A DNA stretch of 64,000 bases from Acidobacteriota bacterium (GTDB lineage Bacteria; Acidobacteriota; Polarisedimenticolia; J045): assembly GCA_025456425.1 (NCBI GenBank), contig JALOKP010000013.1, forward strand, positions 480 through 64,479, in the 5' to 3' direction. Both the position numbers and the translations under genes were made by a program. This document shows positions 1 through 64,000 of the stretch, one piece after another. How positions within the stretch are numbered: position 1 is the first letter of the stretch; each line of letters starts with the position of its first letter. Under the pieces are notes generated by a model that was not told the origin of the DNA, ran no database searches, and was given only the letters and a program-made list of their open reading frames with translations.

Positions 1-233
1 ACAGGTGGATGTAGTCATCCGCCTCGTCGAGCGACTCGATGACGGCCTCGACGGTGTTCCCGACGAAGAGCTTGGCGGCCTCGTCGGCCGCGACGAACTC
101 GCTCTTCGCGATCGCGCCTTCCTTCTTGTAGCCGATGTCGATCAGGACGATCTCGGCCAGGACCTTGACGATCCGGCCGTGAACGGGGCAGATCGCCCGT
201 CTTGTGCTGCTCTGAACCGGTCTGGGTCTCCAT
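1..233 (-). CDS. rpsA: 30S ribosomal protein S1, N-terminal fragment (gene continues beyond window start); start region shows a frame discontinuity
   Basis: A minus-strand frame reads ...VHGRIVKVLAEIVLIDIGYKKEGAIAKSEFVAADEAAKLFVGNTVEAVIESLDEADDYIHL up to position 1. This is a typical first S1/OB motif (DIG-K-EG-I..EF). The only ATG (231-233) lies one base out of frame with it. Confidence 0.55.
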
Positions 234-387
234 GACGAAACGCTACCTCCCGTGCTGCCGCGGGTCTTGGATTGGCCCGGTCACCCGTCCGGGGAGACGC
301 ACCCCCCCGTGGCCCCGTCGAGGCGGCGGCGAGCGATCCCTGGGCACACCCGCAAACCGCGGATGTTAGGAGCGCTCCGGGGAGCGG

Positions 388-1236
388 TCAAGTGATTCTT
401 TTTCCGGCGGTTCGGGGGCCGCGGGTGGGCCCCGGGCGGCGGCGCTCCCCGGCCGCCGGGGGGCCTCCCCTGCCCCGCGGGCGGTCGGCGCGTCGTTCGG
501 CGCCGTCGAGGGCGCGCCGCAGAGCGTCCAGTTCCGGGGGGGCCATCGGCCGGAGCTCTCCCACCCGCATGCGCCCCAGCCGCAGCGGTCCGATCGCGGT
601 CCGCCGGAGCCGCTGCACCGGATGGCCGACCCGGGCGAACATCAGCTTGATCTGGTTCTGGCGCCCCTCGGTCAGCACGATGGTCAGCCAGGTCGTGTTG
701 TCCCCCGGCTCGTCGACCCGAACCTCGGCCGGCAGGGTCCGGATCCCGCGCTCGATCACGACTCCGCGCCGGACCCGGTCCAGCGCCCGCTCGTCCGGCG
801 TTCCCCGGACCTTGACCCGATAGGTCTTGGGAAGGTGGCTGGTCGGGTGCATCACCCGGTGGGCCAGGTCGCCGTCGTCGGTCAGGATCAGCAGGCCGTC
901 GGCGTCCCAGTCGAGCCGGCCGACCGGGAAGACCCGGGCCCGCACCCGGTGGGCGGCCAGCAGGTCGGCGATGGTGGTCCGCCCCTCCGGGTCGGCCAGC
1001 GAGGTGATCATCTCGCGCGGCTTGAAGGCGAGCAGGTAGGTCCGCTGCGGGGCCGCCGGCCGCAGGCGCCGCCCGTCGATCTTGATGTGGTCGCGGTCGG
1101 GGTCGGCATGCATCCCGAGCCGGTCGGCGACGGCGCCGTTGACGGTCACCCGCCCTTCCCGCATCAGTTGCTCGGCGGCGCGCCGCGAGGCGACCCCTGC
1201 GCGGGCCAGGATCTTCTGGAGCCGCTCTTCGGCCAT
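388..1236 (-). CDS. rluB: RluB/RsuA-family 23S/16S rRNA pseudouridine synthase
   Basis: S4 domain LQKILARAGVASRRAAEQLMREGRVTVNG and catalytic motif VGRLDWDADGLLILTDDG. Start chosen at the internal ATG (MAEERLQKIL), 1 nt after the scpB stop. Confidence 0.8.
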   Translation of the reverse strand: MAEERLQKILARAGVASRRAAEQLMREGRVTVNGAVADRLGMHADPDRDHIKIDGRRLRPAAPQRTYLLAFKPREMITSLADPEGRTTIADLLAAHRVRARVFPVGRLDWDADGLLILTDDGDLAHRVMHPTSHLPKTYRVKVRGTPDERALDRVRRGVVIERGIRTLPAEVRVDEPGDNTTWLTIVLTEGRQNQIKLMFARVGHPVQRLRRTAIGPLRLGRMRVGELRPMAPPELDALRRALDGAERRADRPRGRGGPPAAGERRRPGPTRGPRTAGKRIT

Positions 1237-1237
1237 C

Positions 1238-1948
1238 TCAGGCGTCCCCTGGGGGAGCGGTCTCGGGCGCGGCCCCGGCCCCCCCAACCTCGAAGAGGTC
1301 CTCCGCCGGCTCCCCCTCGAACTCGAACTCCTCGGTCGGGAAGGCGGTCACGGGGAACAGCCGCCCCTGCGCCGGCACGACCCGCGTTCCGTACCCCTCG
1401 ACCGGCGGCAGATCCTCCAGGCTGTCCAGCCCGAAGTGAATCAGGAACTCGCGCGTCGTGCCGTAGAGGATCGGGCGCCCGACGACCCGCTTGCGGCCGA
1501 CGATCCGGATCAGCTTGCGGTCAAGCAGGACGCGGACCGAGTGGGCCGGGTCGGTGCCGCGGATCTCCTGGATCTCGGGGGCGGTGATCGGCTGGGCGTA
1601 GGCGATGATCGCCAGGACGTCGAGCGAGGCCGGCGTCAGGCGCCGCTGGTTGCGGAAGCGGAACAGCGCGCGCAGCGGCTCGGCCAGGTCGGGCCGGGTG
1701 ACGAGGCGGAAGCCGCCCGCCACCCGCTCCAGCCGGAACCCGCGGTCGGGGCGCCCCAGGGCACGCGCCAGGGCGTCGAGGCCGGACTCGATCGCCTCGC
1801 GCGTCATCTCGGGCAGGCCGGCCTGGATCTCCTCGACGGTCAGCGGCTCGGGCGAGGCGAAGAGCATCGCCTCGAGCACGGCCAGGACCCGCAGCCCCTG
1901 CTCCTCCGGCCCGGGCTCCGTTCCGGGTGCGGTGTCTTCAGCGCTCAC
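1238..1948 (-). CDS. scpB: Segregation and condensation protein B
   Basis: LEAMLFASPEPLTVEEI...LERVAGGFRLVTRPD...LSPASLDVLAIIAYAQPITAPEIQEIRG is the ScpB winged-helix pattern. A GTG start at 1948 is inferred (11-nt overlap with scpA); the start is uncertain. Confidence 0.75.
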   Translation of the reverse strand: MSAEDTAPGTEPGPEEQGLRVLAVLEAMLFASPEPLTVEEIQAGLPEMTREAIESGLDALARALGRPDRGFRLERVAGGFRLVTRPDLAEPLRALFRFRNQRRLTPASLDVLAIIAYAQPITAPEIQEIRGTDPAHSVRVLLDRKLIRIVGRKRVVGRPILYGTTREFLIHFGLDSLEDLPPVEGYGTRVVPAQGRLFPVTAFPTEEFEFEGEPAEDLFEVGGAGAAPETAPPGDA

Positions 1949-2762
1949 TTTCCGACTCCTCCGCGGCCAGCTCGACGGCGACTCCCGCCCGCCCCTCGAT
2001 CGTGATGTCCTCGCGCGCCGCGCTCTGCCAGGCGTCGATCGCACCGAGGCGGACCAGCTCGAGCAGCGCGAGGAACAGCACGACCCGCTCGAGGCGAGTC
2101 CGGCAGGCGATCAGCAGCTCGCGGAACGACAGCGACCGGCCCGCCTCCACCGCGTCGAGCAGGCGCTGCATCATGTCCTGGATCTTGACGTCCTCGCGCC
2201 GGATGACCTCGACCCGCTCCTCGATCTCGAGGTGACGCAGGACGCGCTCGAAGGCCCGGACCAGGTCCCCCAGGTCCGCCTTGATCGTCTCGTAGCCGGC
2301 CAGTTCGGCCGGCGCCGGACCCGGCCGGGAGAAGACCAGATCGCGCCCGCTCTCCAGCGCCGCCAGCCCCTCGGCCGCCTTGCGGAAGCGCTCGTAGTCG
2401 AGCAGTTGGCGCACCAGCTCGGCCCGCGGGTCCTCGGCCTCCTCGCCGGGATCCGGCGGCAGCATCATCCGCGACTTGATGTGGGCCAGCGTCGCCGCCA
2501 TCAGCAGGTACTCGGAGGCGATCTCGAGGTCCAGCTTGCGCATCTGGTCGAGGTAGAAGTTGTACTGGCGCGCGACCTCGAAGATCGGGATGTCGAGGAT
2601 CTCCATGTCGTTGGAGCGGACCAGGTGCAGGAGCAGGTCGAGCGGCCCCTCGAACTGCGGCAGCGTCAGGGTGAGCGCGGCCTGTCCCGGCGCCGCAGCG
2701 GGCGTCAGGTCGCCGGAAGCGAGGAACTCGTCGCCGAACCCCGACTCGGACATCGCGCACAC
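1938..2762 (-). CDS. scpA: Segregation and condensation protein A (kleisin)
   Basis: LPQFEGPLDLLLHLVRSNDMEILDIPIFEVARQYNFYL...SEYLLMAATLAHIKSRMMLP is the canonical ScpA N-terminus. It lies directly upstream of scpB. Confidence 0.85.
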   Translation of the reverse strand: MCAMSESGFGDEFLASGDLTPAAAPGQAALTLTLPQFEGPLDLLLHLVRSNDMEILDIPIFEVARQYNFYLDQMRKLDLEIASEYLLMAATLAHIKSRMMLPPDPGEEAEDPRAELVRQLLDYERFRKAAEGLAALESGRDLVFSRPGPAPAELAGYETIKADLGDLVRAFERVLRHLEIEERVEVIRREDVKIQDMMQRLLDAVEAGRSLSFRELLIACRTRLERVVLFLALLELVRLGAIDAWQSAAREDITIEGRAGVAVELAAEESESER

Positions 2763-2817
2763 CCTCCGGGGCGAAAGGTCTGCGAGCCTAGCACCCGCCG
2801 CCCGCGCACGGCAAGGT

Positions 2818-3360
2818 TCAGTCGCGGACCGCGCGGCAGACCACGCGGCGGATCTCTTCGGCGAGCTGCTCGCGGAGCATCCGTGAGGCTTGCTCGCGCG
2901 GCTCGTAGATCGCGTTGGGCTTGCTCTCGGCGTGGACCCGCAGCGTGTGCTGCTTCAGCCGCTCGTCCGGCGGCGGGGGTGTCGCTTCACGGAACACGCG
3001 CAGCGTATAGACCGCCTCGATGTCGCGCCGCCGGCCGGGCAGGTAACCCCCGGTCTTCGGGTCGAACACGGGCTCGCCGCCCGGGCTGTCGGCCTCGCGC
3101 CAGTAGAGCAGCGCGACCTCGATCCGCCAGACCGGCGTCTCGGCGGGCCGGGGCAGGCGCAGGCCGCAGTTGCGGGCCTCGAACCGCCGCAGCGTCTCGC
3201 GCTCGATCATCAGGCGCTCGAGGTCGGGGACGCCGCGGACGGCTGTGACGGTGAGCTGGGTGGGGAGCCGATCCTCCGCGGCGGGACACGGGAAACCGCA
3301 CCCCGCGGGAGAGAGCAGCGCGGCGGCGAGGAGGACACGGGCGAGGCGAGGCCGCTTCAC
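2818..3360 (-). CDS. Hypothetical lipoprotein
   Basis: N-terminus MKRPRLARVLLAAALLSPAGC has a signal peptide plus lipobox (L-S-P-A-G-C). No family was recognised. Confidence 0.55.
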   Translation of the reverse strand: MKRPRLARVLLAAALLSPAGCGFPCPAAEDRLPTQLTVTAVRGVPDLERLMIERETLRRFEARNCGLRLPRPAETPVWRIEVALLYWREADSPGGEPVFDPKTGGYLPGRRRDIEAVYTLRVFREATPPPPDERLKQHTLRVHAESKPNAIYEPREQASRMLREQLAEEIRRVVCRAVRD

Positions 3361-3369
3361 CCCCCTACT

Positions 3370-4140
3370 CTATTCCACGCGGTAGATCAGGCGCACCATG
3401 CCGGCCGAAATGACGTCGCCCTGCGAGAGCGGTGCGCCGCGGCCGGGCAGCAGCCGGGTGCCGTTGACGAAGGTCCCGTTCAGCGCGCCGACCTCCTCGG
3501 CCACGTACCACGCGCCGTCGCGCAGCGTCATCCGCGCGTGCCGCCGCGAGACCGAGCGCTTCGTGTCGATCTCGGTCAGGTCGATCTCGGGCTGGATTTC
3601 GGTCACCGGGTCGTAACGCCCGACCAGGATCTCCTCGCCGACGAGCGGGAAGACCGGGCCGCCCCCCTCGACCACCAGCGACGCCCGCGACCCGCGGGCG
3701 ACCGCGGCGTGCGATCGCGCCGGGGGGGCCGGTGCGGGGCGGACCGTGAGCTGCGTCTCGTCGCCCCCCACGCTCGAGAGCCGACGCTCCAGCCGCTCGA
3801 CCCGCGCTGCGAGCTTGCGCAGCAGCCGCACCGAGATCTCGGGGTGGGCGCGCAGCAGCCGGTGGAAGGTGGACGGGCCGATCTCGATGACCTCGCAGGC
3901 GTCCAGCGCCTCCGCGTCGATACCGTAGGTCCCGCCCTCCAGCAGCGCGCGCTCGCCGAAGAAGTCGCCCTTCTCGAGCTGCGCGATCTCCACCGGCGCC
4001 CCGCCGCCGTTCGCCGGACGCGTGAGCCGCACGCTGCCCGACTGAACGAGGAACATGCAGGCCCCGCTCTCGGCCGCGGCGACGATCCGTTCGCCGGCCT
4101 GGTAGTTGACCGCAAGAGCTTTCAGGGGATCGATCGCCAT
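3370..4140 (-). CDS. Cyclic-nucleotide-binding domain / FHA domain fusion protein
   Basis: N-terminal cNMP-binding pattern (GDFFGERALLEGGTYGIDAEA). C-terminal FHA pattern (ILVGRYD...DTKRSVSRRHARMTLRDGAWYVAEEVGALNGTFVNGTRL). Confidence 0.8.
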   Translation of the reverse strand: MAIDPLKALAVNYQAGERIVAAAESGACMFLVQSGSVRLTRPANGGGAPVEIAQLEKGDFFGERALLEGGTYGIDAEALDACEVIEIGPSTFHRLLRAHPEISVRLLRKLAARVERLERRLSSVGGDETQLTVRPAPAPPARSHAAVARGSRASLVVEGGGPVFPLVGEEILVGRYDPVTEIQPEIDLTEIDTKRSVSRRHARMTLRDGAWYVAEEVGALNGTFVNGTRLLPGRGAPLSQGDVISAGMVRLIYRVE

Positions 4141-4254
4141 GCTCGATTCGTCACGCGTCGCGTGCGCGCACCGCGGGTCCCGCGCCGGGCCATCCGCCCG
4201 CCGCGAGGCAAACCGCGAACTCGCGAGGAATATAGGTTTTCCGCCGTCGAAGGG

Positions 4255-5178
4255 TCAACGCGCCGGGTCGCCCCGGACCCCCCTGACCAGGGCCGCGGCG
4301 GCCTCGTAGCGGACGTTCTGGTTCGGGTCGTCCTTGGCGATCACCCCCAGGACCTCGCGGGCCCCGGGGATTCCGGCCTGCGCGACGATCCTGACCGCCG
4401 CGGCCCGGACCTCGAACTCGGGGTCGGTCCGGGCCAACCGGACGACGGCCTCCTGGCAGGCCTCGACCCGCTCGTCGATCTCGAGGCCGCCCCCTGCGTC
4501 GCCGATCCGGCCCCGAGCCATCGCCCCACCCGCCGCGGCGAGGGCCCGCAGTCGCCGCTCGGGGTTGGCGTCCCTCATTCGTTCGAGCAGGGTCGGGACC
4601 CAGTCCTCGTCGGCCATCACGAGCTGCCCGGCGATCACGAGACCCGCATCGATCAGCCAGGGGTTCCGGCCCGAGATCCAACCCAGCACGCGAGCCTCCT
4701 GCCCGGCCGCGACGTCGTCCTGGTGCAGCACGATCTCGCGCACGGCGGTGAGCAGCGCCTCCCCTCCTTCGGGCGGCAGCGGGATCCGCGCACCCGCGAA
4801 GCCGGCCGGCATGTAGAGGTCTGGCTTGGGCTGTCGGCCGCGGGAATCGACCCAGGGGGTGAGGACGTAGATCGCGGTCTCCCCGTCGCGGGCCTCGAAG
4901 CGCGCCGTGTCGGGCTGCCGCATGAGGTTGTTGCCGCGGAAGGCGACGCGCAGCGTCTCCGGCAGCCCGCCGCCGCGCAGGACCTCTTTCAGCGCCAGGG
5001 TCAGCTTGCCGTCGACGCGGAGCGCGGTCGCGAGGACGACGACCGGTCCGGCCGACAGGCGCTCGAGCAACTCCGCACCATCGCGCGGGGCGGAAGGCTC
5101 CTCGTCGGTCGCGGTCGCGCCGGCCGCCGGAAGGAGCGCGAGCGGAAGCGCAAGCAGCGCGGCCGCGGCCGCCCGCAC
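4255..5178 (-). CDS. Secreted HEAT-repeat protein
   Basis: C-terminal HEAT-like repeats (DPEFEVRAAAVRIVAQAG...AKDDPNQNVRYEAAAALV). The inferred GTG start gives a signal peptide, RAAAAALLALPLALLPAAGA/TATDE. The start is uncertain; the ORF extends to 5307. Confidence 0.6.
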   Translation of the reverse strand: MRAAAAALLALPLALLPAAGATATDEEPSAPRDGAELLERLSAGPVVVLATALRVDGKLTLALKEVLRGGGLPETLRVAFRGNNLMRQPDTARFEARDGETAIYVLTPWVDSRGRQPKPDLYMPAGFAGARIPLPPEGGEALLTAVREIVLHQDDVAAGQEARVLGWISGRNPWLIDAGLVIAGQLVMADEDWVPTLLERMRDANPERRLRALAAAGGAMARGRIGDAGGGLEIDERVEACQEAVVRLARTDPEFEVRAAAVRIVAQAGIPGAREVLGVIAKDDPNQNVRYEAAAALVRGVRGDPAR

Positions 5179-5195
5179 CAGGCGGCGGAGGGCGG

Positions 5196-5777
5196 TCAGG
5201 CGCGCGGCGCGCGGCCCTGGGACCCCTGCCCCGCACCGAGCACGGCGAAGCCGATCGCGATCAGCAGCGCGCCGGCCAGCACCTTCCAGTCCTCGATCTG
5301 GGTCCACAGCCCCACCGGGTCCAGGATCGCCTGGGCGAAGTCGCTCGGCGCGTAGAGGGCGAGCATCGCCGTGCTGAGCACGAGCCCGATCGCCGCTCCG
5401 ACGGCCGCGCCGGCAAGGATACCGACCGTTGCGCGGGCTGTCGGCCCCGCCCCCCCGCGCCGCCGCCGCGCCGGTGCCGCATCCGGCCCGGGCTCGGAGG
5501 TCGAGAAGGCGCTGGAGTCGAACGGCTCGAACGGCGCTTCCGCGGCCGACGGTGCCGCTGCCCAGGCCGGCTCGGGCCGGGGGACCTCGGCCGAGAACGA
5601 GATGCCGCCGTCCTCGAACAGGGAGTTTTCGAACGGATCCGGCTCCGGCACGCGGGCGAACGGCGTGCCGTCCCGGCGATCCGGCGGCGCGGCCGCCGGG
5701 GGGACGGGCGCAGGGTAGGTCCCGGCCCGGGCGGAGACGAAGCGCCGGCGCGTACCGCGCGCGAAGGCTGCGCTCAC
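5196..5777 (-). CDS. Hypothetical membrane protein (disordered acidic N-terminal half, two C-terminal TM helices)
   Basis: These are the last 193 codons of the 5196..7214 ORF. The GTG at 5775-5777 overlaps the TGA of the upstream mglA-like gene (GTGA). TM segments are ILAGAAVGAAIGLVLSTAMLALY and VLAGALLIAIGFAVLGAG. Confidence 0.55.
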   Translation of the reverse strand: MSAAFARGTRRRFVSARAGTYPAPVPPAAAPPDRRDGTPFARVPEPDPFENSLFEDGGISFSAEVPRPEPAWAAAPSAAEAPFEPFDSSAFSTSEPGPDAAPARRRRGGAGPTARATVGILAGAAVGAAIGLVLSTAMLALYAPSDFAQAILDPVGLWTQIEDWKVLAGALLIAIGFAVLGAGQGSQGRAPRA

Positions 5778-7141
5778 GGCGCGAGTTCCAGCCGGATCAC
5801 GAGGCGGAAGCGGCGCGTCCCGGCCGCCGTCGCGAACTCGAGCGGCACCAGGATCTCCTGCGGGTCGCCGACCTCGAGCCGCGTCGGCTCGACCGCGTCG
5901 TCGGCGAACAGCGCGTCGGCTGCGCCGACCTCGATCATCCGGGCGGAAGCGTGCGCGACCGCCGTCGGCACGACCGCGTCGAGCGTCGCCCGGTCGATCT
6001 TCACGGTCGACGTCGGCGGCGGCGCGGGCGGGGCGAGGCCAAGCACGTCCTCCTCCTCGATCACGGCGGCCACGGCCGGGCGCTCGGACCGCGAGGGCAG
6101 GTGGACCGGCTCGGAGTCGAAGGTGGGTGCGGCCGGACGCGCCGGGGCCTCGGCCGCGGCGCGAAGCACCGCATGCGGCGTGGCCAGCGTCGGCATCTCG
6201 GCCCGCGCCGGGTCGCCGGGAACGACGAAGTCGAAGCTCCCCGGGGGATCCGCGAGCGGGGCGGCCGAGGCCGCGGCGGCGAAGGTCTCGGCCGGCGGGA
6301 CGGCGGCCGGCGCGGAGGCCGCGGCAGCGGCGGGATCGACGTAGATCTTGCCGCTCGGCATCGCGAAGACCGCGGCCGGGTCGGCCGCGGCCGGCGTCTC
6401 GAAGCTGGAAGAGGCCTCGTCGAAGAGCGGTACGCCGGCCGCCGCGGCCACCGGGGTCTCGATCGTCGGCGCCAGCGGGTCGGGCGCGGCGATCGCGGCC
6501 GGCTCGGCGGCGGGCTTCGCCGGCTCGCGGCGCGGGCCCCCCGGGCGCTCGGCGCCGTAGCGCTCGTTGAGCTTGAGCAGCACCAGCTTCGTGATGTGGC
6601 GAAGCGTCTCCTGGACGCCGACGCCGGTCGTGGCAATCGCCTCGTAGAACGGCGCGTTGTACTTGTTGAGCCGCTCGTTGATCGGTTCGATCGGCATCGA
6701 GTTGGGCAGGTCGCGCTTGTTGTACTGGATCACGTGCGGGGTGTCTTCGAGCGACATCCCGTGCGCCGCGAGGTTCTCCTCGAGGTTGCGGAACGAGTCG
6801 AGGTTGGCGTCGACCATGTTTTCCTGGCTGTCGGCGACGAAGACCACGCCGTCCGCACCCTTGAGCACGAGCCGCCGCGTCTCGTTGTAGAAGACCTGGC
6901 CCGGCACCGTGTAGAGCTGGACCTTGGTCTTCATCCCCTGGATCTGCCCCAGGTCGATCGGCAGGAAGTCGAAGAACAGGGTGCGGTCGCTCTTCGTGGC
7001 CAGCGACAGCATCTTGCCGCGCACCCCCTGCGGCATGTGGTCGTAGATGAACTGCAGGTTGGTCGTCTTCCCGCAGAGGCCGGGACCGTAGAACACGACC
7101 TTCGTCGTCAGTTCGCGTGTCGAGTAGTTGAAGACAACCAT
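5774..7141 (-). CDS. mglA: MglA-family Ras-like GTPase with a ~260-aa Pro/Ala-rich C-terminal extension
   Basis: N-terminal ~195 aa is near-collinear with Myxococcus MglA as recalled: FYGPGLCGKTTN, DRTLFFDFLP, LYTVPGQVFY, QYNKRDLP. Start at ATG 7141 (MVVFNYSTRE). The remainder is low-complexity plus a ~70-aa terminal domain. Confidence 0.85.
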   Translation of the reverse strand: MVVFNYSTRELTTKVVFYGPGLCGKTTNLQFIYDHMPQGVRGKMLSLATKSDRTLFFDFLPIDLGQIQGMKTKVQLYTVPGQVFYNETRRLVLKGADGVVFVADSQENMVDANLDSFRNLEENLAAHGMSLEDTPHVIQYNKRDLPNSMPIEPINERLNKYNAPFYEAIATTGVGVQETLRHITKLVLLKLNERYGAERPGGPRREPAKPAAEPAAIAAPDPLAPTIETPVAAAAGVPLFDEASSSFETPAAADPAAVFAMPSGKIYVDPAAAAASAPAAVPPAETFAAAASAAPLADPPGSFDFVVPGDPARAEMPTLATPHAVLRAAAEAPARPAAPTFDSEPVHLPSRSERPAVAAVIEEEDVLGLAPPAPPPTSTVKIDRATLDAVVPTAVAHASARMIEVGAADALFADDAVEPTRLEVGDPQEILVPLEFATAAGTRRFRLVIRLELAP

Positions 7142-7316
7142 GTCCGGCGCTCCACGGGAGTGGCACGCGCGGGCCGGCCCCGTCGAGGGGTCCTCCCGCG
7201 GGCGGGGCAAACATAGGGCTCCCGGTGCGGCGGTGTCAAAACGGGGGCGACCAGCTTCGAAAGGCCGGGGGACCGTGGCGGCCCTCCCGGCCCCCCGCCG
7301 GCCGGCCGGCCCGCGC

Positions 7317-8699
7317 TCAGCGGCGCCTCGGGGAGAGCTTCAGGTCGACCACGACCGGGATCGGGCCCAGGTCGAACTCCTCGCGGATCCGGCTCTCGAG
7401 GTAGCGCCGGATCGACGGGTCCACCTGCTCCGGCTCGCGGCAGAAGATCGCGAACCGGGGCGGGAGGGTCCCGGTCTGGGTGATGTAGAGCATCCGCGTC
7501 GTCGAGCCCCCCCCGGCCAGCAGCTCGGCGAGCGAGCGCTCGAGGAAGCGGTTGAGCTCCGACGTGGGGATCCGGCGGGTGGCGGCCAACGCCTGCTCCC
7601 GGGCCAGGTCGAGCAGTCGGAAGGCGCGCTGGCCGGAGAGCGCGGAGACCGTGACCCGCGGCACCCTCGGCGCGAAGGCCAGCCGCCGCTCCAGGTCCGC
7701 GTCGAGCTCGCCCACCCGCCGCTCCGGATCCTCGACGAGGTCCCACTTGTTGAGCGCGAGGACCATCGGGCGGCCGGTCTCCAGGATCTCGCCCGCGATC
7801 GCGACATCGCCGCTGGTGATCCCCTGGACCGCGTCGAGGACGAAGATCGCGACGTGGCTGCGGGCCAGGCGGCGGCGCGTCATGAGGATCCCGACCGACT
7901 CGTCCCGCGCCTCGACCTTGGCGCGGCGCCGGATCCCCGCGGTGTCGACCAGCCGGATCCGGTTGCCGTCGCGGCGCAGCAGCACATCGACGGCGTCCCG
8001 GGTCGTGCCGGGGACGGGGCTGACCGTCACCCGCTCCTCCCCGGCCAGCCGGTTCACCAGCGACGACTTGCCGACGTTGGGACGGCCGACCACCGCGACA
8101 CACAGCTCCTCGCGCGGGTCGGGGAGCCCCTCGTCGTCGGCGATCGACCCGGCCGCCTCCCCTTCCGGCAGCGGGGCCAGCAGCGATTCGGCCAGTTCGG
8201 CGAATTCCTCGATCCCGCGGCCGGTCTCGGCGGAGACCGGGACCGGCTCGCCCAGCCCGAGGCGCCAGGCGTCGTGGACCAGCACCTCCTGCGCCTCGCC
8301 GTCCACCTTGTTGGCGACCAGCACGACCGGCACCGCGGCCCGGCGCAGAACCTCCGCGACCTGCTCGTCGAGCGACGTGACCCCGGCCCGCGCGTCGATC
8401 ACCAGCGCGATCACGTCGGCGGTGTCGAGCGCCACCAGCGCCTGGCGGGAAACCTGGCGGTAGAGGTCGTCGTCGGAGCCCGGAACGATCCCCCCGGTGT
8501 CGACCAGCAGGACCGGACGCGTGGCCAGGCGCCCCTCGCGCTCCAGCCGGTCGCGGGTCACGCCCGGCCGGTCGAGCACGATCGCCTCCCGCCGCCGGAG
8601 CAGCCGGTTGAACAGGCTCGACTTCCCGACGTTCGGGCGCCCGACGATCGCCACGCGCGGAAGCGCGCGGGCACGGCCGGGGGTCACGGGAGCGGACAT
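7317..8699 (-). CDS. der: Ribosome-associated GTPase Der/EngA (tandem GTPase domains + KH-like)
   Basis: Two G domains (VAIVGRPNVGKSSLFNRL; VAVVGRPNVGKSSLVNRL), DTGG/DTAG and NKVD/NKWD motifs. Confidence 0.92.
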   Translation of the reverse strand: MSAPVTPGRARALPRVAIVGRPNVGKSSLFNRLLRRREAIVLDRPGVTRDRLEREGRLATRPVLLVDTGGIVPGSDDDLYRQVSRQALVALDTADVIALVIDARAGVTSLDEQVAEVLRRAAVPVVLVANKVDGEAQEVLVHDAWRLGLGEPVPVSAETGRGIEEFAELAESLLAPLPEGEAAGSIADDEGLPDPREELCVAVVGRPNVGKSSLVNRLAGEERVTVSPVPGTTRDAVDVLLRRDGNRIRLVDTAGIRRRAKVEARDESVGILMTRRRLARSHVAIFVLDAVQGITSGDVAIAGEILETGRPMVLALNKWDLVEDPERRVGELDADLERRLAFAPRVPRVTVSALSGQRAFRLLDLAREQALAATRRIPTSELNRFLERSLAELLAGGGSTTRMLYITQTGTLPPRFAIFCREPEQVDPSIRRYLESRIREEFDLGPIPVVVDLKLSPRRR

Positions 8700-8797
8700 C
8701 GGGGGTCTCCGGAGGGGGGCCGGGGGAGACTACCCCTGCGCGGGTCCGGGCGCCACGCCGGCGATTCCCGCAAGCCTCTCTGTTTGCAGACTTTACC

Positions 8798-8826
8798 TTG
8801 ACCGCGGGGAGCGATCCTCCTAGACT
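8798..8826 (+). promoter_or_regulatory. Candidate sigma70-type promoter for the IHF/HU-like gene
   Basis: TTGACC (8798-8803), a 17-nt spacer, then TAGACT (8821-8826), about 40 nt upstream of ATG 8869. A GGAGGAG Shine-Dalgarno sequence follows. Confidence 0.4.
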
Positions 8827-8868
8827 TCCCCGGCCCCGGCGACCGATCCGGCGGAGGAGAGTCCCTCG

Positions 8869-9207
8869 ATGGTCAAGGCCGACCTGATCCAGCGCGTTCA
8901 ACAGGCCCTGCTGGAACACCAGCGTGAGGGACGGCACGAGCTCCCGCCGGGGGACGACCCGGCGGAGGGCGCGCGCCGCGTATCGCACGGACTCGTGGTC
9001 GAGGCGGTCGAATCGTTGTTCGAGTCGCTCAAGGACGCGATGGCGCGCGGCGAGCGGATCGAGTTCCGCGGCTTCGGCGTGTTCCAGGTCAAGCCCAGAA
9101 AGCGCGGCGTCGGGCGCAACCCCCGGACCGGCCGCGAGGTCAAGATCCCGCCCGGGCGCACCGTCCGCTTCAAGCCGGGGAAAGAGCTGCGCGACATCGG
9201 CCCGTGA
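8869..9207 (+). CDS. IHF/HU-family DNA-binding protein (with an insertion in the N-terminal helical part)
   Basis: ERIEFRGFGVFQVKPRKRGVGRNPRTGREVKIPPGRTVRFKPGKELR is the canonical HU/IHF beta-arm. Confidence 0.8.
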   Translation: MVKADLIQRVQQALLEHQREGRHELPPGDDPAEGARRVSHGLVVEAVESLFESLKDAMARGERIEFRGFGVFQVKPRKRGVGRNPRTGREVKIPPGRTVRFKPGKELRDIGP

Positions 9208-9214
9208 GGAGGCC

Positions 9215-10225
9215 GTGAGCGGACCCTTCCTTCCCCCGACCGAACCCGCCGCCGCCCCCGAGCCGCCCGGGATCCCGGCCCCGGTTTCGCCCGCACCCGA
9301 GCCCCCGCTGCGACGACGGCCCCGCGTGCCGCGGCTGGCACTCGCGATGTTCCTGCTGACGGTGCTGACGACGCTCGACGTCGGCGTCTCGCTCTCGACC
9401 GGCGCCTCGATCCCCTTCGCCCTCGCCCGCGGCGAGATCGGGCTGGGCGATGCGCTGGCCCTGCTGCCGTCCGGGATCCCCTACGTCCTCGCGCTGCTCG
9501 GGTTCTTCGTCGCGCACGAGATGGGCCACTACCTCGCCTGCCGGCGCTACGGGGTCGACTGCACCGTCCCGTACTTCCTTCCGGTCCCGTCGGTCGTCTC
9601 GCTGATCGGGACCCTCGGGGCCCTGATCCGGATCCGGGGCCGGATCCCGACCCGCCGCGCGCTGTTCGACATCGGGATCGCCGGTCCCCTGGCCGGCTTC
9701 GCGGTGGCGATCCCGCTGCTGGTCGCCGGCACCCTGGCCGCGCCGCTCGGGCCGCCGGGCGCGGCACCCCGGGGCACGATCGTCTTCGGCGATTCGCTGC
9801 TCACCTGGGTGCTGGGCTGGCTGCTGCGGCCCGACGCACGCGAAGCCTCGCTGTTCCTGGACCCGATCTACCTGGCGGGCTGGGTCGGGGTCTTCGCCAC
9901 GGCGCTGAACCTGCTGCCGGCCGGACAGCTCGACGGCGGGCACATTCTCTACGCCCTCTCGCCCCGCGCCCACGCGCGGATGGCGTGGCTCGTTCCCGCC
10001 TTTCTGATCGCACTCGCGGCGACCCGCGTGCTGCGCTACGGCGAATGGGAGGCGGTGCTGCTGTGGGTGATCTGGTCGGCGCTGATCCTGCTCTTCGGTC
10101 GCCGGCACCCGCCCCCCGAGGCCTGGGAGCAGCGGCTGGGGCCAGGGCGCCTCGCGCTGGCGCTGGGCGCGCTGGCGATCCTGGTGCTGTGCTTCATGCC
10201 GGTCCCGCTCTCTTTCGTACCCTGA
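9215..10225 (+). CDS. M50-family site-2 metalloprotease (membrane)
   Basis: HEMGHY zinc motif (FFVAHEMGHYLACRRYG), multiple TM segments, and NLLPAGQLDGGHI (the second M50 motif). A GTG start after GAGGAGG is inferred; an alternative ATG (MFLLTV) lies downstream. Confidence 0.75.
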   Translation: MSGPFLPPTEPAAAPEPPGIPAPVSPAPEPPLRRRPRVPRLALAMFLLTVLTTLDVGVSLSTGASIPFALARGEIGLGDALALLPSGIPYVLALLGFFVAHEMGHYLACRRYGVDCTVPYFLPVPSVVSLIGTLGALIRIRGRIPTRRALFDIGIAGPLAGFAVAIPLLVAGTLAAPLGPPGAAPRGTIVFGDSLLTWVLGWLLRPDAREASLFLDPIYLAGWVGVFATALNLLPAGQLDGGHILYALSPRAHARMAWLVPAFLIALAATRVLRYGEWEAVLLWVIWSALILLFGRRHPPPEAWEQRLGPGRLALALGALAILVLCFMPVPLSFVP

Positions 10226-12491
10226 GCGCCGCCCCCTCCGCCTCGCCCTCTCCCCGCACCTCGATCGCGCCGTTCCGCGCGCGCGCGGCGAGGCCGCCGT
10301 CCCGCGCGGTGATCAGCCACGGCACGCGGCGCGCCGCGAGCCGCGCCAGCGTCTCCGGGTGCGGGTGGCCGAAGCGGTTTCCCCGCCCCGCCGAGATCAA
10401 GGCGGCACCGGGGGCCCCCGAACGCAGCAGCGCGTCGCCGGTCGAGCCCTTCGAGCCGTGGTGTCCCACCACCAGGATCGCCGTGCGCGGCAGGAGGCCC
10501 CGCGCCAGCAGTTCGCGCTCCGCCGCCAGCCCGGCGTCGCCCGTGACCAGGGCGTCGAGCCCGCGCCCCAGGAGGTGCACCACGAGCGACCGCTCGTTGT
10601 CCCGCACCAGGACCCCCGGCCTGGGGTGCAGCACGAGGGCCCGGACGCGTCCCAGTTCCAGCCCCTCGCCAGCCGCTACCGGGACGAGCGGCACCCCCCG
10701 CCGCGCCGCCGCCGCGTAGAGCGGCCGCAGTTCGGGATCGTCGAGCAGGTTTGCGCCGACCACGAGCCGGCGCGGCGGTGCAGCAGCAAGGAGGTCCATC
10801 GCTCCGCCGGCGTGATCGCGGTCGTTCTGCGTCAGGACCAGCGCGTCGAGCCGCGCGACGCGGCGCGCGCGCAGTGCATGGATCAGCGCCCGCGTCCCGT
10901 CTCGGGCGCGGTCGTCCGCGGCGTCGATCAGCAGCGCGCGGTCTCCGTCGCGCACCAGCACCGCCTGCCCCTGCCCCACGTCGAGCACCTCGAGCGACGC
11001 GCCCGGCGGCGCGGCCGGTGCGGGGCGCAGCGGCCAGGCGAACGACACCGCTGCGGCGAGTCCCAGCGCGAGCGCACGGCGCCCGCGCGCGGCCAGCCAG
11101 GCGAAGCAGAGCGCCTCGTGCAGGACCAGCCAGGCCAGGCCGGCCGGAGCCGCGATCCGCCCCGATCCCGGCCAGGCCGCGACGCCGCGCGCGATCGCCA
11201 GGAACCACTCCGCGCCAAGCCGTGCCACCGCCTCCGAGACCGTCGCCACGGGCGAGCCGGCGGGCAGCAGGACCGCGAGCCAGCCGCCGAGCAGCGCGGG
11301 GGCGGCCGCGGGCGCTGCGAGCAGATTCGCGACCGGCGACCAGACGCCGGCGCAGCCGGTCATCTCGACCAGGATCGGCCAGGTTGCGAGGATCGGGCCG
11401 AAGAACAGCCGCAGCCGGGGCCCCCATCCGGTGCCGCGCGCTCCGATCACGAGCGCCAGCGTCGCTGCGACCGTCAGCGCGAAAGAGAGCGAGCGCGCCA
11501 GCGCCGGGTCGAGCGCCAGCAGCAGCGCCGCCGCCCCGGCCAGCGCGGCGGCCGGCGAGGCCCCACGTCCGACCAGCCGGCCGGCCCGCGCGAAGAGCAC
11601 GGCGATCCCCGCGCGCCGGACCGGCGGCTCGGCGGGCAGCAGCACCATCGCGGCGCAGGCCGCAGCCAGCGCCACCGCGCGCCGCCCGCGACCGTGCGGG
11701 CCGCCGAGCGGGGCCAGCGCCCAGGCCGCAGCGAGCACGATGACCCCGACCTGTACCCCCGACACGACCGCCTGGTGAGCGAGCCCCGAGGCCCGCAGCG
11801 CCCCCCAGTCCTCCGGGGCCAGCGCGTCCCGTTCCCCTGCGACCATCGCCAGCAGCAGCGCCCCGGCGTCGTCGCGCGCAGGGGCAGGCGCGGGGGAGGG
11901 CGCGAGCGGTTCCGCGGGCGGATCGGCGGCGTGCACGAGCCGTGCGGTGGCCCGCGCGAGAAAGGCCGCGCGCGCGGCCGCGGCGAGCGCCTCGAGCCGG
12001 GCCAGCCCGCGCGGCGGGGCGAGCACGACGATCGACGAGGCCGAAAGGGCTCGCGGCAGTCCGCTCCCCTCGGCGCGACGCAGCGGGATCTCGAGCGTGG
12101 CCCCGGGGCGCGCCCCGTCGGGGAACCGGTCGAGCCAGTCCTGCCCCGTGCGCGGCACGAACACGCGCTCCGGCCCGGCCCCACTCAGCACCAGCAGCGT
12201 GCCGCCGCCCAGCGGGCGCGCGTCGACCCAGCGGCCCCGCGCGGGACCCGCGTCGGTGGCGGCATCCAGGCGCGGGGCGGCTAGCGCGCCGAGCGCGCCG
12301 CCGGCCAGCGCGAAACCGGCCAGGGCCCAGCCCACCGCGGACGTCCCGGCGCGCCGAACCGCACACCAGGCCGCGAGCCCGGCCGCGAGCGCGAGCGGCC
12401 CCGCGGCGGAGGCCGGGACGGCGGGGCCGCAGGCCGCGCCGGCCCAGAGCGCGGCGGCGAGCAGCAGCAGGAGTCGGGCGGCCTGTCCCAC
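10194..12491 (-). CDS. comEC: DNA internalization-related competence protein ComEC/Rec2 (with C-terminal metallo-beta-lactamase domain)
   Basis: Polytopic N-terminal/central region, then an MBL pattern: VLDVGQGQAVLV...LVLTQNDRDHAGG...VGHHGSKGS...GNRFGHPHPETL. Confidence 0.85.
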   Translation of the reverse strand: MGQAARLLLLLAAALWAGAACGPAVPASAAGPLALAAGLAAWCAVRRAGTSAVGWALAGFALAGGALGALAAPRLDAATDAGPARGRWVDARPLGGGTLLVLSGAGPERVFVPRTGQDWLDRFPDGARPGATLEIPLRRAEGSGLPRALSASSIVVLAPPRGLARLEALAAAARAAFLARATARLVHAADPPAEPLAPSPAPAPARDDAGALLLAMVAGERDALAPEDWGALRASGLAHQAVVSGVQVGVIVLAAAWALAPLGGPHGRGRRAVALAAACAAMVLLPAEPPVRRAGIAVLFARAGRLVGRGASPAAALAGAAALLLALDPALARSLSFALTVAATLALVIGARGTGWGPRLRLFFGPILATWPILVEMTGCAGVWSPVANLLAAPAAAPALLGGWLAVLLPAGSPVATVSEAVARLGAEWFLAIARGVAAWPGSGRIAAPAGLAWLVLHEALCFAWLAARGRRALALGLAAAVSFAWPLRPAPAAPPGASLEVLDVGQGQAVLVRDGDRALLIDAADDRARDGTRALIHALRARRVARLDALVLTQNDRDHAGGAMDLLAAAPPRRLVVGANLLDDPELRPLYAAAARRGVPLVPVAAGEGLELGRVRALVLHPRPGVLVRDNERSLVVHLLGRGLDALVTGDAGLAAERELLARGLLPRTAILVVGHHGSKGSTGDALLRSGAPGAALISAGRGNRFGHPHPETLARLAARRVPWLITARDGGLAARARNGAIEVRGEGEAEGAALRVRKRAGPA

Positions 12492-12524
12492 GCCGACAGC
12501 GTGCGGCCCGGCGCGCGCCGGCGC

Positions 12525-13205
12525 TCAGGATTCCGGCGGTGTCCGTCCCGGGGCCGGGAGCGGCCCCTCGGCCAGCGCCAGCAACGTCAGGTCCGGCAGC
12601 CGGAAGCGCCGGCGCAGCAGGCGGTCGCGCAGCGCGACCCGCGTGCGCTCGCGCACCTCCGCCGGCATCCCGCCCGCGTAGGGTGCCACCAGCCGCTCGA
12701 CGTCCTGTTCCAGCGCCAGTCGCTCGTCCAGCGAGAGCGTCGCGGCGCAGCCGTCGACCAGTTCGCGCTGGAGCGCCGCGACGCGCTCGGCCGGCAGCCC
12801 ACCGCCGGCGTCGCGCACCAAGCGCTCGAGCACGCCCGCCGCCAACCCGCGCGGCGCGGCCGAGGCCGCGAGCTGGGGCTCGGCGCGCCGTGCCAGCGTC
12901 GCGGCATCGATCGCCGGCGGGCTCCCCTCCCGCCGGCCGACCAGCGCCTCGCGCCAGGAGCGCTCGGCCTCCTCGATCGCCGGCTCGCAGTAGGCCAGCG
13001 AGCGCGGCCGCCGCGGCGGGCGCCGCTCGGCCGCCTCGCGGAAGACCTCTTCCAGCGTGTCGAGCACGAGGAAGAGCGGGAGCCCGCGCCGGTGCCAGGC
13101 CACCACCCGGGCCAGGTCCTCGGGCGAGAGGATCAGCGGCCGCTCGCGCAGCGCGCGGAACCGCTCCTCCACGGCGCGGACGAAGTGGACCTCCTCGTCG
13201 ATCAC
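12525..13205 (-). CDS. Hypothetical protein
   Basis: Coding-like composition. Its ATG overlaps the stop of the upstream phosphatase gene (4-nt overlap). No motif recognised. Confidence 0.45.
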   Translation of the reverse strand: MIDEEVHFVRAVEERFRALRERPLILSPEDLARVVAWHRRGLPLFLVLDTLEEVFREAAERRPPRRPRSLAYCEPAIEEAERSWREALVGRREGSPPAIDAATLARRAEPQLAASAAPRGLAAGVLERLVRDAGGGLPAERVAALQRELVDGCAATLSLDERLALEQDVERLVAPYAGGMPAEVRERTRVALRDRLLRRRFRLPDLTLLALAEGPLPAPGRTPPES

Positions 13206-13660
13206 TGCGGGAACCGGAACGAGAGCGCGATCCGCTCGATCGCGTCGAACAACTGGTCGAAGCAGCGGCGGTAGTCGGACAGCGTGCCGCCGGTCGGGTC
13301 GACGAGGTCCCGGCCCCCCGAGCCGTCGGGCGCCGCCAGCAGCATCTGGACCTTGGGCATCGCCTCGGGGAAGTGCTCGGCGAAGAACGCGCGGTGCCGC
13401 CGCTCCATCACCACGATCCGGTCCGCGGCCGCGACGTCCTGCGGAAGCATCGGCTTGCTGCGGTGCCCGGTCAGGTCGCAGCCGCGCTCGGCCGCCAACC
13501 GCGCCGCGATCCCGTCCGACGGCAGACCGCTCACCGCGTGCGTCCCGGTCGAGGCGATCTCCAGCGCGTTCGGGCCGATCCGCTCGACCAGCCGCCGCAG
13601 GTAGAACTCGGCGGCCGGCGAGCGGCAGATGTTGGCGGTGCAGACGAAGAGGACCCTCAT
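13202..13660 (-). CDS. Low-molecular-weight protein-tyrosine phosphatase
   Basis: MRVLFVCTANICRSPAAE carries the C-X5-R-S P-loop, and a DP motif lies near the C-terminus. These are the last 152 codons of ORF 13202..14344. ATGA overlap with the coaX stop. Confidence 0.8.
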   Translation of the reverse strand: MRVLFVCTANICRSPAAEFYLRRLVERIGPNALEIASTGTHAVSGLPSDGIAARLAAERGCDLTGHRSKPMLPQDVAAADRIVVMERRHRAFFAEHFPEAMPKVQMLLAAPDGSGGRDLVDPTGGTLSDYRRCFDQLFDAIERIALSFRFPQ

Positions 13661-14418
13661 CGCGGTGCGTTGCGCTCCCAGAGCAGGCGCAGGCCGTCGA
13701 GCGTGAGGTGCGGGTCGAAGGCGTCGATCCGCGGCAGGACCGAGTGCAGCGCGTGCCCCAGCCCGCCGGTCGCGACCAGCTTGACGGAGGTCTCGAGTTC
13801 CTCCTCGATCCGCCTGACCAGCCCCTCGATCATCGCCGCGTGGCCGAGGACCAGGCCGGACCGGATCGAGTCGACGGTGTTCCGGCCGATCACCCGCGGC
13901 GGGAGCGAGAGGTCGACCCGCGGCAGGCGCGCGGTGCGGGCGGCGAGGGCCTCCGCACCCAGCAGCGGGCCGGGGCAGATCACCCCGCCGATGTACTCGC
14001 CGTCCGCGGTGACGACGTCCAGCGTGGTGGCAGTGCCGAGGTCGACGATCACCGTCGGCCCGCCGTAGCGGGCGTGGGCGGCGACGGCGTTGACGATCCG
14101 GTCGGCCCCGACCTCCTGCGGGTTGTCGAAGCGGATCCGGATCCCGGTCCGGATCCCGGGCGCGACCTCGAGCGGGTCCGCGACACCCAGGCGGCGCAGC
14201 GCCTCGAGCAGCGCGTTCGTCAGCGGCGGGACGACCGAGGCCACGATCCCGGAGCGGACGCGCACGGGGGCCGCGCCGATCAGGCCCCGCAGCGTCAGGG
14301 TGGCCTCGTCGGAGGTCAGGTCGCGGCGCGAGGAGAGGCGCCACGAGTGGGCCAGGTGCTCCCCCTCGAAGCAGCCGATCGCGATGTTGGTGTTCCCGAT
14401 GTCGACCGCGAGCAGCAC
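13657..14418 (-). CDS. coaX: Type III pantothenate kinase
   Basis: LLAVDIGNTNIAIG..., GADRIVNAVAA, IVDLGTATTLDV and ATGG motifs. GTG start at 14418 is inferred; the alternative ATG at 14463 would overlap birA. Confidence 0.8.
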   Translation of the reverse strand: MLLAVDIGNTNIAIGCFEGEHLAHSWRLSSRRDLTSDEATLTLRGLIGAAPVRVRSGIVASVVPPLTNALLEALRRLGVADPLEVAPGIRTGIRIRFDNPQEVGADRIVNAVAAHARYGGPTVIVDLGTATTLDVVTADGEYIGGVICPGPLLGAEALAARTARLPRVDLSLPPRVIGRNTVDSIRSGLVLGHAAMIEGLVRRIEEELETSVKLVATGGLGHALHSVLPRIDAFDPHLTLDGLRLLWERNAPR

Positions 14419-14422
14419 GCCT

Positions 14423-15235
14423 TTACCCCCAGAGGCGCTCCCCGAACCGGACCGCCACGACACCCCCGCCCACGCCTTCGGCGACGCGGATCAGCAGCGC
14501 CCCGTCGTCCCGGATCCCCGCCCCGACCCCTTCGATCACGCGGCCGTCCGGCTCCTGGACGCGGACCGGGGCGCCTCGCGACGCCGCCGACGCGGCGCGA
14601 ATCGATTCTAGCGCACCCGTCCACCCGGCCTCGTCTCCCACCGCGCGGGCCCGGCGCGGGAGGGCGGCCAGCAGGGCCGCAGCGACCGCCGGAAGGGCCT
14701 TCCCCGGTTCCCGGAACGGGATCGGGCCGGCCGGGCCGGCCCGCTCGGGGTCCGCGTCCCGCGGGTCGGGCCCCAGGTTCAGCCCGATCCCGACCAGCGC
14801 GACCGGCTCGCCCGACGGTCCGCCCCGGCCGAGGTACTCGGCCAGGATCCCGCCCACCTTGCGGCTCCCAAGCACCAGGTCGTTCGGCCAGTCGAAACCC
14901 AGGTCGGGTCCGCCGGCCGCGGCGACCGCGTCGCGCGCGGCCAAGGCGGCGGCGAAGCTCAGCCGCCAGGCCACCGCCGGATCGGCGGGCGGGCGCAGCG
15001 CGGCGGTCAGGTAGAGCCCGCCGCGCGGCGACACGAAGGTCCGGCCATGACGGCCGCGCCCGGCGGACTGCTCGAGCGCGAAGACGGCGAGACCCGGACC
15101 AGCTCCTTGCCCCAGGCGCGCCCGGGCCTCGTCCATCGTGCTCGCACAGCGTTCGAGGACGACCAGCGGCCGGCCGAGCCCGTCCGGAGCGATCGAACCG
15201 GAGAGCGCGCGTTCGAGTTCGCGGGCGCCGCTCAC
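14423..15235 (-). CDS. birA: Biotin--[acetyl-CoA-carboxylase] ligase
   Basis: QSAGRGRHGRTFVSPRGGLYLT is the GRGRxGR biotin-protein-ligase signature. No obvious N-terminal HTH. Confidence 0.8.
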   Translation of the reverse strand: MSGARELERALSGSIAPDGLGRPLVVLERCASTMDEARARLGQGAGPGLAVFALEQSAGRGRHGRTFVSPRGGLYLTAALRPPADPAVAWRLSFAAALAARDAVAAAGGPDLGFDWPNDLVLGSRKVGGILAEYLGRGGPSGEPVALVGIGLNLGPDPRDADPERAGPAGPIPFREPGKALPAVAAALLAALPRRARAVGDEAGWTGALESIRAASAASRGAPVRVQEPDGRVIEGVGAGIRDDGALLIRVAEGVGGGVVAVRFGERLWG

Positions 15236-16091
15236 GACCGGACGTCGAGCGCGACGTCCATCGCGCGCGCGCCGTGGGTCAGCGTGCCCAGCGAGAGCCG
15301 GTCGACACCCGCCTCGGCGAACGCGCGGAGCCGGCCTGGGCGCAGCCCCCCGGAGACCTCGAGCCGGGCCCGGCCGGCGCCGCGCCGCGCCGCCTCGCGG
15401 ATCGCCTCGAGCGGCATGTTGTCGAGCAGGATCCAGCCCGCGCCGGCGGCCAGCGCTTCGTCCAGCTCCTCGAGCGTGTCGACCTCGACCTCGATCCCGT
15501 GCGCCGGGTAGCCTGCGGCCTCGGCCCGCCGGATCGCCTCCCCTACCCCTCCCGCGATCAGCTTGTGGTTGTCCTTGAGCAGGACCATCGCGTCGAGGGT
15601 GGAGCGGTGGTTCTCGCCGCCGCCGGCAGCGACCGCGTACTTCTCGAGCGCGCGCAGGCCGGGCGTCGTCTTGCGGGTGTCGGACACGCGGGCCCGGGTC
15701 CCCGCGACCTCGCGCACCGCCTCGGCGGTGAGCGACGCGATCCCGGTCAGCCGGCCGAGGAAGTTGAGCGCGACGCGCTCCCCGCCCAGCACGACCGCGG
15801 GCGGGCCCTCGACCGTGGCGAGCACCGTTCCGGCAGCGACCGTCGCCCCGTCGTCGCAGAGCAGCACGACCCGCGCCGCGAGCCCGGTGCGCCGCGCCAT
15901 CTCCTCGAACACCAGCGCCACCAGCGGAAGCCCTGCGACCACCAGCGGCTCGCGCGCGACGATTTCGCCGACGGCGCGGCCGCCGGTCCCGGCGATGGCC
16001 CGGGTCGTCACGTCGCCGCCGGGGCCGAGGTCCTCGTCCAGTGCGCGGATCACCGCCTCCCGCGCCGCGTCCAGCGGGAAGACGGGAGGGC

Positions 16092-16095
<4 letters not shown>
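15232..16095 (-). CDS. nadC: Nicotinate-nucleotide pyrophosphorylase (carboxylating)
   Basis: ERVALNFLGRLTGIAS...DTRKTTPGLRALEKYAVAAGGGENHR...MVLLKDNH. These are the last 287 codons of ORF 15232..18243. ATGA overlap with the valS stop. Confidence 0.87.
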
Positions 16096-18769
<2,674 letters not shown>

Positions 18770-18773
<4 letters not shown>

Positions 18774-19492
18774 CGCGTCGCATCTCCGGTGGGCTCGGCC
18801 GGCCGGCGAGGCGCCGCCGCGCTCTCGCGCAGCAGACGCTCGAGCAGGTCGGGGACCACCTCCCAGGCCACCTCGCGGACGATCTCGGGTGCCAGTTCCT
18901 CCAGCCGCCGGCGGACCTCGTCGCGGATCGCGGCCTCGAGATCCGGCACGGAGGCTGCGTCCACCGGCGCGGGGACGAGGTCGAACTCGTCGTCCCCCGG
19001 CAGCGGGACCCGCGCGTCCCAGGGCGGGGGCAGGTCGAGCGGAGCGTCGAACAGCGGCTCCGGCGGCGGGGCCAGCTCGGCCGCGGGCGGAGCGTCCGGG
19101 GTCGGCTCGGGAGGGGGCGCGGGCGGGCTGGCGAGCAGCAGCTCCTCCACCCGTCGCAGCAGCTGCCGCGGCTCGAAGGGCTTGGCCAGGTGGCCGACCG
19201 CGCCGCAGCGCGCCGCGCGGTCCTCGTCGAACGGCTCGAAAGCCCCGAACAGCAGCACGATCGGTACGCCGCGCAGCGTGGGGTCGCGGCGCAGCGCCTC
19301 CGCCACCTCGTAGCCGGTCAACTCGGGCATGAGCACGTCGCAGAGCACCAGGTCGGGCCGCCGGCCGCGGGCCAGTTCGAGCGCCTCGCGCCCCTGGGTC
19401 GCGCCCACCACGGTGTGCCCGGCCGCGCCGAGCACGCTCTGCACGACCTTCCGGATCGTCGTGCTGTCGTCGGCGATCAGAATCGTGGCCAT
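18770..19492 (-). CDS. Response regulator (receiver domain + Pro-rich linker + conserved C-terminal helical tail)
   Basis: ILIADDSTTIRKVV...DLVLCDVLMPELTGYEV...LAKPF is a CheY-like REC domain. Start at MATILIADD. The stop overlaps the valS ATG (ATGA). Confidence 0.8.
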
Positions 19493-19510
19493 CGAGCGGA
19501 CCCCCGGGGC

Positions 19511-19551
19511 GAAAAAAGAACGGAACCGTAACACCCCCCTCGGAGGGGTGT
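19511..19551 (-). terminator. Possible intrinsic terminator after the B12-binding mutase subunit
   Basis: 7-bp GC stem ACACCCC/GGGGTGT (19531-19551). On the minus strand it is followed by ...UUCUUUUUUC (19511-19520). The U-tract is 10 nt from the stem, so the call is weak. Confidence 0.4.
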
Positions 19552-19573
19552 CAAAGGCGAAGGGAGAAGCGGC

Positions 19574-19984
19574 TCAGCCCCGGGCCGGGATCTTCTCGGC
19601 AACCCACATGACCAGCGACTCGGTGCTGGTGCCCGGGCGGAAGATCTCCGCCAGGCCGGCCTCGCGCAGCGGCCCGAGGTCCTCCTCCGGGATGATTCCC
19701 CCGCCGAACACGACCACGTCCACCGCGCCGCGCTCGCGCAGCAGCCGGATCACCTTCGGGAAGAGCGTCATGTGCGCCCCGGAGAGGATCGACAGCCCGA
19801 TCGCGTCGACGTCCTCCTGGATCGCGGTATCGACGACCTGCTCCGGGGTCTTGTGCAGCCCGGTGTAGATCACCTCGTGCCCGGCGTCGCGCAGCGCGCG
19901 GGCGATGATCTTGGCCCCGCGGTCGTGACCGTCCAGCCCGACCTTGCCGATCAGGAGGCGCCGCCTTCCAGAATCCCTGTTCAT
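19574..19984 (-). CDS. Acyl-CoA mutase small subunit (cobalamin-binding domain)
   Basis: [25 protein letters not shown] carries the DxHxxG B12-binding motif, followed by a Rossmann-like remainder. Confidence 0.87.
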
Positions 19985-20021
19985 GTCCGCTCGATCTCCC
20001 GCATGCCGCGCCCCGGGGAAC

Positions 20022-21635
<1,614 letters not shown>

Positions 21636-21787
21636 GGAATCCTCGCGTCGCAGACCACGCCCCCGGGGGCGTTACCGCCGCAGCGGAGCGATAAGCATAC
21701 CGCGAGACCCCCGCGGCTCCAGCGGGACTGGGGGCCGGGACCGGGGAGCCGCCGCGCCGCGCCCGGGGGGCCGGGAGCGGCCTCCGG

Positions 21788-22120
21788 TCAGGCGCCGGCC
21801 TTGCGCGGCCGGCGGATCGTCTCCGCCCCTTCCCGGCGGCCGGCCAGCCGGCTCGTCTTGTCCTTGCGCAATTGCCGCGCCAGGATGTCGACCGCCTCGT
21901 TGATCGCGGCCTTGAGGTCGTCGTCCGTGACCTCGACCGAGTAGGAAGCGCCCTTGCCCCACGCCGAGATCGCGCAGGTCTGGCGGTGCTTCTCGGCTTC
22001 GATCGTGACGTGCATGTCGAGACTGTCCACGAGCCTCCCGAGCTTGCGAAGCTTGTCCTCCGCGTACGCACGGTCTTCCGGCGAGAGGTCGATGTGTCGC
22101 GCCGTGAGCTCGATGGTCAT
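21788..22120 (-). CDS. hpf: Ribosome hibernation promoting factor (short HPF/RaiA)
   Basis: [27 protein letters not shown]...; it lies immediately downstream of rpoN, the conserved position. Confidence 0.85.
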
Positions 22121-22162
22121 CCTGTCCCTCCCAAGGTGAGGGACGCGCGCCGGCGGGGTCGC

Positions 22163-23641
<1,479 letters not shown>

Positions 23642-23668
23642 CGGCTGGTCCGCGTCGCGAGGTCTTGC

Positions 23669-24424
23669 TCAGTCGAGCTTGAAGTCCTGGCCCAAGTAGA
23701 TTGCCCGCACCTCCGGATCCGCCGCAAGGAGCTCCGGCGATCCGCTGCGGAAAATCCTCCCTGAGCGAATGATATAGGCCCGGTCGGTGATCTGCAATGT
23801 CTCCCGGACGTTGTGGTCGGTGATCAGGACGCCGATCCCGCTGCCCGCCAACGACTTGACGAGGCGCTGCATCTCGGCCACGGCGATCGGGTCGATTCCC
23901 GCGAACGGCTCGTCCAGAAGCAGGTACTTCGGTTCGATCGCCATCGCGCGCGCGATCTCGCAGCGGCGGCGCTCGCCGCCGGAGAGCAGATAGGCGGGGC
24001 GCTCGGCGATCGCGGTCAGCCCGAACTCCTCGAGCAGCCGGGTCGATCGTGCGTCGATCTCGGGGTCGGAGCAGCCCAGCGCCTCGAGCACCAGCTGGAG
24101 GTTGCCGCGCACCGACAGCCGGCGGAAGACGCTCGGCTCCTGCGGCAGGTAGGCGATCCCGGCCCGCGCGCGGCGGTGCAGCGGCTCTTCCGTCAGGGTG
24201 CGCGGGCCGAGCCGGATCGTCCCGGCGTCCGGCTCGAGCAGGCCGACGATCATCGCGAAAGTGGTCGTCTTCCCGGCGCCGTTCGGTCCGAGCAGCCCGA
24301 CGATCTCGCCGGGCTGGACGCGCACGCTGACATCGTCCACGATCCGGTGATCGCGGATGACCTTCAGCAGGTGGCTGGCCTCCAGCGCCTCGGCCGGAAC
24401 GCCGCTCGGAACGGGGGCGGTCAT
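23669..24424 (-). CDS. lptB: LPS export ABC transporter ATP-binding protein
   Basis: [12 protein letters not shown] Walker [15 protein letters not shown] signature, [12 protein letters not shown] Walker B. Sits between lptC/A-like and rpoN. Confidence 0.9.
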
Positions 24425-26397
24425 TTCTTCTCGTCGCGTGGCGGCTGCGGGCGCGCGGCCGGCTTGCCTTCGATCAGGGCCCGTCCCGACTCGCTCTCGG
24501 TCTGGAACCTCCCGTCGGCCAGATAGTAACGCACGCGTTCGCTCCGGGTGAGCGCGCCCTCGGGTGATTTCAACGTCACGAGTTCCTTTTCCCCGATGAG
24601 CAGGATCGTACCCTTCTCACCCCCCTCCCAGACCAGCCGGTCGGCGGTCGCGGTCCCCTTGTCCGACGAGAGGACGACGCTCCCCTCCCCATCCAGCTCC
24701 TCGATGCCGCCCCCCGCCACCCCGCGCATTCGCAGCTCGCTCGCCTCGACGGTCATGCCCCCTTCGACGAAGCGGGCCCCGCCGGTGACGTGGGCGGTGC
24801 GCTCGCGAGACAGGTACACGAGCCGCTCACCCGAGAGCCGCATCGTGCGGCGCGCCTGCCCGGGCCGCTCGTTCTCGATCCGCAGCACGAACTCGCCGTC
24901 GGCAACCAGGCGGCCGTCGGCGCGCTGCAGCGAGAGGCGCGCGGCGCGGAGGATCGTCCCGCCCTGCCAGGCCTGGACCGGTCCGGCGAACTCGATCGGC
25001 TGCTTCTCGTCGCGCGGCACGGTGGCGCGCGTGCCCTTGACGTGGACCGGCTCCTTTCCGCTGAAGAGCGAGTCGGACGAGCCGGCGACGGAGGCGATTT
25101 CCGCCACGACCTCGCGCTCGGCGATCAGCGTTGCCTGGTCGCGCAGCAGGCGCAGCAGCGGCGCCTCCATCACGTCGCCGCGCTGGCGAGTGCGCGCCGG
25201 GCTTCCTTCGAGGCGCAGCACGTTGGCGTCGTTCGCCTCCCAGCTGACCGAATCCCCCTCCGCCACCATCTCGTCCGGGCCGCGTGCGACGACGCCGCCG
25301 TGCCCGAAAAGCCGCTCGGGCCGGTCGCCGCTGCCGCCCGCGATCTCGATCGTCCCGCCCGTCACCGTCCACGCCGCCGGCTGCCGCGGCACCGTGAACT
25401 CGGCGTCGAACGGCGCGCCGCCGACGGCGGTCCAACCGGTGCCCCGCGGCTTCATCGACCAGCGCGGGGCGTGGACGACCCCGCGTTCCTCACCGCCGGG
25501 CGCTGCCCGCCGCATCACGAAGGAGGTCGGCCCGAAGGCCTCGATCCCAGCCAGGCGCGCCCCGTCGCCGGCGGTCGCGACCGCCTCGAGCCGCCACGCC
25601 GCCAACTGCCAGGTCCCGCCCTGGCCCGGCCCGGTGACCAGTACCGGCGCCTGCCCGGTGAAGGAGGCCGGCCGGGTGTCGTCCGCGAGCCGGAGCAGGC
25701 CCGGGCCGGAGAAGACGGTCTGGCCCGGCATCCGAGCGACGAACGGGGTCGTGATCTCGATCTCGCGGGCGTCGAGGCGGTAGATCCCGCCGGCCGCGTC
25801 GATCTGCCACGGCGCACCGCGCTGCAGGTCGACCTCGAGCCGCCCCGCGGCCTCGATCTCCCGCCGGTCGGGCGAGTAACGGACGCGCTCGGCGCGGCCC
25901 GAGATCCCCTGCCCCTCCAGCCGGACGCCGCTGTCGGAACTCACCAGCCGCGTGACGGTGTCGTAGGCCAGGCTCTCCGTGCGCAGCGTGACGCCGTCGG
26001 GGTCCTGGACCACCACCTCGCCCGACAGCCCGATCTCCGCCTCGCGCTTGCCACCCCCGTCGCGCTCCTGGAGCCGGCCCGCCCGGGCCTTCACCGTCAC
26101 CTCCCGTCCGTCCTCGAGGTGCAGCGTCAGCGGCGAAACCTGCTGCAGGAAGTGCGCCCCGCCCTCGGTCCCGACCAGGCTCTCGGCGAACAGCTTGAAG
26201 AGCGTGCGCTGGCCGTCGGAGGAGGCCCACGAGAAGCCCCCCTCCAGCCGTGTGACCTCGTCGGGCCGCTCGGGCGGCTGGCTGTTGATCGAGGCCGAGG
26301 CGGGCGGGCGCGGGCGCAGGCTCTCGGCGACCACGGCCGCCAGCAGCGCGGCCAGGACCAGCAGCGAGAAGACCGTCGACTTGCGCAGCCGCGCCAT
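24421..26397 (-). CDS. Membrane-anchored LptC/LptA (OstA-like) multi-domain periplasmic protein
   Basis: N-terminal anchor [18 protein letters not shown] followed by ~630 aa of repetitive beta-strand sequence. It occupies the lptC-lptA slot upstream of lptB (4-nt overlap). The family call rests on context and composition, not on a strict motif. Confidence 0.6.
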
Positions 26398-26412
26398 CCC
26401 GGCCGCCGCGGC

Positions 26413-27198
26413 TCAGCGCCCGCGGAAGGCGGGCTTCCGCTTCTCGAGGAAGGCCGCGGTCCCCTCGCGCATGTCCTCGGTGCCGAACACGATCCCGAAG
26501 AGCGCCGCCTCGTGGGCCAGCGCCTCGCCCAGCGGCATCGAGAGGCCGTCGCGCACCGCGGCCAGCGCCAGCCGGACCGCAACCGGCCCCTGGGCCGCGA
26601 TCTCGCGGGCGAGCAGCGTCGCCTCCTCGGCCGCGTCGCGCTCGCGCGCGACCCGGTTGACGAGGCCCCAGGCCAGCGCCGTCTCGGCGTCCACGGGCTT
26701 GCCGACGAGGATCAACTCGAGTGCGCGGCCCGCCCCGACCAGCCGGGCCAACCTCTGGGTCCCGCCGAAGCCCGGGATCAGCCCCAGCCCGACCTCCGGC
26801 TGGCCGAACCGCGCGGTCGGTGCGGCGACCCGCAGGTGGCACATGAGCGCCAGCTCGCACCCGCCGCCGAGGGCCCAGCCGTTGACCGCGGCGATCACCG
26901 GCTTGCCGGCGGCGTCGATCGCGTCGGCCACGGCCTGCCCGGCGAGGGCGAAGGCGCGGGCGGCCTCCGGCGCCAGCGCCGCCATCTCGGCGATGTCGGC
27001 CCCGGCGACGAAGGCCTTCGCCCCCGCGCCGGTCAGGACGATCGCGCGGACTTCCGGGTCGGCGCCGGCCTCGGCGAAGCGGGCCCGCAGCGCGGCGAGC
27101 ACCTCGGCGTTGAGGGCGTTGAGCTTGTCGGGCCGGTTGACGGTCAGCCGGGCCACCCCATCGGAGGTTTCCCGGAGGACGAGCGTGCCATCGGACAT
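26413..27198 (-). CDS. Enoyl-CoA hydratase/isomerase (crotonase family)
   Basis: LNRPDKLNALN, VLTGAGAKAFVAGADI, NGWALGGGCELALMCH and EGTAAFLEKRKP are classic crotonase motifs. Confidence 0.87.
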   Translation of the reverse strand: MSDGTLVLRETSDGVARLTVNRPDKLNALNAEVLAALRARFAEAGADPEVRAIVLTGAGAKAFVAGADIAEMAALAPEAARAFALAGQAVADAIDAAGKPVIAAVNGWALGGGCELALMCHLRVAAPTARFGQPEVGLGLIPGFGGTQRLARLVGAGRALELILVGKPVDAETALAWGLVNRVARERDAAEEATLLAREIAAQGPVAVRLALAAVRDGLSMPLGEALAHEAALFGIVFGTEDMREGTAAFLEKRKPAFRGR

Positions 27199-27280
27199 CG
27201 CGGATTCTCCTCGGCGCGAGGTTATCGAAGGCCGGGACGGGCAGCCACCCCTGCCGCGCGGGACCGTCGGGGCGGCCGCC

Positions 27281-28033
27281 TCAGAGGCGGAACATCGCGG
27301 AGCCGTAGTGCTTGCGGAAGTCGGCGCCGTCGAAGCGGACGGTCCAGCACATCTCGGCCAGGCGCGAGGAGAGCCGTTCCCCGATCCGGTCGGCGAGCGA
27401 CTCCTCGGGGCGCGGCGGGGCGTCCAGCCGGTTGGTCGTGACGATCGTCAGTCGCTTGTTGTTGTAGCGCTCATTGAGGATCAGACCGAGCGTCTCGAGG
27501 ACCCAGGGGGTGGTGCGGGTCGCGCCGAGGTCGTCCAGCACCAGGACCTCGGCCTCGAGCGCGGGCTGCAGGACGGCCCAGCTCGGGGTCTCCGAGCGGC
27601 GGTCGTAGGTGTCCTGGATCCGGCGCAGCAGGAAAGAGAACTCGCTGAACAGCCCCCAGGCCCCCTTGTGGTCGACCAGCTCGCGCAGTACCGCGACCGC
27701 CAGGTGCGTCTTCCCCAGCCCGCAGGGGCCGGTCAGCAGCAGGCCGTGGTCGGCATAGGGGTAGAGGTCGACGACCTTGCGCGCCATCTCGAGCGCGCGC
27801 TGCAGCGAGGCGTTGTTGAGGTGCTGGAAGCTGTCGAGCGTGCAGTGCGCGTAGCGCTCGGGGACCTGGGCCGAGCTGCGGCGAAGCTCGCCGCGGCGCG
27901 CCGCGCGGCAATCGCAGGGGCGCGCCCCGGAGAGCCCCTCGCGGCTCTCGAGCACGAACCCCGTGCCGGCGCAGCGGGGGCAGGCCGTCTCGAGCCCCGG
28001 GGGCCGGCCCTCCGCGCTCCCCTGCGCGGCCAT
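27281..28033 (-). CDS. DnaC/IstB-like AAA+ ATPase with N-terminal zinc-ribbon
   Basis: CPRCAGTGFV...CDC, Walker A GPCGLGKTHLA, Walker B VLVLDDLG, sensor TTN. The ATG shares one base with the sigma-factor stop (TGATG). Confidence 0.7.
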   Translation of the reverse strand: MAAQGSAEGRPPGLETACPRCAGTGFVLESREGLSGARPCDCRAARRGELRRSSAQVPERYAHCTLDSFQHLNNASLQRALEMARKVVDLYPYADHGLLLTGPCGLGKTHLAVAVLRELVDHKGAWGLFSEFSFLLRRIQDTYDRRSETPSWAVLQPALEAEVLVLDDLGATRTTPWVLETLGLILNERYNNKRLTIVTTNRLDAPPRPEESLADRIGERLSSRLAEMCWTVRFDGADFRKHYGSAMFRL

Positions 28034-28911
28034 CAGTTCAGGTAGCTCCGGAGCTGCTGGCACTTCGAGGAGCGGTGCAGCTTGCGCAGCGCCTGGGCCT
28101 CGATCTGCCGGATCCGCTCGCGCGAGAGGTTCATCACCTCGCCGATCTCCTTGAGCGTCTTCGGCTCCTCGCCGGTCAGGCCGTAGCGCAGCAGGATCAC
28201 CCGGCGCTCCTTGTCGTCCAGATCGGCCAGCGCGGCCCGCATGTGGGTCTTGAGCGCGCCGCGCAGCATCACCGCGTCGGCCGACGGGATGACCTCCTGC
28301 TCCAGCTTGTCCGAGAGGTGGAACTCGTGCTCCTCGTCGATCACCTCGGAGAGCGAGATGTTCTCGTCCGAGACCTGGAGCAGCGTCGTCACGTCCTCGG
28401 GATCGACCTCCATCGCCTCGGCGATCTCCTCGACCGAGGGGCGACGCTGCAGCTCGGACATCAGCGCGGACTGGGTCTTGCCGATCCGGTAGAGCAGGTT
28501 CGCCTGCTTCTGTGGCAGGCGGAACGGCCCGCTCTGGTCCGACAGGGCGTGGATGATCGACTGGCGGATCCACCACACGGCATAGGTGATGAACTTGACG
28601 TTCTTGGTCGGGTCGAAGCGCTTGGCGGCCTCGATCAGGCCGACGTTCCCCTCGTTGATCAGATCGAGGAACGACAGACCGCAGCCGCGGTAGCGCTTGG
28701 CGAACGAGACGACGAAGCGCAGGTTGGCCTCGACCAGCTTCTGCATCGCCGCGCGGTCGCCCTTCTGGATCTTGCGACCGAGATCGCGCTCCTCCTCCAC
28801 GGTGATCCGCGGAAGCCGGGCGATCTCCTTGAGGTACTTGCGCAGCGACTCGGGGGACGACGGCCCCCGACCCTGCTGTTCCGACCGCCCCTCGCCGAAC
28901 TCCGCCGGCAT
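28033..28911 (-). CDS. Sigma-70 family RNA polymerase sigma factor (RpoD/RpoS-like regions 1.2-4)
   Basis: YLKEIARLPRITVEEE, NLRFVVSFAKRYRGCGLSFLDLINEGNVGLIEAAKRFDP, FITYAVWWIRQSI, TLKEIGEVMNLSRERIRQIEAQALRKL. Start inferred at MPAEFG (28911). Confidence 0.9.
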   Translation of the reverse strand: MPAEFGEGRSEQQGRGPSSPESLRKYLKEIARLPRITVEEERDLGRKIQKGDRAAMQKLVEANLRFVVSFAKRYRGCGLSFLDLINEGNVGLIEAAKRFDPTKNVKFITYAVWWIRQSIIHALSDQSGPFRLPQKQANLLYRIGKTQSALMSELQRRPSVEEIAEAMEVDPEDVTTLLQVSDENISLSEVIDEEHEFHLSDKLEQEVIPSADAVMLRGALKTHMRAALADLDDKERRVILLRYGLTGEEPKTLKEIGEVMNLSRERIRQIEAQALRKLHRSSKCQQLRSYLN

Positions 28912-29013
28912 CCGACCCTCCGCGGCTCGCTCCCCGCCCCCGCAGCCGGACTCATCGGCCGGCGGGGACGCGACATGATAGGGGCAGCCCCGGGTGCCGC
29001 CCACCCCGCCGGT

Positions 29014-29475
29014 TCAGTTGTCGCGTCCCGGGGGTCTCGCCACCGGGACCGCGCGGGTGCGGGCCTCCGGCCGCTTGGGGAGCACCACACGCAGCACGCC
29101 CCCTTCCAACTGGGCCGAGACCCGGTCGAGATCGAGCCCCAGCGGCAACTCGAACTTCCGCACGAACTTGCCCCGCGGGCGCTCGAGGCGGTGGAAGGCC
29201 CACTCGTCCTGGTCCTCGGGCCGCGCGCGCTCTCCCTGAACCGTCAGCAGCTGTTCGTCGACGCGGATTTCGATCCGGTCGCGCTCGAGTCCGGCCAGCT
29301 CGCACTCAACGACCAGCGCGTCCGGGGTCTCGACGACCTCGGACACCGGGCGCCAGAAGTGGACCCCTTCGCCGTCCTGCCCCGTCGGGACCGGCCCGGT
29401 CAGGACCGTCTCGAAGAGCTTGTTCATCCGGTCCTGGATCGTCAGCAGGTCGCGGAACGGGTCCCAGCTCTTCAT
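29014..29475 (-). CDS. Hsp20/alpha-crystallin small heat-shock protein
   Basis: WRPVSEVVETPDALVVECELAGLERDRIEIRVDEQLLTVQGER...FHRLERPRGKFVRKFELP...GVLRVVLPK. Confidence 0.9.
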   Translation of the reverse strand: MKSWDPFRDLLTIQDRMNKLFETVLTGPVPTGQDGEGVHFWRPVSEVVETPDALVVECELAGLERDRIEIRVDEQLLTVQGERARPEDQDEWAFHRLERPRGKFVRKFELPLGLDLDRVSAQLEGGVLRVVLPKRPEARTRAVPVARPPGRDN

Positions 29476-29489
29476 CGGCGCTCCCTCGC

Positions 29490-29528
29490 TCCCGCAGAAA
29501 GAAGACGGCGGCGCCGGGAGGCGCCGCC
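29490..29528 (-). terminator. Intrinsic-terminator-like hairpin after dnaK, inside the hsp20 leader
   Basis: Perfect 9-bp stem GGCGGCGCC/GGCGCCGCC (29507-29528) with a 4-nt loop. On the minus strand it is followed by GUCUUCUUUCUG. Confidence 0.5.
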
Positions 29529-29571
29529 TCGTCGCACGCGGTCGCGTGCCCCGCCGCCCCCGGCGCGCGGA

Positions 29572-31488
<1,917 letters not shown>

Positions 31489-31581
31489 CCGGCTCTCCTC
31501 GAGGGGCCTGCCGGGAGACGGCGCGATGCGCCGGACCGGCCTCCGGCCCGCCGGGTCCTGCCCCCTCCCGGCTGCGGCGGG

Positions 31582-31610
31582 TTTGTAAGACCGGGGAGGA
31601 GGGCTGTCAA
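31582..31610 (-). promoter_or_regulatory. Candidate sigma70-type promoter for dnaK
   Basis: On the minus strand: TTGACA (31610-31605), a 17-nt spacer, then TACAAA (31587-31582), ~90 nt upstream of the dnaK ATG. Confidence 0.45.
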
Positions 31611-31641
31611 TGCGGGCCGCAGGATCCGGCGGCCCTCGGGG

Positions 31642-32952
31642 TCAGGGTGCGGCGGCGGCCGACTTCTCGAGGGACGTCAGGGCCCGCTCGATCGACTGCG
31701 GGGGCAGGCCGCCGGTCGGGCCGGCCTCGGCGATCCGGTAGCGATCGGGCAGGACCTCGTAGCGGTAGGGGCGGCCCCACGGGTCGCGGGCCAGGGAGCG
31801 CGGCAGGAACCCGCGCTCGACCACCTCGTCCAGCGTCTCCGGCCAATCGGCGGTGTCGAGGTAGTACACGTGGAGTCCGCGTTCGACCCGGACCATGCGG
31901 GCCGAGCTGGTCGCGCGGCGGACGTCCTCGAGCCCCGCGGTGCGGCTGAGCCAGGCCGAGGAGGCTGCCGTCGCCGGGAGCGGCAGCGCGGGTGCCCCCG
32001 GGAAGAACGACCGGAGCAGCGTCTGCCCGGCGGCGAGCGCCCCCAGGAGCGCAAGGGCGCCGATCACGAAGCCGGCGACCCGCGCGGCGAGCGGGGAGCG
32101 CAGGAGCGCCGGGGCGGCGGAGGCGGGCACGGCCGCGCTGCTCGCCACCGGCTCAACCATCTTGGCCTCGACCAGGTGGGCGAGCGTCTTGAACGCCACG
32201 AAGCGCCCGAACCCCGCGAGTTCGGCGACCTCGCCGACGGTGCGCTGCCCGTCGATCCAGCGCAGCAAGGTCCGCTCACGCTCCCCCAGCCGCGGGCCCC
32301 CGTCTCCCTCGTGGAGCGGGTCGGCCGGGATGAAGCCGAAGTCCAGGTCCTGCTCGTAGACGGTCCCCTTCCCCTCCTTGGCCTCGCTCCCGGTCGCGAG
32401 AATCCCCGCCGCCCGCGCGGTCGGCTGCAGCACGACCTCGGCCGAGGGGATGACGCGCTCGATCAGCGGCCACTCGTCGACCATCTGCGCGCCCTGCATG
32501 AGCAGCGTCTCGCAGGCGATCGGGTCGACGAACTCGCGGTCCCACGGGCTCGTCACACCGGGCTGGAAGTCGTATTCGCCGTCCCGCCAGCGGAACAGCT
32601 CGTAGACCGTTTCGCTGACCTGCAGCGTCAGCAGCTGCCGGATCGTCTCGCGGTCGATCCAGCGCTTCTCGACCAGCAGGTGGCCCAGCCGCTGGAGCGT
32701 GGCCTCCTGCTCGCGCAGGGCGGCCTCGAGCCGCTGCTCGGTCAGCTTGCCGGAGCGCAGCAGGTACTGACCGATCCGCCCCTCCGGCGCCCGCAGCGAG
32801 GTCTCCGCGGAGACGACCCGGCCGTTCTCGAACCCGACCTTGACCTGCTCCTCGCCGCGCTGCAGGACGAGCAGCCCCGTCTTCCGCTGCAGCCCGATCA
32901 GCTGGAGGATGTCCGCCAGCGAGAAGTCGCCGAGCGTTCCGGAGAGGGCCAC
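31642..32952 (-). CDS. DUF4388 (PATAN-type) / tandem MshEN-like motif / TM / GspG-like periplasmic domain protein
   Basis: N-terminus LSGTLGDFSLADILQLIGLQRKTGLLVL (DUF4388). RIGQYLLRSGKLTEQRLEAALREQ-EATLQ-RLGHLLVEKRWIDRETIRQLLTLQ. TM segment VAGFVIGALALLGALAAG. C-terminus DPWGRPYRYEVLPDRYRIAEAGPTG. Confidence 0.8.
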   Translation of the reverse strand: MALSGTLGDFSLADILQLIGLQRKTGLLVLQRGEEQVKVGFENGRVVSAETSLRAPEGRIGQYLLRSGKLTEQRLEAALREQEATLQRLGHLLVEKRWIDRETIRQLLTLQVSETVYELFRWRDGEYDFQPGVTSPWDREFVDPIACETLLMQGAQMVDEWPLIERVIPSAEVVLQPTARAAGILATGSEAKEGKGTVYEQDLDFGFIPADPLHEGDGGPRLGERERTLLRWIDGQRTVGEVAELAGFGRFVAFKTLAHLVEAKMVEPVASSAAVPASAAPALLRSPLAARVAGFVIGALALLGALAAGQTLLRSFFPGAPALPLPATAASSAWLSRTAGLEDVRRATSSARMVRVERGLHVYYLDTADWPETLDEVVERGFLPRSLARDPWGRPYRYEVLPDRYRIAEAGPTGGLPPQSIERALTSLEKSAAAAP

Positions 32953-32953
32953 G

Positions 32954-34873
32954 CTACCTCCCCGCCGTGCGGCGCGGTCGCAGCCCGGGCAGCTGCACCA
33001 CCAGCCAGAAGAGCAGCGCGGCGATCGCCATCGGCAGGCCGGGCCGCCACAGGGGAGCGGCCGAGGTCATCGGCAGCAGGCGCTCGGGGAAGAGCGCCCC
33101 GAGCAGCAGGAAGGCCCAGGTCACGGCCAGCGCCAGCCCGCTCCAGACCCGCCCCTCGTAGACCCAGGAGAGGCCCGGCCAGACCGCATGCAGCGCCGTC
33201 AGCAGCCGGCTGCGCCGGGTCAGGTGGCGCTCGATCCGCTGGGCCTGCTCGCGTCGCGCGTCGGGATCGAGCCCCTCCCGCCGGCCGAGCAGCTGCCCGC
33301 AGCGGAAGCAGGTCCCGTCCTCGCCGATCCGCGCGGCGCAGCGCGGGCATGTCGGATGGCCGCAGCGGGGGCAGGCGATCGAGCGCGCGCCGCCGCTGCG
33401 GATCCGGAGCGCGACGGCCAGCAGCAGGGCGGCGATCGCGCCGAGAGTGATCGGGTTGCCGAGGCGCAGGGCGGTCCACTTCCCCGGGACCGCGCCGCCG
33501 GTCACGACCTGGCGCGCCACCTCGACCGCGCCGAATTCGGGGTCGGCCACCTCGGCCTGCGGCAGCTCGCGCTCGAGCCGGGCCACGGTGTGCTTGGAGA
33601 GCGCCCGGGCCTGGCGCATTGCGTCCTCTGCGCCCGGGAACTGGAAAGTCGCCAGCCGCACCCGCGCCAGGTTGAACCAGGCCAGCGGGTCCTCCGGGTC
33701 GAGTTCGGCGGCGGCGCGGTACTCGACCCCCGCCGTCTCGTAGCGCGCGGCGCGGTAGAAGACGTTGCCCAGCAGGACCCGGGTGCGCGCGTCGCGCGGG
33801 GCCGCGGCCGCGGCCTCGCGCAGCAGCTGGATCGCGCGGTCGGGGTAGTGCGGGGCCAGGTGCCGCGCCGCGAGCACCTTCCAGGTGGCCTGGCGCGGCT
33901 GCTTGCCGATCATCGTGGTCAGCTCGATGAGCAGGTCGGGCTGCAGCGAGCGCTCGGCGGAGGCGACCGCGACCCGGGCCGCCGGCGACGCCGCGACCCC
34001 CGCCAGGTTGCCGACGAGGTTCGCGGCCGGGACCGCGAGCGCGAGGACGGCGAGCCACGCCATGAGCGCGTAGCGGGCCGGGCGCTCGGCGACGACCGCC
34101 AGCGCGACCGCCCAGGCGATCAGCGCCCAGGGGCCGGGCGCGATCAGCGCGACCGGCGAGAGAACCACCGCCCAGGCCAGCACGCGGCGCCAGGCCGGGA
34201 GCCACGAGCGCGGCAGCCGCTCGTCGACCTCGTGCGCCAGCTCCCCGCCGTGCCGGATCAGCAGCACGACGACGAGCCCGGCCCCGGTCGCGAGCAGGGC
34301 AAGGAAGCCCCAGCTGCCGGCCTGGAGCAGACCGCGGTAGACGGTCCAGAAGTTGCCCGAGCCGGTGCGCAGCGCGATCCAGGCGCCCGACAGCAGGGTC
34401 CCGAACCCGCCGTCGATCTTCCAGCGCGTCTTCGCCACGCCCCAGGCCGCCGCGGGGTGCTGGGGGTCGAGTCGCGTCGCCAGCGCGAAGGTCTCGCGCG
34501 CCGCGGCGAGGTCGTTGACGTGTCGTTCCCGCCGGGCCTCGAGCACGGCGGCATCGGCCAGCGGCTCGATCCGGCCGATCCCCTCCTCGCGCAGGAAGTC
34601 GAGCAGCTCCTGCGACGCCTGCGCGACCTCCGACGGGTTCCCCTGCGCGACCAGACCGCGGCGCCGCAACCAGCGAGCTTCGAGTCGATTGGTCAGCGCC
34701 GTGGCGAAGGCGGCGTCCTGCTCCGGTGTCGCCGAGCCGGCCTGGGCGGGCGCGGGCCGGGGAAGCGGCGCGGCCTGGTCCTGAGCCCGGGAGATCCCCC
34801 CGGTCCAGAACGCGAACAGCGCCGCCGCGGACGCGGCGAGCGCCAGACCCCGCGCCCGCGGCGCGCGGCTCAC
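32954..34873 (-). CDS. TPR-repeat polytopic membrane protein with internal zinc-ribbon
   Basis: N-terminal signal/TM, TPR-like helices, about six TM segments, and CPRCGHPTCPRCAARIGEDGTCFRCG. ATGA overlap with the upstream DUF1844 gene. Confidence 0.65.
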   Translation of the reverse strand: MSRAPRARGLALAASAAALFAFWTGGISRAQDQAAPLPRPAPAQAGSATPEQDAAFATALTNRLEARWLRRRGLVAQGNPSEVAQASQELLDFLREEGIGRIEPLADAAVLEARRERHVNDLAAARETFALATRLDPQHPAAAWGVAKTRWKIDGGFGTLLSGAWIALRTGSGNFWTVYRGLLQAGSWGFLALLATGAGLVVVLLIRHGGELAHEVDERLPRSWLPAWRRVLAWAVVLSPVALIAPGPWALIAWAVALAVVAERPARYALMAWLAVLALAVPAANLVGNLAGVAASPAARVAVASAERSLQPDLLIELTTMIGKQPRQATWKVLAARHLAPHYPDRAIQLLREAAAAAPRDARTRVLLGNVFYRAARYETAGVEYRAAAELDPEDPLAWFNLARVRLATFQFPGAEDAMRQARALSKHTVARLERELPQAEVADPEFGAVEVARQVVTGGAVPGKWTALRLGNPITLGAIAALLLAVALRIRSGGARSIACPRCGHPTCPRCAARIGEDGTCFRCGQLLGRREGLDPDARREQAQRIERHLTRRSRLLTALHAVWPGLSWVYEGRVWSGLALAVTWAFLLLGALFPERLLPMTSAAPLWRPGLPMAIAALLFWLVVQLPGLRPRRTAGR

Positions 34874-35235
34874 GCGCGACTCCGGGCCTCGACGTACTGC
34901 ATCTTCAGGTCGATCAGCGCCTGGTCGATCAGGCGCCGCTCCTCGTCGGTCAGGTTCCCCGCCGTCTTCTCGCGCAGCAGCTCGAGCGCCGCGATCGCCA
35001 GCCGCGCCGCAGGAAGGTCGACGTGCGGTCGGTCGTGCTCCGGGTGCGGCAGCACCCCGAGCGCGGCCAGGCCCATCAGAAAGAAGGGCTTGACGACGGT
35101 CTCGAGGCTGAGCGGAAGCTCAGTCTCGGCTCCCGCGGTCGCGGGCTCGCGGTGCAGCACGCCTCCACCCGGGAGCGGCACGTCGTCCCCCCCGCCGGCT
35201 CCGGGGGTCTTCCCGTCGTCGTCGGCACCGGTCAT
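34870..35235 (-). CDS. DUF1844-family small protein
   Basis: ...FFLMGLAALGVLPHP...DLPAARLAIAALELLREKTAGNLTDEERRLIDQALIDLKMQYVE matches the remembered DUF1844 pattern. Start at MTGADDDG is inferred. Confidence 0.6.
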   Translation of the reverse strand: MTGADDDGKTPGAGGGDDVPLPGGGVLHREPATAGAETELPLSLETVVKPFFLMGLAALGVLPHPEHDRPHVDLPAARLAIAALELLREKTAGNLTDEERRLIDQALIDLKMQYVEARSRA

Positions 35236-35368
35236 CGGCTTCGGATCTCCGCTCTGGAGAAGGTTGTTCCTCGGCGAGAATAGTACCCGGCCTTTCCGCG
35301 GTTCCAAACCGCCGCGGACCGCCCCGAACGTCTGGGGACGGCTCACCGCCGCCCCCCGCGAGGACCGG

Positions 35369-36157
35369 ATGGACTCCACCGATCGGCTGATCGCGATCAT
35401 GGCCCGCCTGCGAGGCGAAGGCGGGTGCCCGTGGGACCGCGAGCAGACCCCCCGCACGCTCCGCCCCTACGTCCTCGAGGAGGCCCACGAGGTCGCCGAG
35501 GCGATCGACGGCGGGGACTGGGACGAACTCCGCGACGAGCTCGGGGACCTCCTGCTGCAGGTCGCGTTCCTGTCGCGGATCGCCGAGGAGGAGGGGCGCT
35601 TCCGCTTCGACGACGTCGCCGCCGCGATCTCGGACAAGCTCGAGCGGCGGCACCCCCACGTCTTCGGCGACGCCCAGGCGAAGCGCGTCGAGGACGTCTG
35701 GCGGCGCTGGGACGAGATCAAGCGCGCCGAGAAGGCCGGCACCGCGGAAGACGGCGGGCCCGACGCGTCGCGGCTCGCCGGGATCCCGCGCGGACTGCCG
35801 GCGCTGGGGCGGGCCGCCGCGGTGGCCGACAAGGCCTCGCGGGCCGGCTTCGACTGGCCGGAACCGGCCGGGATCGTCGACAAGCTGGCCGAGGAGACGG
35901 CCGAGCTGCGGGCGGCGCTCGCGGCGGGCGACCGGGACCACGCCGAGGAGGAACTGGGCGACCTGCTCTTCGCCGCCGCCAGCCTGGCGCGGCGGCTGAA
36001 GATCGACCCCGAGGGGGCGCTGGCGCGCGCGACGGCCAAGTTCGTCGCGCGCTTCCGGAGTGTCGAAGAGGGCGCGGCAGCCGATGGGGTGCGGCTGGAG
36101 GATCTCGGTCCGGCGGAACTCGACCGGCGCTGGAACGCGGCCAAGCGCGCGGAGTGA
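35369..36157 (+). CDS. mazG: Nucleoside triphosphate pyrophosphohydrolase MazG
   Basis: GCPWDREQTPRTLRPYVLEEAHEVAEAI...ELGDLLLQVAF...RHPHVF, with a second MazG half ELGDLLFAAASLAR. Only the last 263 codons of ORF 32840..36157 are used. Confidence 0.9.
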   Translation: MDSTDRLIAIMARLRGEGGCPWDREQTPRTLRPYVLEEAHEVAEAIDGGDWDELRDELGDLLLQVAFLSRIAEEEGRFRFDDVAAAISDKLERRHPHVFGDAQAKRVEDVWRRWDEIKRAEKAGTAEDGGPDASRLAGIPRGLPALGRAAAVADKASRAGFDWPEPAGIVDKLAEETAELRAALAAGDRDHAEEELGDLLFAAASLARRLKIDPEGALARATAKFVARFRSVEEGAAADGVRLEDLGPAELDRRWNAAKRAE

Positions 36158-36166
36158 GCCGGGCTC

Positions 36167-37147
36167 CTAGGCGTGCAGTTCGGTGAACTTGCCGATCCGG
36201 CGGAAGCGCTGGTAGCGGTCCTCCAGCAGCTCGTCCGCCGAGAGCGTCGCCAGCTCGCCGAGCTGCCGCTCGAGCACCTGTCCGACGGCGTCGATCGTCC
36301 CCTGTGGGTCGGAGTGCGCCGCTCCCGCCGGCTCCGGGATGATCTCGTCGATGACGTCGAGGTCCTTGAGGTCGGGCGCGGTCAGCCGCAGGGCCTGGGC
36401 CATTTCGGGGGCCTTGGCCGCGTCGCGCCAGAGGATCGAGGCGCAACCTTCCGGGCTGATCACGGAGTAGACCGAGTACTCGAGCATGTTGACCCGGTTG
36501 CCGACGCCGATCGCGAGCGCGCCGCCGGACCCTCCCTCGCCGGTCACGGTGCAGATCACGGGGACCCGCAGCCGCGCCATCTCGCGCAGGTTGAAGGCGA
36601 TCGCTTCGGCCTGCCCGCGCTCCTCGGCGTCGATCCCCGGGTAGGCGCCCGGGGTGTCGATGAAGGTCAGGATCGGCCGGCCGAACTTCTCGGCCATCTG
36701 CATCACCCGGAGCGCCTTGCGGTAGCCCTCGGGGCGCGGCATCCCGAAGTTGCGCTGGATCTTCTCGCGGGTGGCGCGCCCCTTCTGGTGGCCGACGACC
36801 GCGACCGGCCGGCCGCGGAAGCGTCCCATCCCGGCGACGATCGCGTGGTCGTCCGAGAAGCGCCGGTCGCCGTGGAGTTCGATCCAGTCCTCGAGCAGGC
36901 CGCCGACGAAGTCGAGCGTGTACGGCCGCCGGGGATGGCGCGCGACCTGCGTCTTCTGCCAGGGATCGAGCTGCGAGTAGACCTCGCGCCGGACGGCGTC
37001 GAGTTTCTCGCGCAGGCTCGCGATCTCGGACTCGAGCGCCGGGTTTCCGAGCCCCGCCAGCTCCTCGATCTTCTGCTCGAGCTCGAGGATCGGCTTTTCG
37101 AAACTCTCGTCGGTCACGGGGGGGTCTCCGGGGGCGGGCGAGAGCAT
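36167..37147 (-). CDS. accA: Acetyl-CoA carboxylase carboxyltransferase subunit alpha
   Basis: [10 protein letters not shown]...[14 protein letters not shown]...[38 protein letters not shown]. Confidence 0.92.
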
Positions 37148-37168
37148 ACCCGTCCCTCGGGCGGGGTG

Positions 37169-38062
37169 TCACGCCCGAGGGTGGTGCTCGTCGTAGAGCT
37201 GGCGCAACCGCTCGCGCGCGACGTGGGTGTAGATCTCGGTCGTCGAGATGTCGCGGTGGCCCAGGAGCTGCTGCACGGTTCGCAGGTCGGCGCCGTGCTC
37301 GACCAGGTGGGTCGCGAACGAGTGGCGCACGACGTGCGGCGAGAGCCGATCGGCGTCGATCCCGGCCTCCCGGCCCAGGCGCCGCAGCTGGACCCAGAAG
37401 TTCTGGCGCGTCATCGGGCGGCCGCCGCGGCCCGGGAAGAGCGTGTCGCCGCGCGGCCGCAGCGCCGGGCGGCCGCGCTCGAGGTACTCGCGCAGCGCGG
37501 CGAGCGCCTTGGAGCCGGCGGGGACGAGCCGCTCGCGGCTCCCCTTCCCGATCACCCGGACCAGCCCGCGCCGCAGATCGAGTTGCCCGGTGCGCAGCGC
37601 ACACAGCTCCGAGACGCGCAGCCCGCTGGCGTAGAGCAGCTCGAGCATCGCCCGGTCGCGCAGTCCGCGCGGGGTCGCCGGGTCGGGTCCGGCGAGCAGC
37701 CGCTCGACCTCCGCCTGCCCCAGCACGCGGGGCAGCGGACGTCGCCGGCGCGGGGCCGGGATGCGCAGCCCCGGGTCGTCCTCGCGCAGGCGCTCCTCGC
37801 GCAGCCAGCGCAGCCAGGCGCGCACCGCGGCCAGGCGGCGGGCCCGCGTGGCGGCCGAGAGCCCGCTCGATTTCTGGGCCCGCAGCCAGGCGGTCAGCGA
37901 CTCCTCGCCGACCTCCGCGGCGGACTCGCCGCCGTGCGCGGCGAGGAAGGCGGCGAGCGCCGCCAGGTCGCGCCCGTAGGCGTCGACGGTCCGCGCCGAC
38001 AGCCCGCGCACCGCGACGAGGTACTCCAGGAAGGCCCCGATCGACGGCTCGGGTTCGCTCAC
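37169..38062 (-). CDS. xerD: Site-specific tyrosine recombinase XerD
   Basis: RDRAMLELLYASGLRVSEL, GKGSRERLVP, HVVRHSFATHL, LLGHRDISTTEIYTHV, C-terminus HHPRA. The GTG start overlaps the dtd stop (GTGA). Only the last 297 codons of ORF 37169..39292 are used. Confidence 0.85.
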   Translation of the reverse strand: MSEPEPSIGAFLEYLVAVRGLSARTVDAYGRDLAALAAFLAAHGGESAAEVGEESLTAWLRAQKSSGLSAATRARRLAAVRAWLRWLREERLREDDPGLRIPAPRRRRPLPRVLGQAEVERLLAGPDPATPRGLRDRAMLELLYASGLRVSELCALRTGQLDLRRGLVRVIGKGSRERLVPAGSKALAALREYLERGRPALRPRGDTLFPGRGGRPMTRQNFWVQLRRLGREAGIDADRLSPHVVRHSFATHLVEHGADLRTVQQLLGHRDISTTEIYTHVARERLRQLYDEHHPRA

Positions 38063-38538
38063 GGCGGGTCCTCGCGCCCGCCGGGGCCGTCGAGCAGGAA
38101 GGTCACCGGCCCGTCGTTCACCAGCTCGACCTGCATCATCGCGCCGAACCGGCCCTCCTCGACGCGCAGTCCCTCGCCCCGCAGCGCCTCGACGAACGCG
38201 GCGCAGAGCGGGACCGCGACTTCGGGCGGCGCGGCCGGATCGAACGACGGCCGGCGCCCCTTGCGCGTGCGCGCCGCGAGCGTGAACTGCGAGACGACCA
38301 GGACCGCGCCACCGACCTCGGCCAGCGTGCGGGCCCAGAGGACCCCGTCGGCGGGAAAGAGCTTCATCGCGGCCAGGCGGCGGGCGTACCACCCGGCCAG
38401 CTCGGCGCTGTCGCCGCGCTCGACGCCGAGCAGCACCAGCGCGCCGGGGCCGATCGCGGAGACGGTCTCCCCGCCGATCGCCACCGCGGCGCGCCCGACG
38501 CGCTGCACGAGCACCTTCACGCCGCGCATTATGCGCAC
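38059..38538 (-). CDS. dtd: D-aminoacyl-tRNA deacylase
   Basis: VLVQRV...GPGALVLLGV...LVVSQFTL...GRRPSF...FGAMMQVELVNDGPVT. The exact start among the first 7 codons is uncertain. Confidence 0.85.
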   Translation of the reverse strand: MRIMRGVKVLVQRVGRAAVAIGGETVSAIGPGALVLLGVERGDSAELAGWYARRLAAMKLFPADGVLWARTLAEVGGAVLVVSQFTLAARTRKGRRPSFDPAAPPEVAVPLCAAFVEALRGEGLRVEEGRFGAMMQVELVNDGPVTFLLDGPGGREDPP

Positions 38539-38647
38539 TTCCCGGGCGCGGGACAGGACGGTCGTCCCGCGGGTTGACCCCCTCCGCCGCGCGTGACAAT
38601 CTCACCCGCTGCCGCGAAGCAAGGGGCGCGCGGAGGAGGGTGCACGG

Positions 38648-39064
38648 ATGGCGTCGCTCGCAAAGATCATCCTCGTCGGGAACCTCGGCCGCGATGCCGA
38701 GCTGAAGTACACGCCTTCGGGCGCCGCTGTGCTCGAGTTCACGGTCGCCGTCAACGACCGGCAGGGCGATCGCAACGCCGGGGGCCAGGAGACGACGACC
38801 TGGTTCCGCATCAACGTCTGGGGCAAGCAGGCCGAGTCCCTCAAGCAGTACCTGGTCAAGGGGAAGCAGGTGTACGTCGACGGCCGGCTCAAGGTGCGCG
38901 AGTACAGCGACCGCGAGGGGAAGAACCGGACCAGCCTCGAGGTCCGCGCCGACCAGATCCAGCTGCTCGGCGGGCGCGGCGAGGGGATGGACCGGGGACC
39001 CGGCGGGCCGCCGCCCGAGCTGCAGGGCCAGGACCCGATCCAGGACGACGACATCCCCTTCTGA
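38648..39064 (+). CDS. ssb: Single-stranded DNA-binding protein
   Basis: MASLAKIILVGNLGRDAELKYTPSGAAVLEFTVAVN...WFRINVWGKQAE, a Gly/Pro-rich tail, and the acidic tip DDDIPF. Confidence 0.94.
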   Translation: MASLAKIILVGNLGRDAELKYTPSGAAVLEFTVAVNDRQGDRNAGGQETTTWFRINVWGKQAESLKQYLVKGKQVYVDGRLKVREYSDREGKNRTSLEVRADQIQLLGGRGEGMDRGPGGPPPELQGQDPIQDDDIPF

Positions 39065-39189
39065 GCGCCCTTCCCCGGCAGGGGCCGACAAGCCGCGGCA
39101 GGCGCGGACTTTCCCGGGAAGCACCGCCCGCTTCGATTTGCCCGGAGGGGGGCAGGGCGGTATAAGAACGGGATCGTCCCGGAGCGCCG

Positions 39190-40053
39190 ATGTCCTTGCG
39201 TGCCCCTGCCGTACGGCTGTTCGTCTTCGCGCTCGCCGCTGCGCTCGGGGCCTCCGCGTGCCTCGCTTTCGAGGGCGAGCGCCCCGCCGCACCGGCGCGG
39301 GGCGAGGTCGTCTCGTCCAACTTCAGCTTCTACATCGAGGCGTCGGGCCGGCCCCTCCCGGAAGAGATCTACCGGATCGAGGTCGCGCTGGACTCCGACT
39401 TCGACCGGGTCGTGGCCAGCTTCGACGGGAAGAAAGAGAAGGTCGGCTGGCTGCTCGGCGACTCGTACAACGTCTCGGACGTCCCCGAGAAGTACCGCCC
39501 CAAGAACTACCAGGGGATCCACTTCCGCGTGAACGGCAAGCTGCAGGACGGCACCTACTTCTGGCGCGCCTCCAAGGCCCAGGGAAACGGCGCCTGGACC
39601 CCGCTCGAGGGAGTCCAGCAGTTCACGGTCGATACGCGGCCGCCGGCGCCGGTCGACACGCTGCGCCTGCGGCGGCTTCCCGACGGTACGCTCCAGCTCT
39701 GGTGGTCTCCCGTGATGCGGGACATGGGAGACGACATGGAGCAGGTGGCGGGCTACCGGGTCTACCGCTACGACAAGGCCCTCAAGCGCTTCCCGCTGAT
39801 GACCCGCTACCTGGCCCAGGAGACGGCCGACACCACCGCCGCCTTCGCGCCGCCGCCGAATCCCGACGACGCGACGCTCGAGCGGATCGTCTACTACCTG
39901 GTCAACGCCGTCGACCAGGTGGGGAACGAAGAGGGCCGGCGTCGCCCGCTGCCGATCGGCGACCTGGAAGCGCCGGCCGAGATCCCCAACCTCGACGAGC
40001 TGACCGACCCGAACTACCTGCGGCAGCTCAACCAGGCCGAGCGACCGCGCTGA
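39190..40053 (+). CDS. Secreted hypothetical protein with fibronectin-III-like C-terminal domain
   Basis: Signal peptide VRLFVFALAAALGASA. FN3-like segment PPAPVDTLRLRRLPDGTLQLWWSP...VAGYRVYRY...YYLVNAVDQVGNEG. Confidence 0.6.
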   Translation: MSLRAPAVRLFVFALAAALGASACLAFEGERPAAPARGEVVSSNFSFYIEASGRPLPEEIYRIEVALDSDFDRVVASFDGKKEKVGWLLGDSYNVSDVPEKYRPKNYQGIHFRVNGKLQDGTYFWRASKAQGNGAWTPLEGVQQFTVDTRPPAPVDTLRLRRLPDGTLQLWWSPVMRDMGDDMEQVAGYRVYRYDKALKRFPLMTRYLAQETADTTAAFAPPPNPDDATLERIVYYLVNAVDQVGNEEGRRRPLPIGDLEAPAEIPNLDELTDPNYLRQLNQAERPR

Positions 40054-40057
40054 CCGG

Positions 40058-40774
40058 TCAGGCCCCCAGCCGCCCCAGCGCCGCGGTCGCCTGCTCGCGC
40101 GCGGGCGACTCGGGGTACGAGTCGACGATCTCGCGCCAGGTCCGGGCCGCCTCGTCCTGCTGCCCCGCCCCCTCGAGCGTCCGGGCCAGGCCCAGCAGGG
40201 CCATGTCGCGGGGGTAGCCCGAGTCCTTCTCGGCCAGCTTCCGCCAAGCCGCCAGCGCCTTCTCGCGCTGCCCCGCGCGGTCGTAGGCGGCGGCCAGCAC
40301 TGCGCCGGCGAGCGGGCCGACCGTGGCGTCCCCCTTCAGTTCGGCCGAGGCCTTCTCGAGCGTCGCGATCGCCGCCGTCGGGTCCCCGTTTTCGAGCAAC
40401 GCGATCCCCTCGAGATAGGCGGCGAGGGCCGCCGGCTTGCCGCCCACGGCGGTAGCCCGCGCCAGGCGCTCGGTCGCGGCGCGCGATCTCTCGGTCGCGC
40501 TGGCGAAGCTGGGAGCGTACGGGTCGTCCGGCTTGGCGCCGGTCTTGACGACCGGGGCGTCGAGCGCGGCCTGGCCCCGCGACAGCAGGTCGGCGGCTCG
40601 CTGGTCGCGCGAACGCATCCAGGCCGAGCCGCCCCAGGCTGCCAGCACCAGGGCGACGAAGAGTCCGGCCCCGACGAGGAGCTGGGTCGGGTGGTCTTCG
40701 ATCCACTGGAAGACCCGCATCCCCTCGGAAATGAACTCGTCCTGCTTGATCTTCTTGCGCTCGCTCCGGTCCAT
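40058..40774 (-). CDS. YfgM-like membrane-anchored TPR protein
   Basis: N-terminus KKIKQDEFISEGMRVFQWIEDHP plus a single TM (LLVGAGLFVALVLAAWGG), then TPR-like helices. The architecture resembles the YfgM/UPF0070 family. Confidence 0.55.
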   Translation of the reverse strand: MDRSERKKIKQDEFISEGMRVFQWIEDHPTQLLVGAGLFVALVLAAWGGSAWMRSRDQRAADLLSRGQAALDAPVVKTGAKPDDPYAPSFASATERSRAATERLARATAVGGKPAALAAYLEGIALLENGDPTAAIATLEKASAELKGDATVGPLAGAVLAAAYDRAGQREKALAAWRKLAEKDSGYPRDMALLGLARTLEGAGQQDEAARTWREIVDSYPESPAREQATAALGRLGA

Positions 40775-40845
40775 CGCGTCCTCTCCAGGATCCCGCCGCG
40801 CCCGCAGGCGCCGTCCGCTCGTTTCGCCAGTCCCTCGGCCGGGCG

Positions 40846-40922
<77 letters not shown>

Positions 40923-41150
40923 GCCCGAAAAGCGCAGCATAGTAAACCCGCGGGCCCTTCCGCGGCACGCCGGCCGCTCGGCGGAGGCCCTGCCCGCCCC
41001 TTTCCGTCCGGGACGACCGCCCCGGTTCACGCGAATCCGCCGCGGGCCGAAGCCGTTCCCTCTTGATTCCGGTCCGCAGGTTTGCGACGCTCGGCCGGTG
41101 CAGGACTTCCCGCCCCGCACAGCGGGAGCGGCCCGGCTCGGAGGCAAACC

Positions 41151-41501
41151 ATGGCGGTCCGGAAGAAGGCCACGAAGAAGGCGACGCGGAAGAAGGCCAC
41201 CAAGAAGGCCACCCGGAAGAAGGCCTTGAAGAAGGCTACCCGCAGAAAGGCCACGAAGAAGGCCACCCGGAAGGTGGCGCGCAAGAAGGTCAAGAAGGCG
41301 GTCCGCAAGGTCAAGAAGGCCGTGCGCAAGTTGAAGGCGGCCCGGAAGACCGCCCGCAAGAAGGTCCGCCGCACCGTGATGCGCAGCAGCGCCGGCAAGA
41401 AGCTCTACGCCGTGCGAAACGCAGACGGGTCGTTCAAGGACATCCAGACCTACGCTCGCGCCCACGCCGCCGACATCCGCAAGGTCGCCAAGGACGAGTA
41501 G
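41151..41501 (+). CDS. Histone H1-like lysine-rich nucleoid protein (KKATR repeats + globular C-terminal tail)
   Basis: MAVRKKATKKATRKKATKKATRKKALKKATRRKATKKATRK... with a GGAGG SD 6 nt upstream of the ATG. The C-terminal ~40 aa are non-repetitive (GKKLYAVRNADGSFKDIQTYARAHAADIRK). Confidence 0.7.
   Translation: MAVRKKATKKATRKKATKKATRKKALKKATRRKATKKATRKVARKKVKKAVRKVKKAVRKLKAARKTARKKVRRTVMRSSAGKKLYAVRNADGSFKDIQTYARAHAADIRKVAKDE
41160..41375 (+). repeat. Coding tandem repeat (15-nt / pentapeptide KKAT[R/K] units degenerating to KKAVRKV)
   Basis: Direct reading: aagaaggccac[c/g]c/a-ggaag... units iterate about 8 times, then diverge. Confidence 0.75.
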
Positions 41502-41537
41502 GCGCGCGACATCACCGGTCCGGCCTGGAACGGACGT

Positions 41538-41561
41538 GGGGCGGGCCTGCGGGCCCGCCCC
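41538..41561. terminator. Perfect 10-bp GC hairpin between convergent genes (bidirectional terminator candidate)
   Basis: GGGGCGGGCC-TGCG-GGCCCGCCCC lies between the histone-like stop (41501) and the apt stop (41608). No clear U-tract on either side. Confidence 0.45.
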
Positions 41562-41607
41562 GGCATCGTCCCCCGGCGAGAACGAGCCGTTCTCGCGGCC
41601 GGCCCCG

Positions 41608-42129
41608 TCAGTAGGCCATCAGCGCGTGCGTCTCGATGCCGCCGAGCAAGGCCCTTCCGTTCAGCGCGGTCAGTTCGACCAGGAAGAGCGCGCCGGCGAC
41701 CTCGCCCCCGGCGCGTCGCACCAGCCGCGTAGTCGCCGCGGCGGTCCCCCCGGTCGCCAGCAGGTCGTCGACGACGAGGACCCGCGCCCCGGAGGGGATC
41801 GCGTCGGCGTGCATCTGGAGCTCTCCCTGCCCGTACTCCAGCGTGTACTTCTCGGCGAGCGTCCTCCACGGCAGCTTGCCCGGCTTGCGCACCGGGACGA
41901 TCCCGACGCCGAGCCGCAGGGCCAGCGGCGCGCCGAAGAGAAACCCGCGCGACTCGACGCCGACGACGACGTCGGGCCGTCGCGGGCGAGCCCACGCCTC
42001 GAGCAGGTCGACCGCGGCGTGCAGGGCCTCCGGCGCGGCCAGCAGCGGCGTCAGGTCGCGGAACAGGATCCCCGGGCTCGGGAAGTCGGGGACGTCGCGG
42101 ATGTAGGACTTGAGATCGTCGGCGGTCAT
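41608..42129 (-). CDS. apt: Adenine phosphoribosyltransferase
   Basis: IRDVPDFPSPGILFRDLTPLL...VVGVESRGFLFGAPLA...VLVVDDLLATGGTA. These are the last 173 codons of ORF 41608..42750. Confidence 0.9.
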   Translation of the reverse strand: MTADDLKSYIRDVPDFPSPGILFRDLTPLLAAPEALHAAVDLLEAWARPRRPDVVVGVESRGFLFGAPLALRLGVGIVPVRKPGKLPWRTLAEKYTLEYGQGELQMHADAIPSGARVLVVDDLLATGGTAAATTRLVRRAGGEVAGALFLVELTALNGRALLGGIETHALMAY

Positions 42130-42410
42130 GGGGTCGGCTCCGTCCGGAGGATCGAGAAGCCAGGGTGGTCTTCCGGGGCTGCGTCGGCCGGCTCGACGGC
42201 CCGGACGCGCGCGTAGCGAGGCCCTCGCGACAGGTCGAAGGCCAGTTCCGCCAGCTGCTCTTCCGTCCCCTCGGCGTGGACGGCGACGGTGCCGTCCGGC
42301 CGGTTGCAGACCCAGCCGGAGACCCCCAGCGCCTCCGCGCAGGTCTTGGCGAACGAGCGGAAACCGACCCCCTGGACGGTCCCGCGGACCGTGAACCGCC
42401 TCGCCGGCAT
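42126..42410 (-). CDS. acyP: Acylphosphatase
   Basis: VRGTVQGVGFRSFAKTCAEALGVSGWVCNRPDGTVAVHAEG. ATGA overlap with the apt start. Confidence 0.87.
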   Translation of the reverse strand: MPARRFTVRGTVQGVGFRSFAKTCAEALGVSGWVCNRPDGTVAVHAEGTEEQLAELAFDLSRGPRYARVRAVEPADAAPEDHPGFSILRTEPTP

Positions 42411-42486
42411 CGACTGCCTCCTGCTCCCGGACGCGCGGACTTGCGGCCCGGGACGCGCATTCTAGCGAACCTCGAGAAACCTCGTT

Positions 42487-42505
42487 GCGCCAAGGGGTTT
42501 TGGCG
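42487..42505 (+). promoter_or_regulatory. Inverted repeat just upstream of the Cys-rich ORF / cus operon
   Basis: GCGCCAA-ggggt-TTGGCGC, ending 14 nt before ATG 42520. It could be an operator or an RNA hairpin. Confidence 0.3.
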
Positions 42506-42519
42506 CGAAGATATCTGCG

Positions 42520-42894
42520 ATGCGCTCCGCCCGGGCCGTGCTCCTCGCCGTCCTGCTGGCCGCCCTGGCCTGGCCGGTCCCGCTCGCCCCCGCCTGCGCG
42601 AGCGCTGCGCCGCCCCCCTCGTCCTGCTGCTGCCCACCCGCCGAGGACGGTCGGGACGGGTGCGGCCCCCGCGGCTGCTGCTGTGTCCGCGACGGTGGGC
42701 CCGCGGAGCCGCAGCGGCCCGAGCCCGCGACCGCTGCCGTTTCGTCGCACTCCGAGGTCGTCCCCTGCCCGCCCCCGGTGGCGGTGGCGATTCCGCCGGC
42801 GGCAGACGGACCCGGAGCCGCGGACGAGCCGCCGGGTCTCGAAGCGGGCCCGGCCCCGGCGCGGTACCTCGTCCTCTGCACCTTTCGCTGTTGA
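42520..42894 (+). CDS. Small secreted Cys-cluster protein (putative metal-binding), first gene of the cus-like operon
   Basis: Signal-like N-terminus MRSARAVLLAVLLAALAW. Cys clusters SCCCPPAEDGRDGCGPRGCCC, VPCPPP and LCTFRC at the C-terminus. Located 50-100 nt upstream of the OMF gene. Coding status is unproven in this GC context. Confidence 0.4.
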   Translation: MRSARAVLLAVLLAALAWPVPLAPACASAAPPPSSCCCPPAEDGRDGCGPRGCCCVRDGGPAEPQRPEPATAAVSSHSEVVPCPPPVAVAIPPAADGPGAADEPPGLEAGPAPARYLVLCTFRC

Positions 42895-42947
42895 CCCCGT
42901 CCCCGTGACCGGTTGACCCCTCCCGCGCCGCGGCGCGGGGAGACTCC

Positions 42948-44282
42948 GTGTCGAACGGACGCGGCGGCGCCGTGCGCGCCTGCCGCAGGCGAGGTACGAC
43001 AGTGGATACCTTGACGCGCTCCGGCGCGCTGCTCGTCGCCCTGCTGGCCGCTCCTGCGCTGGCGGAGCCGGCCGCGCCGCCCCTCGAGCCGCGCAGCCCG
43101 GACGAACTGGCCCGCGCGGCGCTCGCTGCGAACCCGGCGCTTTCCGCGCTCGACCAGCGGCTGGAGGCCGCCCGCGCCGCCGCCGAACCGGCCGGCGCGC
43201 TGCCCGGCCCGATGCTCGAGACGATGCTGCAGAACGTCGGGCTCGACCAGCTCACGGTGGGCGACGAGGACATGTCGATGCTCGCTGTCGAGCTGCGGCA
43301 GAGCCTGCCGAGCCCGCGCAAGCGCGCGGCGCGACGGGTCGCGGCCGACGCCGACGGCGCCCTGGTCGCGGCCGAGGCGCGTGCGCTCCGGCGCGAGATC
43401 GTGGCCGAGATCCGCGAGGCCTGGGCCGCGCTGTACGCGATCGACGCCGAATCCGCGATGCTGGCCTCGGCCGCCGAGTCGTACGAGTTGCTGTCGCAGG
43501 CGGCGGCGACCCGCTACGCCACCGGCACGACCGAGCTCGAGTCGGCGGTGCGCGCGCGGCTCGAGGCGGCGCGGCTGTCCGAGCGAGCGATCGACCTCCA
43601 GGCGGCGCGGGCGCTGGTCGCAGCGCGGCTGGAACGGCTGGTCGACGCCCCTGGCGGTCTCTCGATCCCCCCCGTCGAAGCGCTGCCCCCCGTCGACTTC
43701 CCGGCCGACGGCTGGCCGGACGAGGCGCTGCGCGAGGCCGCCCCTGTGGCCGCCGCGCGGGTCGCGATCGAGGCCGCGGAGCGGCGCGCGGCGGCGGCCC
43801 GCGAGGAACTGAGGCCGGACCTCTCCGTCGGTGGCGGGGCCGGGTACCGCGGATCGCTCGACCCGGTCCTGATCGTGCGATTCGGCATCGAGTGGCCCGC
43901 GTGGAGCCGCGACACGCTGCGCCCCCGCGTCGCCGCGGCCGAGGCCGAGGTGCGGGCCGCGCGGGACGATCTCCGGGCCGCCGAGGCCGGGACCCGGGCC
44001 GCGGCCGCGCGGGCCGCCGCGCTGCGCACGCAGGCCGAGCGCCAGCTGGTGCGGGTCCGCGAGGGGAGCCTGCCGCTCGCCAGCGCCGCGCTGGACGCCG
44101 CCCGCTCGGCCTACACCGCCGGCCGCGGCGAGCTCTCCGCCGTGGTGGAAGACCTCAATGCCTGGCTCGAGGCGCGCGTCCTGGTCGCGCGCCGCGAGGC
44201 GGACCTGTACGCCGCCTGGGCCGCGACCCGGGCCCTGGTGCCCAGCGCCGAGGACCGCGCGCTGCTCGGAGAAACGCCATGA
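42948..44282 (+). CDS. cusC: TolC-family outer-membrane efflux protein (CusC/CzcC-like)
   Basis: Signal peptide ALLVALLAAPALA and paired coiled-coil repeats typical of OMFs (NPALSALDQRLEAARAA...; LPDLSVGGGAGY...). First structural gene of the CBA operon. Start could be GTG 43002. Confidence 0.75.
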   Translation: MSNGRGGAVRACRRRGTTVDTLTRSGALLVALLAAPALAEPAAPPLEPRSPDELARAALAANPALSALDQRLEAARAAAEPAGALPGPMLETMLQNVGLDQLTVGDEDMSMLAVELRQSLPSPRKRAARRVAADADGALVAAEARALRREIVAEIREAWAALYAIDAESAMLASAAESYELLSQAAATRYATGTTELESAVRARLEAARLSERAIDLQAARALVAARLERLVDAPGGLSIPPVEALPPVDFPADGWPDEALREAAPVAAARVAIEAAERRAAAAREELRPDLSVGGGAGYRGSLDPVLIVRFGIEWPAWSRDTLRPRVAAAEAEVRAARDDLRAAEAGTRAAAARAAALRTQAERQLVRVREGSLPLASAALDAARSAYTAGRGELSAVVEDLNAWLEARVLVARREADLYAAWAATRALVPSAEDRALLGETP

Positions 44283-45585
44283 CCCGCCGCCTGCGCTCGC
44301 TCGTCCTGCTGGGCCTCGTGCTGGCCGCCGTCGCCTCCGTTCCGGGCTGCTCGCCCGGCGGCTCGGAGGCGCCTGCCGCCGCGACGCTCTACACCTGCCC
44401 GATGCACCCCCAGATCGTCCAGGACCACCCCGGCGACTGCCCGATCTGCGGCATGCGCCTGGTTCCCGCCGAGCGCGCCGGCGCGGAGCGGCGCGACGAC
44501 GGCCCGCCCGAGACGCGCGCGATCGTCGAGCCCGGCGAGGAAGGCGTCCGGCTGGCCGGCGTCCGGACGGTCGAGGTCCGGCGCGACACGATCGCGACCG
44601 CGCTCCACACCGCCGGGACCGTGGTCCCCGACGAAACGCGGATCCGCCACCTGCACACGAAGGTCGAGGGCTGGGTCGAGCGGCTGTTCGTCAACTTCAC
44701 GGGCCAGGAGGTCCGGGCCGGCGCCCCGGTCCTCACGATCTACTCGCCCGAGTTGCTGGCCAGCCAGGAGGAGTACCTGCGGACGCGGGAGACCGTGGCC
44801 CGGCTCTCGCCCTCCACGCTGCCCGAGGTCCGGCGCGCCGCCGACGAACTTCTCGCCGCGGCCCGCCGGCGGCTCGAGCTGCTCGACGTGCCGGCCGCGA
44901 CGATCGCCGCGCTCGAGGCCGGGGGCCCGCCCCAGCGAACGGTCACGCTGAGCGCGCCGGTCTCCGGCTTCGTGACCGTCAAGAACGTCGTCGAGGGACA
45001 CCGCGTCGAGCCCGGCGAGGAGCTGCTCCAGGTCACCGACCTCTCGCGGGTCTGGATCGAAGCCAGCCTGTTCGAGGCCGACATCCCGCGCGTACGGCTC
45101 GGCCAGCGCGCGGCGGTCACGCTCCCATTCGATCCGGCCCGGACGCTCGAGGGGCGGGTCGTCTTTCTCTCCCCGACGCTCGACCCGGCGACGCGGACCC
45201 TCCCGGTGCGGATTGAGTTTCCCAACCCGGGGCTGGCGCTGCGCCCCGGGATGTTCGCCGAGGTCTCGCTCGACGTGGCCGCGACCGAGGGGCTCGTGAT
45301 CCCCGATTCCGCGGTGATCGACACCGGGCGCGAGCAGGTCGTCTTCGTCGAGTCGATCGATTCGTCCTTCGTGCCGCGCAGCGTGACGCTGGGCGCGCGC
45401 GGAAACGGCGTGGTGCAGGTCCTGAAGGGGCTCGGCCGCGGCGAGAAGGTCGCCGTCCAGGCGAACTTCCTGCTCGACTCGGAGTCGCGGCTGCGGGCCG
45501 CGTTCGCCGGGGCCCAGTCCGCGCCGGCCGCCGCTCCCCCTCCCGCCCCCGCCGCGGCGGGTGGCGGGCACCCGGGCCACGCGCC

Positions 45586-45589
<4 letters not shown>
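44279..45589 (+). CDS. cusB: RND efflux periplasmic adaptor (CusB-like) with N-terminal heavy-metal-binding zinc-ribbon-like domain
   Basis: Lipobox LAAVASVPGC. YTCPMHPQIVQDHPGDCPICGMRLVP. A membrane-fusion-protein (MFP) beta-barrel/lipoyl pattern follows. ATGA overlap with the OMF stop. Confidence 0.85.
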
Positions 45590-48828
<3,239 letters not shown>

Positions 48829-48964
48829 CGGCGTGCTCCCGGGCTCGTTCGATTGCGTCGGCAGCGGCGTACTTAAAGGGCGGAGTTCCCTCGCCGAGAG
48901 CCTCCTCTCGGCTCCCGTCATCCCGACGCGCCGCGGAGGCCGGCGGGGGCCGAAGGAGACCGCC

Positions 48965-49606
48965 ATGCGATATCGATTCTCCTCAGCGGTCCTCGGTGGG
49001 ATCGTCCTTGCGGCGCTGCTCTCTGCCGCGCCCGCCACCGCGGGCGAACCCGGGCGGGTTTCGCCTCCCGGGCAGCGCGATCTCGCCGGGATCTGGTACC
49101 GCGTCGTCTATGACGGCGCCGCCAGCGAAGCGGGCGCGATCATCGTCGTGACGAAGGTCGACGCCGACACCTGGATTGCCGCGCCCGTCGTGCACATTCC
49201 GCCGCTCGTCCCACCTCCCCAGTATCCCGGCTTCCCGCCGACCGACGCCGCAGTCCCGTGGATCGTCCAGTTCCAACGGACGGGACAGAACACCTATCTC
49301 GTCACCTCGCTGTCGTACTACTCGGCGACCCAGGCTCCAGCCGGGCAACCGAAGACCGCCTGGGCCGGTGTGTGCAACGGACCGGGCATCCAGCAGGACG
49401 AGGACACGCTGACGATCGACTGGTACTGCTTCGCGTCGTGCAACCCGTGCTTCCCGGGCTGCTGGAACTTCGGCAGCCCCTACATCGCCTGCGATCCGGG
49501 GCGCCTCTGGGATCCGTTCCAGGATCCCACCGCGTTCTGTTCTGCAGTCGTCACCCCGGTCGAGTTCCGGAAGGTGCCGATGAGCGACGGGTGCGTCCCC
49601 GACTAG
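48965..49606 (+). CDS. Secreted hypothetical protein with Cys-rich C-terminus
   Basis: AAGGAG SD, ATG 48965, signal peptide LGGIVLAALLSAAPATA. The C-terminal half has 8 Cys (WYCFASCNPCFPGCWNF...IACDP...FCSAV...GCVPD). Confidence 0.55.
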   Translation: MRYRFSSAVLGGIVLAALLSAAPATAGEPGRVSPPGQRDLAGIWYRVVYDGAASEAGAIIVVTKVDADTWIAAPVVHIPPLVPPPQYPGFPPTDAAVPWIVQFQRTGQNTYLVTSLSYYSATQAPAGQPKTAWAGVCNGPGIQQDEDTLTIDWYCFASCNPCFPGCWNFGSPYIACDPGRLWDPFQDPTAFCSAVVTPVEFRKVPMSDGCVPD

Positions 49607-49657
49607 GTCGCGGCGCTCCAGGAGGGGGGCGCGACCGAGGGACTGCGTGAGATCGAG

Positions 49658-49705
49658 ATTGGTCGGGGTGCCGAGATTTGAACTCGGGACCCCCTGCTCC
49701 CGAAG
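49658..49705. repeat. attL-type direct repeat: displaced 3' fragment of tRNA-Pro
   Basis: 48/48 nt identical to 58518-58565 (attggtcggggtgccgagatttgaactcgggaccccctgctcccgaag). Confidence 0.9.
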
Positions 49706-49922
49706 AACGGCGAAACTACTTAACCTGTTGACTTTACAGGTCGCATCCCGCTCCATCCCGCTCGAGTGCGCTCGGTCCTGCAAAGAGCATTGCAAAGAGC
49801 GCGGCGCGGGGGAGGTATTCTGATCGTGCTTTCCGGGGGCGCACCTCGAGCTCGAGGGGCGGGTTTCCCGACCCGCCAGCGCCCCCGGGTTTCTCTCCTC
49901 GGGACCGCCACGGGAGGCGGAC

Positions 49923-50621
49923 ATGAAGCACACGACCATCGAGGTGCGCCCGCTGAGTATCGTGCTGCGCAGGCGGTGTCTCGCTGACCTGCGGAAGCAG
50001 CTCGAGGTGCACGTCCGCGCGTTCGTCTACCGGCCGACGCCGCCGACGGGGCTCGCCGGGACGCTGCCGATAGTGCTGCCGGATGACGCGCCGGCCGACG
50101 TGCGTCGCGCCCTGGACGCGCTCGCCGACGCAGTCTCCGGCGTCATCCTGGGCGCTGACCGGAAGGTCAAGCTCCACCACCGATACGCGGTGGCGGTGCG
50201 GCGCGAGGCCCACGAACTTGCCGGCACGGCGTTTGCGATCGAGTCCGATGCCCGCGAAGTCGAGCCGATGGGGGAGTTCCTTCGACAGAACCGAGAGGCC
50301 GCGCGTCGGCTCGGGCGGCTCCGTACCAGCACGACCGGCCGGCGGTCTACCCTGCCGACCGATGACACGTTGCGCGCGCTGGTCGCGGCGCTCGAGGCGT
50401 GGGTCCCCACGGCGCCCAGCGGGGCGCAGGCGGCGGTCGCGGCGCTCGAGCGGGGCATCCTCGCGGACTACCCGCGCACGCGGGCAGAGCACCGCGTGAC
50501 GCTCACGGGGAAGCTCGGAACGGCGCTCGCGTCGCGCGCGACGCCAGCCGGGAAGGCGCGCAGGATCATCGGCGCGTGGTTCGGCGTTGATCTCCGGAGA
50601 GTCCCGAACCCGGCGAAATAG
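49923..50621 (+). CDS. Hypothetical protein (first island ORF)
   Basis: GGGAGG SD 5 nt before the ATG. Protein-like composition, no recognised motif. An antisense ORF (49734..50492) is judged spurious. Confidence 0.5.
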   Translation: MKHTTIEVRPLSIVLRRRCLADLRKQLEVHVRAFVYRPTPPTGLAGTLPIVLPDDAPADVRRALDALADAVSGVILGADRKVKLHHRYAVAVRREAHELAGTAFAIESDAREVEPMGEFLRQNREAARRLGRLRTSTTGRRSTLPTDDTLRALVAALEAWVPTAPSGAQAAVAALERGILADYPRTRAEHRVTLTGKLGTALASRATPAGKARRIIGAWFGVDLRRVPNPAK

Positions 50622-50702
50622 ACCCCCGGCGCGGCGTTCGGTTTCGCCTACATTCGCGTCGCATCGTGCTCACGACCGGACGAAGCCGGTCTGGAGAACA
50701 CG

Positions 50703-50906
50703 ATGCAGAAGCACGACGCGGGTCCGCCTCATGACGCGCTGATCTACTCCGAGCCGCACGCGGCCCGGATGCTCGGGCTGGCGCCGGAGACCCTTCGGAA
50801 GCTGCGGTCCCGGGGGCTGATCGCGGCCGTCCGGATCGGACGACGTGTGCTCTACGAGCGGCGCGCGCTCGAGCAGTTCGTCGCCGAGATGCGGCGGGCA
50901 TCGTGA
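50703..50906 (+). CDS. Excisionase/AlpA-like helix-turn-helix DNA-binding protein
   Basis: YSEPHAARMLGLAPETLRKLRSRGLIAAVRIGRRVLYERRALEQFV is the HTH_17/excisionase-family pattern. Confidence 0.7.
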   Translation: MQKHDAGPPHDALIYSEPHAARMLGLAPETLRKLRSRGLIAAVRIGRRVLYERRALEQFVAEMRRAS

Positions 50907-51091
50907 TCCGCCCCGAGCGGTTCCGGCTCCTCGCGGCGGTCAACCGAACCATGGCCGATGCCGCGCTCGAGGTCGCGTGGTGCCACGAGCGGGACGGCGC
51001 CGCTCCCCCGGCCGCCGTCGAGACCGTCGCGAAGGCCGGCGCGGAACTGTTCAACATCCTGGCCGAGCTGCGGGAGGCCGGGGATCTGTGA
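50903..51091 (+). CDS. Small hypothetical protein
   Basis: ATGA overlap with the preceding gene and GTGA overlap with the following HNH gene suggest it is translated. No motif. Confidence 0.35.
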   Translation: MIRPERFRLLAAVNRTMADAALEVAWCHERDGAAPPAAVETVAKAGAELFNILAELREAGDL

Positions 51092-51639
51092 GCCCGACCT
51101 GGCGCCAAGTGCTCTACCGGGCCTACGCGCTCGGACACTCGGCGAAGGTGGGCGACCACGCGCCGGAGCTGTTCGCGCGGGAACGCTGGCAAGTCTGTAT
51201 CGCCCGCCCCTCGCGAGACCTGACGCTCCGGCTCGCCCGACGGATGGAGTGTATCGCCTGCGGTGAGCCGATCGCTCCGAACGGGACCGGCGATCACATC
51301 GTCGCCCGATCGCTCTGGGCCGCCCCGGAGGGGGCCGAGAATTACCTCCCGCTCTGCCAGCCGCACAACTCGAGCAAGGGGAGAAAGAACCTCCTCGCCT
51401 GGTGGCACGGCAAAGGCCTGCCACCCGCGGGGCTCGTGCCTGACCCGCTGCTGCAATTCGCGCGAGTCACCTATGCCTACGTCGCGCGGAACACTCTCGC
51501 CGACATGGACGCCCCGGCCGACGTGGTCGAGGCGCTCGAGGCGCTCGAGCTCGCGCTGCTGCCTAGCGTCGAGCACGTCACCGTGCTGCGGCAGGCGGCT
51601 ATCGACCAGGCGGCCGCCGCCCGCAAGGGGGGGGCATGA
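51088..51639 (+). CDS. HNH endonuclease domain protein
   Basis: CIACGEPIAPNGTGDHIVARSLW...ENYLPLCQPHNSSKGRKN (C-x2-C ... DH ... N ... C-x2-HN). The GTG start is inferred from the overlap. Confidence 0.7.
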   Translation: MSPTWRQVLYRAYALGHSAKVGDHAPELFARERWQVCIARPSRDLTLRLARRMECIACGEPIAPNGTGDHIVARSLWAAPEGAENYLPLCQPHNSSKGRKNLLAWWHGKGLPPAGLVPDPLLQFARVTYAYVARNTLADMDAPADVVEALEALELALLPSVEHVTVLRQAAIDQAAAARKGGA

Positions 51640-52457
51640 CACCGCGCGAGATGCGGCTCCTCTGGGTCGGCCTCGGGTATGACCGCGGCTGGTCGTTCAC
51701 CCCGCTGGACGGGAAGAAACCGCGGCTGTTCGGCTGGACGAAAGCGCCGCGCGAGACGCGCGAGCAGGCGCTCGCCTGGGCCGCCGCCGGCAACGTGGGC
51801 GTGCGGTGCGGCATCGTCTCTTACGCGCTGCTCGTGGTCGACGTCGACGTCCCGAAGGGCGCGACCTGGGAATGCCCCGTCCAAACGATCACGGTTCGCA
51901 CGGGCGGCGGCGGCCGGCACCACTACTTCGCGATCCCCGGCGGCGTGCACGTCCCGAACAGCTCGGGGAAGATCGGCCCGCACGTCGACGTCCGCGCCGA
52001 CGGCGGACAAGTCGTCTACCCGGGAAGCGTCCACCCGGCGACGGGCAAGGTTTACGACTGGCTCCCCGGCTGCGCTCCCGGTGAGGCGCCGCTCCGGGCC
52101 CTGCCGCACGACATCTTCCGGCTGCTGACCGATCCCGTGCCCGAGACGCGGGCGGTGCCGCCGGCGGGGCGCGTGGCAGCCTCCTCACGCTATGCGGCCG
52201 TGGCGCTCGAGCGCGAGCGGGACCGCGTTGCCGGCGCCCCCCGCGGCAGTCGCGGGACCACCCTCTACAGCGCTGCGGCCCGCATGGGCGAGCTGGTCGG
52301 CGCCAGCCTGATCGACGCGGCGACGGTCCGCTCCGCCCTGCTCTGGGCCGCCGAAGTCAACGGGCTGGCCGAGAGCGACGGGGAGGCGTCCGTCCTGCGC
52401 GAGCTCGAGCGCGGCCTATCTCTCGGGATCGCGCACCCCCGGGCGGTGACCGCATGA
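51636..52457 (+). CDS. Bifunctional DNA primase/polymerase (Prim-Pol, AEP superfamily) with PriCT-like C-terminal domain
   Basis: LLVVDVDVP (DxD), TGGGGRHHYF, VDVRADGGQVVYPGSVH. C-terminus YAAVALERERDRVAGAPRGSRGTTLYSAAARMGELV. Confidence 0.85.
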   Translation: MTPREMRLLWVGLGYDRGWSFTPLDGKKPRLFGWTKAPRETREQALAWAAAGNVGVRCGIVSYALLVVDVDVPKGATWECPVQTITVRTGGGGRHHYFAIPGGVHVPNSSGKIGPHVDVRADGGQVVYPGSVHPATGKVYDWLPGCAPGEAPLRALPHDIFRLLTDPVPETRAVPPAGRVAASSRYAAVALERERDRVAGAPRGSRGTTLYSAAARMGELVGASLIDAATVRSALLWAAEVNGLAESDGEASVLRELERGLSLGIAHPRAVTA

Positions 52458-53704
52458 CAACCGTCGATGACGTGCTCGCCGTCTACCGCCGGCACCTCTA
52501 CCTCGACGACCCCGGAGCAGTCTGGGTCACGCTCGCAACCTACGTCGCGAACCGCCGCCCCGGGACCCCGCTCTGGCTCCTGGTCGTGGCGCCCCCGTCG
52601 TCGGGCAAGACGGAGTACCTCCTGCCCCTGGTCGGCGCCCCGGACGTGACGTTCGTCTCCACGATCTCCTCCGAGGGCGCCCTGCTCTCCGCGACCGCTC
52701 GCAAGGAGCGCGGCAAGAACGCGACCGGCGGGCTCCTCCGGCAGATCGGGACGTTTGGCGTGCTCGTCCTGAAAGACTTCGGGTCGATCCTCTCCATGAA
52801 CCGCGACGCCCGCGCCGCCGTCATGGCCGCGCTGCGCGAGGTGTTCGACGGCGAGTGGACGCGCACAGTCGGAAGCGACGGCGGGCAGTCTCTCGCCTGG
52901 GCCGGCAAGGTCGGCGCGATCGGCGCCTGCACCCCCGTGATCGACCGCGCCCATGCAGTCATGACCGCCCTCGGGGACCGCTTCCTGCTCTACCGCCCGG
53001 ACGCGACCGCGACCGACCCCATGTGCAGCCGGGCCCTGAACCGCGACGGGCTCGAGCGGTCCATGCGGGCCGACCTCTCCGCCGCCGTGACCGATCTCCT
53101 CGCGCCGCTCGACCTGTCCGCGAACCCCGCCCACCTCTCCCCCGCGGACGTGGTCCGCCTGACCGCCTGGGCGAAGCTGGTCGCCCGCGGCCGGGCCGCC
53201 GTCGAGCGCGACAGCTACACGCGAGAGATCGAGCTCGTCCTGGGCGCCGAGGGCCCCGCCCGGGTGGCGATCCAGCTCCGCCAGCTCCTCGACGGGCTCC
53301 GCACCCTCGGGGCGGACGAGACGAGCGCCTGGGGCCTGGTCGGCAAGGTCGCGCTGGATACCATCCCGATCCGCCGGCGGCGGCTGCTCGAGCACCTCCG
53401 CTCCGCGGCCGACCCGCTGGACACAACCGACCTCGCCGTGCTGATCGACCACCCGGCGAACACGACCCGCCGCGACCTCGAGGACCTCACCGCTTACAAG
53501 CTGGTACAGCGCATCCCGAACGGGCCGGGCAGAGCGGACCTCTGGCGTATTACCTCGTGGGCGCTCGAGGTCTGGGCCACCGCCGAGCGGGCAACCTTCT
53601 CCGAAATGTCGGAAGACGTACACACCCCCTTTAATGAATTCCGAAAATCACAGACAGACATTTCGGAGAAGGTTCCCCCAGCCGTCGCGAGGCCGGGCGC
53701 ATGA
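52454..53704 (+). CDS. P-loop NTPase, putative replicative helicase partner of Prim-Pol (DUF3987-like), with C-terminal winged-helix-like region
   Basis: Walker A VVAPPSSGKTE and Walker-B-like GVLVLKDFG. ATGA overlap with the Prim-Pol gene. Confidence 0.65.
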   Translation: MTTVDDVLAVYRRHLYLDDPGAVWVTLATYVANRRPGTPLWLLVVAPPSSGKTEYLLPLVGAPDVTFVSTISSEGALLSATARKERGKNATGGLLRQIGTFGVLVLKDFGSILSMNRDARAAVMAALREVFDGEWTRTVGSDGGQSLAWAGKVGAIGACTPVIDRAHAVMTALGDRFLLYRPDATATDPMCSRALNRDGLERSMRADLSAAVTDLLAPLDLSANPAHLSPADVVRLTAWAKLVARGRAAVERDSYTREIELVLGAEGPARVAIQLRQLLDGLRTLGADETSAWGLVGKVALDTIPIRRRRLLEHLRSAADPLDTTDLAVLIDHPANTTRRDLEDLTAYKLVQRIPNGPGRADLWRITSWALEVWATAERATFSEMSEDVHTPFNEFRKSQTDISEKVPPAVARPGA

Positions 53705-53825
53705 CCCTTTCAATCTTCGCGACCCCCGACCCATTTAACGCCCGGGTGCGAATTTGGGTGGGCGCGGGCTTCTCGCTCGGTCGCTGCGAAAAAACGGCGC
53801 CGGCGGCCGGCGGATCGGAGGCCCT

Positions 53826-54239
53826 GTGAGTCACGTCCAGCGTCCATGCTCGCAGCCCGGCTGCCCGGCCCTGGTCAGCCCGGGCACGGGCTCACGCTGC
53901 CCGGCCCATCGTCGGCGGGACACCCGATACCGGGACCGCGGCACCCGGCAGCAGCAGGGATACGGGGGCGCGTGGTTGGCGATCCGGGCCCGGGTGCTGC
54001 GCGAGGAGCCGATCTGTCCGTGCGGCCGGCCGGCGACCCAGGTCGACCACGTCCAACCTCTGACGCGAGGCGGGACCCACGAGCGCGGCAACCTGCAAGC
54101 GCTCTGCGCGTCGTGCCACAACGTGAAGACGAAGCGTCAAGCCGCGGCTGTTTTTTCGGGCGGAAGCCGTGAGAAGCCGCGCCCCAACCACACGCACGCG
54201 AATCCAAGAATCCGAACGGGGGCAAATCATGGGCGCTAG
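53826..54239 (+). CDS. HNH endonuclease (phage packaging-associated type)
   Basis: CSQPGCPALV...RCPAH...CPCGRPATQVDHVQPLTRGGTHERGNLQALCASCHNVKT. GGAGG SD 5 nt before the GTG. Lies directly upstream of terS. Confidence 0.8.
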   Translation: MSHVQRPCSQPGCPALVSPGTGSRCPAHRRRDTRYRDRGTRQQQGYGGAWLAIRARVLREEPICPCGRPATQVDHVQPLTRGGTHERGNLQALCASCHNVKTKRQAAAVFSGGSREKPRPNHTHANPRIRTGANHGR

Positions 54240-54675
54240 GGGTCCGATCAGGGGCACGCCGGCGGCGCGGTACTGCGGCCCGTCCGGTCTGACGGCGCAG
54301 GGCGGGACGCGTGCGAAGGCGATCGAGGCCGACCCGTTGCCGACCGAGCCGCCGAGCTGGTTGCCGGCGCGGGCGAAGGCCCTGTGGCGGGCCACGCTGC
54401 CGCAGATCACGGCCCGGGCGACGCGGGCGGACCGGGAGGTCTTCGCGCAATGGTGCCTGGCCTGCGCGGCCGTGCGCGACCTGGCGCCGATCGTGGAGAA
54501 GGACCCGGCCCGGGGAGACGAGCTGCGGGCCCAGCTCCGGGCGGCGGCGATGTTGGCTCGGGAGCTGGGGCTGACGCCGGCGAGCCGGTCGCGCATCCCC
54601 GAGGTCGAGGTGGTGGAGAAGCAGCAGGACGAGAAGGCCCGGCGCGAGGCGACGATCGCCGCGCTGATTCGGTGA
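54229..54675 (+). CDS. Phage terminase small subunit, P27 family
   Basis: PSWLPARAKALWRATLPQI...REVFAQWCLACAAVRDL...AMLARELGLTPASRSRI matches the remembered P27-family TerS pattern. Start at MGARGP overlaps the HNH end. Confidence 0.72.
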   Translation: MGARGPIRGTPAARYCGPSGLTAQGGTRAKAIEADPLPTEPPSWLPARAKALWRATLPQITARATRADREVFAQWCLACAAVRDLAPIVEKDPARGDELRAQLRAAAMLARELGLTPASRSRIPEVEVVEKQQDEKARREATIAALIR

Positions 54676-54822
54676 TGACAGCGGGTTGATCACGGCCAAG
54701 GTCCTTTTCGGCGCGTGAAGTTCTCGTCAACCGCGATCTACTTGACTCTCTTCGCAATTTCGCCCAATCTCCCCGCGCGAGCACGGAGCGACACGAGGGG
54801 GAGCTCTTTCGCGGAGGCGGCG

Positions 54823-55377
54823 ATGAAGAGAGTGGAATCGCATGCCCTAGTTGCCGCGTTAGCTCTGGGCGGATTTCTCATGGTTGCCGGCTGCAACCGT
54901 CCGGGGATAGACGGCAATGAACCTCTCGCCCCGAGAAGGACTGGGAGCGCGAAGGAATCCATCGAGAAGTGTAGTTCGGCGCTCCGGGCGAATCTGGGGA
55001 GACCATTCGTGGAATTCGGCCTGCGCGATCGCGCGGGAAATATTCACAGTACCCGGGGCTTCAACGACAAGACCACCGCCTTTTTTGTGGCTGGTGCCAA
55101 TTGCCCCGGAACCAGAATCTGGGTTCCGGAACTTGCTGAGAACGGCTGGAGAATTGGCGGGCTGCAGTACGACCGCCTTGTATTCCTGGCGGTGAGCGAT
55201 CGCGCTCTTCCGGTGCCTACCGGACTACCGCAGTACAAGGTCGAATGGCCAATGCCGGGCTACCTCTCCTCCTGCACGATGTACCCGGCGGTATACGTCG
55301 TGTCGGAAGACGGAGTGTTCACGGGATTCAAACTGGGCCGAGTGGGCGCCCCCATAGTGGCAGACGAAAGCAAGTGA
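54823..55377 (+). CDS. Lipoprotein with thioredoxin-like (TlpA/redoxin) fold, single-Cys active-site remnant
   Basis: Lipobox LMVAGC. FGLRDRAGNIHSTRGFNDKTTAFFVAGANCPGTRIWVPEL parallels the redoxin F-x-L-x-D-x-G...WCxxC...P-x-L layout, but with CPGT. Lies in the lower-GC segment. Confidence 0.55.
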   Translation: MKRVESHALVAALALGGFLMVAGCNRPGIDGNEPLAPRRTGSAKESIEKCSSALRANLGRPFVEFGLRDRAGNIHSTRGFNDKTTAFFVAGANCPGTRIWVPELAENGWRIGGLQYDRLVFLAVSDRALPVPTGLPQYKVEWPMPGYLSSCTMYPAVYVVSEDGVFTGFKLGRVGAPIVADESK

Positions 55378-55393
55378 GAATGGGAGGTGGTGT

Positions 55394-56092
55394 ATGAGGT
55401 ACAAGCGTATGTTCCTATGCGGGCTGCTCGTCCTTCTCTCTCTCTCAGGAGTATTCGTAGCCGCAGCCTCTCAGTGCGATTGGGATCCGGTCACCGAAGT
55501 TTGCAATGGCGCGTGTGAACCGGGCGAGCCTGACTGTGACCGCTGGTACGGCTGTGGCTGCTCGATCTGCGAGCCGTGGCAAGAGGGCTACTCGCTCGAG
55601 TTGGTCATGACTCGGGACGGCGGCTCGGGTCCTCCGCACAGCGTCGGGTCGGCATACTCCGGTTCCTTGGCGCAGTCGACCGGCGGAACTATTCAAAACC
55701 GCCGCGAATGGGGAACCGCCATCGATGCAGTTCCGGCGGTCTCGGATCTCCAGCTAACGGCGGAAGTTAGGCAGGGGGGGAACTCCGTTACGCGCAGACT
55801 TGTTATCACCTCACTCTACGCGAGGATCCCCACCTTCGTTCACTCTCGGACCAGTCCAGATAGCACCGGGGATAACGTGTTCGCGCTTTTTGGCGGCCTG
55901 CCAAGCGTGCTGACCCTGAACACTCAAACCGGAGCGGTCACGGGTACGCTCTACACCACCATGACGAATGCGTTCTACGGCGCTAATGACCGCATCGGGA
56001 TCGAGATGGACGTGACCGGGACGTTTGACTTCAACGCCATGCGACTCACCTTGGATCTCGGCGGCACCGGCATGCTGAAGACCGCAACCTAG
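55394..56092 (+). CDS. Secreted protein with N-terminal 7-Cys cluster and beta-rich C-terminal domain
   Basis: Signal peptide FLCGLLVLLSLSGVFVAAA. CDWDPVTEVCNGACEPGEPDCDRWYGCGCSIC. No family recognised. Confidence 0.55.
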   Translation: MRYKRMFLCGLLVLLSLSGVFVAAASQCDWDPVTEVCNGACEPGEPDCDRWYGCGCSICEPWQEGYSLELVMTRDGGSGPPHSVGSAYSGSLAQSTGGTIQNRREWGTAIDAVPAVSDLQLTAEVRQGGNSVTRRLVITSLYARIPTFVHSRTSPDSTGDNVFALFGGLPSVLTLNTQTGAVTGTLYTTMTNAFYGANDRIGIEMDVTGTFDFNAMRLTLDLGGTGMLKTAT

Positions 56093-56829
56093 CCGGGCTG
56101 CCTCGGCGCCGGCGGACTTGAACCGCCGGCGCCGTAGCGGCTTGAGAATGCAATGGCCGCCGCGCCGCCCGGCACGAATACCGTCAGCGTCAGGACCTGA
56201 GAACTCGACAGCGGTCCGAGCCAGAGCGGGGTGTCGGCTCTGAGGAAGTCCGTTGAGAACCGGATGACACCATACCCGAACAGTAGCGTGCCGATCGATC
56301 GCCAAGTAGGAGCGGGGCGGAGTAGATAGACTCCCAGCAGAGCAATCAGGAAGGCCTCATAGAGCGGAACAGGGTGCAGGGGCAGAGGGCCCAAGGATCT
56401 GCCCGCGGTGGTACCGAGGTTGTACCTGACTCCCCATGGCAGCCTTGTGGGCATGCCGAAGCAACAGCCCGCCATGAAGCACTGGATCCGACCGAGCACG
56501 GCCGATATGGCAACGGCGGGCGCCAAGCAGTCGAGGACTGGACCCACCGGCACGCGAAGAAGTAGAGCCCCAATCGCCGCGCCAGCGCAACCACCGATGA
56601 GTCCTCCCAGAAGAGACCGCGGAGGAGCGAGAGGAGCAGATACGGTCGCCTGCATTCCGGCGAGCCACGTCATCTGACCGAAAAAAACAAACCAGATGAA
56701 TCGGCTACCGACAAGCCCGCCTAGTACGGCCGGGCAGACCAATATCTTCGATCTAAGATCGAGACACCGCCAACTCACGCCCAGGAATACCGATACTCCG
56801 AGAGCGAGGGGCAGGAGTTCGTTTGGCAT
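56089..56829 (-). CDS. lgt: Prolipoprotein diacylglyceryl transferase (Lgt)-family protein, island-borne paralog
   Basis: LGRIQCFMAGCCFGMPTRLPWGV, HPVPLYEAFL and LLFGYGVIRFSTDFLRAD match Lgt signature blocks. Start at MPNELLP is inferred. Confidence 0.7.
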   Translation of the reverse strand: MPNELLPLALGVSVFLGVSWRCLDLRSKILVCPAVLGGLVGSRFIWFVFFGQMTWLAGMQATVSAPLAPPRSLLGGLIGGCAGAAIGALLLRVPVGPVLDCLAPAVAISAVLGRIQCFMAGCCFGMPTRLPWGVRYNLGTTAGRSLGPLPLHPVPLYEAFLIALLGVYLLRPAPTWRSIGTLLFGYGVIRFSTDFLRADTPLWLGPLSSSQVLTLTVFVPGGAAAIAFSSRYGAGGSSPPAPRQPG

Positions 56830-57215
56830 GCACGATCTCCGGCGCCAAACCGACGCGCAAGCGCTATATCCCGCTTTCCAGCAGCTGCTCAGGGTAGCAC
56901 AGGCGGAGGGGACTGAAGGCGACACCGCGGCCGGGTTGGTTCCGGCGCCGGTCGCGACGGCCGGCCAGGGAGCCAGAGAGGTTCAACCGCACGTCCGGGA
57001 GGGACGTTGACTTCGACGGCCGGCAAGGTGCAGTCTTGTTGCGTAGGCGGGACCGCCGAGTGCGTCAACACCCGACGGCCCCTAACCCGCGACGTGGAGA
57101 TAGCCACGATGCGAGCTGTCCGAAGCGTACCGCATCCTGCGATCGTTCGGGGCGTTCTGCCGCCGGCAAGTGCCGGTCAGCCGTCGTGCGTCTCCACCGC
57201 GAGGAGGAGGAGACG

Positions 57216-57407
57216 ATGACCACGCGCACGCTCGACCTGATCCCCCACGCACGTCTGGCGGACCTGCCGCCCGAGACACTCGACGCGATCCTGGCCGAGG
57301 TCGACGCGATGCTCGAGCACGCCGACGATACCGACCCGGCCCAGTACGAGGCGGCCGCGGACCGGTTCTTCGCCGCGATCCGGGCGGCGGCCGAGGGGGA
57401 GGAGTAG
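57216..57407 (+). CDS. Small acidic hypothetical protein upstream of int
   Basis: Strong SD GAGGAGGAGGAG 4 nt before the ATG. Its TAG stop abuts the integrase ATG (TAGATG). Confidence 0.4.
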   Translation: MTTRTLDLIPHARLADLPPETLDAILAEVDAMLEHADDTDPAQYEAAADRFFAAIRAAAEGEE

Positions 57408-58541
57408 ATGGCCGTTCACAAGTACGAACGGAGCGACGGGAGTACGGTCTACTTCGCCAGCTACCGCGGGCCGGACGGGAAGCGGATCACGGACGAGCCG
57501 AAGGGCCGGCGCACCGTGAAGCCGGACGCGTCCGCGAAGGAGCACGCCCGCGCCCGGCTGGCGGTCAGCAACTACGCGAGCACGCGCCGGACCGAAGTCG
57601 AAAACGGGACGTGGCAGCCGCTCGAGAGCGACCGGCCGAAGGAAAAGGGGCTCACGGTCCGGGCGCTCGCGAAGCGGTTCACGGCGCAATACCGGAGCCG
57701 GAACGGGAGCGTCACCTTCTACGAGCAGCGCCTCGCGGCGATCGACGACGAGCTCGGCGCCCTGCTCGCCTCGCGCGTGACGGTCGACGACGTGGAGCGG
57801 TTCAAGAATCGGCGGTCCGACAAGGCCGGGCCCGCGACGGTCAAGAAAGACCTCGTGGCGCTCTCCAAGGTCTTTCGGTGGGCGCAGCACCGCGGGCTCG
57901 TGAAGGACAACCCGGCCGAGGCCCGGCGCGTCCCCCGCCCTGCTGAGCCGCGGCGCAAGGTGGTGTTCCTCGACGATGACCAGGAGGCGGCGCTGCTCGC
58001 GGCCGCGGACCTGTGGCTCTCGCGCATCGTCCGGTGGATGCTCGGGACGGGCATGGACCGGGGTGAGGTCGTCGCGCTCCGGTGGGAGAACGTCGACCTC
58101 ACCCGCGGGACGGTCTACGCGCCGCGGGCGAAAACCGGGGTGGCCCGGAGCATCGCCCTGACCGACACCCTCCGGGCGCTGCTCGAGGAGTGCCGGAAGT
58201 CGGACCCCTCGCACGGGGGCGAGGTCGTCTCGCTCGAGGCCCGGCGGGAGGGGCTGGTCTTCCTGAACGCGCACGGCGGCCCGGTGACGGTGGCCGGGCT
58301 GAAGACTGCTTTCGTGAAGCTGTACCGGCGGGCGGGGGTGACGACCGGCTCGCCGGCGAAGGTGCTCCGGCACACGTTCGCGACGCGGGCCCTCGAGGCG
58401 GGCGTGCACCCCTCGGTGCTGGCCGATCTGCTCGGGCACACGAGCATTGCAAAAAGCCGAGACGGCGCACGCGCCCCGCAAGGGAGCCTGACGCATCATG
58501 CTGACTTTTCGGGGGTTATTGGTCGGGGTGCCGAGATTTGA
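57408..58541 (+). CDS. int: Tyrosine-recombinase-family integrase; the C-terminal catalytic Tyr motif could not be found (possibly defective)
   Basis: N-terminal SAM-like/arm region, GMDRGEVVALRWENVDL, AKTGVARSIAL, LRHTFATRALEAG, LLGHTSIA. The ORF then reads KSRDGARAPQG... into the att repeat without Y-x-H. Confidence 0.75.
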   Translation: MAVHKYERSDGSTVYFASYRGPDGKRITDEPKGRRTVKPDASAKEHARARLAVSNYASTRRTEVENGTWQPLESDRPKEKGLTVRALAKRFTAQYRSRNGSVTFYEQRLAAIDDELGALLASRVTVDDVERFKNRRSDKAGPATVKKDLVALSKVFRWAQHRGLVKDNPAEARRVPRPAEPRRKVVFLDDDQEAALLAAADLWLSRIVRWMLGTGMDRGEVVALRWENVDLTRGTVYAPRAKTGVARSIALTDTLRALLEECRKSDPSHGGEVVSLEARREGLVFLNAHGGPVTVAGLKTAFVKLYRRAGVTTGSPAKVLRHTFATRALEAGVHPSVLADLLGHTSIAKSRDGARAPQGSLTHHADFSGVIGRGAEI

Positions 58542-58565
58542 ACTCGGGACCCCCTGCTCCCGAAG
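58518..58565. repeat. attR-type direct repeat (3' 46 nt of the intact tRNA-Pro plus 2 nt)
   Basis: Identical to 49658-49705. It ends one base past the anticodon loop, on its 5' side. Confidence 0.9.
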
Positions 58566-58596
58566 CAGGTGCGCTACCAGGCTGCGCTACACCCCG
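58520..58596 (-). tRNA. tRNA-Pro (anticodon CGG)
   Basis: Hand-folded 77-nt cloverleaf: CGGGGTG acceptor, GCGC/GCGC D stem, CCTGC-TTCGGGA-GCAGG anticodon arm, CCGAG-TTCAAAT-CTCGG T arm, encoded CCA. Confidence 0.9.
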
Positions 58597-58638
58597 ACCG
58601 GTTCAGAGCCGGAGGAAACCGGTTCAGAGCCGGAGGAA
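58597..58638. repeat. Perfect 21-bp tandem duplication immediately upstream of tRNA-Pro
   Basis: accggttcagagccggaggaa occurs twice (58597-58617 and 58618-58638). Each unit contains CCGG-N7-CCGG. Confidence 0.85.
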
Positions 58639-58661
58639 ACTAGCCGATCGGGGGCGGTCTG

Positions 58662-59336
58662 TCAAAGCCCGCTGCGGCGCGGGTAGCCGAAGCGGCCGAT
58701 CAGCGGGACGAAGGAGGCCTCGCCGTGGTCCTGCTCGACCAGCTGGCCGGCGTCGAGCGTGACCACCACCAGCCGTTGCTCCTTCCCCTCCGCGTCGCGC
58801 GCGAGGGGGAGGACGAGCCGGCCGCCCGGCGCGAGCTGCCCGACCAGCGCGGACGGGATCTCCGGGGCGGCCGCCGTGACGAGGATGCCGGCGTAGGGCG
58901 CCTGGGCGGCCCAGCCGTAGCTGCCGTCGAAGTGCTTCACCGTCGCCGACAGGTAGCCCAGGTCCCGCAGCCGCGCCGCGGCCTCGCGGGCCAGCGCGGC
59001 GTGGCGCTCCACCGAGAAGACGATCAGCCCCATCGCCGCCAGGACCGCGGCGTGGTAGCCGCTGCCCGAGCCGATCTCGAGCACCTTCGACCCGCGCGCC
59101 GCGCCGATCAGTTCACACATCCGGGCCACGGTCCAGGGGAGGCTCATCGTCTGCCCCTCGCCGATCGGCAGGCGCTCGTCCTCGTAGGCCCGGCCGCGCA
59201 GCGCCTCGGGGACGAAGGCCTCGCGCGGCACCGCCGCCATCGCCTCCAGCACGCGCGTGTCGGCGATCCCCTGGGACCGCAGGCGGTCGACCATCCGCGC
59301 GCGGCGCACCGCGGCCGTCGAGGGGCGGGCGGTCAC
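58662..59336 (-). CDS. pcm: Protein-L-isoaspartate O-methyltransferase
   Basis: VLEAMAAVPREAFVPE...PIGEGQTMSLPWTVARM...VLEIGSGSGYHAAVLA...LVTAAAPEIP. The GTG start overlaps the surE stop (GTGA). Confidence 0.9.
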   Translation of the reverse strand: MTARPSTAAVRRARMVDRLRSQGIADTRVLEAMAAVPREAFVPEALRGRAYEDERLPIGEGQTMSLPWTVARMCELIGAARGSKVLEIGSGSGYHAAVLAAMGLIVFSVERHAALAREAAARLRDLGYLSATVKHFDGSYGWAAQAPYAGILVTAAAPEIPSALVGQLAPGGRLVLPLARDAEGKEQRLVVVTLDAGQLVEQDHGEASFVPLIGRFGYPRRSGL

Positions 59337-60100
59337 GGGCCCAGCGCCGCCGCGAAGTCCCAGCGCTCGAAGCCCGGGATCGCGCGGTGATAGGTCAGGT
59401 CCGAGTGCAGCGGCGTGATCGACACCAGGCCCTCCGCGATCGCCTGGTGGTCGGCCAGCGGTTCGGGCACCCACTCGGTCGGCGGCAGCCCGACCCAGCG
59501 GAATCCCTCGGCGCCGTCGGCCGGGCGCACCAGCAGCCCCTCGCGCAGCGAGCGCCGGCCCTGGCGCGTGATCCGCACTCCCGTCGGGGCCTGCGGCACG
59601 TTCACATTGAGTACCGCGTCGGCCGGCAGGCCGCGCTCGAGCACGGCTTTGGCGACCCGCGCCGCGATCTCCGCGGCCCGCGCCTGGACCGGTCCGGGGG
59701 CGTCGAAACCGACCGACACCGCGAGGCTCGGCGCGCCCAGCGTGCGGCCTTCGAGCGCGGCGGCGACCGTGCCGGAGTAGAGGATGTCGTCGGCCAGGTT
59801 GTAGCCGTTGTTGATCCCGGACACGACCAGGTCGGGCGGCGCGCCGAGCAGGTGCAGGAAAGCCAGGTTCACGCAGTCGGTGGGAGTTCCCTCGACCGCG
59901 TACCAGCCCGCCCGCTCCTCCCGGACCCGCAGCGGCCGGCGCAGCGACAGGGAGTGCGCCACCCCCGACTGCTCGCTGGCGGGGGCGACCACGGCGACCT
60001 CGCCCACCCGGGCCAGGGCGGCCGCCAGGACAGCCAGTCCGGCGGCGGCGACGCCGTCGTCGTTGGTCACGAGGATCCGCGGCCGCTCCGCAGCGGGCAC
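59333..60100 (-). CDS. surE: 5'/3'-nucleotidase SurE
   Basis: RILVTNDDGVAAAGL...SGINNGYNLADDILYSGTVAAALEG. Classic surE-pcm pairing. Confidence 0.9.
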   Translation of the reverse strand: MPAAERPRILVTNDDGVAAAGLAVLAAALARVGEVAVVAPASEQSGVAHSLSLRRPLRVREERAGWYAVEGTPTDCVNLAFLHLLGAPPDLVVSGINNGYNLADDILYSGTVAAALEGRTLGAPSLAVSVGFDAPGPVQARAAEIAARVAKAVLERGLPADAVLNVNVPQAPTGVRITRQGRRSLREGLLVRPADGAEGFRWVGLPPTEWVPEPLADHQAIAEGLVSITPLHSDLTYHRAIPGFERWDFAAALGP

Positions 60101-60303
60101 CGGTCGTCTCCGTCCGGCGGCGTCCGGCGCCGCCCGAAGTGGGCGAGGTTAGGAGGACCGCGGGCCCCCGGTCAATCCGCCCCTTGCTCCCCCCCCGATT
60201 GACGGTAGCTTCAGGCCAGGCCAGGGGCGCGGACTGGGGACCCGAACGGCTCGGGCGCCCGCCGACGGCGCACCGGGCGCCTGCGGCCGAGGACGTGAGC
60301 GAG

Positions 60304-63300
60304 ATGACGGCATTCCCGGAGCAGCTCCGGGCCGGAGCGCGGCGCGCCATCGCGGCGCGTGCGCTCGGCGTGGCGCTGACCCTGGGGGCCCTCGGGCTCG
60401 CCCTCGCGGCGCCTCCCCTTCCGGCGCCCGGCCCCGCCGCTGCCGACCCGCGCGCCGACTGGCTGCAACGCGTCGAACTGCTCCGGTCGGCCTGGCGCGA
60501 CCCCTCCGCCCCGGTACCGCCCCCCGAGGAGATCGCCCGGCGCGTCGCGGACGAGCGGCGGATGGAGCAGGCGCTCGTCGCGCTCACCGGCGCGCCGCTC
60601 GAGCCCTCCGCGATCGGCCGCGAGTGGAGCCGGATGGTCGAGCGCTCGCGCGACCCGGCGCGGCTCCTGGCGCTGGCGGAGGCCCTCGACTTCGACCGCC
60701 TCGCGCTGGTCGAGACGCTGGCGCGCCCGGCGCTGGTCGAGCGCCGACTGCGCGCCTGGTGGGAGGCGCGGGAGGCCGCGGCGGGGCCGGCCCGCGACGA
60801 GGCTGCTGCGCTGCGCGCCGCCGTCGAGGCGGGCGAGATCGACCCGCGCTCCCCTCACGCCCGGCGCGAGTCCGTCCTGTACCTGCCGTCCGGGTGCCCG
60901 GCGGAACTGCTGCAGCGCGACGACGCGCAGCCGACCGACGATCCCGCGCGCTGGCAGGAACTGCGCGGACGCTGGGCCGGCCTGGGCGAGCCGGGCCCGG
61001 TGGTCGCGGGCGGCGGCGGCGCGTTGTTCGAGGTGCGGCTGGCGGACCTCGACTGCGGCGCGGTCGAGGTCGCACGCTTCGCGGTGCCGGCCGTCTCCTT
61101 CGCCGCGTGGTGGGCCGGCGCGGCGGCCTCCTTCGAGCCCGCACCGGCCCCTCCGACGCTGACGCGCGAAGTCCTGGCCGGGCTGCCGCTCCCACTCGCG
61201 CCCGGGGCCCCGCTCGGCGGAGACGGACCCTCCGGCTGCGACGAGGCCTGGAACGGGGCGAGTCTCGACGACGTGCCCGACCCGCGCGAGGGACCCACCG
61301 CGGTCTGGACCGGCGCGGAGATGATCGTCTGGGGCGGTCGGGCCGGCGAGCCGCTCGCGACCGGCGGGCGCTACGACCCGGCGACCGACTCGTGGCGGTC
61401 GCTCCGGCAGCTCGGTGCGCCGGCCGCCCGCTCCTGGCACACCGCCGTCTGGACCGGGAGCCAGATGCTCGTCTGGGGCGGCATCGACGGCGACCCGCTC
61501 GGCAACGGGGCCGCGTACGATCCCGCGTCCGATGCCTGGAGCGCGATCCCCGCGCTGGGCGCCCCGGCGGCCCGCTCGCGTCACCTCGCGGCGTGGACCG
61601 GCAGCGAGATGCTGATCTGGGGCGGCGAGGGGCCGGGGTTCACCAACCTCGCCGACGGCGCGCGCTACGACCCCGCGTCCGGGGCCTGGAGCCCGCTCCC
61701 CGCGAGCGGCGCGCCCTCGCCGCGCAAGGACTTCGCCGGGGCCTGGACCGGGACCGAGCTGGTCGTCTGGGGCGGGTTCGACCTGGGCGTCTACCTGGGC
61801 GACGGCGCGGCCTTGAACCTGGCGGCGGGTACCTGGCGCCCGCTCTCCGGGCTCAACGCGCCGGCCGCGCGGCGCCAGCACACCGCGGTCTGGACCGGGA
61901 CCGAACTGGTCGTCTGGGGCGGCGCCAACGCGACGAGCTACTTCTTCAGCGGCGGCCGCTACGACCCCGCGACCGACTCGTGGCGCCCGACCAGCGAGGC
62001 GAACCCGCCCGCCGGTCGGCGCTACCACACGGCGGTCTGGTCCGGGTCGCGGATGCTGGTCTGGGGTGGCGAGTCGTCCGGTGCCGGCGAACTGCTCGCG
62101 ACCGGCGGCGCCTACGACCCGTCCGCCGACACCTGGAACGAGGTCCCGGCGACCGGCGCCCCGAGCGCGCGGCGGTTCCACGCCGCGGTCTTCACCGGCA
62201 CCGAGATGCTGGTCTGGGGCGGCCGGAGCGCGACGCGCAGCGAGGACACCGGGGGGCGCTGGGCACCCCTGGCGTCGTCCTGGCAGGCGATCTCGCGCGG
62301 AGCGGGACCGGCCCGGCGGGCGCGACACAGCGGGACGTGGACCGGTGCCGAGTTCATCGTGTGGGGCGGGGCCGACGAGGTCGACCTGGGCGACGGCGCG
62401 CGCTACGAGCCCGCGACCGACGCCTGGCGCGCGACGACCGCGCAGGGCGCCCCGGTCCCGCGCAAGGACCACACGGCCGTCTGGACCGGCACCCGGCTGA
62501 TCGTGTGGGGCGGTCGCCAGGCCGAGGACACGCGGCTCAACACGGGCGGCCGTTACGACCCCGCGGGGGATCGCTGGTTTCCAACCTCGGCGGCCGGCGT
62601 GCCGACGCCGCGCTGGGGCCACAGCGCGGTCTGGACCGGGAGCCGGATGATCGTCTGGGGTGGCAAGGAGACCGGGATCCCGACCGACACCGGGGGGCGC
62701 TACGACCCGGTCGGCGATGCCTGGCTGCCGACCGACACCAGCACGGCCCCGTCGTTCCGGCGCTGGCACACCGCCGTCTGGACCGGCAGCGAAATGATCG
62801 TCTGGGGCGGCGAGGCGGCCGAGATCCTCGGTGACGGGCGGCGCTACGACCCGGTGACCGACCGCTGGTCCTCGATGCGGACCGGCGGTGCGCCGCCGCC
62901 GCGCTACCACCACACCGCGGTCTGGACCGGGACCGAGATGATCGTCTGGGGCGGATACGGCGCGGGCCAGCTCGGTGACGGCGCCCGCTACCGGCCCGCC
63001 GATGACAGCTGGGCGGCGTTGCCCTCGCTCGGCGCCCCCGCGCCGCGCTACTACCACACCGCGGTCCTGACCGGGACCGAGATGATCGTCTGGGGCGGCC
63101 TCGGGAACGGCAGCCTGCAGAGCGGCGGGCGCTTCTCGCTGGCCAGCGGCACCTGGTCGCCGACCACGCTGGTCGAGGCTCCCGCGGCGCGCCACCTGCA
63201 TGCCGCCCGCTGGACCGGGGGCGAGATGATCGTCTGGGGCGGGCTGGGCGGCAGTACGCTGGGCAGCGGCAACCGCTACGCCCCGGGCGCCCAGGCCGAC

Positions 63301-64000
63301 GGCGACGGCGACACCTTCCCCGGCTGCGCCGACTGCGACGACGCCGACGCCGGCACCTTCCCGGGGGCGCCGCAGCTCTGCGACGGGAAGAACAACGACT
63401 GCAGCGATCCCGCGTGGCCGGCCGTCCCCGGGACGGAGCGCGACGACGACGGCGACGGCACCTCCGAGTGCCAGGGCGACTGCCGCGACACCGACGCCTC
63501 GACCTACCCCGGCGCCCCGCAGCTCTGCGACGGGAAGAACAACGACTGCAGCGACCCGGGATGGCCCGCGGTGCCGGCGACGGAACTGGACGACGACGCA
63601 GACGGGACCTCCGAGTGCCAGGGCGACTGCAACGACGCCGACGGCTCGGTCTACCCCGGCGCGCCGCAGCTGTGCGACGGCAAGAACAACGACTGCAGCG
63701 ACGCCGCCTGGCCGGGCGTCCCGCCGGACGAGGTCGACGACGACGGCGACGGCACCTCCGAGTGCCGAGGCGACTGCAACGACGCCAACCCGAACGTTCG
63801 CCCCGGAGCGCCGGAGGTCTGCAACAACGGGATCGATGACGACTGCGACGACCTGGTCGACGCGGCCGACCCGCAGTGCTGCCCCGACGCCGACGGCGAC
63901 GGGGTGAAGAGCGCCGCGTGCCAGCCCGGCGGCGACTGCAACGACGCCGACAACGCGGTCTACCCCGGCGCCCCGCAGCTCTGCGACGGCAGGAACAACG
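60304..64000 (+). CDS. Giant secreted repeat protein: N-terminal domain + 14 Kelch-like beta-propeller blades + MopE-type Cys-rich metal-binding-motif repeats (3' end outside window)
   Basis: This frame (positions = 1 mod 3) is open from ATG 60304 to the window end and is absent from the ORF track because it has no stop. Signal/TM ALGVALTLGALGLALAAP. 14x [A-V-W-T-G-x-E-M-I-V-W-G-G...G-x-R-Y-D-P...D-x-W]. Then DGDG..C.GDC.D.D....PGAPQLCDGKNNDCS units. Confidence 0.78.
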   Translation, partial: MTAFPEQLRAGARRAIAARALGVALTLGALGLALAAPPLPAPGPAAADPRADWLQRVELLRSAWRDPSAPVPPPEEIARRVADERRMEQALVALTGAPLEPSAIGREWSRMVERSRDPARLLALAEALDFDRLALVETLARPALVERRLRAWWEAREAAAGPARDEAAALRAAVEAGEIDPRSPHARRESVLYLPSGCPAELLQRDDAQPTDDPARWQELRGRWAGLGEPGPVVAGGGGALFEVRLADLDCGAVEVARFAVPAVSFAAWWAGAAASFEPAPAPPTLTREVLAGLPLPLAPGAPLGGDGPSGCDEAWNGASLDDVPDPREGPTAVWTGAEMIVWGGRAGEPLATGGRYDPATDSWRSLRQLGAPAARSWHTAVWTGSQMLVWGGIDGDPLGNGAAYDPASDAWSAIPALGAPAARSRHLAAWTGSEMLIWGGEGPGFTNLADGARYDPASGAWSPLPASGAPSPRKDFAGAWTGTELVVWGGFDLGVYLGDGAALNLAAGTWRPLSGLNAPAARRQHTAVWTGTELVVWGGANATSYFFSGGRYDPATDSWRPTSEANPPAGRRYHTAVWSGSRMLVWGGESSGAGELLATGGAYDPSADTWNEVPATGAPSARRFHAAVFTGTEMLVWGGRSATRSEDTGGRWAPLASSWQAISRGAGPARRARHSGTWTGAEFIVWGGADEVDLGDGARYEPATDAWRATTAQGAPVPRKDHTAVWTGTRLIVWGGRQAEDTRLNTGGRYDPAGDRWFPTSAAGVPTPRWGHSAVWTGSRMIVWGGKETGIPTDTGGRYDPVGDAWLPTDTSTAPSFRRWHTAVWTGSEMIVWGGEAAEILGDGRRYDPVTDRWSSMRTGGAPPPRYHHTAVWTGTEMIVWGGYGAGQLGDGARYRPADDSWAALPSLGAPAPRYYHTAVLTGTEMIVWGGLGNGSLQSGGRFSLASGTWSPTTLVEAPAARHLHAARWTGGEMIVWGGLGGSTLGSGNRYAPGAQADGDGDTFPGCADCDDADAGTFPGAPQLCDGKNNDCSDPAWPAVPGTERDDDGDGTSECQGDCRDTDASTYPGAPQLCDGKNNDCSDPGWPAVPATELDDDADGTSECQGDCNDADGSVYPGAPQLCDGKNNDCSDAAWPGVPPDEVDDDGDGTSECRGDCNDANPNVRPGAPEVCNNGIDDDCDDLVDAADPQCCPDADGDGVKSAACQPGGDCNDADNAVYPGAPQLCDGRNN
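61270..63270 (+). repeat. Coding tandem array of 14 Kelch-like units, period 144-153 nt
   Basis: The W/F of the W-T-G motif falls at 61306, 61450, 61594, 61744, 61891, 62038, 62191, 62338, 62482 and so on. Counted by eye. Confidence 0.75.
63298..64000 (+). repeat. Coding tandem array of MopE-type Cys-rich units, core period 147 nt
   Basis: ccgcagct[c/g]tgcgacgg[g/c]aagaacaacgactgcagcga recurs at 63370, 63517 and 63664, and in diverged form at 63973. Confidence 0.8.

Follow-up and report, generated by a model that had tools for sequence, protein, structure and literature searches.

The textbook example of a bacterial Ras-like GTPase is MglA, which is regarded as consisting of one domain and is positioned in the cell by separate partners (MglB, RomR/RomX and effectors). 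An initial annotation of a 64,000-nucleotide stretch of contig JALOKP010000013.1 from an Acidobacteriota bacterium (hereafter the window) described a protein that does not fit this picture, namely an MglA-type G domain that continues into a long extension, encoded together with a membrane protein and with no MglB nearby. It was read as a polarity-type GTPase tethered to an envelope module rather than the classical MglA/MglB switch. The locus therefore raises the question of whether such a protein is real and, if it is, how a Ras-like switch carrying some 260 additional residues is localised and regulated. We first discuss the gene and its three parts (Table 1), and then consider MglB, the neighbouring genes and the known systems with which the protein can be compared.

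Table 1. Features of the extended mglA locus, in window coordinates
Feature	Position	Strand	Basis or remarks
Sigma-70-like promoter TTGACA-18 nt-TATGTT, upstream of extended mglA	7210..7239	-	10/12 matches
Extended MglA gene (455 aa plus stop)	5774..7141	-	Unbroken GC3 phase, homologue lengths
G domain, aa 1–196	6554..7141	-	PDB sequence match, Foldseek, motifs, family identity
Linker, aa 197–392, disordered (predicted), acidic, Ala/Pro-rich	5966..6553	-	pLDDT, composition, family alignment
Linker motif EEEDVLGL, aa 362–369, clade-1 specific	6035..6058	-	27/105 family members
Linker motif TVKIDR, aa 379–384	5990..6007	-	Thr conserved, I/L/M at +3
C-terminal tail domain, aa 393–455	5777..5965	-	pLDDT, alignment, profile matches
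GTGA stop/start overlap (translational coupling) of extended mglA and 2-TM gene	5774..5777	-	-4 overlap
193-aa membrane protein, TM1 118–143, TM2 166–183	5196..5777	-	Hydrophobic segments
HEAT-repeat protein, signal-like N-terminus	4255..5178	-	HEAT_2 E=2.8e-7
Second promoter-like site TTGACC-18 nt-TATATT, ahead of cNMP/FHA gene	4229..4258	-	Promoter scan
cNMP-binding and FHA protein, 256 aa	3370..4140	-	cNMP_binding 5.7e-17, FHA 8.4e-12
Putative lipoprotein, 180 aa, signal peptide ending LSPAGC	2818..3360	-	No family match; conserved in clade 1

An intact gene in three parts

An assembly or frameshift error could have merged a normal mglA with the gene following it, and two observations can be brought in support of this: long ORFs are common by chance in DNA of 73% GC, and one relative (L017) has a truncated ORF of 249 aa. 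The ORF in the window, however, runs uninterrupted for 455 aa on the minus strand, from an ATG at 7141 to a TGA at 5776–5774. GC3 remains at 0.90–1.00 in one phase from about 7120 to 5780, and the phase shifts exactly at 5777, where the next gene begins; as the phase is unbroken through the extended mglA, a frameshift is excluded. The ATG has a GGAG 8 nt before it and the homologues share the N-terminus MVVFNYS, while the tail is preceded by neither a start codon nor a ribosome-binding context. More than 100 clusters share this architecture, with linkers of varying length, and it recurs in assemblies made independently, among them the isolate genome CP011806.1. The GC3 phase and this conservation led us to reject the artefact, whose probability we put close to nil, and the split into a normal mglA and a second gene, named at the outset as a finding that would undo the annotation, gave way on inspection to a single intact ORF.

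The extended form is common to more than 100 protein clusters, with ORFs of 364–640 aa in related genomes, and the best 120 homologue clusters span 275–643 aa, nearly all being at least 364 aa long. Within 24 related loci, 22 have a profile match to the tail domain at the C-terminus of an ORF of 364–640 aa. It occurs in about 22 Acidobacteriota genomes, including that of the isolate Mor1 (CP011806.1, a 6-Mb genome record), and the same three-part layout appears in the best homologue clusters, in agreement with the fusion first proposed. As judged from sequence, the joining of MglA to its extension is genuine and conserved, and the best explanation of its distribution is a lineage-specific, vertically inherited form of MglA in Acidobacteriota subdivision 22, Polarisedimenticolia and relatives. 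We found no description of a long MglA in Acidobacteriota in the literature.

By its motifs and its best matches, the G domain is a Group-1 MglA. The first ~195 residues had been called almost collinear with Myxococcus MglA, and residues 3–196 indeed align without a gap to residues 3–196 of both M. xanthus MglA (5ymx_A, E=6e-73) and T. thermophilus MglA (3t12_A, E=1.7e-68); four PDB sequences matched with E <1e-5, all of them MglA. Foldseek gave TM-scores of 0.82–0.89 to MglA structures, with 57–59% identity over the alignments, and these structures occupied ranks 1–14, followed by Ras/Rab proteins that were ten orders of magnitude weaker. The G-domain motifs quoted in the annotation were all recovered. 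The P-loop GPGLCGKT (aa 19–26) fits GxxxxGK[ST] and is invariant in 114 family members, and the switch motif at aa 52–59 includes D52-R53-T54, also invariant in the family, in which the intrinsic arginine finger R53 adjoins the G2 threonine. The G3 motif TVPGQ (aa 78–82), which contains Q82, is neither DxxGQ nor GTPGQ, and the G4 motif NKRD (aa 141–144) fits [NT]KxD. R53-T54, TVPGQ and NKRD together make up the Group-1 signature as Wuichet & Sogaard-Andersen defined it in 2014 (PMC4316618). Mean pairwise identity of the G domain across the family is 80%. In size, the protein lies well outside the range of a single-domain MglA (~150–240 aa), its 455 aa including an extension of 259 aa.

The linker that follows is rich in Pro and Ala, as first described, with 27% Ala and 18% Pro among its 196 residues and a net charge of -13, and it is predicted to be disordered, with pLDDT mostly <50 in the full-length model. 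Across the family its length varies from 101 to 303 aa (median 192), mean pairwise identity is 26% and half of the alignment columns are gapped. The motif EEEDVLGL is found together with TxK[IL]DR in 22 family members, and the sister clade carries F[EQ][ILV]DR(GFDPEW) in place of TVKIDR.

The tail is predicted to be an autonomously folding domain, conserved and with no detectable relative. Structure predictions of monomers gave it a pLDDT of 91–93 within the full-length protein and 90.6 when modelled alone, and the model consists of a short helix (DALF, 409–412) and a long β-hairpin (427–437/442–455). The tail aligns without gaps, at a mean pairwise identity of 45%, across members whose linkers are unalignable; it contains eight nearly invariant residues, including R444, and an acidic DxLF motif, and no intact ORF of clade 1 or clade 2 lacks it. 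The ~70-aa terminal domain of the initial annotation is thus present as a conserved C-terminal domain, although its size is nearer 55–63 aa. The HMM and structure searches that the annotation had proposed for it returned no PDB, Pfam or fold relative: residues 197–455 have no match in PDB sequences or Pfam, a profile search of PDB sequences found no relative of the tail, and Foldseek against the PDB gave a best E-value of ~1, to unrelated proteins. The Roadblock fold is an α-β-α sandwich of ~100 aa, while the tail model, at ~55 aa, has a single hairpin and a short helix, and hhalign of the tail profile against MglB returned a probability of 0.2%. The candidates of a Roadblock/LC7 domain, a Roadblock fragment or another known fold were rejected on these profile and fold comparisons. 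A full-library phmmer search, at single-sequence sensitivity, placed the tail in no other architecture, giving 19 matches only, all C-terminal, of which the short ones are fragments with the same linker motifs.

MglB and the control of GTP hydrolysis

Canonical MglA proteins of the 2014 census are 168–233 aa long and are usually encoded beside mglB (PMC4316618, Table S2). Pfam scans of the ~59 ORFs called in the window detected no Roadblock/LC7 domain, Robl_LC7 is absent from the Pfam tables of six relatives' loci, and tblastn and phmmer with M. xanthus MglB (a query identical to PDB 6h5b_B) found no MglB in the window plus 30 related loci. No mglB adjoins the extended gene in about 22 related genomes that keep the synteny, none lies within four genes of it in the window and related loci, and ~470 kb of flanking sequence from relatives, fetched as 10-kb flanks, contains none; a database search with M. 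xanthus MglB matched Myxococcota only. The lack of MglB in the window that was first reported is therefore borne out and extends to the related flanks. The contrast drawn with the classical MglA/MglB switch fares less well, as R53 and Q82, the catalytic residues targeted by MglB, are retained.

These observations invite the idea that the regulator has been built in, with the tail or a linker motif folding onto its own G domain in cis and replacing MglB, whether as a GAP-like positioner, an exchange factor or a GDI-like inhibitor, so that the chain would be a self-contained switch. The missing mglB favours this, and so do the retained R53 and Q82, since with these residues kept hydrolysis is presumably still regulated; the nearly invariant R444 and the DxLF motif of the tail point the same way. 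A precedent is SofG, a Group-1 paralogue that is not stimulated by MglB and for which no cognate GAP is known (PMC4316618). The tail, however, resembles neither MglB/Roadblock nor anything else in the PDB, it is predicted to fold confidently without the G domain, and a regulator acting solely within its own chain would here be joined by an unusually long linker (100–300 residues), while MglB may be encoded elsewhere in the genome. On balance we consider a built-in regulator unlikely.

Neighbouring genes and the coupled membrane protein

In relatives the gene forms part of a conserved block, der–extended mglA–(2-TM gene)–HEAT–cNMP/FHA–(exported protein)–scpAB, in which the lineage-specific set from mglA to the exported protein is inserted between the universal der and scpAB. 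The gene order mglA–TM–HEAT–cNMP/FHA, whose conservation the annotation had proposed to examine, recurs, but its 2-TM gene is lacking in the sister clade. Because der and scpAB are both universal housekeeping genes, as are the neighbours rluB and rpsA, their adjacency is weak evidence of a functional link, and synteny within a housekeeping block can last without one. After der, the most constant neighbour is the cNMP/FHA gene. The HEAT gene is present in about 20 genomes and missing in L005 and L016, in line with the dispensability of the HEAT and exported-protein genes in some genomes; the N-terminus of its product is hydrophobic in most relatives and absent or unclear in four. The secreted HEAT-repeat protein first placed after the TM gene keeps its HEAT_2 match and signal-like N-terminus, but an overlapping ORF (5236..4151) proved spurious and the true frame is 5178..4255. 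In clade 2 an exported protein occupies the place of the 180-aa putative lipoprotein, and no similarity between the two was detected. The 180-aa protein was considered as a divergent MglB, an identity rejected because its signal peptide carries a lipobox-like LSPAGC and a Roadblock signal is lacking. No genes for gliding or for a type IV pilus were noticed in the window. Elsewhere in the window, a response regulator (19534..18770) has a RomR-like layout of receiver domain, Pro-rich region and C-terminal helix, and its matches in a PDB search were to generic receiver domains only.

Promoter-like sites number four in 8.7 kb against an expected 0.2. Of 19 related loci, 17 (Mor1 among them) have the site upstream of the extended mglA, 90–150 nt from the start codon and in the form TTGAC[AC]-N17-18-TATGTT, with a slightly variant -10 in two. 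The mglA, TM and HEAT genes are predicted to form one transcription unit, and the cNMP/FHA gene, a candidate regulator, would follow under its own predicted promoter.

The gene for the 193-aa two-TM protein begins with a GTG that overlaps the stop codon of mglA, as originally noted, and the same GTGA overlap is found in 10 of 10 clade-1 genomes (the window, L001, L004, L005, L007, L008, L010, L011, L012 and L013). The ~115 N-terminal residues of this protein are of low complexity and are followed by an Arg cluster and the two hydrophobic segments. Its N-terminus, predicted to be cytoplasmic, carries the motif RRRFVSARAGTYPAPVPP at aa 10–27 and then an acidic Phe-rich region, the motif being invariant in the clade-1 proteins as RRR[FY]VSxxAG[TS]YPxP. 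It has zero cysteines and no Pfam or NCBIfam match, and its homologues make up 19 clusters only, all from Acidobacteria and without a Pfam domain. The 2-TM gene is missing from the entire sister clade, whose tail domain is equally conserved, and the membrane protein therefore cannot be the tail's universal partner; it may instead read the clade-specific linker motifs. The tether to an envelope module proposed at the outset can accordingly be kept in part: the coupling is conserved in clade 1, and the mixture of predicted cytoplasmic, inner-membrane and exported neighbours is consistent with an envelope-associated module, but the 2-TM gene is absent in the sister clade. The extended MglA may have a polarity or envelope role, and cyclic nucleotides may take part in its regulation.

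Whether the extension matters at all can be judged from the same material. An ordinary MglA might tolerate a tail of little function, with MglB and RomRX encoded elsewhere running the usual switch and the neighbours being syntenic passengers; the G domain is highly conserved in the family, keeps all its catalytic residues and is about 58% identical to M. xanthus MglA, and universal housekeeping genes lie around it. Such neutrality is hard to reconcile with a tail that aligns without gaps, is never lost from the intact ORFs of the two clades and keeps eight nearly invariant residues despite unalignable linkers, or with the conservation of the clade-specific linker motifs, the promoter and the GTGA coupling. 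We regard an ordinary MglA with a tolerated tail as very improbable.

In the two most divergent members of the family (L027 and L028), the gene after the extended mglA encodes a membrane protein that combines a cytoplasmic zinc ribbon with a Pro-rich linker and TM helices, to which L027 adds a GYF-like domain, these zinc-ribbon and GYF matches being below the Pfam curated thresholds and coming from two MAGs only. The L027 protein has no detectable similarity to the 193-aa protein. Their position suggests that the pairing of extended mglA with a membrane protein, here of GltJ architecture, may have recurred independently.

A different role for the tail would be self-association. The hairpin would di- or oligomerise and the acidic arm would cluster, so that a polar or mid-cell assembly concentrates MglA activity and no specific membrane receptor is needed. 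The hairpin is long, two-stranded and amphipathic, with the alternation of Arg and hydrophobic residues (RRFRLVIRLEL) typical of strand-pairing interfaces, acidic low-complexity Pro/Ala linkers are common in bacterial scaffold proteins, and the tail is kept in both clades, with or without the TM gene. The monomer model is already confident, however, so that a partner strand is apparently not needed, and a scaffold leaves unexplained both the strict GTGA coupling of clade 1 and the recurrent membrane-protein neighbours of L027 and L028. We find it distinctly unlikely.

A proposed mechanism and known GTPases

The reading we favour, to which we give slightly less than an even chance, is that of a swinging-arm MglA, in which a G-domain switch is carried on a flexible arm and docked to partners by the tail and by motifs of the linker. 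The G domain would be a Group-1 switch that binds GTP/GDP and hydrolyses GTP with its own R53 and Q82. It would be permanently joined, by the unstructured acidic arm, to a small autonomous β-hairpin tail, which together with short motifs in the arm would serve as the docking or localisation module that fixes the switch to a partner. The arm would then leave the G domain free to explore the volume around this point of attachment. The likeliest anchor in the window's clade would be the 2-TM protein translated from the GTGA start; both its disordered region and its conserved N-terminal peptide are predicted to lie on the cytoplasmic side.

Docking of this kind would parallel the situation in Myxococcus, where the membrane protein GltJ has, in its N-terminal part, a disordered cytoplasmic linker with a motif to which MglA-GTP binds (PMC11135422). 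The 193-aa protein likewise has a predicted disordered cytoplasmic N-terminus followed by membrane helices and is encoded with MglA, but it lacks the zinc ribbon and GYF domain of GltJ. The L027 and L028 membrane proteins do have zinc ribbons, and L027 a GYF-like domain, as in GltJ. No other Glt/Agl genes were seen near the extended mglA.

The canonical MglA proteins of M. xanthus and T. thermophilus (5ymx, 6h17, 3t12) share the fold and the catalytic signature of the G domain, and they end where the linker starts here; the extended protein adds an arm of 196 aa and a tail of 63 aa, and has no adjacent mglB. SofG of M. xanthus is also a Group-1 GTPase with an intrinsic arginine. It is longer than MglA, mainly because both termini carry short extensions, and its partner is the bactofilin BacP. 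Compared with SofG, the present G domain stands much closer to MglA itself, the protein has no extension at its N-terminus and the tail is family-specific.

FtsZ offers an analogy at the level of design, as its GTPase core leads into a disordered linker of variable length, and the membrane anchors FtsA/ZipA are bound by a conserved peptide at its C-terminus. The extended MglA may work like FtsZ in this three-part logic only, since FtsZ is tubulin-like rather than Ras-like in fold, polymerises, and ends in a short peptide rather than a folded domain of 55–60 aa. The eukaryotic Ras/Rab/Rho proteins are small GTPases localised through a flexible C-terminal extension of 10–40 aa that ends in a prenylation or palmitoylation signal, whereas the ~260-aa extension here ends in a protein domain and has no CAAX-like motif.

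The adjacent cNMP/FHA gene suggests a further reading, that of a single-chain polarity module. The tail would be a new regulator or anchor replacing MglB and/or a lipid anchor, the Thr of TxK[I/L]DR would form a pT-x-x-I/L dock for the FHA domain of the adjacent protein, and cyclic-nucleotide and kinase signals would set the site of the GTPase on a trans-envelope complex. This combination is a long shot; if true, it would be a bacterial parallel to the C-terminal-tail targeting of eukaryotic small GTPases.

One longer-than-usual Group-1 MglA has been listed before, the 313-aa Fisuc_0226 of Fibrobacter succinogenes, likened to the present form by its listed length and unlike it in having mglB adjacent (PMC4316618, Table S2). 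The 2014 census of prokaryotic small GTPases left out sequences >240 aa and did not discuss Fisuc_0226 (PMC4316618), and this exclusion may be why the extended form has gone unnoticed so far.

One branch of the Acidobacteriota thus carries, in its core genome, a near-frozen MglA G domain hard-wired to a long arm and a new folded tail. If the tail docks or regulates the switch, it would define a new protein domain and represent a new way to localise or switch a lipid-free small GTPase. It would also give a first handle on polarity and envelope organisation in a poorly studied and mostly uncultured phylum, and Mor1, a named isolate that carries the extended MglA, could make the question directly testable.

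Architecture of the extended MglA

The extended mglA gene had been annotated initially as an MglA with an extension of some 260 aa, and it is indeed one real ORF. Chance ORFs are plentiful in the window (GC ~73%), so real frames were sought by third-position GC (GC3), which holds a single minus-strand phase at 0.90–1.00, unbroken from ~7120 to 5780, then shifts at 5777, where the next gene starts, and again near 5180. The ATG is preceded by GGAG, 8 nt upstream, and a codon-usage gene call over the whole window gave identical coordinates. That the extension is an artefact, a fusion created by assembly error or frameshift, is refuted, as the phase is continuous and relatives share the architecture.

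Residues 3–196 align without gaps to residues 3–196 of Myxococcus xanthus MglA (5ymx, E=6e-73), and the alignment with Thermus thermophilus MglA (3t12, E=1.7e-68) is likewise gapless. The only PDB sequences matching below 1e-5 are MglA, and aa 197–455 match no PDB sequence. Pfam recognises only a weak Ras match (aa 48–187) and an NCBIfam scan found no specific model. The full-length AlphaFold model superimposes on MglA structures with TM-scores of 0.82–0.89 at 57–59% identity; Ras/Rab structures rank next, ten orders of magnitude weaker. Group 1 of the MglA family is characterised by a P-loop, an arginine beside the G2 threonine, TVPGQ and an NKRD-type motif (Wuichet and Sogaard-Andersen, PMC4316618). 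All are present here, and since these positions are invariant across 114 family members, the protein, judged by sequence, keeps the chemistry of the GAP-assisted MglA switch.

The linker is predicted to be disordered (AlphaFold pLDDT mostly <50). Across the family, linkers span 101–303 residues (median 192) with 26% identity, and half of the alignment columns are gapped. Two motifs mark it in clade 1, the clade of the window, and in TVKIDR the clade-1 sequences inspected keep the Thr and have I/L/M at +3. The sister clade carries EIDxLVxEV and FE[LI]DRGFDPEW, the latter with F-E-L-D-R without the Thr. Many FHA domains prefer pT-x-x-I/L ligands, which the T-x-K-I/L of the clade-1 motif fits, and a cNMP+FHA protein is a constant neighbour. 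A role for the Thr motif as an FHA ligand is kept speculative because the sister clade lacks the Thr.

The tail aligns without gaps at a mean identity of 45%, with eight positions invariant or nearly so (L411, F412, G425, I430, P433, R444, L447, L451). AlphaFold predicts a short helix (DALF) against a long two-strand hairpin, with pLDDT of 91–93 within the full-length model and 90.6 for the tail alone from its own alignment. Foldseek found no relative in the PDB (best E ~1), nor did the tail profile match any PDB sequence. When the last 81 residues were run with phmmer against the full library, only 19 proteins came back, the domain being C-terminal in every one, and the short hits were fragments bearing the same linker motifs. 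By these searches the tail is a domain private to the family, without detectable relatives at the sensitivity used. A self-association scaffold would be one use for such a terminal domain, which we consider quite unlikely; a tail of little function, on an MglA that is classical in all other respects, would suit the intact G domain, sits poorly beside the invariant positions and is highly improbable.

Features of the extended mglA locus and its surroundings (window positions unless a locus is named)
Feature	Position	Strand	Remark
Extended mglA	ATG 7141 to TGA 5776-5774	-	455 aa
P-loop	aa 19-26		Group 1 motif
R53-T54	aa 53-54		Group 1 motif
TVPGQ	aa 78-82		Group 1 motif
NKRD	aa 141-144		Group 1 motif
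Linker	aa 197-392		Ala 27%, Pro 18%, net charge -13
EEEDVLGL	aa 362-369		clade-1 linker motif
TVKIDR	5990-6007, aa 379-384	-	clade-1 linker motif
Tail	aa 393-455		
Promoter TTGACA-18-TATGTT	7239-7210	-	sigma-70-like, upstream of mglA
Second promoter-like site	4258-4229		upstream of cNMP/FHA gene
TM gene	5777-5196	-	193 aa
HEAT gene	5178-4255	-	
cNMP/FHA gene	4140-3370	-	
Response regulator	18770-19534	-	254 aa
PATAN/DUF4388 protein	31645-32952	-	436 aa
RND efflux operon	43002-48828	+	heavy-metal type
Probable mobile element	~48800-58600		
HTH_17	50703-50906		excisionase-like
Prim-Pol	51636-52457		
Terminase small subunit	54229-54675		
Tyrosine integrase	57408-58541		
tRNA-Pro(cgg)	58520-58596		
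Kelch/MopE ORF	60295-64000	+	>1234 aa
L007 fused ORF	~11362-12891		509 aa
L017 truncated ORF	10001-10750		249 aa
L027 membrane protein	14384-15829	+	
L028 membrane protein	11315-12337	+	
L030 MglA-like protein	10001-11143	+	380 aa

Distribution in the Acidobacteriota

The best 120 homologue clusters are 275–643 aa long, nearly all at least 364 aa, and the named ones come from Acidobacteria MAGs, labelled 'hypothetical', 'GTPase domain-containing' or 'SRP receptor beta' (JGI). With one genome taken per species, a scan gave 24 loci, Acidobacteriota throughout. The genomes include a Polarisedimenticolaceae MAG, a 'gp22' MAG and that of 'Acidobacteria bacterium Mor1', a sequenced isolate of subdivision 22 (CP011806.1) that encodes a 640-aa form. 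The ORFs at these loci are 364–640 aa long and 22 have a C-terminal match to the tail profile. The exceptions are a truncated ORF (L017), two that run off the contig end (L019, L029), two divergent members whose tail is weak or unrecognised (L027, L028) and a Thermoanaerobaculia MAG protein (L030). The truncation in L017, and the run-through of the TM gene into the HEAT gene in L007, are likely assembly or frameshift defects and leave the window unaffected.

The L030 protein has a G domain 55% identical, a different extension with a coiled-coil-like end and none of the conserved neighbours, and so MglA may have gained a C-terminal extension on more than one occasion within the phylum. A 2014 census listed Acidobacteria MglA only at 194–196 aa, excluding sequences >240 aa (PMC4316618), and our literature search turned up no account of a long MglA from Acidobacteria. 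This is a Group 1 MglA whose disordered arm is conserved and whose tail has no detectable relatives, widespread in one branch of the Acidobacteriota, for which we found no describing paper.

Gene neighbourhood and the coupled membrane protein

Read along the minus strand from upstream to downstream, the genes are comEC, an M50 peptidase gene (+), hup (+), der, extended mglA, the 193-aa TM gene, the HEAT gene, the cNMP_binding+FHA gene, a 180-aa lipoprotein gene, scpA, scpB and rluB. This order, and with it the suggested mglA–TM–HEAT–cNMP/FHA series, is kept in ~20 genomes, down to ~45–50% full-length identity, the TM gene being limited to clade 1. HEAT and exported-protein genes are absent from two loci (L005, L016), and the most constant companion apart from der is the cNMP/FHA gene. 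Lying among the universal housekeeping genes der, scpAB, rluB and rpsA, the lineage-specific genes look like an inserted module. Sites resembling the sigma-70-like promoter are 20-fold over-represented relative to shuffles, and in 17 of 19 loci, from both clades, the element lies 90–150 nt upstream of the mglA start (slightly variant in two). With the second site, the predicted transcription units are mglA–TM–HEAT and cNMP/FHA–lipoprotein–scpAB–rluB.

The GTGA stop/start overlap between extended mglA and the TM gene, noted at the outset, was seen in every one of the ten clade-1 genomes examined; sister-clade genomes have the HEAT gene directly after mglA, starting 16–95 nt past the mglA stop. 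The TM product (163–197 aa; 19 homologue clusters only, no known domain) has a largely invariant N-terminal peptide, RRR[FY]VSxxAG[TS]YPxP. After this come a variable region that is acidic and rich in Phe, a cluster of Arg residues and two hydrophobic segments, rich in Gly/Ala and ~22 residues apart. By the positive-inside rule its ~115 N-terminal residues would lie in the cytoplasm.

Membrane-protein genes also lie downstream of extended mglA in L027 and L028, the two most divergent members, in the latter 3 nt after the stop. Their products combine two zinc ribbons with a Pro-rich linker and TM helices, and the L027 protein also has a GYF-like domain. This is a ZnR–linker–GYF architecture like that of GltJ. 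In GltJ the disordered linker binds MglA-GTP and the zinc ribbon recruits MglB; outside Myxococcales the architecture is reported not to correlate with mglA (PMC11135422). Because the zinc-ribbon and GYF matches fall just under the Pfam threshold and come from two MAGs only, we treat this architecture as a lead. The two members do repeat one theme, an extended MglA with a downstream membrane protein of disordered cytoplasmic N-terminus.

Elsewhere, a probable integrated mobile element sits at a tRNA-Pro gene, which its tyrosine integrase overlaps; HTH_17, Prim-Pol and terminase genes lie upstream of the integrase, and GC falls to 0.645–0.67 at 54–58 kb. In the RND operon the pump is AcrB/CusA-like, the membrane-fusion protein is CusB-like and has an HMBD domain, and there is also a gene for an outer-membrane factor. 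The very large ORF just after surE/pcm, which runs off the window, contains Kelch beta-propeller repeats in multiple copies as well as a MopE-type copper-binding motif.

MglB and a possible tethered switch

As first noted, no MglB is nearby: Roadblock/LC7 was not found in the window (Pfam on ~59 ORFs; tblastn and phmmer with verified M. xanthus MglB) or within 8–10 kb of the gene in related genomes. A database search with M. xanthus MglB matched Myxococcota only. The tail was tried as an MglB/Roadblock domain and rejected (hhalign probability 0.2%). An extension acting in cis as a regulator standing in for MglB would fit the lack of a nearby mglB and is, we think, unlikely; SofG is a precedent for a Group 1 MglA that MglB does not stimulate (PMC4316618).

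In the response regulator a Pro-rich linker joins a receiver domain to a conserved C-terminal helix (EIVREVAWEVVPDLLERLLRE). This layout recalls RomR, and the PDB matches are to generic receiver domains only. RomR is a partner of the MglA exchange factor. Some 24.5 kb from mglA, flanked by dnaK and a TPR/DUF1844 pair, is a gene whose product carries two PATAN/DUF4388 domains (E=7e-34). In other phyla the genes for PATAN proteins often neighbour mglA/mglB, and the proteins are tied to type IV pilus control (bioRxiv 10.1101/2021.06.11.447907; PMC4316618); this non-adjacent one may be a partner.

Our preferred reading is a tethered switch, which we consider possible, if not quite probable. The G domain would cycle as MglA does, the tail and linker motifs would be docking elements and the P/A/E-rich arm a flexible spacer. 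2-Oxo-acid dehydrogenase E2 chains have Ala/Pro-rich swinging arms and FtsZ has a C-terminal linker, to both of which the arm may be likened. In clade 1 the anchor would probably be the co-translated membrane protein, and the proposed envelope tether stands in part. The model is weakest in that the tail is equally conserved in the sister clade, where the TM gene is absent, and therefore its universal partner would be something other, while the TM protein may read the clade-specific linker motifs.

Follow-up and report, generated by a model that had tools for sequence, protein, structure and literature searches.

Receptors that consist of the MshEN_N unit only are a listed class of the MshEN architectures (PMC5013675, supplementary table 4). 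They carry two 24-residue motifs separated by a 5-residue spacer, form a four-helix unit in which the ligand-contact positions are kept, and have no MshEN_C (T2SSE_N1) subdomain. In MshE, the first Arg of the motif is a guanine-stacking residue (PMC5013675). PATAN (DUF4388) domains have been found to bind PilB and PilC and to be membrane-localised (bioRxiv 10.1101/2021.06.11.447907), and the 'alpha-clip' of PATAN was described as early as 2006, as quoted there. The PATAN proteins compared in this work are the cyanobacterial PatA, PixE and PixG and the soluble T. roseum protein WP_012642962. The last one, which was the single match when plasmids were searched by tblastn for further PATAN proteins, serves as a control throughout.

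A further point of reference is given by bitopic couplers of type II secretion and type IV pili such as GspL and PilM-PilN, in which a cytoplasmic domain in touch with the assembly ATPase is linked through one TM helix to a periplasmic part for contacts with pseudopilins or alignment proteins. The protein analysed here would resemble them in bitopic coupling logic only: no sequence or fold relationship has been detected, the cytoplasmic and the periplasmic domains are both different, and so is the gene neighbourhood. Acidobacteriota rank among the commonest bacteria in soil, and to our knowledge their signalling is almost unstudied.

The window, i.e., the whole 64-kb stretch of DNA that was analysed, contains at 31642–32952 on the minus strand (the strand of all features given with coordinates below) an ORF of 436 aa with the layout PATAN[MshEN_N], acidic linker, winged helix, TM helix and T2SSG-like head. 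The GTG start lies at 32952, and the ORF, stop codon included, ends at 31642. Its GC3 of 0.94 is a typical coding value in a window of 73% GC, which indicates that the ORF is real, and the GTG start is correct, because the homologues share the MALxGT N-terminus. More than 120 full-length homologues support this layout. We consider the protein to be a c-di-GMP-responsive transmembrane adaptor, bitopic in the inner membrane and complexed with a TPR partner encoded next to it, at somewhat better than even odds (about 0.55). What the first-pass annotation observed is confirmed, and those of its proposed checks that were run favour its reading, with the qualifications given below.

A PATAN domain with a nested MshEN_N unit

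The N-terminus had been assigned to DUF4388/PATAN by the first-pass annotation, and Pfam DUF4388 (PF14332, PatA_N) indeed matches it with 116.8 bits (gathering score 25, E 7.4e-34), as it does all 114 relatives. These 114 sequences, at 35–100% identity, make up the sample for all conservation counts given below. The PATAN core comes in two parts. The N-terminal part (residues 1–55, 32788–32952) contains the strands 4–6, 26–32, 35–42 and 45–51 within the PF14332 match, with AF2 pLDDT of 81–94, while the C-terminal part (residues 120–190, 32383–32595) has the invariant W122, G125, Y127 and D159-E160-W161-P162 and aligns with the T. roseum PATAN protein. Between them, inserted in the AF2 model between the strands 45–51 and 126–131, lies the MshEN_N unit (residues 56–119, 32596–32787), with predicted helices at 56–67, 72–85, 89–95 and 101–119. 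After residue 119 the chain re-enters the PATAN sheet in the model, and an MshEN_C (T2SSE_N1) subdomain is absent. The T. roseum PATAN protein has its alpha-clip inserted at the equivalent position. That is, the MshEN_N unit is the PATAN alpha-clip of two helical hairpins, and not a separate domain that follows PATAN.

The strand that follows the unit is of the kind seen in MXAN_3211 and MXAN_1145, reading LFRWRDGEYDF here versus FHWDGDFLF and FRWVDAKYRL there. Since MXAN_3211, a PATAN protein of Myxococcus, is already on the list of predicted c-di-GMP-binding MshEN proteins in Wang 2016 (PMC5013675), the pairing of PATAN with MshEN is not novel. The architecture had been proposed to be undescribed as a whole, and this appears to hold for the combination with a TM helix and a T2SSG-like domain, which sets the 436-aa protein apart from the MshEN architectures listed in PMC5013675. 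As to other PATAN/DUF4388 proteins, the likeness to PatA, PixE, PixG and the T. roseum protein lies in the PATAN core, a domain for protein interactions close to the membrane, and in the alpha-clip at the same point, and the T. roseum protein also has a winged helix after PATAN (BLASTP E 1e-21, residues 3–269). Unlike them, the 436-aa protein lacks the PatA-type REC receiver (Response_reg was unmatched in the Pfam search), adds an acidic DxDFGF linker, a TM helix and a predicted periplasmic pseudopilin head, and would be attached to the membrane as an integral instead of a peripheral protein.

Residues 59–111 (nt 32620–32778) read RIGQYLLRSGKLTEQRLEAALREQ / EATLQ / RLGHLLVEKRWIDRETIRQLLTLQ. 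They comprise motif copy 1 (residues 59–82, 32707–32778), the spacer EATLQ (residues 83–87, 32692–32706) and motif copy 2 (residues 88–111, 32620–32691). A tandem MshEN-type motif had been suggested for just these residues, and it is recognised by the NCBIfam profile NF053729 ('c-di-GMP_motif, MshE-related') with 45.8 bits, above the cutoff of 38 (E 3.7e-12); residues 59–110 align with profile positions 1–52 of 53. All 114 relatives match this profile as well (E ≤ 0.001). Pfam T2SSE_N (PF05157), the other profile on which the suggestion could be checked, gives no match at E ≤ 10. A profile of the PATAN-TM-T2SSG family further picks up MshE of V. cholerae (5HTL, E 9e-10) and PilF (1e-14). At the fold level, Foldseek places the unit on the PilF GSPII-A and GSPII-B structures with rmsd 1.6–1.8 Å, 29–41% identity and probability 0.92–0.99; examples are the c-di-GMP-bound GSPII-B in 8pdk (1.8 Å, 40% identity, probability 0.98) and 9g1w (1.6 Å). 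Foldseek with the whole 436-residue model returns mostly noise (GATOR1, PprA, actin and sliding clamps, all E > 0.05), and the meaningful matches are only the PilF GSPII entries and one pilin.

At the residue level, every one of the 12 MshEN ligand-contact positions (six per copy: R, L, G, L, L and Q) is retained, 10 as identical residues and 2 with a change from Leu to Ile: R59, I60, G61, L75, L79 and Q82 in copy 1, and R88, L89, G90, I104, L108 and Q111 in copy 2. The consensus given by the first-pass annotation agrees with that of PMC5013675, and the two deviations that it had named in copy 1, I60 and K69, are exactly those we observe. For copy 2 it had named R97 in place of the central Gly; W98 and I104 depart from the strict consensus too, though both are still hydrophobic. 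As a result of K69 at position 11 in copy 1 and R97 at position 10 in copy 2, neither copy matches the strict pattern of Wang or the relaxed PHI-BLAST pattern. Among the relatives, the relaxed pattern occurs once in only 28 of 114 and twice in 1 of 114. The Lys at position 11 and the Arg at the central Gly are also what distinguishes this protein from the MshEN_N-only receptors, which it otherwise resembles in its two motifs, spacer, four-helix unit and contact positions.

The motif residues are highly conserved in the family. In copy 1, G61, L75 and Q82 are present in 114/114 and L79 in 111/114; in copy 2, R88 is found in 110, L89 in 107, G90 in 113 and Q111 in all 114, and the spacer has 5 residues in every member, in accordance with the exact length claimed before. 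More variable are residue 59 (R in 65, L in 32 and K in 10) and residue 97 (N in 34, G in 32, R in 18 and K in 10). The divergent member L085 retains the central Gly in both copies and comes close to a perfect consensus.

These data bear on whether the protein senses c-di-GMP at all. It could instead take part in an envelope complex with the TPR partner as a constitutive subunit that receives no second-messenger signal, in which case the conservation of the motif could be structural. For such a subunit one can point to R97 at the turn Gly, to K69 at a hydrophobic position, to the failure of both published patterns, and to the Leu that takes the place of the first Arg in 32 of 114 relatives, owing to which some family members might bind weakly or not at all. 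The literature searched gives no c-di-GMP binding by the cyanobacterial PATAN alpha-clip, but PATAN binding to PilB and PilC. Moreover, PilF GSPII-A with a restored consensus is still without c-di-GMP binding, so a consensus motif is insufficient to guarantee binding (PMC12002112). On the other hand, GSPII-C of PilF (RLGEVLVQEGKLS) has a Lys at the same motif-1 position 11, yet binds c-di-GMP (PMC12002112). Against a purely constitutive subunit are the 12 kept contact positions, the invariant or nearly invariant Gln, motif Gly and spacer length, the consensus of L085, and the NF053729 score above its curated cutoff. The T. roseum control is informative in this respect: its fold is preserved, yet the R, G and Q motif residues are gone and it does not match NF053729, whereas the contact residues are intact in the 436-aa protein, so that retention of the motif is not explained by the fold alone. 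We thus regard the constitutive subunit as rather doubtful, and predict from motif and fold that the MshEN_N insert binds c-di-GMP.

From the acidic linker to the pseudopilin-like head

PATAN is followed by an acidic linker (residues 191–218, 32299–32382) that is predicted to be disordered (pLDDT < 50) and has a net charge of -5. Within it, a D-[IL]-D-F-G-F motif (residues 202–207, nt 32332–32349) is found in ~60–75% of members, depending on the position. Next comes a winged-helix domain (residues 219–272, 32137–32298) with helices 224–232, 239–246 and 250–262 and a strand at 266–268. This domain, as well as the obligate membrane partner encoded upstream, had been overlooked by the first-pass annotation.

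Pfam gives a weak MarR_2 match for this region in the 436-aa protein, and, among other winged-helix families, TrmB, MarR_2 and HTH_IclR match in 25, 17 and 6 of 114 relatives, respectively. Such matches to residues 219–272 would fit a ToxR/CadC-like transcription factor anchored in the membrane, with the winged helix on DNA and a periplasmic input, c-di-GMP or both; DNA binding was also the original prediction for PATAN proteins, as quoted in bioRxiv 10.1101/2021.06.11.447907. However, the winged helix is acidic, with a family mean net charge of -2.3 (-0.9 for the putative recognition helix), and is flanked by the acidic linker, and Han et al. argue against DNA binding of the PatA type. Owing to the acidic winged helix, we judge a ToxR-like regulator to be very improbable; the domain probably binds protein rather than DNA.

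The TM helix that had been claimed is confirmed at residues 288–313 (32014–32091, Kyte-Doolittle 2.09; AF2 helix 287–316). It is the only hydrophobic segment above threshold in 95 of 114 members, while 19 have two. In addition, there is no signal peptide, and K+R is 2.47 on the N-terminal side versus 1.43 on the C-terminal side. From the single TM helix, the missing signal peptide and the N-side excess of K+R, the pilin-like part should be extracytoplasmic, as had been expected. The topology would thus be N-in/C-out, with the head in the periplasm.

Beyond the membrane, a Pro-rich periplasmic linker (residues 314–339, 31936–32013) of lower pLDDT, which is shorter in a distant clade at 35–40% identity (an alignment gap), leads to the T2SSG-type pseudopilin head (residues 340–428, 31669–31935). 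The head consists of a long helix (341–367), the motifs YYLDxxxWP and DPWGRPY, and three strands within 397–424; DPWGRPY occupies residues 390–396 (nt 31765–31785), and residues 390–414 read DPWGRPYRYEVLPDRYRIAEAGPTG. It thus resembles GspG/EpsG/XcpT (PF08334, TIGR01710) in the long helix carrying Y-x-L-D-x-G-x-[YW]-P, in the DPWGxPYxY motif, in the small antiparallel sheet, and in the predicted N-in/C-out orientation with a periplasmic head. In the 436-aa protein itself, Pfam T2SSG scores 20.8 bits, just under the gathering score of 21, but 57 of 114 relatives match it, the best at 3e-7. With the C-terminal profile, 7 of 7 matches in the PDB are GspG/EpsG/XcpT (best E 0.005), and tandem T2SSG-domain proteins are found too (Pfam T2SSG down to 1.9e-42). 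The top 3 Foldseek matches of the C-terminal model are type IV pilins, with E 0.2–1.5, so the fold evidence taken alone is weak for a pilin head. Overall, the T2SSG homology of the head is established at the family level.

A GspG-like tail had been claimed, and the globular head is the part of that claim that stands; a prepilin leader, a cleavage site and a gsp/pil cluster are all missing. A bona fide pseudopilin has been considered and rejected, as the class III prepilin signal (short leader, G-1/F+1, E+5 and pilin-type helix) is absent and the TM helix comes after 287 cytoplasmic residues. There is a G294-F295 pair, but with Ala instead of Glu at +5, and it is not conserved in the relatives. 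TIGR01710 scores 13.1 bits versus a cutoff of 88.85. Unlike GspG/EpsG/XcpT, the protein has a 287-residue cytoplasmic domain in place of the leader and should not be releasable for fibre assembly. Without a prepilin leader the head should stay membrane-tethered and cannot enter a fibre.

A conserved gene trio and the proposed role

The PATAN-TM-T2SSG family is present in at least 453 species genomes, and the best 80 of these are essentially all Acidobacteriota. Directly upstream of the PATAN gene is the gene of a 639-aa polytopic membrane protein (32954–34873) with TPR repeats (about 330–430) and three CxxC motifs (501–525), whose stop lies 1 nt before the PATAN gene start. In 74 of 74 loci this gene immediately precedes the PATAN gene and has the same orientation, and the gap is at most 15 nt, mostly 1–4 nt (75 loci with an upstream ORF > 300 aa). 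Full-length ORFs of this partner mostly contain 5–7 TM segments, and the three CxxC motifs are found in 56 of the 66 ORFs that are not truncated. In the simplest hydropathy model, the membrane would separate the TPR region from the Arg-rich Zn-ribbon region. Against PDB sequences, the partner retrieves only generic TPR proteins and weak matches to the LapB TPR.

The first gene of the conserved trio encodes a DUF1844 protein (34870–35235, PF08899 E 1.2e-19) and shares 4 nt with the start of the TPR gene. Its product most likely begins at M75 of the longest ORF (34870–35457) and has 121 aa; close homologues have 121–123 aa. DUF1844 precedes the TPR gene in 51 of 69 loci, and also in L001, L002, L003 and L085. 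We have found no PDB relative of it, and a literature search gave one incidental mention. Homologue searches with the partner and DUF1844 return only a 'TPR repeat protein', a 'DUF1844 domain-containing protein' or a 'hypothetical', from Acidobacteria. The invariant, translationally coupled TPR/Zn-ribbon partner, the DUF1844 gene and the PATAN gene define a three-gene module, and 'Acidobacteria bacterium Mor1' (CP011806.1, L063) is a cultured strain that carries it.

Considering the pseudopilin-like head and the PATAN domain, the protein might serve as an accessory of a T4P or T2S machine encoded elsewhere, i.e., as a GspL-like coupler or pilin mimic by which c-di-GMP gates assembly; PATAN would hold a PilB-type ATPase or a PilC platform while the tethered head engages the pilin-assembly site. 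This would agree with PixE, whose PATAN domain binds the N-terminal region of PilB1 as well as PilC and controls pilus polarity (bioRxiv 10.1101/2021.06.11.447907), with the fact that MshEN motifs are typical of PilB/MshE ATPases, with the homology of the head to T2SSG, and with ComEC directly upstream of the trio in L002. However, the ORFs scanned in the 64-kb window, and the flanks within 8 kb in L001–L003 and within 7 kb in L085, include no pil, gsp or tad genes, and no neighbour other than the TPR/Zn-ribbon protein is invariant. Scanning of the window ORFs also revealed no diguanylate cyclase, pilus or secretion gene nearby, and PADLOC gave no defence-system match. In addition, the TM helix bears no pilin signature, and the T2SSG domain is known as well from tandem-repeat proteins and from fusions with a zinc ribbon, which makes it a general periplasmic module. 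An accessory role of this kind is therefore unlikely in our opinion.

Returning to the transmembrane adaptor, its cytoplasmic half would be PATAN with the nested MshEN_N unit, which retains the residues that MshE and PilF use for one c-di-GMP. Binding of c-di-GMP to this insert may alter the conformation of PATAN and of the winged helix, or the partners that they engage. The protein would be co-made and most likely complexed with the polytopic TPR/Zn-ribbon protein, and perhaps also with the small DUF1844 protein. The tethered pilin-like head may then provide the periplasmic contact, so that the complex would act as an inside-out, c-di-GMP-responsive envelope adaptor. A broader proposal, which we put forward as possible but tentative, is that the trio is an unrecognised envelope module conserved across Acidobacteriota, in which the PATAN-embedded MshEN_N reads c-di-GMP and relays it through an exapted, tethered pseudopilin head, independently of T2S/T4P.

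If the adaptor reading is true, Acidobacteriota would have a predicted c-di-GMP receptor in hundreds of species, which would be the first membrane-spanning MshEN-type receptor within the literature searched. It would also mean that a pseudopilin head domain is employed outside a pilus or secretion fibre, and that the PATAN alpha-clip is a working c-di-GMP site in some lineages.

As to the flanking genes, the trio of DUF1844, TPR and PATAN genes recurs in varied surroundings (L001–L003 and L085). In the window, a dnaK-hsp20-sigma cluster lies downstream, and a functional link to it has been considered and rejected: dnaK follows in only 39 of 67 loci, and the trio also occurs without dnaK.

Domain make-up and the nested c-di-GMP motif

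The PATAN ORF at 31642–32952 (-) has 436 codons, a GTG start and a GC3 of 0.94 in a window of 73% GC, and its start codon is considered correct because the relatives share the beginning MALxGT. Both sequences quoted in the first-pass annotation were recovered in place (residues 59–111, nt 32620–32778; DPWGRPYRYEVLPDRYRIAEAGPTG, residues 390–414), and the DUF4388/PATAN N-terminus that it proposed is confirmed by Pfam (E 7.4e-34). In the AlphaFold2 model, built from an alignment of 114 sequences (mean pLDDT 84), the motif helices 56–67, 72–85, 89–95 and 101–119 are inserted between PATAN strands 45–51 and 126–131. This indicates that the c-di-GMP unit is nested in PATAN and not appended to it. 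In Foldseek, the four-helix unit superposes at 1.8 Å on c-di-GMP-bound PilF GSPII-B, to which it is 40% identical; for GSPII-A the value is 1.6 Å.

An earlier description of PATAN, quoted in a preprint, gives it an inserted 'alpha-clip' made up of two helical hairpins, which is also N-terminal in GspE/PilB ATPases (bioRxiv 10.1101/2021.06.11.447907). The pairing of PATAN with MshEN_N is not new and is already implicit in the literature, since M. xanthus MXAN_3211 is both among the predicted c-di-GMP-binding MshEN proteins of Wang et al. (PMC5013675) and a named PATAN protein (bioRxiv 10.1101/2024.03.11.584430). Furthermore, the rows for MXAN_3211 and MXAN_1145 in the alignment of Wang et al. 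extend into the PATAN strand after the clip (PMC5013675).

The tandem MshEN-type motif noticed at first pass was verified with NCBIfam NF053729 ('cyclic di-GMP-binding domain, MshE-related'), which reaches 45.8 bits (cutoff 38) over residues 59–110, covering the whole 53-position profile. Pfam T2SSE_N is silent for this protein; of MshEN, the N-terminal subdomain alone is present. The profile of the 114-member family matches V. cholerae MshE in its c-di-GMP complex (5HTL, E 9e-10) and T. thermophilus PilF (E 1e-14), with the best stretches in GSPII-B and GSPII-C, both of which are reported to bind c-di-GMP (PMC12002112).

The consensus given in the annotation agrees with the published one (PMC5013675). 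Copy 1 indeed departs from it at two positions, I60 and K69, while copy 2 has, besides the reported R97 at the turn glycine, the further departures W98 and I104. K69 and R97 prevent a match to the strict pattern as well as to Wang's relaxed one. Of the six contact residues per copy, 10 of 12 are identical and the other two are Leu-to-Ile changes. A Lys at position 11 is not disqualifying, as PilF GSPII-C reads RLGEVLVQEGKLS.

We counted the conservation of the motif over the 114 relatives (35–100% identity). No relative departs from G61, L75, Q82 or Q111; R88, L89 and G90 each persist in at least 107; the 5-residue spacer claimed earlier is exact in 114/114; and all relatives match NF053729 at E ≤ 0.001. 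The ligand-contact positions of the insert are under strong purifying selection. The weak points are the first Arg, replaced by Leu in 32 relatives, and the copy-2 turn position, which varies among N, G, R and K. In one divergent member (L085), both glycines are present and the consensus is nearly ideal, RLGTVLMKTGFLTQDQLNRALDIQ-KETLQ-RLGFILTHYGIISQDSLREAIQLQ.

As an alternative, the alpha-clip could be purely structural and hold no ligand. The soluble PATAN protein of Thermomicrobium roseum has PATAN, clip and winged helix in common with the window protein (BLASTP 1e-21), but the Arg, Gly and Gln of the motif have been lost from it and NF053729 gives no match, so the motif is not automatic in a PATAN clip. 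Given the conservation in the family, we regard a purely structural clip as rather unlikely, and c-di-GMP probably binds the predicted MshEN_N insert.

Topology, winged helix and pseudopilin-like head

Beyond PATAN, the model contains an acidic disordered linker (191–218), a winged helix (224–268; weak Pfam MarR_2 match at 236–271), a TM helix (287–316), and a predicted periplasmic part with a long helix (341–367) and three short strands. The winged helix is acidic, with a family mean net charge of -2.3, and is thus more likely to bind protein than DNA. A ToxR-like membrane transcription factor would also join a winged helix to a membrane anchor, but with this charge we consider it very improbable. 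In the linker lies D-[IL]-D-F-G-F (residues 202–207; 32332–32349, -), which is kept in roughly 60–75% of the 114 relatives, is absent from the T. roseum protein, and could be a docking peptide, e.g., for the TPR domain of the partner described below.

Only one segment of the protein is hydrophobic (Kyte-Doolittle 2.09), a signal peptide is absent, and the family average of K+R is 2.47 on the N-side vs 1.43 on the C-side. These features suggest that the N-terminal 287 residues are cytoplasmic and the head periplasmic, in line with the topology first proposed.

Pfam T2SSG reaches 20.8 bits in the window protein (residues 345–400), against a gathering score of 21. On the other hand, 57 of the 114 family members match it (best 3e-7), and a PDB search with a profile built from the last 154 residues gives seven chains, all GspG, EpsG or XcpT (best E 0.005), with the alignment spanning the Y-x-L-D-x-G-x-P helix and DPWGxPYxY. 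In a library of 1.84 billion proteins, the same profile matches 2,522 at E ≤ 0.001, including tandem-repeat proteins scored as T2SSG by Pfam (up to 1.9e-42). Owing to these matches, homology to the T2SSG head appears solid at the family level. When the C-terminal part was modelled separately (pLDDT 88.6), the top three fold-search matches were type IV pilins, weak at E 0.2–1.5.

Hence the GspG-like tail stands as a globular head, but a true pseudopilin was rejected: the window protein lacks a prepilin leader and scores 13 bits against 88.85 for TIGR01710, and within the TM helix the residues G294-F295 are neither accompanied by a Glu at +5 nor conserved in relatives. The protein instead bears the head of a pseudopilin on a simple membrane anchor. 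The C-terminal profile matches P0180, P0201, P0216, P0218 and P0255 include proteins of two to four tandem T2SSG domains and one with an N-terminal zinc ribbon (P0255), which implies that this head is a general periplasmic module outside pilins.

Distribution and gene partners

At least 120 full-length relatives are annotated solely as 'DUF4388 domain-containing protein', and one relative already bears the JGI automatic annotation 'DUF4388 / T2SS protein G'. A relative is present in at least 453 GTDB species genomes; the best 80 of these are nearly all Acidobacteriota (Vicinamibacteria, Thermoanaerobaculia, Polarisedimenticolia, Holophagae, including strain Mor1), the exceptions by label being one Candidatus Binatia and three 'uncultured bacterium'.

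A TPR protein of 612–700 aa with 5–7 hydrophobic segments and three CxxC motifs is encoded by the adjacent upstream gene, in the same orientation, in 74/74 loci with enough sequence, mostly at a gap of 1–4 nt (window: 32954–34873, -, 1 nt). It is an obligate, polytopic and translationally coupled partner. The simplest hydropathy model puts its TPR (about 330–430) and Arg-rich three-CxxC zinc ribbon (501–525) on opposite membrane sides, in conflict with the positive-inside rule (residues 471–560). Further upstream, at least 51 of 69 loci have a DUF1844 gene (34870–35457, -; longest ORF 195 aa), which probably starts at M75 (35235), since close homologues have 121–123 aa. The same three genes occur together in four related loci (L001, L002, L003, L085) whose flanks differ. 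No informative annotation or solved relative was found for the TPR partner or for DUF1844, and the literature yielded one incidental mention of DUF1844.

The component domains are all known, and what survives of the claim of an undescribed architecture is the way they are combined, in a membrane-spanning protein that carries a pseudopilin head. This combination is absent from Wang's architecture tables and from the DUF4388, PATAN or MshEN literature searched, and so are the invariant partner, the DUF1844 gene and the Acidobacteriota-wide distribution.

Overall, we favour a c-di-GMP-responsive adaptor, with a probability of about 0.55. c-di-GMP binding to the insert would change the interactions of PATAN and the winged helix with the partner, and the tethered pilin-like head would provide a periplasmic contact. 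PilB/PilC-type proteins may be further contacts of PATAN and the winged helix; in Synechocystis, PATAN is reported to interact with such proteins (bioRxiv 10.1101/2021.06.11.447907). A dedicated, GspL-like accessory that serves a type IV pilus or type II secretion machine encoded elsewhere would suit the pilin-like head too, but the ORFs scanned over the 64 kb of the window include no pilus or secretion genes, and we hold it to be unlikely, more so than the structural clip.

Other genes in the window

Directly downstream of the PATAN gene lie dnaK (29572–31488, -), hsp20 (29014–29475, -) and a 323-aa sigma-70 family factor (28033–29004, -) with RpoD, RpoS and RpoH-like matches below every NCBIfam equivalog cutoff. 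As dnaK is downstream in only 39 of 67 related loci, this represents frequent synteny and does not belong to the core module. ComEC (Competence + Lactamase_B) is at 10194–12491 (-), about 20 kb away; in L002 (3083–5440) it is directly upstream of the trio, a single case that may be coincidence.

PATAN proteins are reported to associate with MglA-type GTPases. In the window, a weak Ras/small-GTPase domain occurs in a protein of 478 aa (5774–7210, -), but its gene is 25 kb from the PATAN gene, in a signalling-type cluster (3370–7210, -) with a cNMP-binding + FHA protein (3370–4140, -) and a HEAT-repeat protein (4255–5307, -), adjoining der/engA (7317–8699).

The region at about 51636–58596 may be an integrated mobile element or the remnant of a prophage. 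It comprises a Prim-Pol gene (51636–52457), an unassigned 416-aa ORF, a weakly matched small terminase (54169–54675), and a tyrosine integrase (57408–58541) whose end overlaps tRNA-Pro(CGG) (58520–58596). At 60139–63999 (+), a very large ORF continues past the window end; its more than 1,286 aa include MopE-type copper-binding motifs as well as numerous Kelch beta-propeller repeats. The genes at 42948–48828 (+) form a heavy-metal RND efflux operon, with an outer-membrane factor (42948–44282, +), an adaptor of the CusB/HlyD type that contains a heavy-metal-binding domain (43892–45589, +) and an AcrB/CusA-type pump (45586–48828, +).

What the first reader, a model, noticed from the sequence alone, without database searches (positions are those of the whole stretch)
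49658..58565. tRNA-Pro-integrated 8.9-kb element with a phage-satellite-like gene set
A perfect 48-bp direct repeat (49658-49705 = 58518-58565) duplicates the 3' 46 nt of tRNA-Pro(CGG). The crossover boundary is at the anticodon loop, and the integrase lies next to the intact tRNA. This is the textbook tRNA-targeting island geometry.

The element carries int, an AlpA/Xis-like HTH, Prim-Pol, a P-loop helicase-like protein, two HNH nucleases and a P27-type TerS. Many of these are joined by 4-nt overlaps. There is no capsid, portal, TerL, tail or lysis gene.

That combination of integration, autonomous replication and a packaging-specificity subunit without a virion is the logic of PICI/P4-type satellites. 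I am not aware of it being characterised in this kind of very GC-rich lineage.
Basis: partly seen in the sequence, partly recalled or inferred. Interest (0 to 1): 0.85.

Follow-up and report, generated by a model that had tools for sequence, protein, structure and literature searches.

The report
Satellite-like mobile island in tRNA-Pro
An 8.9-kb mobile island sits in a proline tRNA gene of an uncultured soil-type Acidobacteria bacterium; it can copy itself and carries two phage DNA-packaging genes but no virus-particle genes, so it is most likely a parasite of a phage, of a known general kind but from a large uncharacterised family.

Summary
A perfect 48-bp direct repeat (49658-49705 = 58518-58565) duplicates the 3' 46 nt of tRNA-Pro(CGG). 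The same island occurs in more than 10 independent assemblies. A related metagenome contig (L144) shows the empty site, cusA - tRNA-Pro - pcm.

HMMs support the integrase, HTH_17 excisionase-type protein, Prim-Pol, one strong and one weak HNH, and a P27-type TerS. The 416-aa "P-loop" protein models as an MCM-like AAA+ helicase with a C-terminal winged helix. No capsid, portal, TerL, tail or lysis gene was found.

- The window's integrase has an 89-bp deletion that removes the catalytic Tyr. Other copies are intact (390 aa).
- A low-GC cargo encodes a lipoprotein, a secreted protein and an Lgt paralogue.
- There are arm-type repeats beside att and a conserved hairpin (candidate ori) after the helicase gene.

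The helicase family has more than 1,250 relatives across soil phyla. Fifteen relatives are delimited as 6-14 kb tRNA islands, and many carry HNH, TerS or TerL. A few carry a full head module, and distant relatives sit in real phages.

Best reading (about 0.55): a PICI-like, helper-dependent phage satellite. Packaging and the helper are unproven. Interest is moderate.

The parts
49658..49705 (.). attL core: copy of the 3' 46 nt of tRNA-Pro plus 2 nt
   Evidence: 48-nt perfect direct repeat (D5). In L004 and L005 the same core directly abuts the cusA end. In L144 the site is empty.
49779..49800 (+). Two tandem TGCAAAGAGC repeats: candidate arm-type integrase binding sites (P' arm)
   Evidence: TGCAAARAGC occurs 3 times in 64 kb (0.01 expected), always 60-95 nt from an att core. 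This is an inference by analogy with lambda-type attP.
49923..50621 (+). orf1, 232 aa, unknown function (ORFan)
   Evidence: High GC3 of 0.88. No hit in Pfam, PHROG, NCBIfam or PADLOC. An exhaustive HMMER search of 1.84 billion representatives found only itself plus one hit to a 1994-aa repeat protein that I judge spurious.
50703..50906 (+). HTH_17 excisionase/AlpA-like DNA-binding protein, 67 aa
   Evidence: Pfam HTH_17 4.8e-11; phrog_66 'excisionase and transcriptional regulator' 1.8e-6.
50903..51091 (+). orf3, 62 aa, unknown; 4-nt overlaps on both sides
   Evidence: ORF coordinates and GC3 of 0.90. No family hit.
51088..51639 (+). HNH-like nuclease (weak call), 183 aa
   Evidence: PHROG HNH families 1.8e-4 to 2.8e-3. 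HNH HMM built from relatives 4.7e-5. CxxC..DH..N..CxxHN motif read from the translation. No Pfam hit.
51636..52457 (+). Prim-Pol (archaeo-eukaryotic-type primase-polymerase), 273 aa
   Evidence: Pfam PF09250 1.2e-29; phrog_1156 DNA primase 3.7e-23.
52454..53704 (+). MCM-like AAA+ ATPase/helicase with C-terminal winged helix, 416 aa
   Evidence: Walker A GxxGxGKT is conserved. AF2 model has pLDDT 84 and pTM 0.84. Foldseek best matches are MCM subunits (E 7e-8), also NrS-1 and ASFV PrimPol helicase parts and SCCmec Cch. There is a weak IclR-type wHTH hit. More than 1,250 homologues exist, many fused to Prim-Pol + PriCT_1.
53589..53678 (.). 22-nt inverted repeat around a 46-nt A+T-richer spacer: candidate replication origin
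   Evidence: I25 (95% complementary). DNA fold z = -4.5. Relatives have an inverted repeat of at least 14 nt at the same position in 34% of 118 loci, against 1.9% of 209 control windows. The function is inferred.
53745..53758 (+). Motif GGTGCGAATTTGGG (with CCCCGAC about 15 nt upstream): speculative packaging (cos/pac) or regulatory site
   Evidence: Among 150 loci it is shared only with L091 and L092. These carry the closest HNH-TerS pair (70% aa) but a different replicase, and both contigs end exactly at this motif. No IMG/VR match. Weak evidence.
53826..54239 (+). HNH endonuclease, 137 aa, paired with TerS
   Evidence: Pfam HNH 8.3e-11; phrog_144 1.4e-26. It is 70% identical to the HNH of L091 and L092 and 38% to that of L030, which precedes TerS-TerL.
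54229..54675 (+). Terminase small subunit, P27 family, 148 aa
   Evidence: Pfam Terminase_4 4.5e-7 (30.6 bits, cutoff 24.7). phrog_83 3.7e-13. TIGR01558 2.8e-9, below its cutoff. A 27%-identical relative, P0149, sits in an HK97-like siphophage head-tail operon.
54715..55377 (+). Cargo: predicted lipoprotein (lipobox ...MVAGC; database gene call starts at 54823)
   Evidence: Signal peptide and lipobox read from the translation. Low GC3 of 0.69. No family hit.
55394..56092 (+). Cargo: secreted protein, 232 aa, unknown function
   Evidence: N-terminal signal peptide read from the translation. Only a sub-threshold He_PIG Ig-domain hit.
56089..56925 (-). Cargo: Lgt-like prolipoprotein diacylglyceryl transferase paralogue
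   Evidence: Pfam LGT 4.3e-27. NCBIfam lgt models score far below equivalog cutoffs. It lies in the 60-64% GC patch.
57216..57407 (+). Small ORF, 63 aa, directly upstream of int; unknown function
   Evidence: ORF and GC3. No significant family.
57408..58541 (+). Tyrosine integrase gene. In this window it is truncated by an 89-bp deletion after 58442, which removes the RYAH catalytic Tyr; the reading frame runs into attR
   Evidence: Pfam Phage_integrase 1.2e-23; phrog_1 1.6e-58. Compared with the intact 390-aa gene in L001, L002 and L003.
58448..58457 (+). TGCAAAAAGC: remaining P-arm repeat (two tandem copies in intact elements)
58518..58565 (.). attR core, which is the 3' part of the intact tRNA-Pro
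   Evidence: D5.
58520..58596 (-). tRNA-Pro(CGG), the integration target
   Evidence: ARAGORN; Rfam RF00005 65.8 bits.

Best explanation
The element is an integrative, self-replicating mobile element of the phage-satellite type, PICI-like in logic.

Proposed life cycle (shown steps and inferred steps are separated in the For line):
1. A tyrosine integrase, helped by the HTH_17 excisionase/AlpA-like protein, recombines a 48-bp core shared with the 3' half of tRNA-Pro(CGG). TGCAAARAGC arm sites flank the core.
2. Once excised, the circle replicates with its own Prim-Pol and an MCM-like AAA+ helicase. The helicase's C-terminal winged helix probably recognises the hairpin or inverted-repeat origin at the end of its own gene.
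3. The HNH-TerS(P27) pair then redirects the large terminase and capsids of an HK97-like cos-type helper phage to the element's DNA. With no capsid-size gene recognised, packaging may be as multimers.
4. The element thereby spreads and carries a low-GC cargo: a lipoprotein, a secreted protein and an Lgt paralogue.

The copy in this window has lost the integrase catalytic tyrosine. It is probably stuck unless complemented in trans.
For: SHOWN
- att repeats and the tRNA target.
- An empty site, cusA-tRNA-Pro-pcm, in a related genome (L144).
- The element is 99.95% identical in contigs whose flank differs: about 2% divergence, and an 820-bp gene is absent (L004, L005). This indicates recent mobility.
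- HMM support for int, HTH_17, Prim-Pol, HNH and TerS.
- An MCM-like fold for the 416-aa ATPase.
- No TerL, capsid, portal, tail or lysis hit in any ORF, and no conjugation gene.
- Arm-type repeats enriched beside att.
- An inverted repeat at the helicase 3' end is a positional family feature: 34% of loci against 1.9% of controls.
- Fifteen relatives are delimited as tRNA islands of 6.4-14.3 kb.
- TerL-like genes are in 26 of 121 relative loci and HNH in 22. Four delimited islands examined have terminase genes but no capsid or portal.
- Relatives occur as terminally redundant (circular) 10.2- and 15.9-kb IMG/VR contigs. L097 has Prim-Pol-helicase + prohead protease + TerL and no detected integrase or capsid.
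- A TerS relative sits in an HK97-like phage next to TerL and HNH.

INFERRED (from the SaPI/PICI and HK97 HNH-terminase literature; PMC10085698, PMC9618062, PMC5052747)
- Helper dependence.
- TerS/HNH-mediated redirection of packaging.
- The identity of the ori.
Against: - There is no direct evidence of excision, a circular form or encapsidation for this element. The 8979-bp Logan contig L003 (unit + 30 nt) is equally explained by a repeat-bounded assembly path.
- No helper phage was identified. None lies in the 64-kb window, where the second 'integrase' is XerC/D-like.
- Neither the element nor its TerS is in IMG/VR.
- TerL is absent here but present in many relatives. A low-GC cargo sits where TerL would be, so the element could be a degraded derivative.
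- No capsid-size or interference gene is recognisable.
- There is no Phage_AlpA (PF05930) hit, only HTH_17.
- The window copy has a defective integrase.
- Most relatives of the helicase carry no recognisable packaging gene at all, so the replication module by itself does not imply a satellite.
Confidence: 0.55

Rival explanations
1. The element is an integrated plasmid-like, self-replicating island that does not depend on phages. Int/Xis and the Prim-Pol/helicase give it an integrative-replicative life style. It moves by unknown means such as vesicles, natural transformation or mobilisation. The HNH and TerS-like genes are leftovers or have another DNA-binding or nuclease role.
For: - Most relatives of the helicase (37 loci with Int only, 27 with neither recombinase nor packaging gene detected, 13 with a serine recombinase only) show no packaging gene.
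- The Prim-Pol-PriCT-ATPase-WH architecture is described for integrative plasmids and other mobile elements in tRNA genes (PMC5862659).
- The helicase family has no hit in 50,697 GenBank phage genomes.
- No helper was found.
Against: - The family also has no hit in 72,556 plasmids.
- No relaxase, FtsK/Tra or T4SS gene was found.
- The HNH-TerS pair is intact and translationally coupled (11-nt overlap). It is conserved at 70% aa in another element that has a different replicase.
- Terminase, protease and head genes recur in relatives.
Confidence: 0.2
2. The element is a decayed remnant of a larger element, either a capsid-forming satellite or a small prophage of the same family. TerL and the head genes were lost and replaced by foreign low-GC cargo. 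It is no longer transmissible.
For: - Relatives show ATPase-HNH-TerS-TerL (L030, L124), and some continue with portal-protease-HK97 capsid (L078, L102, L108, L121, L126).
- Distant relatives sit in genuine phage contigs.
- In the window, TerS is followed at once by a 60-64% GC patch.
- The window copy carries an inactivating 89-bp deletion in int.
Against: - No TerL or head-gene fragment remains (hmmsearch --max).
- All other genes are intact and tightly coupled.
- att cores are perfect and arm sites are present.
- Other copies have an intact integrase.
- The element is near-identical across strains with diverged flanks, and the site is empty in a relative. That fits a recently mobile unit.
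- TerS-only satellites (SaPIs) are functional precedents.
- The 8.9-kb size lies within the 6-14 kb range of delimited relatives.
Confidence: 0.2
3. The repeat and island are an assembly or chimera artefact.
For: The window differs from other assemblies by an 89-bp deletion and a 21-nt tandem copy. This shows there is some assembly or strain variation.
Against: The same structure occurs in NCBI, JGI, ENA and Logan assemblies from many runs. The empty site has exactly the predicted junction.
Confidence: 0.01

Closest known systems
PICIs (phage-inducible chromosomal islands, including SaPIs and Gram-negative PICIs; SatelliteFinder model, PMC10085698; PMC6092414)
   Same: - Size class of about 9 kb.
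- Site-specific integration with a tyrosine integrase.
- A small MerR/excisionase-type HTH regulator.
- Its own primase + replicative helicase with an origin right after the rep gene.
- Its own TerS, accessory cargo at the end, and no tail, lysis or capsid genes.
- Circular gene order int - regulator - pri/rep - ori - packaging - cargo.
- An HNH is occasionally present in PICIs.
   Different: - The replicase is a split Prim-Pol + MCM-like AAA+/wHTH protein from a family with no Pfam, NCBIfam or PHROG model.
- TerS is of the P27 (Terminase_4) type and is coupled to an HNH.
- No Phage_AlpA hit, and no recognisable cpm, ppi or rpp interference gene.
- att lies between int and the rest, so int is at the far end and co-oriented.
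- The host is an Acidobacteria MAG with 73% GC.
- Helper induction is untested.
VEIMEs, marine virion-encapsidated integrative mobile elements (Eppley et al. 2022, PMC9618062)
   Same: - Small (under 5 to 17 kb) integrative elements.
- Integrase, primase/helicase, AlpA-type regulator and sometimes TerS and HNH.
- No major capsid gene.
- Proposed packaging as concatemers in full-size helper capsids.
   Different: VEIMEs are defined by being found inside virions. That evidence is missing here, no sequence relationship was tested, and the habitat and host phyla differ.
Capsid-forming PICIs (cf-PICI) and mycobacterial phiRv1/phiRv2-like PICI candidates (PMC10085698, PMC10654092)
   Same: - HNH + TerS packaging genes.
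- Some relatives of this element's helicase family (L078, L102, L108, L121, L126) carry HNH-(TerS)-TerL-portal-protease-HK97 capsid downstream of the same replication module.
   Different: This element has no TerL, portal, protease, capsid or connector genes.
SCCmec Cch / SaPI Rep type mobile-element helicases and AEP-PriCT-ATPase-WH replicases of integrated mobile elements (PMC5862659; PDB 5dgk)
   Same: - A primase-polymerase is associated with an MCM-like or other AAA+/P-loop helicase and a C-terminal winged helix, on tRNA-integrated elements.
- There is a fold-level match to MCM and to Cch.
   Different: Similarity is at fold level only (10-16% identity). Here Prim-Pol and the helicase are separate, translationally coupled genes, whereas many relatives have the fusion.
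P4-like satellites
   Same: - Integrase.
- An AlpA-like HTH.
- A primase + helicase + origin-binding winged-helix function.
- Dependence on a cos helper is conceivable.
   Different: No psu, delta, sid or epsilon homologue was found. The primase type differs (AEP Prim-Pol rather than the P4 alpha type). P4 has no TerS or HNH.

Membership tests
tRNA-integrating genomic island (tyrosine-recombinase type) | Direct repeats formed by duplication of the tRNA 3' part, with the integrase adjacent to the intact tRNA | tested here: met
tRNA-integrating genomic island (tyrosine-recombinase type) | An unoccupied target site exists in related genomes | tested here: met
   L144 reads cusA end - 24 nt - intact tRNA-Pro - pcm (95% aa identity on both flanks).
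tRNA-integrating genomic island (tyrosine-recombinase type) | Catalytically complete integrase (R..HxxR..H/W..Y) | tested here: inconclusive
   The 390-aa gene of L001, L002 and L003 is intact. The window copy lacks the Tyr because of an 89-bp deletion.
PICI (SatelliteFinder core set, PMC10085698) | Integrase | tested here: met
   Pfam and PHROG.
PICI (SatelliteFinder core set, PMC10085698) | AlpA-type or other master regulator | tested here: inconclusive
   HTH_17 (PF12728) 4.8e-11 and phrog_66 'excisionase and transcriptional regulator' match. Phage_AlpA is not among the hits.
PICI (SatelliteFinder core set, PMC10085698) | Own primase/replicase module | tested here: met
   Prim-Pol 1.2e-29 plus an MCM-like helicase fold. 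Homology to the PICI Pri-Rep profiles themselves could not be tested because the SatelliteFinder HMMs are not available.
PICI (SatelliteFinder core set, PMC10085698) | Small terminase subunit | tested here: met
   Terminase_4 and phrog_83.
PICI (SatelliteFinder core set, PMC10085698) | Capsid-morphogenesis or packaging-interference gene (cpm, ppi, rpp) | tested here: not met
   No such hit in Pfam or PHROGs. orf1, orf3 and orf12 are ORFans and could hide one.
PICI (SatelliteFinder core set, PMC10085698) | Absence of tail, holin and capsid genes | tested here: met
PICI (SatelliteFinder core set, PMC10085698) | Helper-phage-induced excision, replication and packaging | not testable with these tools
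   This needs induction experiments or virome reads.
Capsid-forming PICI | Own major capsid, portal, protease, head-tail connectors and TerL | tested here: not met
   None detected.
P4-like satellite | psu, delta, sid, epsilon and alpha core genes | tested here: not met
   PHROG and Pfam searches give no such hit on any ORF.
VEIME | Recovered from virus particles as monomer or concatemer | not testable with these tools
   The element is absent from IMG/VR. No virome reads are accessible.
ICE / IME / actinomycete AICE | Relaxase, T4SS, or an FtsK/SpoIIIE-type Tra protein | tested here: not met
   No such Pfam hit on any ORF.
Temperate prophage (intact) | Virion structural and lysis modules; genome of tens of kb | tested here: not met
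   8.9 kb with no structural or lysis hit.

The most novel reading that the evidence does not exclude
The element would be one representative of a very large, undescribed super-family of small integrative elements in soil and sediment phyla: Acidobacteriota, Actinomycetota, Chloroflexota, Gemmatimonadota, Dormibacterota and some Alphaproteobacteria.

The family would be defined by a Prim-Pol + MCM-like/wHTH helicase with a hairpin origin after the helicase gene. It would plug in packaging or hijacking modules of graded completeness:
- none
- HNH-TerS
- TerS-TerL
- protease + TerL
- a full HK97-type head module

That is a continuum from integrative plasmid to capsid-forming satellite. It would make phage satellites a major feature of phyla where none has been characterised.
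Probability: 0.35. Interest if true: 0.65.

Novelty: new variant of a known kind. Interest (0 to 1): 0.45.

Why it matters
Phage satellites shape gene transfer and phage defence. They have been characterised almost only in Proteobacteria, Firmicutes, some marine bacteria and a few Actinobacteria.

If this island and its more than 1,000 relatives are satellites, several things follow:
- Satellite-helper systems would be common in Acidobacteriota and other hard-to-culture soil phyla.
- The Prim-Pol/MCM-like helicase would give a simple marker for finding them.
- The family would offer a natural series, from TerS-only through terminase-only to capsid-forming, for studying how hijacking modules are gained and lost.

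The Lgt-plus-lipoprotein cargo also hints at cell-envelope modification carried by such elements.

As it stands this is a well-supported mobile island with a plausible but untested satellite life style.

Tried and rejected
- **Second island or helper prophage near tRNA-Arg (40846-40922).** No att repeat was found. The 'integrase' at 37169-about 38100 is XerC/D-like, next to accA, ssb and mazG. Rejected.
- **L003 as proof of a circular form.** This 8979-bp Logan contig equals the unit plus 30 nt. A repeat-bounded path with a clipped right-flank tip gives the same contig, so it is not decisive.
- **Degenerate older att copy between cusA and attL.** None scored above shuffled-sequence scores.
- **TerL pseudogene in the cargo region.** None found.
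- **IMG/VR scans.** Scans for TerS, an element-specific 37-mer and the bipartite motif found nothing.
- **TerS against GenBank phages.** Only a weak hit to the Streptomyces phage Chymera TerS (38% over 89 aa, E 6e-4). No helper candidate emerged.
- **Helicase against PDB, Pfam, NCBIfam and PADLOC by sequence.** Only weak wHTH or Walker A hits. A fold search was needed.
- **PADLOC on cargo and ORFans.** No defence system; only generic HNH hits.
- **Rfam.** Only the tRNA.
- **Promoter and terminator scans.** Nothing above chance.
- **orf1 exhaustive search.** ORFan. The one extra hit is to an unrelated repeat protein that I judge spurious.
- **Look-ups of flanking proteins for empty sites among identical strains.** Only occupied or truncated contigs were found. 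The empty site came from the exact 48-mer scan instead.

Full report
**1. Observation**

The window has 72.9% GC. It holds a perfect 48-bp direct repeat at 49658-49705 and 58518-58565, spaced 8860 nt. ARAGORN places tRNA-Pro(CGG) at 58520-58596 on the minus strand with the anticodon at position 35, and Rfam agrees. The repeat is therefore tRNA positions 32-77 plus two bases, which is the classic 3'-half duplication starting in the anticodon loop.

The element has 69.0% GC, with a 60-64% GC patch at about 54.7-57.0 kb. The structure is not an artefact. The same attL-element-attR arrangement is present, 99.9-100% identical, in several independent sources:
- an NCBI MAG (GCA_025490975.1, whose TerS is named 'Acidobacteria bacterium')
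- a 336-kb JGI contig
- several ENA and Logan contigs

**2. Genes**

GC3 and frame analysis and profile searches give the following genes. All are on the + strand except lgt.

| Gene | Coordinates | Evidence |
|---|---|---|
| orf1 | 49923-50621 | ORFan even in an exhaustive 1.84-billion-protein search |
| HTH_17 excisionase/AlpA-like protein | 50703-50906 | Pfam 4.8e-11 |
| orf3 | 50903-51091 | no family hit |
| HNH-like protein (weak) | 51088-51639 | PHROG 1.8e-4; own HMM 4.7e-5 |
| Prim-Pol | 51636-52457 | Pfam 1.2e-29 |
| P-loop protein, 416 aa | 52454-53704 | see below |
| HNH | 53826-54239 | Pfam 8e-11; phrog_144 1e-26 |
| P27-family TerS | 54229-54675 | Terminase_4 4.5e-7; phrog_83 3.7e-13 |
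| lipoprotein | 54715-55377 | lipobox read from sequence |
| secreted protein | 55394-56092 | signal peptide read from sequence |
| Lgt-like gene (minus strand) | 56089-56925 | Pfam LGT 4e-27 |
| small ORF | 57216-57407 | no family hit |
| integrase | 57408-58541 | Pfam 1.2e-23; phrog_1 1.6e-58 |

Four successive 4-nt overlaps link the HTH gene through the helicase gene. HNH and TerS overlap by 11 nt.

No ORF hits a capsid, portal, large terminase, tail, lysis, relaxase, FtsK or T4SS family. A TerL HMM built from relatives finds no remnant in the window.

**3.

(a) The window's integrase is damaged. Relative to L001, L002 and L003 it lacks 89 bp between 58442 and 58443. The deletion removes '...SAAIVDRYAHATDRLRREAMLALESRGLQK', including the catalytic tyrosine, and shifts the frame so that the ORF runs into attR. 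The intact protein is 390 aa. This copy is therefore probably immobile unless complemented, or the deletion is an assembly or strain variant.

(b) TGCAAARAGC occurs three times in the 64-kb window (0.01 expected by chance). All three lie 60-95 nt from an att core: two tandem copies at 49779-49800 and one at 58448-58457. Intact copies have two on that side as well. In the excised circle these would flank the core like arm-type integrase sites.

(c) A 22-nt inverted repeat lies at 53589-53610 / 53657-53678. It is 95% complementary, and the DNA fold has z = -4.5. It sits at the 3' end of the helicase gene.

(d) The cargo includes an Lgt paralogue together with a lipoprotein.

**4. Insertion and mobility**

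An exact-match scan of JGI metagenome contigs with the 48-mer returned L144. It reads cusA C-terminus (95% aa identity) - 24 nt - intact tRNA-Pro - pcm (95% aa, 87% nt), with nothing in between. This is the predicted empty site.

L004 and L005 carry the element at 99.95% identity (3-4 differences in 8242 nt). Their left flank differs in two ways: about 2% substitutions in the last 150 nt of cusA, and absence of the 820-bp 'secreted protein' gene that separates cusA from attL in the window. An element far more conserved than its flank, plus an empty site in a relative, indicates a recently mobile unit.

A Logan contig of exactly unit length + 30 nt (L003) is compatible with a circle. It is equally explained by the assembly graph, so I do not count it as evidence.

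**5. The replication module**

The 416-aa protein has no Pfam, NCBIfam, PHROG or PADLOC family, and no PDB relative by sequence beyond a weak IclR-type winged helix and the Walker A motif.

An AlphaFold model built on 28 homologues is confident (pLDDT 84, pTM 0.84). Its best Foldseek matches are:
- MCM2-7 subunits (E down to 7e-8, TM about 0.4)
- MCM8/9
- BchI
- the helicase parts of the NrS-1 and ASFV primase-polymerases
- SCCmec Cch
- RuvB and ORC/Cdc6

It is therefore an MCM-like AAA+ ATPase with a C-terminal winged helix. That is the architecture described for AEP-PriCT-ATPase-WH replicases of integrated mobile elements (PMC5862659). Many homologues are in fact fused to Prim-Pol + PriCT_1.

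In 118 related loci, an inverted repeat of at least 14 nt lies within -200 to +300 nt of the helicase stop codon in 34%, against 1.9% of 209 control windows. For repeats of at least 16 nt the figures are 21% against 0%. This positional conservation supports a cis-acting site, most simply the origin, as in SaPIs where the ori follows rep.

The unrelated element L091 carries the closest HNH-TerS pair. It shows obvious GGTGTCTA iterons right after its DUF927 helicase gene.

**6. The family**

The helicase has more than 1,250 homologues at 45-52% identity. It has none in 50,697 GenBank phage genomes or 72,556 plasmids by tblastn.

A scan of GTDB species genomes returned 80 loci in Actinomycetota, Chloroflexota, Acidobacteriota, Gemmatimonadota, Dormibacterota, Planctomycetota and Alphaproteobacteria. 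IMG/VR returned 41 contigs, mostly 7.5-18 kb.

Fifteen genome loci are delimited by tRNA-3' direct repeats as islands of 6.4-14.3 kb.

Iterative HMMs over the 121 loci that carry a helicase homologue find:

| Feature | Loci |
|---|---|
| tyrosine integrase | 62 |
| serine recombinase | 29 |
| HTH_17 | 50 |
| HNH | 22 |
| TerL-like gene | 26 |
| recognisable TerS | 7 |

These counts include L091 and L092, which were searched too and carry HNH and TerS but no helicase homologue. The usual order is helicase-HNH-TerS-TerL.

- Four delimited islands with TerL (L013 9.6 kb, L077 9.5 kb, L036, L061) have no capsid, portal or protease hit.
- L097 is a terminally redundant, hence circular, 10.2-kb contig of 74% GC. 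It carries Prim-Pol-helicase, a prohead protease and TerL, with no detected integrase or capsid.
- Other relatives (L078, L102, L108, L121, L126) continue with portal, protease and an HK97-type capsid.
- Some long IMG/VR contigs with more distant helicases (31-42% identity) are genuine phages, with portals, proteases, ERF and methylases.

The replication module is thus shared by a spectrum from plain integrative elements to capsid-forming elements and phages. The window's element sits at the 'HNH + TerS only' grade.

**7. Packaging genes and helper**

The HNH-TerS pair is 70% identical to a pair in L091 and L092, behind a different (DUF927) helicase. It is 30-38% identical to the pair in an Acidobacteriota contig (L030), where TerL follows.

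A profile search found a 27%-identical TerS (P0149) in a complete HK97-like siphophage operon: TerS-TerL-HNH-portal-ClpP-capsid-connectors-tail. That fits the established role of HNH proteins as partners of the terminase in HK97-like cos phages. It suggests the helper is of that type.

No helper is present in the window, and none could be identified elsewhere.

A 14-nt motif, GGTGCGAATTTGGG, with CCCCGAC about 15 nt upstream, lies at 53745-53758 upstream of the HNH gene. Among all 150 loci it recurs only in L091 and L092, where both contigs end exactly at it. It is a speculative cos/pac candidate.

**8. Interpretation**

The best-supported model, at about 0.55, is a PICI-like phage satellite:
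1. Int and Xis handle integration at and excision from tRNA-Pro.
2. Prim-Pol and the MCM-like helicase replicate the circle from the hairpin origin.
3. HNH-TerS redirect a helper's TerL and capsids.
4. The cargo is carried along.

Integration, the empty site, the gene identities and the family pattern are shown. Helper dependence, packaging and the ori are inferred.

The rivals are:
- a phage-independent integrative replicon (0.2)
- a decayed derivative of a terminase- or capsid-bearing relative (0.2; the window copy at least has a dead integrase)
- an artefact (about 0.01)

**9. Comparison and novelty**

In logic the element matches PICIs (int, regulator, pri-rep, TerS, no virion genes; PMC10085698). 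It also matches the capsid-less marine VEIMEs (PMC9618062). It fails the tests for cf-PICI, P4-like, ICE/AICE and prophage membership.

It differs from described PICIs in four ways:
- its replicase family
- the HNH-coupled P27 TerS
- the lack of any recognisable interference gene
- its host phylum

A full-text search found no paper describing a phage satellite in Acidobacteria.

I rate it a new variant of a known kind, with moderate interest of 0.45. The family-wide reading (section 6) is the more interesting lead.

Noticed in passing
window 48834-49657: The 'secreted protein' gene between cusA and attL is absent from the occupied strains L004 and L005 and from the empty-site contig L144. Its right boundary coincides exactly with the att core and its left boundary lies in the last codons of cusA. 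It may be the remnant of an earlier island at the same tRNA, but no old att copy was found.
   Followed up: partly
window 58597-58640: A 21-nt tandem repeat (ACCGGTTCAGAGCCGGAGGAA, 2.1 copies) lies just upstream of the tRNA-Pro gene. L001 and L002 are 21 nt shorter somewhere in the right flank, and I infer the missing copy is here from the coordinate offset. The polymorphism probably breaks short-read assemblies here (L135 ends at it).
   Followed up: partly
window 37169-38100 (minus strand): A second tyrosine recombinase (Phage_integrase 4.8e-51 + SAM_1) lies about 2.7 kb from tRNA-Arg(CCT). It is XerC/D-like and flanked by accA, ssb and mazG, so it is housekeeping and not a second island or helper prophage.
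   Followed up: yes
window 56089-56925 with 54715-56092: A mobile-element-borne Lgt paralogue sits next to a lipoprotein gene and a secreted-protein gene, all at 60-64% GC in a 73% GC genome. This is an unusual cargo and may modify the envelope or act in superinfection exclusion. No homologue or context search was run.
   Followed up: no
L091 2140-2450 and L091 4341-4380 (same in L092): This element has the closest HNH-TerS pair but a DUF927 helicase. It has a dense array of GGTGTCTA iterons after the helicase gene, a textbook ori. Both contigs stop at the shared GGTGCGAATTTGGG motif, which could be a physical DNA end (cos).
   Followed up: partly
L097 (IMG/VR 3300005713_000426), whole contig: A circular 10.2-kb, 74% GC element with a 110-bp terminal redundancy. 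It carries fused Prim-Pol-helicase, an S78 prohead protease and a (split) TerL. No integrase, capsid or portal was detected. It may be a non-integrating satellite or plasmid of the same family.
   Followed up: partly
window 61296-63786: A large gene on the right flank (a 1679-aa product in L001) contains 144-147-nt tandem repeat arrays. The repeat copy number makes the window and L001 align ambiguously there.
   Followed up: no

Follow-up and report, generated by a model that had tools for sequence, protein, structure and literature searches.

The occurrence of an HNH endonuclease gene and a small terminase (TerS) gene side by side, with no large terminase (TerL) following them, raises the question of what such a pair does in a bacterial chromosome. 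The pair described here lies in a 64,000-nucleotide stretch of DNA (the window), within an 8.9-kb island (49658-58565) in the genome of an uncultured soil Acidobacteriota bacterium. Judging from sequence, we consider it probable that the pair is the packaging-specificity module of a PICI-like satellite that is integrated in tRNA-Pro and redirects the TerL of a helper phage. Since the packaging parts that have been kept are only those that recognize DNA (HNH, a cos-like site, and TerS), the island is most likely a satellite that borrows the motor and the capsid of its helper.

The first gene of the pair (53826-54239, plus strand) encodes a packaging-type HNH endonuclease of 137 residues. Its assignment as an HNH in the initial annotation is borne out by matches to PF01844 (E 8.3e-11; 42.3 bits against a cut-off of 21.4) and phrog_144 (1.4e-26), by an intact motif of zinc-binding cysteines in the translation, CPC...DH...N...CASCHN (CxC...DH...N...CxxCHN), and by synteny. 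The protein is 48% identical to the HNH of phage L028, which is itself encoded directly 5′ of TerS-TerL, and in the island it adjoins TerS, in keeping with the position of HK97 gp74-type HNH proteins beside cos and terS. The catalytic domain ends near 54135, and the last ~33 codons, which are not conserved, read through the cos-like block that precedes TerS. The HNH of an independent relative, L012, is 70% identical and stops 98 nt before TerS. A second, unrelated HNH had also been proposed at 51088-51639 (plus strand). The 183-residue product of this frame is indeed unrelated to the packaging HNH (E 0.69), but its identity as an HNH is tentative: a weak HNH-like motif is matched by PHROG HNH families only (E 1.8e-4 to 2.8e-3), with no match in Pfam or NCBIfam.

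The second gene of the pair (54229-54675, plus strand) encodes a P27/HK97-type TerS of 148 residues. As first annotated, it overlaps the HNH gene by 11 nt, the HNH stop lying at 54239 and the TerS ATG at 54229. The sequence scores above the cut-off of PF05119 Terminase_4 (30.6 bits against 24.7) and matches phrog_83 (3.7e-13), and it matches TIGR01558 sm_term_P27 at an E value of 2.8e-9 but with a score below the equivalog cut-off (37 against 45.6). An AlphaFold (AF2) model (pLDDT 80.8) adopts the helical fold of the HK97 TerS; its top matches in the PDB are the HK97 small terminase structures 8pop and 6z6e (probability 0.99 and 0.84, TM to target 0.57-0.63), and its best viral matches in BFVD are TerS proteins (COG3747/P27-type). 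The likeness to HK97 came from the fold search; at the sequence level, the TerS profile had no significant match in the PDB. The initial annotation had named profile or structural evidence against a TerS as a finding that would overturn it; profiles, model and synteny instead favor the P27-type TerS that it proposed.

The island is bounded by a perfect 48-bp direct repeat that corresponds to the 3′ end of tRNA-Pro. The left copy, attL (49658-49705), is 100% identical to attR (58518-58565) at a spacing of 8860, and attR falls within a tRNA-Pro(CGG) gene on the minus strand (58520-58596), the sole match in an Rfam scan of the island. In the same-genus genome G402 the site is empty, and the island flanks are joined at a single tRNA-Pro. 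The identical TerS recurs on 22 contigs, which derive from several assemblies and runs, and in the two long ones examined (L002 and L003) the island occupies the same chromosomal context. None of 50,697 phage records matched the island by megablast. Contig L004 (8979 bp, comprising one att-to-att unit with a 30-nt terminal overlap, in three samples) is ambiguous as a circular form of the island and was set aside because it begins exactly at att base 1, like a repeat-bounded unitig.

At the attR end, a tyrosine integrase (57408-58541, plus strand; PF00589 1.2e-23) is truncated. Alignment to L004 and L002, in which the enzyme is intact at 390 residues with HTSAAIVDRYAH, places an 89-bp deletion after 58442, with loss of the catalytic tyrosine of DRYAH. 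Because of this deletion, the window copy of the island has probably lost self-excision, and the truncation counts against a satellite reading. Apart from the integrase, every ORF of the island is intact. A 62-residue protein encoded just 5′ of the integrase (57219-57407, plus strand) is 39% identical (E 2e-8) to the protein at the same position in island C128 of the same genome.

The left half of the island carries regulation and replication on the plus strand. A 232-residue protein (49923-50621) has no match in Pfam, PHROGs, or NCBIfam and is called as a gene in every other island copy. It is followed by a 67-residue AlpA/excisionase-like HTH_17 regulator (50703-50906; PF12728 4.8e-11, and phrog_66 excisionase/regulator 1.8e-6) and by a Prim-Pol primase/polymerase of 273 residues (51636-52457; PF09250 1.2e-29, phrog_1156 3.7e-23). 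The next protein (52454-53704, 416 residues) is a putative replicase partner, a role that is suggested by its place after Prim-Pol; APPSSGKT in its translation is a Walker A motif, its C-terminal region is wHTH-like, and its profile matches to wHTH and replication-initiator families are all sub-threshold.

Downstream of TerS, the initial annotation placed cargo instead of TerL or portal, and this is what is seen: a putative lipoprotein (54822-55377, plus strand), a Cys-rich secreted protein (55394-56092, plus strand), and an Lgt paralog (56089-56925, minus strand; PF01790 LGT 4.3e-27), all envelope-related and with a GC content of 0.645-0.67 versus ~0.72-0.75 in the surroundings. A tblastn search with the TerL of a related phage gave no match in the window (best E 1.1), including any TerL remnant in the flanks of the kind that would have spoken against an orphan pair, and none in the genome (best E 0.7), from which PF03354 and PF04860 are also absent. 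Neither the window nor the genome yielded a portal gene or a remnant of one, and the island has no capsid or tail genes. Because the metagenome-assembled genome is 85% complete, the absence of TerL from it is not absolute.

Homologs of TerS were collected by an exhaustive phmmer search, a word-indexed search having given only two clusters, its own (P0001) and P0002. They form a small clade whose members reside both in true phages, with the order HNH-TerS-TerL-portal-capsid, and in small islands without TerL. Phages with TerS-TerL in the clade are L026, L028-L030, L032, L033, and L035, and TerS was found directly upstream of TerL in L026, L028, L032, L033, and L035. It has no such neighbor in the window island, in L012, or in the TerL-less TerS-MCP islands L031 and C128. 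The closest TerS linked to a TerL has only ~45% identity and was recovered from other metagenomes, which counts against a satellite reading. Scans of IMG/VR with the TerS of the island and that of phage L028 returned nothing, as did scans of JGI metagenomes with the TerS alignment and a pattern of the cos-like block. The phylogenetic comparison with phage TerS proteins suggested earlier did recover true phages among the relatives, but the tree itself is an uninformative star, and therefore the satellites are not grouped, no particular phage is linked to them, and no direction from phage to satellite can be read from it.

These relatives bear on whether the pair is a non-functional leftover of a prophage of the HNH-TerS-TerL-portal type that lost everything after TerS and later gained cargo. 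The phages show exactly the arrangement from which such a remnant would have decayed, the lower GC content of the cargo is expected of later acquisition, the window integrase carries its deletion, and decay does occur in the group: in the same-genus genome G401, TerS is split over two frames beside an MCP and a helicase fragment. We nevertheless regard decay as a rather unlikely explanation. The intact non-integrase ORFs, the TerS shared without change by 22 contigs, the intact integrase of other copies, the conserved cos-like block, and the lack of any detectable TerL fragment all argue against it. So does L012, which has a TerS 72% identical to that of the island and a DUF927 replicase in place of Prim-Pol, and in which the same TerL-less HNH-TerS order is followed by an unrelated ORF of 84 residues that is not TerL. 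Values of dN/dS against L012 are below 1 for both HNH (0.31) and TerS (0.51, a constraint that is moderate only). Furthermore, the genome holds three att-bounded islands of 8.8-11.3 kb that share one modular plan and have exact att repeats. The two sister islands, C128 and C167, each include an HK97-fold capsid gene in a minimal set, and they encode sigma-r4-like proteins; as satellites, their kits would consist of cos-TerS-capsid or of a capsid without a recognizable TerS. Were the island merely a remnant, the finding would amount to ordinary mobilome annotation.

In HK97-type phages, cos lies exactly between HNH and terS, and Kala and co-workers reportedly described the HK97 module in 2014 as gp74 HNH, cos, gp1 TerS, and gp2 TerL. 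In the island, a non-coding block (54141-54228, plus strand) separates the HNH domain from the start of TerS, and it is conserved ahead of TerS in phages as well as islands. It comprises a G-rich hairpin, GTTTTTTCGG, GAGAAGCCGCGCC, CACGCACGCG, and AAG-N-TCCG. A genome-wide nhmmer search with the block found only this island (4e-16) and C128 (1.5e-12). Four contigs (L026, L027, L032, and L034) begin at a single aligned column of the block, equivalent to window position ~54187/8, and L033 begins 3 nt later; the contigs with coincident starts represent three phage species. The column shared by the four contigs is also where the left end of the genome of Streptomyces phage Chymera (KU958700) aligns; a shared AAGTT(T)CGGGATCCG-like motif follows after ~20 nt. 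Chymera encodes TerS as gene 1 at nt 80, with 38.5% identity over 89 residues to the island TerS, and HNH as its last gene, which ends 69 nt from the right end. The ends of the deposited linear record are presumably cos ends, given the habit of SEA-PHAGES in depositing genomes. The block is thus a strong candidate for cos, with a DNA end predicted at about 54187/54188, a concrete coordinate that can be tested, and the island would therefore carry HNH-cos-TerS.

The search for a cos site had been directed by the initial annotation to the intervals on either side of the pair, 53705-53825 and 54676-54822, and the best candidate lies in neither. The first does contain an inverted partial copy of the block upstream of HNH (53743-53804, minus strand), which includes a hairpin and T6 (a terminator-like hairpin lies at 53812-53798) and gives a local alignment score of 31, versus 15.5 +/- 2.2 (maximum 23) for 1977 random windows. 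In the genome-wide nhmmer search this copy has an E value of 0.07, and it is island-specific, being absent from L028 and L012. The second interval is no cos candidate, because the window and L012 show no conservation downstream of TerS.

The block could also be read as a terminator followed by a late promoter or 5′ UTR, with the coincident contig starts marking transcription starts. Its first half, a G-rich hairpin and then a T-run, is terminator-like; the sigma-r4-like proteins of the sister islands would suit a late promoter, and Logan contigs may stem from RNA runs, so that their starts could be metatranscriptome 5′ ends. Against this stand L026 and L027, which come from ENA assemblies (DNA or RNA library), the coincidence with the deposited left end of Chymera, presumably a cos phage, the canonical place of cos between HNH and terS in HK97-type phages, and the failure to find a sigma-70-like promoter anywhere in the island, the block region included. 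We judge transcriptional signals unlikely to account for the block; even if they did, the island could still be a satellite with its cos or pac elsewhere. Among contigs with HNH, none terminating at the putative right cos end was found; those recovered run across the site.

The notion in the initial annotation that an orphan HNH-TerS pair suits a satellite fits an 8.9-kb island that is integrated at a tRNA gene, has the layout int/AlpA-like/primase-replicase, and lacks structural genes. It also fits the empty site in G402, the division of TerS relatives between phages and TerL-less islands, and the lack of TerL in L012. We infer use of a helper, induction, and packaging by the island as follows. 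When an HK97-like cos helper infects the cell or is induced, the island would excise by means of the intact integrase of other copies, and its own replicase would replicate the excised DNA into concatemers. The island TerS would then bind the island's own cos block and recruit the TerL of the helper, with the island HNH acting as the accessory nuclease that HNH-dependent terminases require in order to cleave cos. The DNA would enter helper-made heads, probably as multimers or in altered capsids. The size of the island, 8.9 kb, is far under the normal capacity of a cos-phage head and counts against a satellite reading, and no gene for redirecting capsid size is recognizable in the island.

The main role of such a pair might instead be to disrupt packaging in invading cos phages, whose TerL it would titrate or whose DNA it would cut, and not to spread the island itself. 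Known satellites commonly disturb the packaging of their helpers (PMC10085698, PMC5052747), a TerS homologous to those of phages could compete for TerL, and the window copy probably cannot excise by itself. Such interference does not, however, exclude self-packaging in known satellites, and it has no need of a cos-like block at the canonical place, a feature that packaging of the island itself requires, nor does it accord with the retention of a full replication module and, in other copies, of the att/int machinery. Sabotage as the main function therefore seems improbable to us.

To our knowledge, the phage satellites described so far come almost entirely from Proteobacteria and Firmicutes, with a few from Actinobacteria. 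Acidobacteriota are a dominant but poorly cultured soil phylum. The name Acidobacteriota has 0 occurrences in de Sousa et al. (PMC10085698), and a full-text literature search found no paper describing satellites in this phylum. PICIs are defined by int, an AlpA/MerR/Stl regulator, pri-rep, TerS, and the absence of structural genes, at a median of 9.5 kb, and occasionally contain an HNH (PMC10085698). Similar to PICIs (Fillol-Salom et al. 2018 PMC6092414; de Sousa et al. 2023 PMC10085698), the island is ~9 kb in size and site-specifically integrated between att repeats, with an integrase (intact in other copies, truncated here), an AlpA-type HTH protein, a primase-replicase module (Prim-Pol and then the Walker A protein), its own TerS with cargo after it, and neither structural nor lysis genes. 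The main differences are that its replicase is split into Prim-Pol and a P-loop protein, that its TerS is of P27/HK97 type and paired with HNH and a cos-like site, that its integrase lies at the attR end and is co-directional with all other genes, and that its host phylum is Acidobacteriota. More speculatively, and with doubt outweighing confidence, we suggest that Acidobacteriota hold undescribed satellites that split an HNH-dependent cos terminase, the island giving all of the specificity (cos, TerS, and HNH) and the helper only the virion and, as motor, TerL. On this view HNH would help to determine cos specificity, and a single cell would harbor several strategies for hijacking the same phage lineage; the three co-resident islands offer an internal comparison of minimal hijacking kits.

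Among cos satellites, SaPIbov5 carries only the cos of its helper, and the TerS and HNH are the phage's own. HNH-dependent cos packaging was reportedly described by Quiles-Puchalt and co-workers in 2014. Like SaPIbov5-type cos SaPIs with their phi12/phiSLT helpers (PMC5052747), the island would be a cos-bearing satellite using an HK97-like TerS-TerL-HNH terminase; it differs in encoding its own TerS and HNH, which suggests that it has its own cos specificity. The cf-PICIs (Alqurainy et al., 10.1101/2022.09.08.507074) likewise have adjacent HNH and TerS in a satellite cos packaging module, but they encode their own TerL, portal, major capsid protein, protease, and connectors, none of which is found in the island. 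The phiRv1 and phiRv2 elements of Mycobacterium are among the putative satellites (PMC10085698), and the sister islands C128 and C167 resemble such elements (~9-11 kb, encoding an integrase, a primase, and a few head or packaging proteins) by gene content, whereas the window island has no capsid gene. With the HK97-type module and Chymera, the island shares the order of HNH last, cos, and TerS first, as well as the HK97 TerS fold; its module, in contrast, stops after TerS and sits in a 9-kb element with its own replicase and integrase. Two solutions are known from cos satellites: the cos of the helper is copied (SaPIbov5, P4), or its TerS is given a new target (Rpp). A satellite with its own cos, TerS, and HNH and no TerL would, if true, represent a third, and a natural system for learning which component determines cos specificity in terminases that depend on HNH.

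The HNH endonuclease (53826-54239) and small terminase (TerS, 54229-54675) genes lie within an 8.9-kb island (49658-58565) that is bordered by a perfect 48-bp direct repeat, the right copy of which forms the 3′ part of tRNA-Pro(CGG). The island is a discrete, site-specific insertion that carries a replicase, an HNH protein, a cos-like block, and a TerS, and that contains no motor or structural gene. It begins with attL, an uncharacterized 232-aa protein, an HTH_17 (AlpA/excisionase-like) protein, an uncharacterized 62-aa protein, and a weak HNH-like protein. The middle comprises a Prim-Pol, a 416-aa Walker-A protein, the HNH, the TerS, and three lower-GC cargo genes, and the right end comprises a 62-aa protein, a tyrosine integrase, and attR/tRNA. 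G402, a genome of the same genus, has an empty site: its left and right flanks are joined through a single tRNA-Pro. A 21-bp unit beside the tRNA-Pro (58597-58638) aligns as a tandem duplicate in the window and as a single unit in G402.

Twenty-two contigs, drawn from several assemblies and runs, carry an identical TerS, and both long contigs shown (L002 and L003) have the island in the same chromosomal context. In the island copies L002 and L004, the integrase is 390 aa in length, with HTSAAIVDRYAH. Compared with these copies, the window integrase (57408-58541) has an 89-bp deletion after 58442 (58442-58443), either genuine or an artefact of assembly, by which the frame is shifted and the catalytic Tyr (DRYAH) is lost. 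If the deletion is genuine, these changes probably leave the window copy unable to excise on its own. L004, a Logan contig of 8979 bp from 3 samples, begins at att base 1 and consists of exactly one att-to-att unit, intact integrase included (8949 bp), followed by a terminal overlap of 30 nt; a circle and a unitig bounded by repeats would both explain this.

Because the window is high in GC (~0.72), genes were called by third-position GC, and the calls were then checked against profile libraries. In profile searches, 53826-54239 (137 aa) matches PF01844 (E 8.3e-11) and phrog_144 (1.4e-26), and the zinc-finger/HNH signature CPC...DH...N...CASCHN is readable in its translation, making the HNH assignment of the initial annotation solid. 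The P27-type TerS assignment is equally solid, with nothing found that points away from a TerS: 54229-54675 (148 aa) scores 30.6 bits against Terminase_4/P27, reaching the Pfam gathering score of 24.7, and matches phrog_83 "terminase small subunit" (3.7e-13) and TIGR01558 (E 2.8e-9, under the equivalog cut-off of that model). Among solved structures, the best match to an AlphaFold model based on 14 clade members (pLDDT 80.8) is the HK97 small terminase (8pop, 6z6e); among predicted viral structures, the best matches are TerS proteins (COG3747/P27-type). The 11-nt overlap of the two genes is real. The second HNH protein that had been proposed at 51088-51639 is indeed unrelated to the first, with its identity as an HNH drawn from weak PHROG matches.

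TerS of this type is rare: phmmer, run exhaustively against 1.8 billion representatives, gave 86 matches at E ≤ 1e-3. Thirteen of these have E ≤ 1e-15 (9.8e-55 to 9.7e-16), with a gap to the next at 3.7e-8, and on sequence similarity are a distinct clade. Gene contexts were obtained for nine of the TerS clusters and for the second copy in the same genome. In five phage contexts (L026/27, L028-30, L032, L033/34, and L035), a TerL gene (PF03354 and PF20441) overlaps the TerS stop, the TerL of L035 being a weak match on a 105-aa fragment. In L028, TerL is followed by a methyltransferase, a portal, and a protease-capsid fusion, and an uncalled HNH ORF with 48% identity to the window HNH ends at the TerS start codon. 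In two contexts, L031 and an island on contig C128 of the same genome (TerS 39% identical to that of the window), an HK97-fold capsid gene comes after TerS, and TerL is absent. The closest relative, L012 (TerS 72%, HNH 70%), encodes a DUF927 primase where the window island has the Prim-Pol, and an unrelated 84-aa ORF comes after its TerS. The TerS tree is a star in which the window and L012 form the sole supported pairing (98/98); rough NG86 estimates of dN/dS between these two are 0.31 for HNH and 0.51 for TerS. In G401, of the same genus, a same-clade TerS split over two frames (L136 9773-11927, G401:C37) is followed by an HK97-fold capsid gene and preceded by a helicase (AAA_25) fragment, a locus that looks like a decaying TerS-capsid island. 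On a phage or prophage contig of the same family (G409:C51:11947-13352), a clade-related TerS (E 3e-14) lies directly upstream of TerL, a putative example of the helper type within the host family.

The DNA 5′ of TerS aligns across islands and phages as a conserved block, though the proteins share only ~40-50% identity. The block (54141-54228) comprises a G-rich hairpin followed by GTTTTTTCGG, GAGAAGCCGCGCC, CACGCACGCG, and AAG-N-TCCG. The HNH stop in L012 precedes the block and the window HNH frame happens to run through it, which adds a tail of 33 residues and creates the 11-nt "overlap" with TerS. Short contigs from three TerL-bearing phage species start at one aligned column, window ~54187/8 (L026, L027, L032, and L034), or 3 nt later (L033). 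The left end of Streptomyces phage Chymera (KU958700, deposited as linear), the one cultured phage in which a similar TerS was detected, aligns with the same column, and an AAGTT(T)CGGGATCCG-like motif common to both lies ~20 nt inside the Chymera end. The Chymera genome opens with TerS (gene 1, nt 80) and TerL (gene 2) and closes with HNH, which stops 69 nt short of the right end. The HK97-type order is HNH, cos, terS (Kala et al. 2014, as cited in PMC10085698). From the position of the block, the coincident contig starts, the Chymera end, and the match to the HK97-type arrangement, we read 54141-54228 as the candidate cos region of the island. The coincident starts could be transcription starts if some source runs are metatranscriptomes; that the block is a promoter or terminator instead of cos is rather unlikely, and bears on the cos assignment alone, not on satellite status. 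In its own genome, the candidate cos block is found by nhmmer solely in this island (4e-16) and in the C128 island (1.5e-12).

An inverted partial copy of the block lies upstream of HNH at 53743-53804 (-), with an alignment score of 31 (1977 random windows reach 23 at most), and is absent from L028 and L012. HNH is bracketed by an imperfect ~60-nt inverted repeat, 53743-53804 (-) and 54141-54200 (+), which includes the hairpin and T6. The repeat may offer TerS a second site, record the insertion of an HNH cassette, or act as terminators facing outward.

As the initial annotation had stated, the genes next to HNH-TerS are cargo and not TerL or portal: a putative lipoprotein, a Cys-rich secreted protein, and an Lgt paralog on the opposite strand, with no packaging genes. 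Interference or defence as the primary role of the island is improbable. The cargo segment (within 54000-58000) has a GC of 0.645-0.67 compared with ~0.72-0.75 in the island backbone and chromosome, which suggests later acquisition. No TerL remnant was found in the flanks: tblastn with related-phage TerL gives no match, the best E values being 1.1 within the window and 0.7 across the whole MAG, and profile searches of the MAG detect neither PF03354 (TerL ATPase) nor PF04860 (portal). It is unlikely that the island is a prophage remnant.

The same genome contains two further islands. The satellite-like C128 island (L023 1925-13214; 11,253 bp), inserted in tRNA-Sec with a 37-bp direct repeat, encodes an HTH_17 protein, a sigma-r4 protein, a primase-pol/AAA_25, the cos-like block, the TerS paralog, the HK97-fold capsid, a sigma-like protein, an uncharacterized 687-aa protein, and an integrase, and has no HNH, TerL, or portal. 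The C167 island (L126 1117-9976; 8,821 bp, 39-bp repeat, tRNA-Leu(CAA)) is the third of the same plan; it encodes an integrase, a sigma-like protein, an HK97-fold capsid protein, a primase/helicase, and an HTH excisionase-like protein, and an uncharacterized 278-aa protein takes the place of TerS. Between primase and TerS, iteron-like repeats in C128 (L023 9500-9590; GCACCCGT/ACGGGTGC) and in L014 (1080-1200; GGTACCGCA) flank an AT-containing palindrome (CCCCTATATAGGGG and CCCTATAGGG, respectively), an arrangement that looks like a satellite replication origin.

The packaging genes of the window island are homologous to genes of genuine cos phages. In the proposed mechanism, TerL, portal, capsid, and tail would come from an HK97/P27-TerS-type helper; the island TerS would bind its own cos and recruit the helper TerL, and the island HNH would serve as the accessory nuclease function needed by such terminases. 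Filling a head with 8.9 kb could involve multimers, or capsids altered by one of the uncharacterized ORFs of the island.

This system, described by computation throughout, is of interest chiefly for its HNH-cos-TerS kit, for a predicted cos coordinate that can be tested, and for the presence of three islands in one genome. The staphylococcal cos SaPIs carry only the cos of the helper, and the island differs in this respect. It is also not a capsid-forming PICI (cf-PICI), since it has no TerL, portal, or capsid. Acidobacteriota are not mentioned in the satellite survey of de Sousa et al. 2023 (PMC10085698), and a full-text literature search for "Acidobacteria" and "phage satellite" returned one unrelated review only. 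With an integrase, an AlpA-type regulator, a primase-replicase, a TerS, no structural genes, and a size close to the 9.5 kb typical of such elements, the island agrees with the computable criteria for phage-inducible chromosomal islands (PICIs), in which HNH is occasionally found (de Sousa et al. 2023, PMC10085698).
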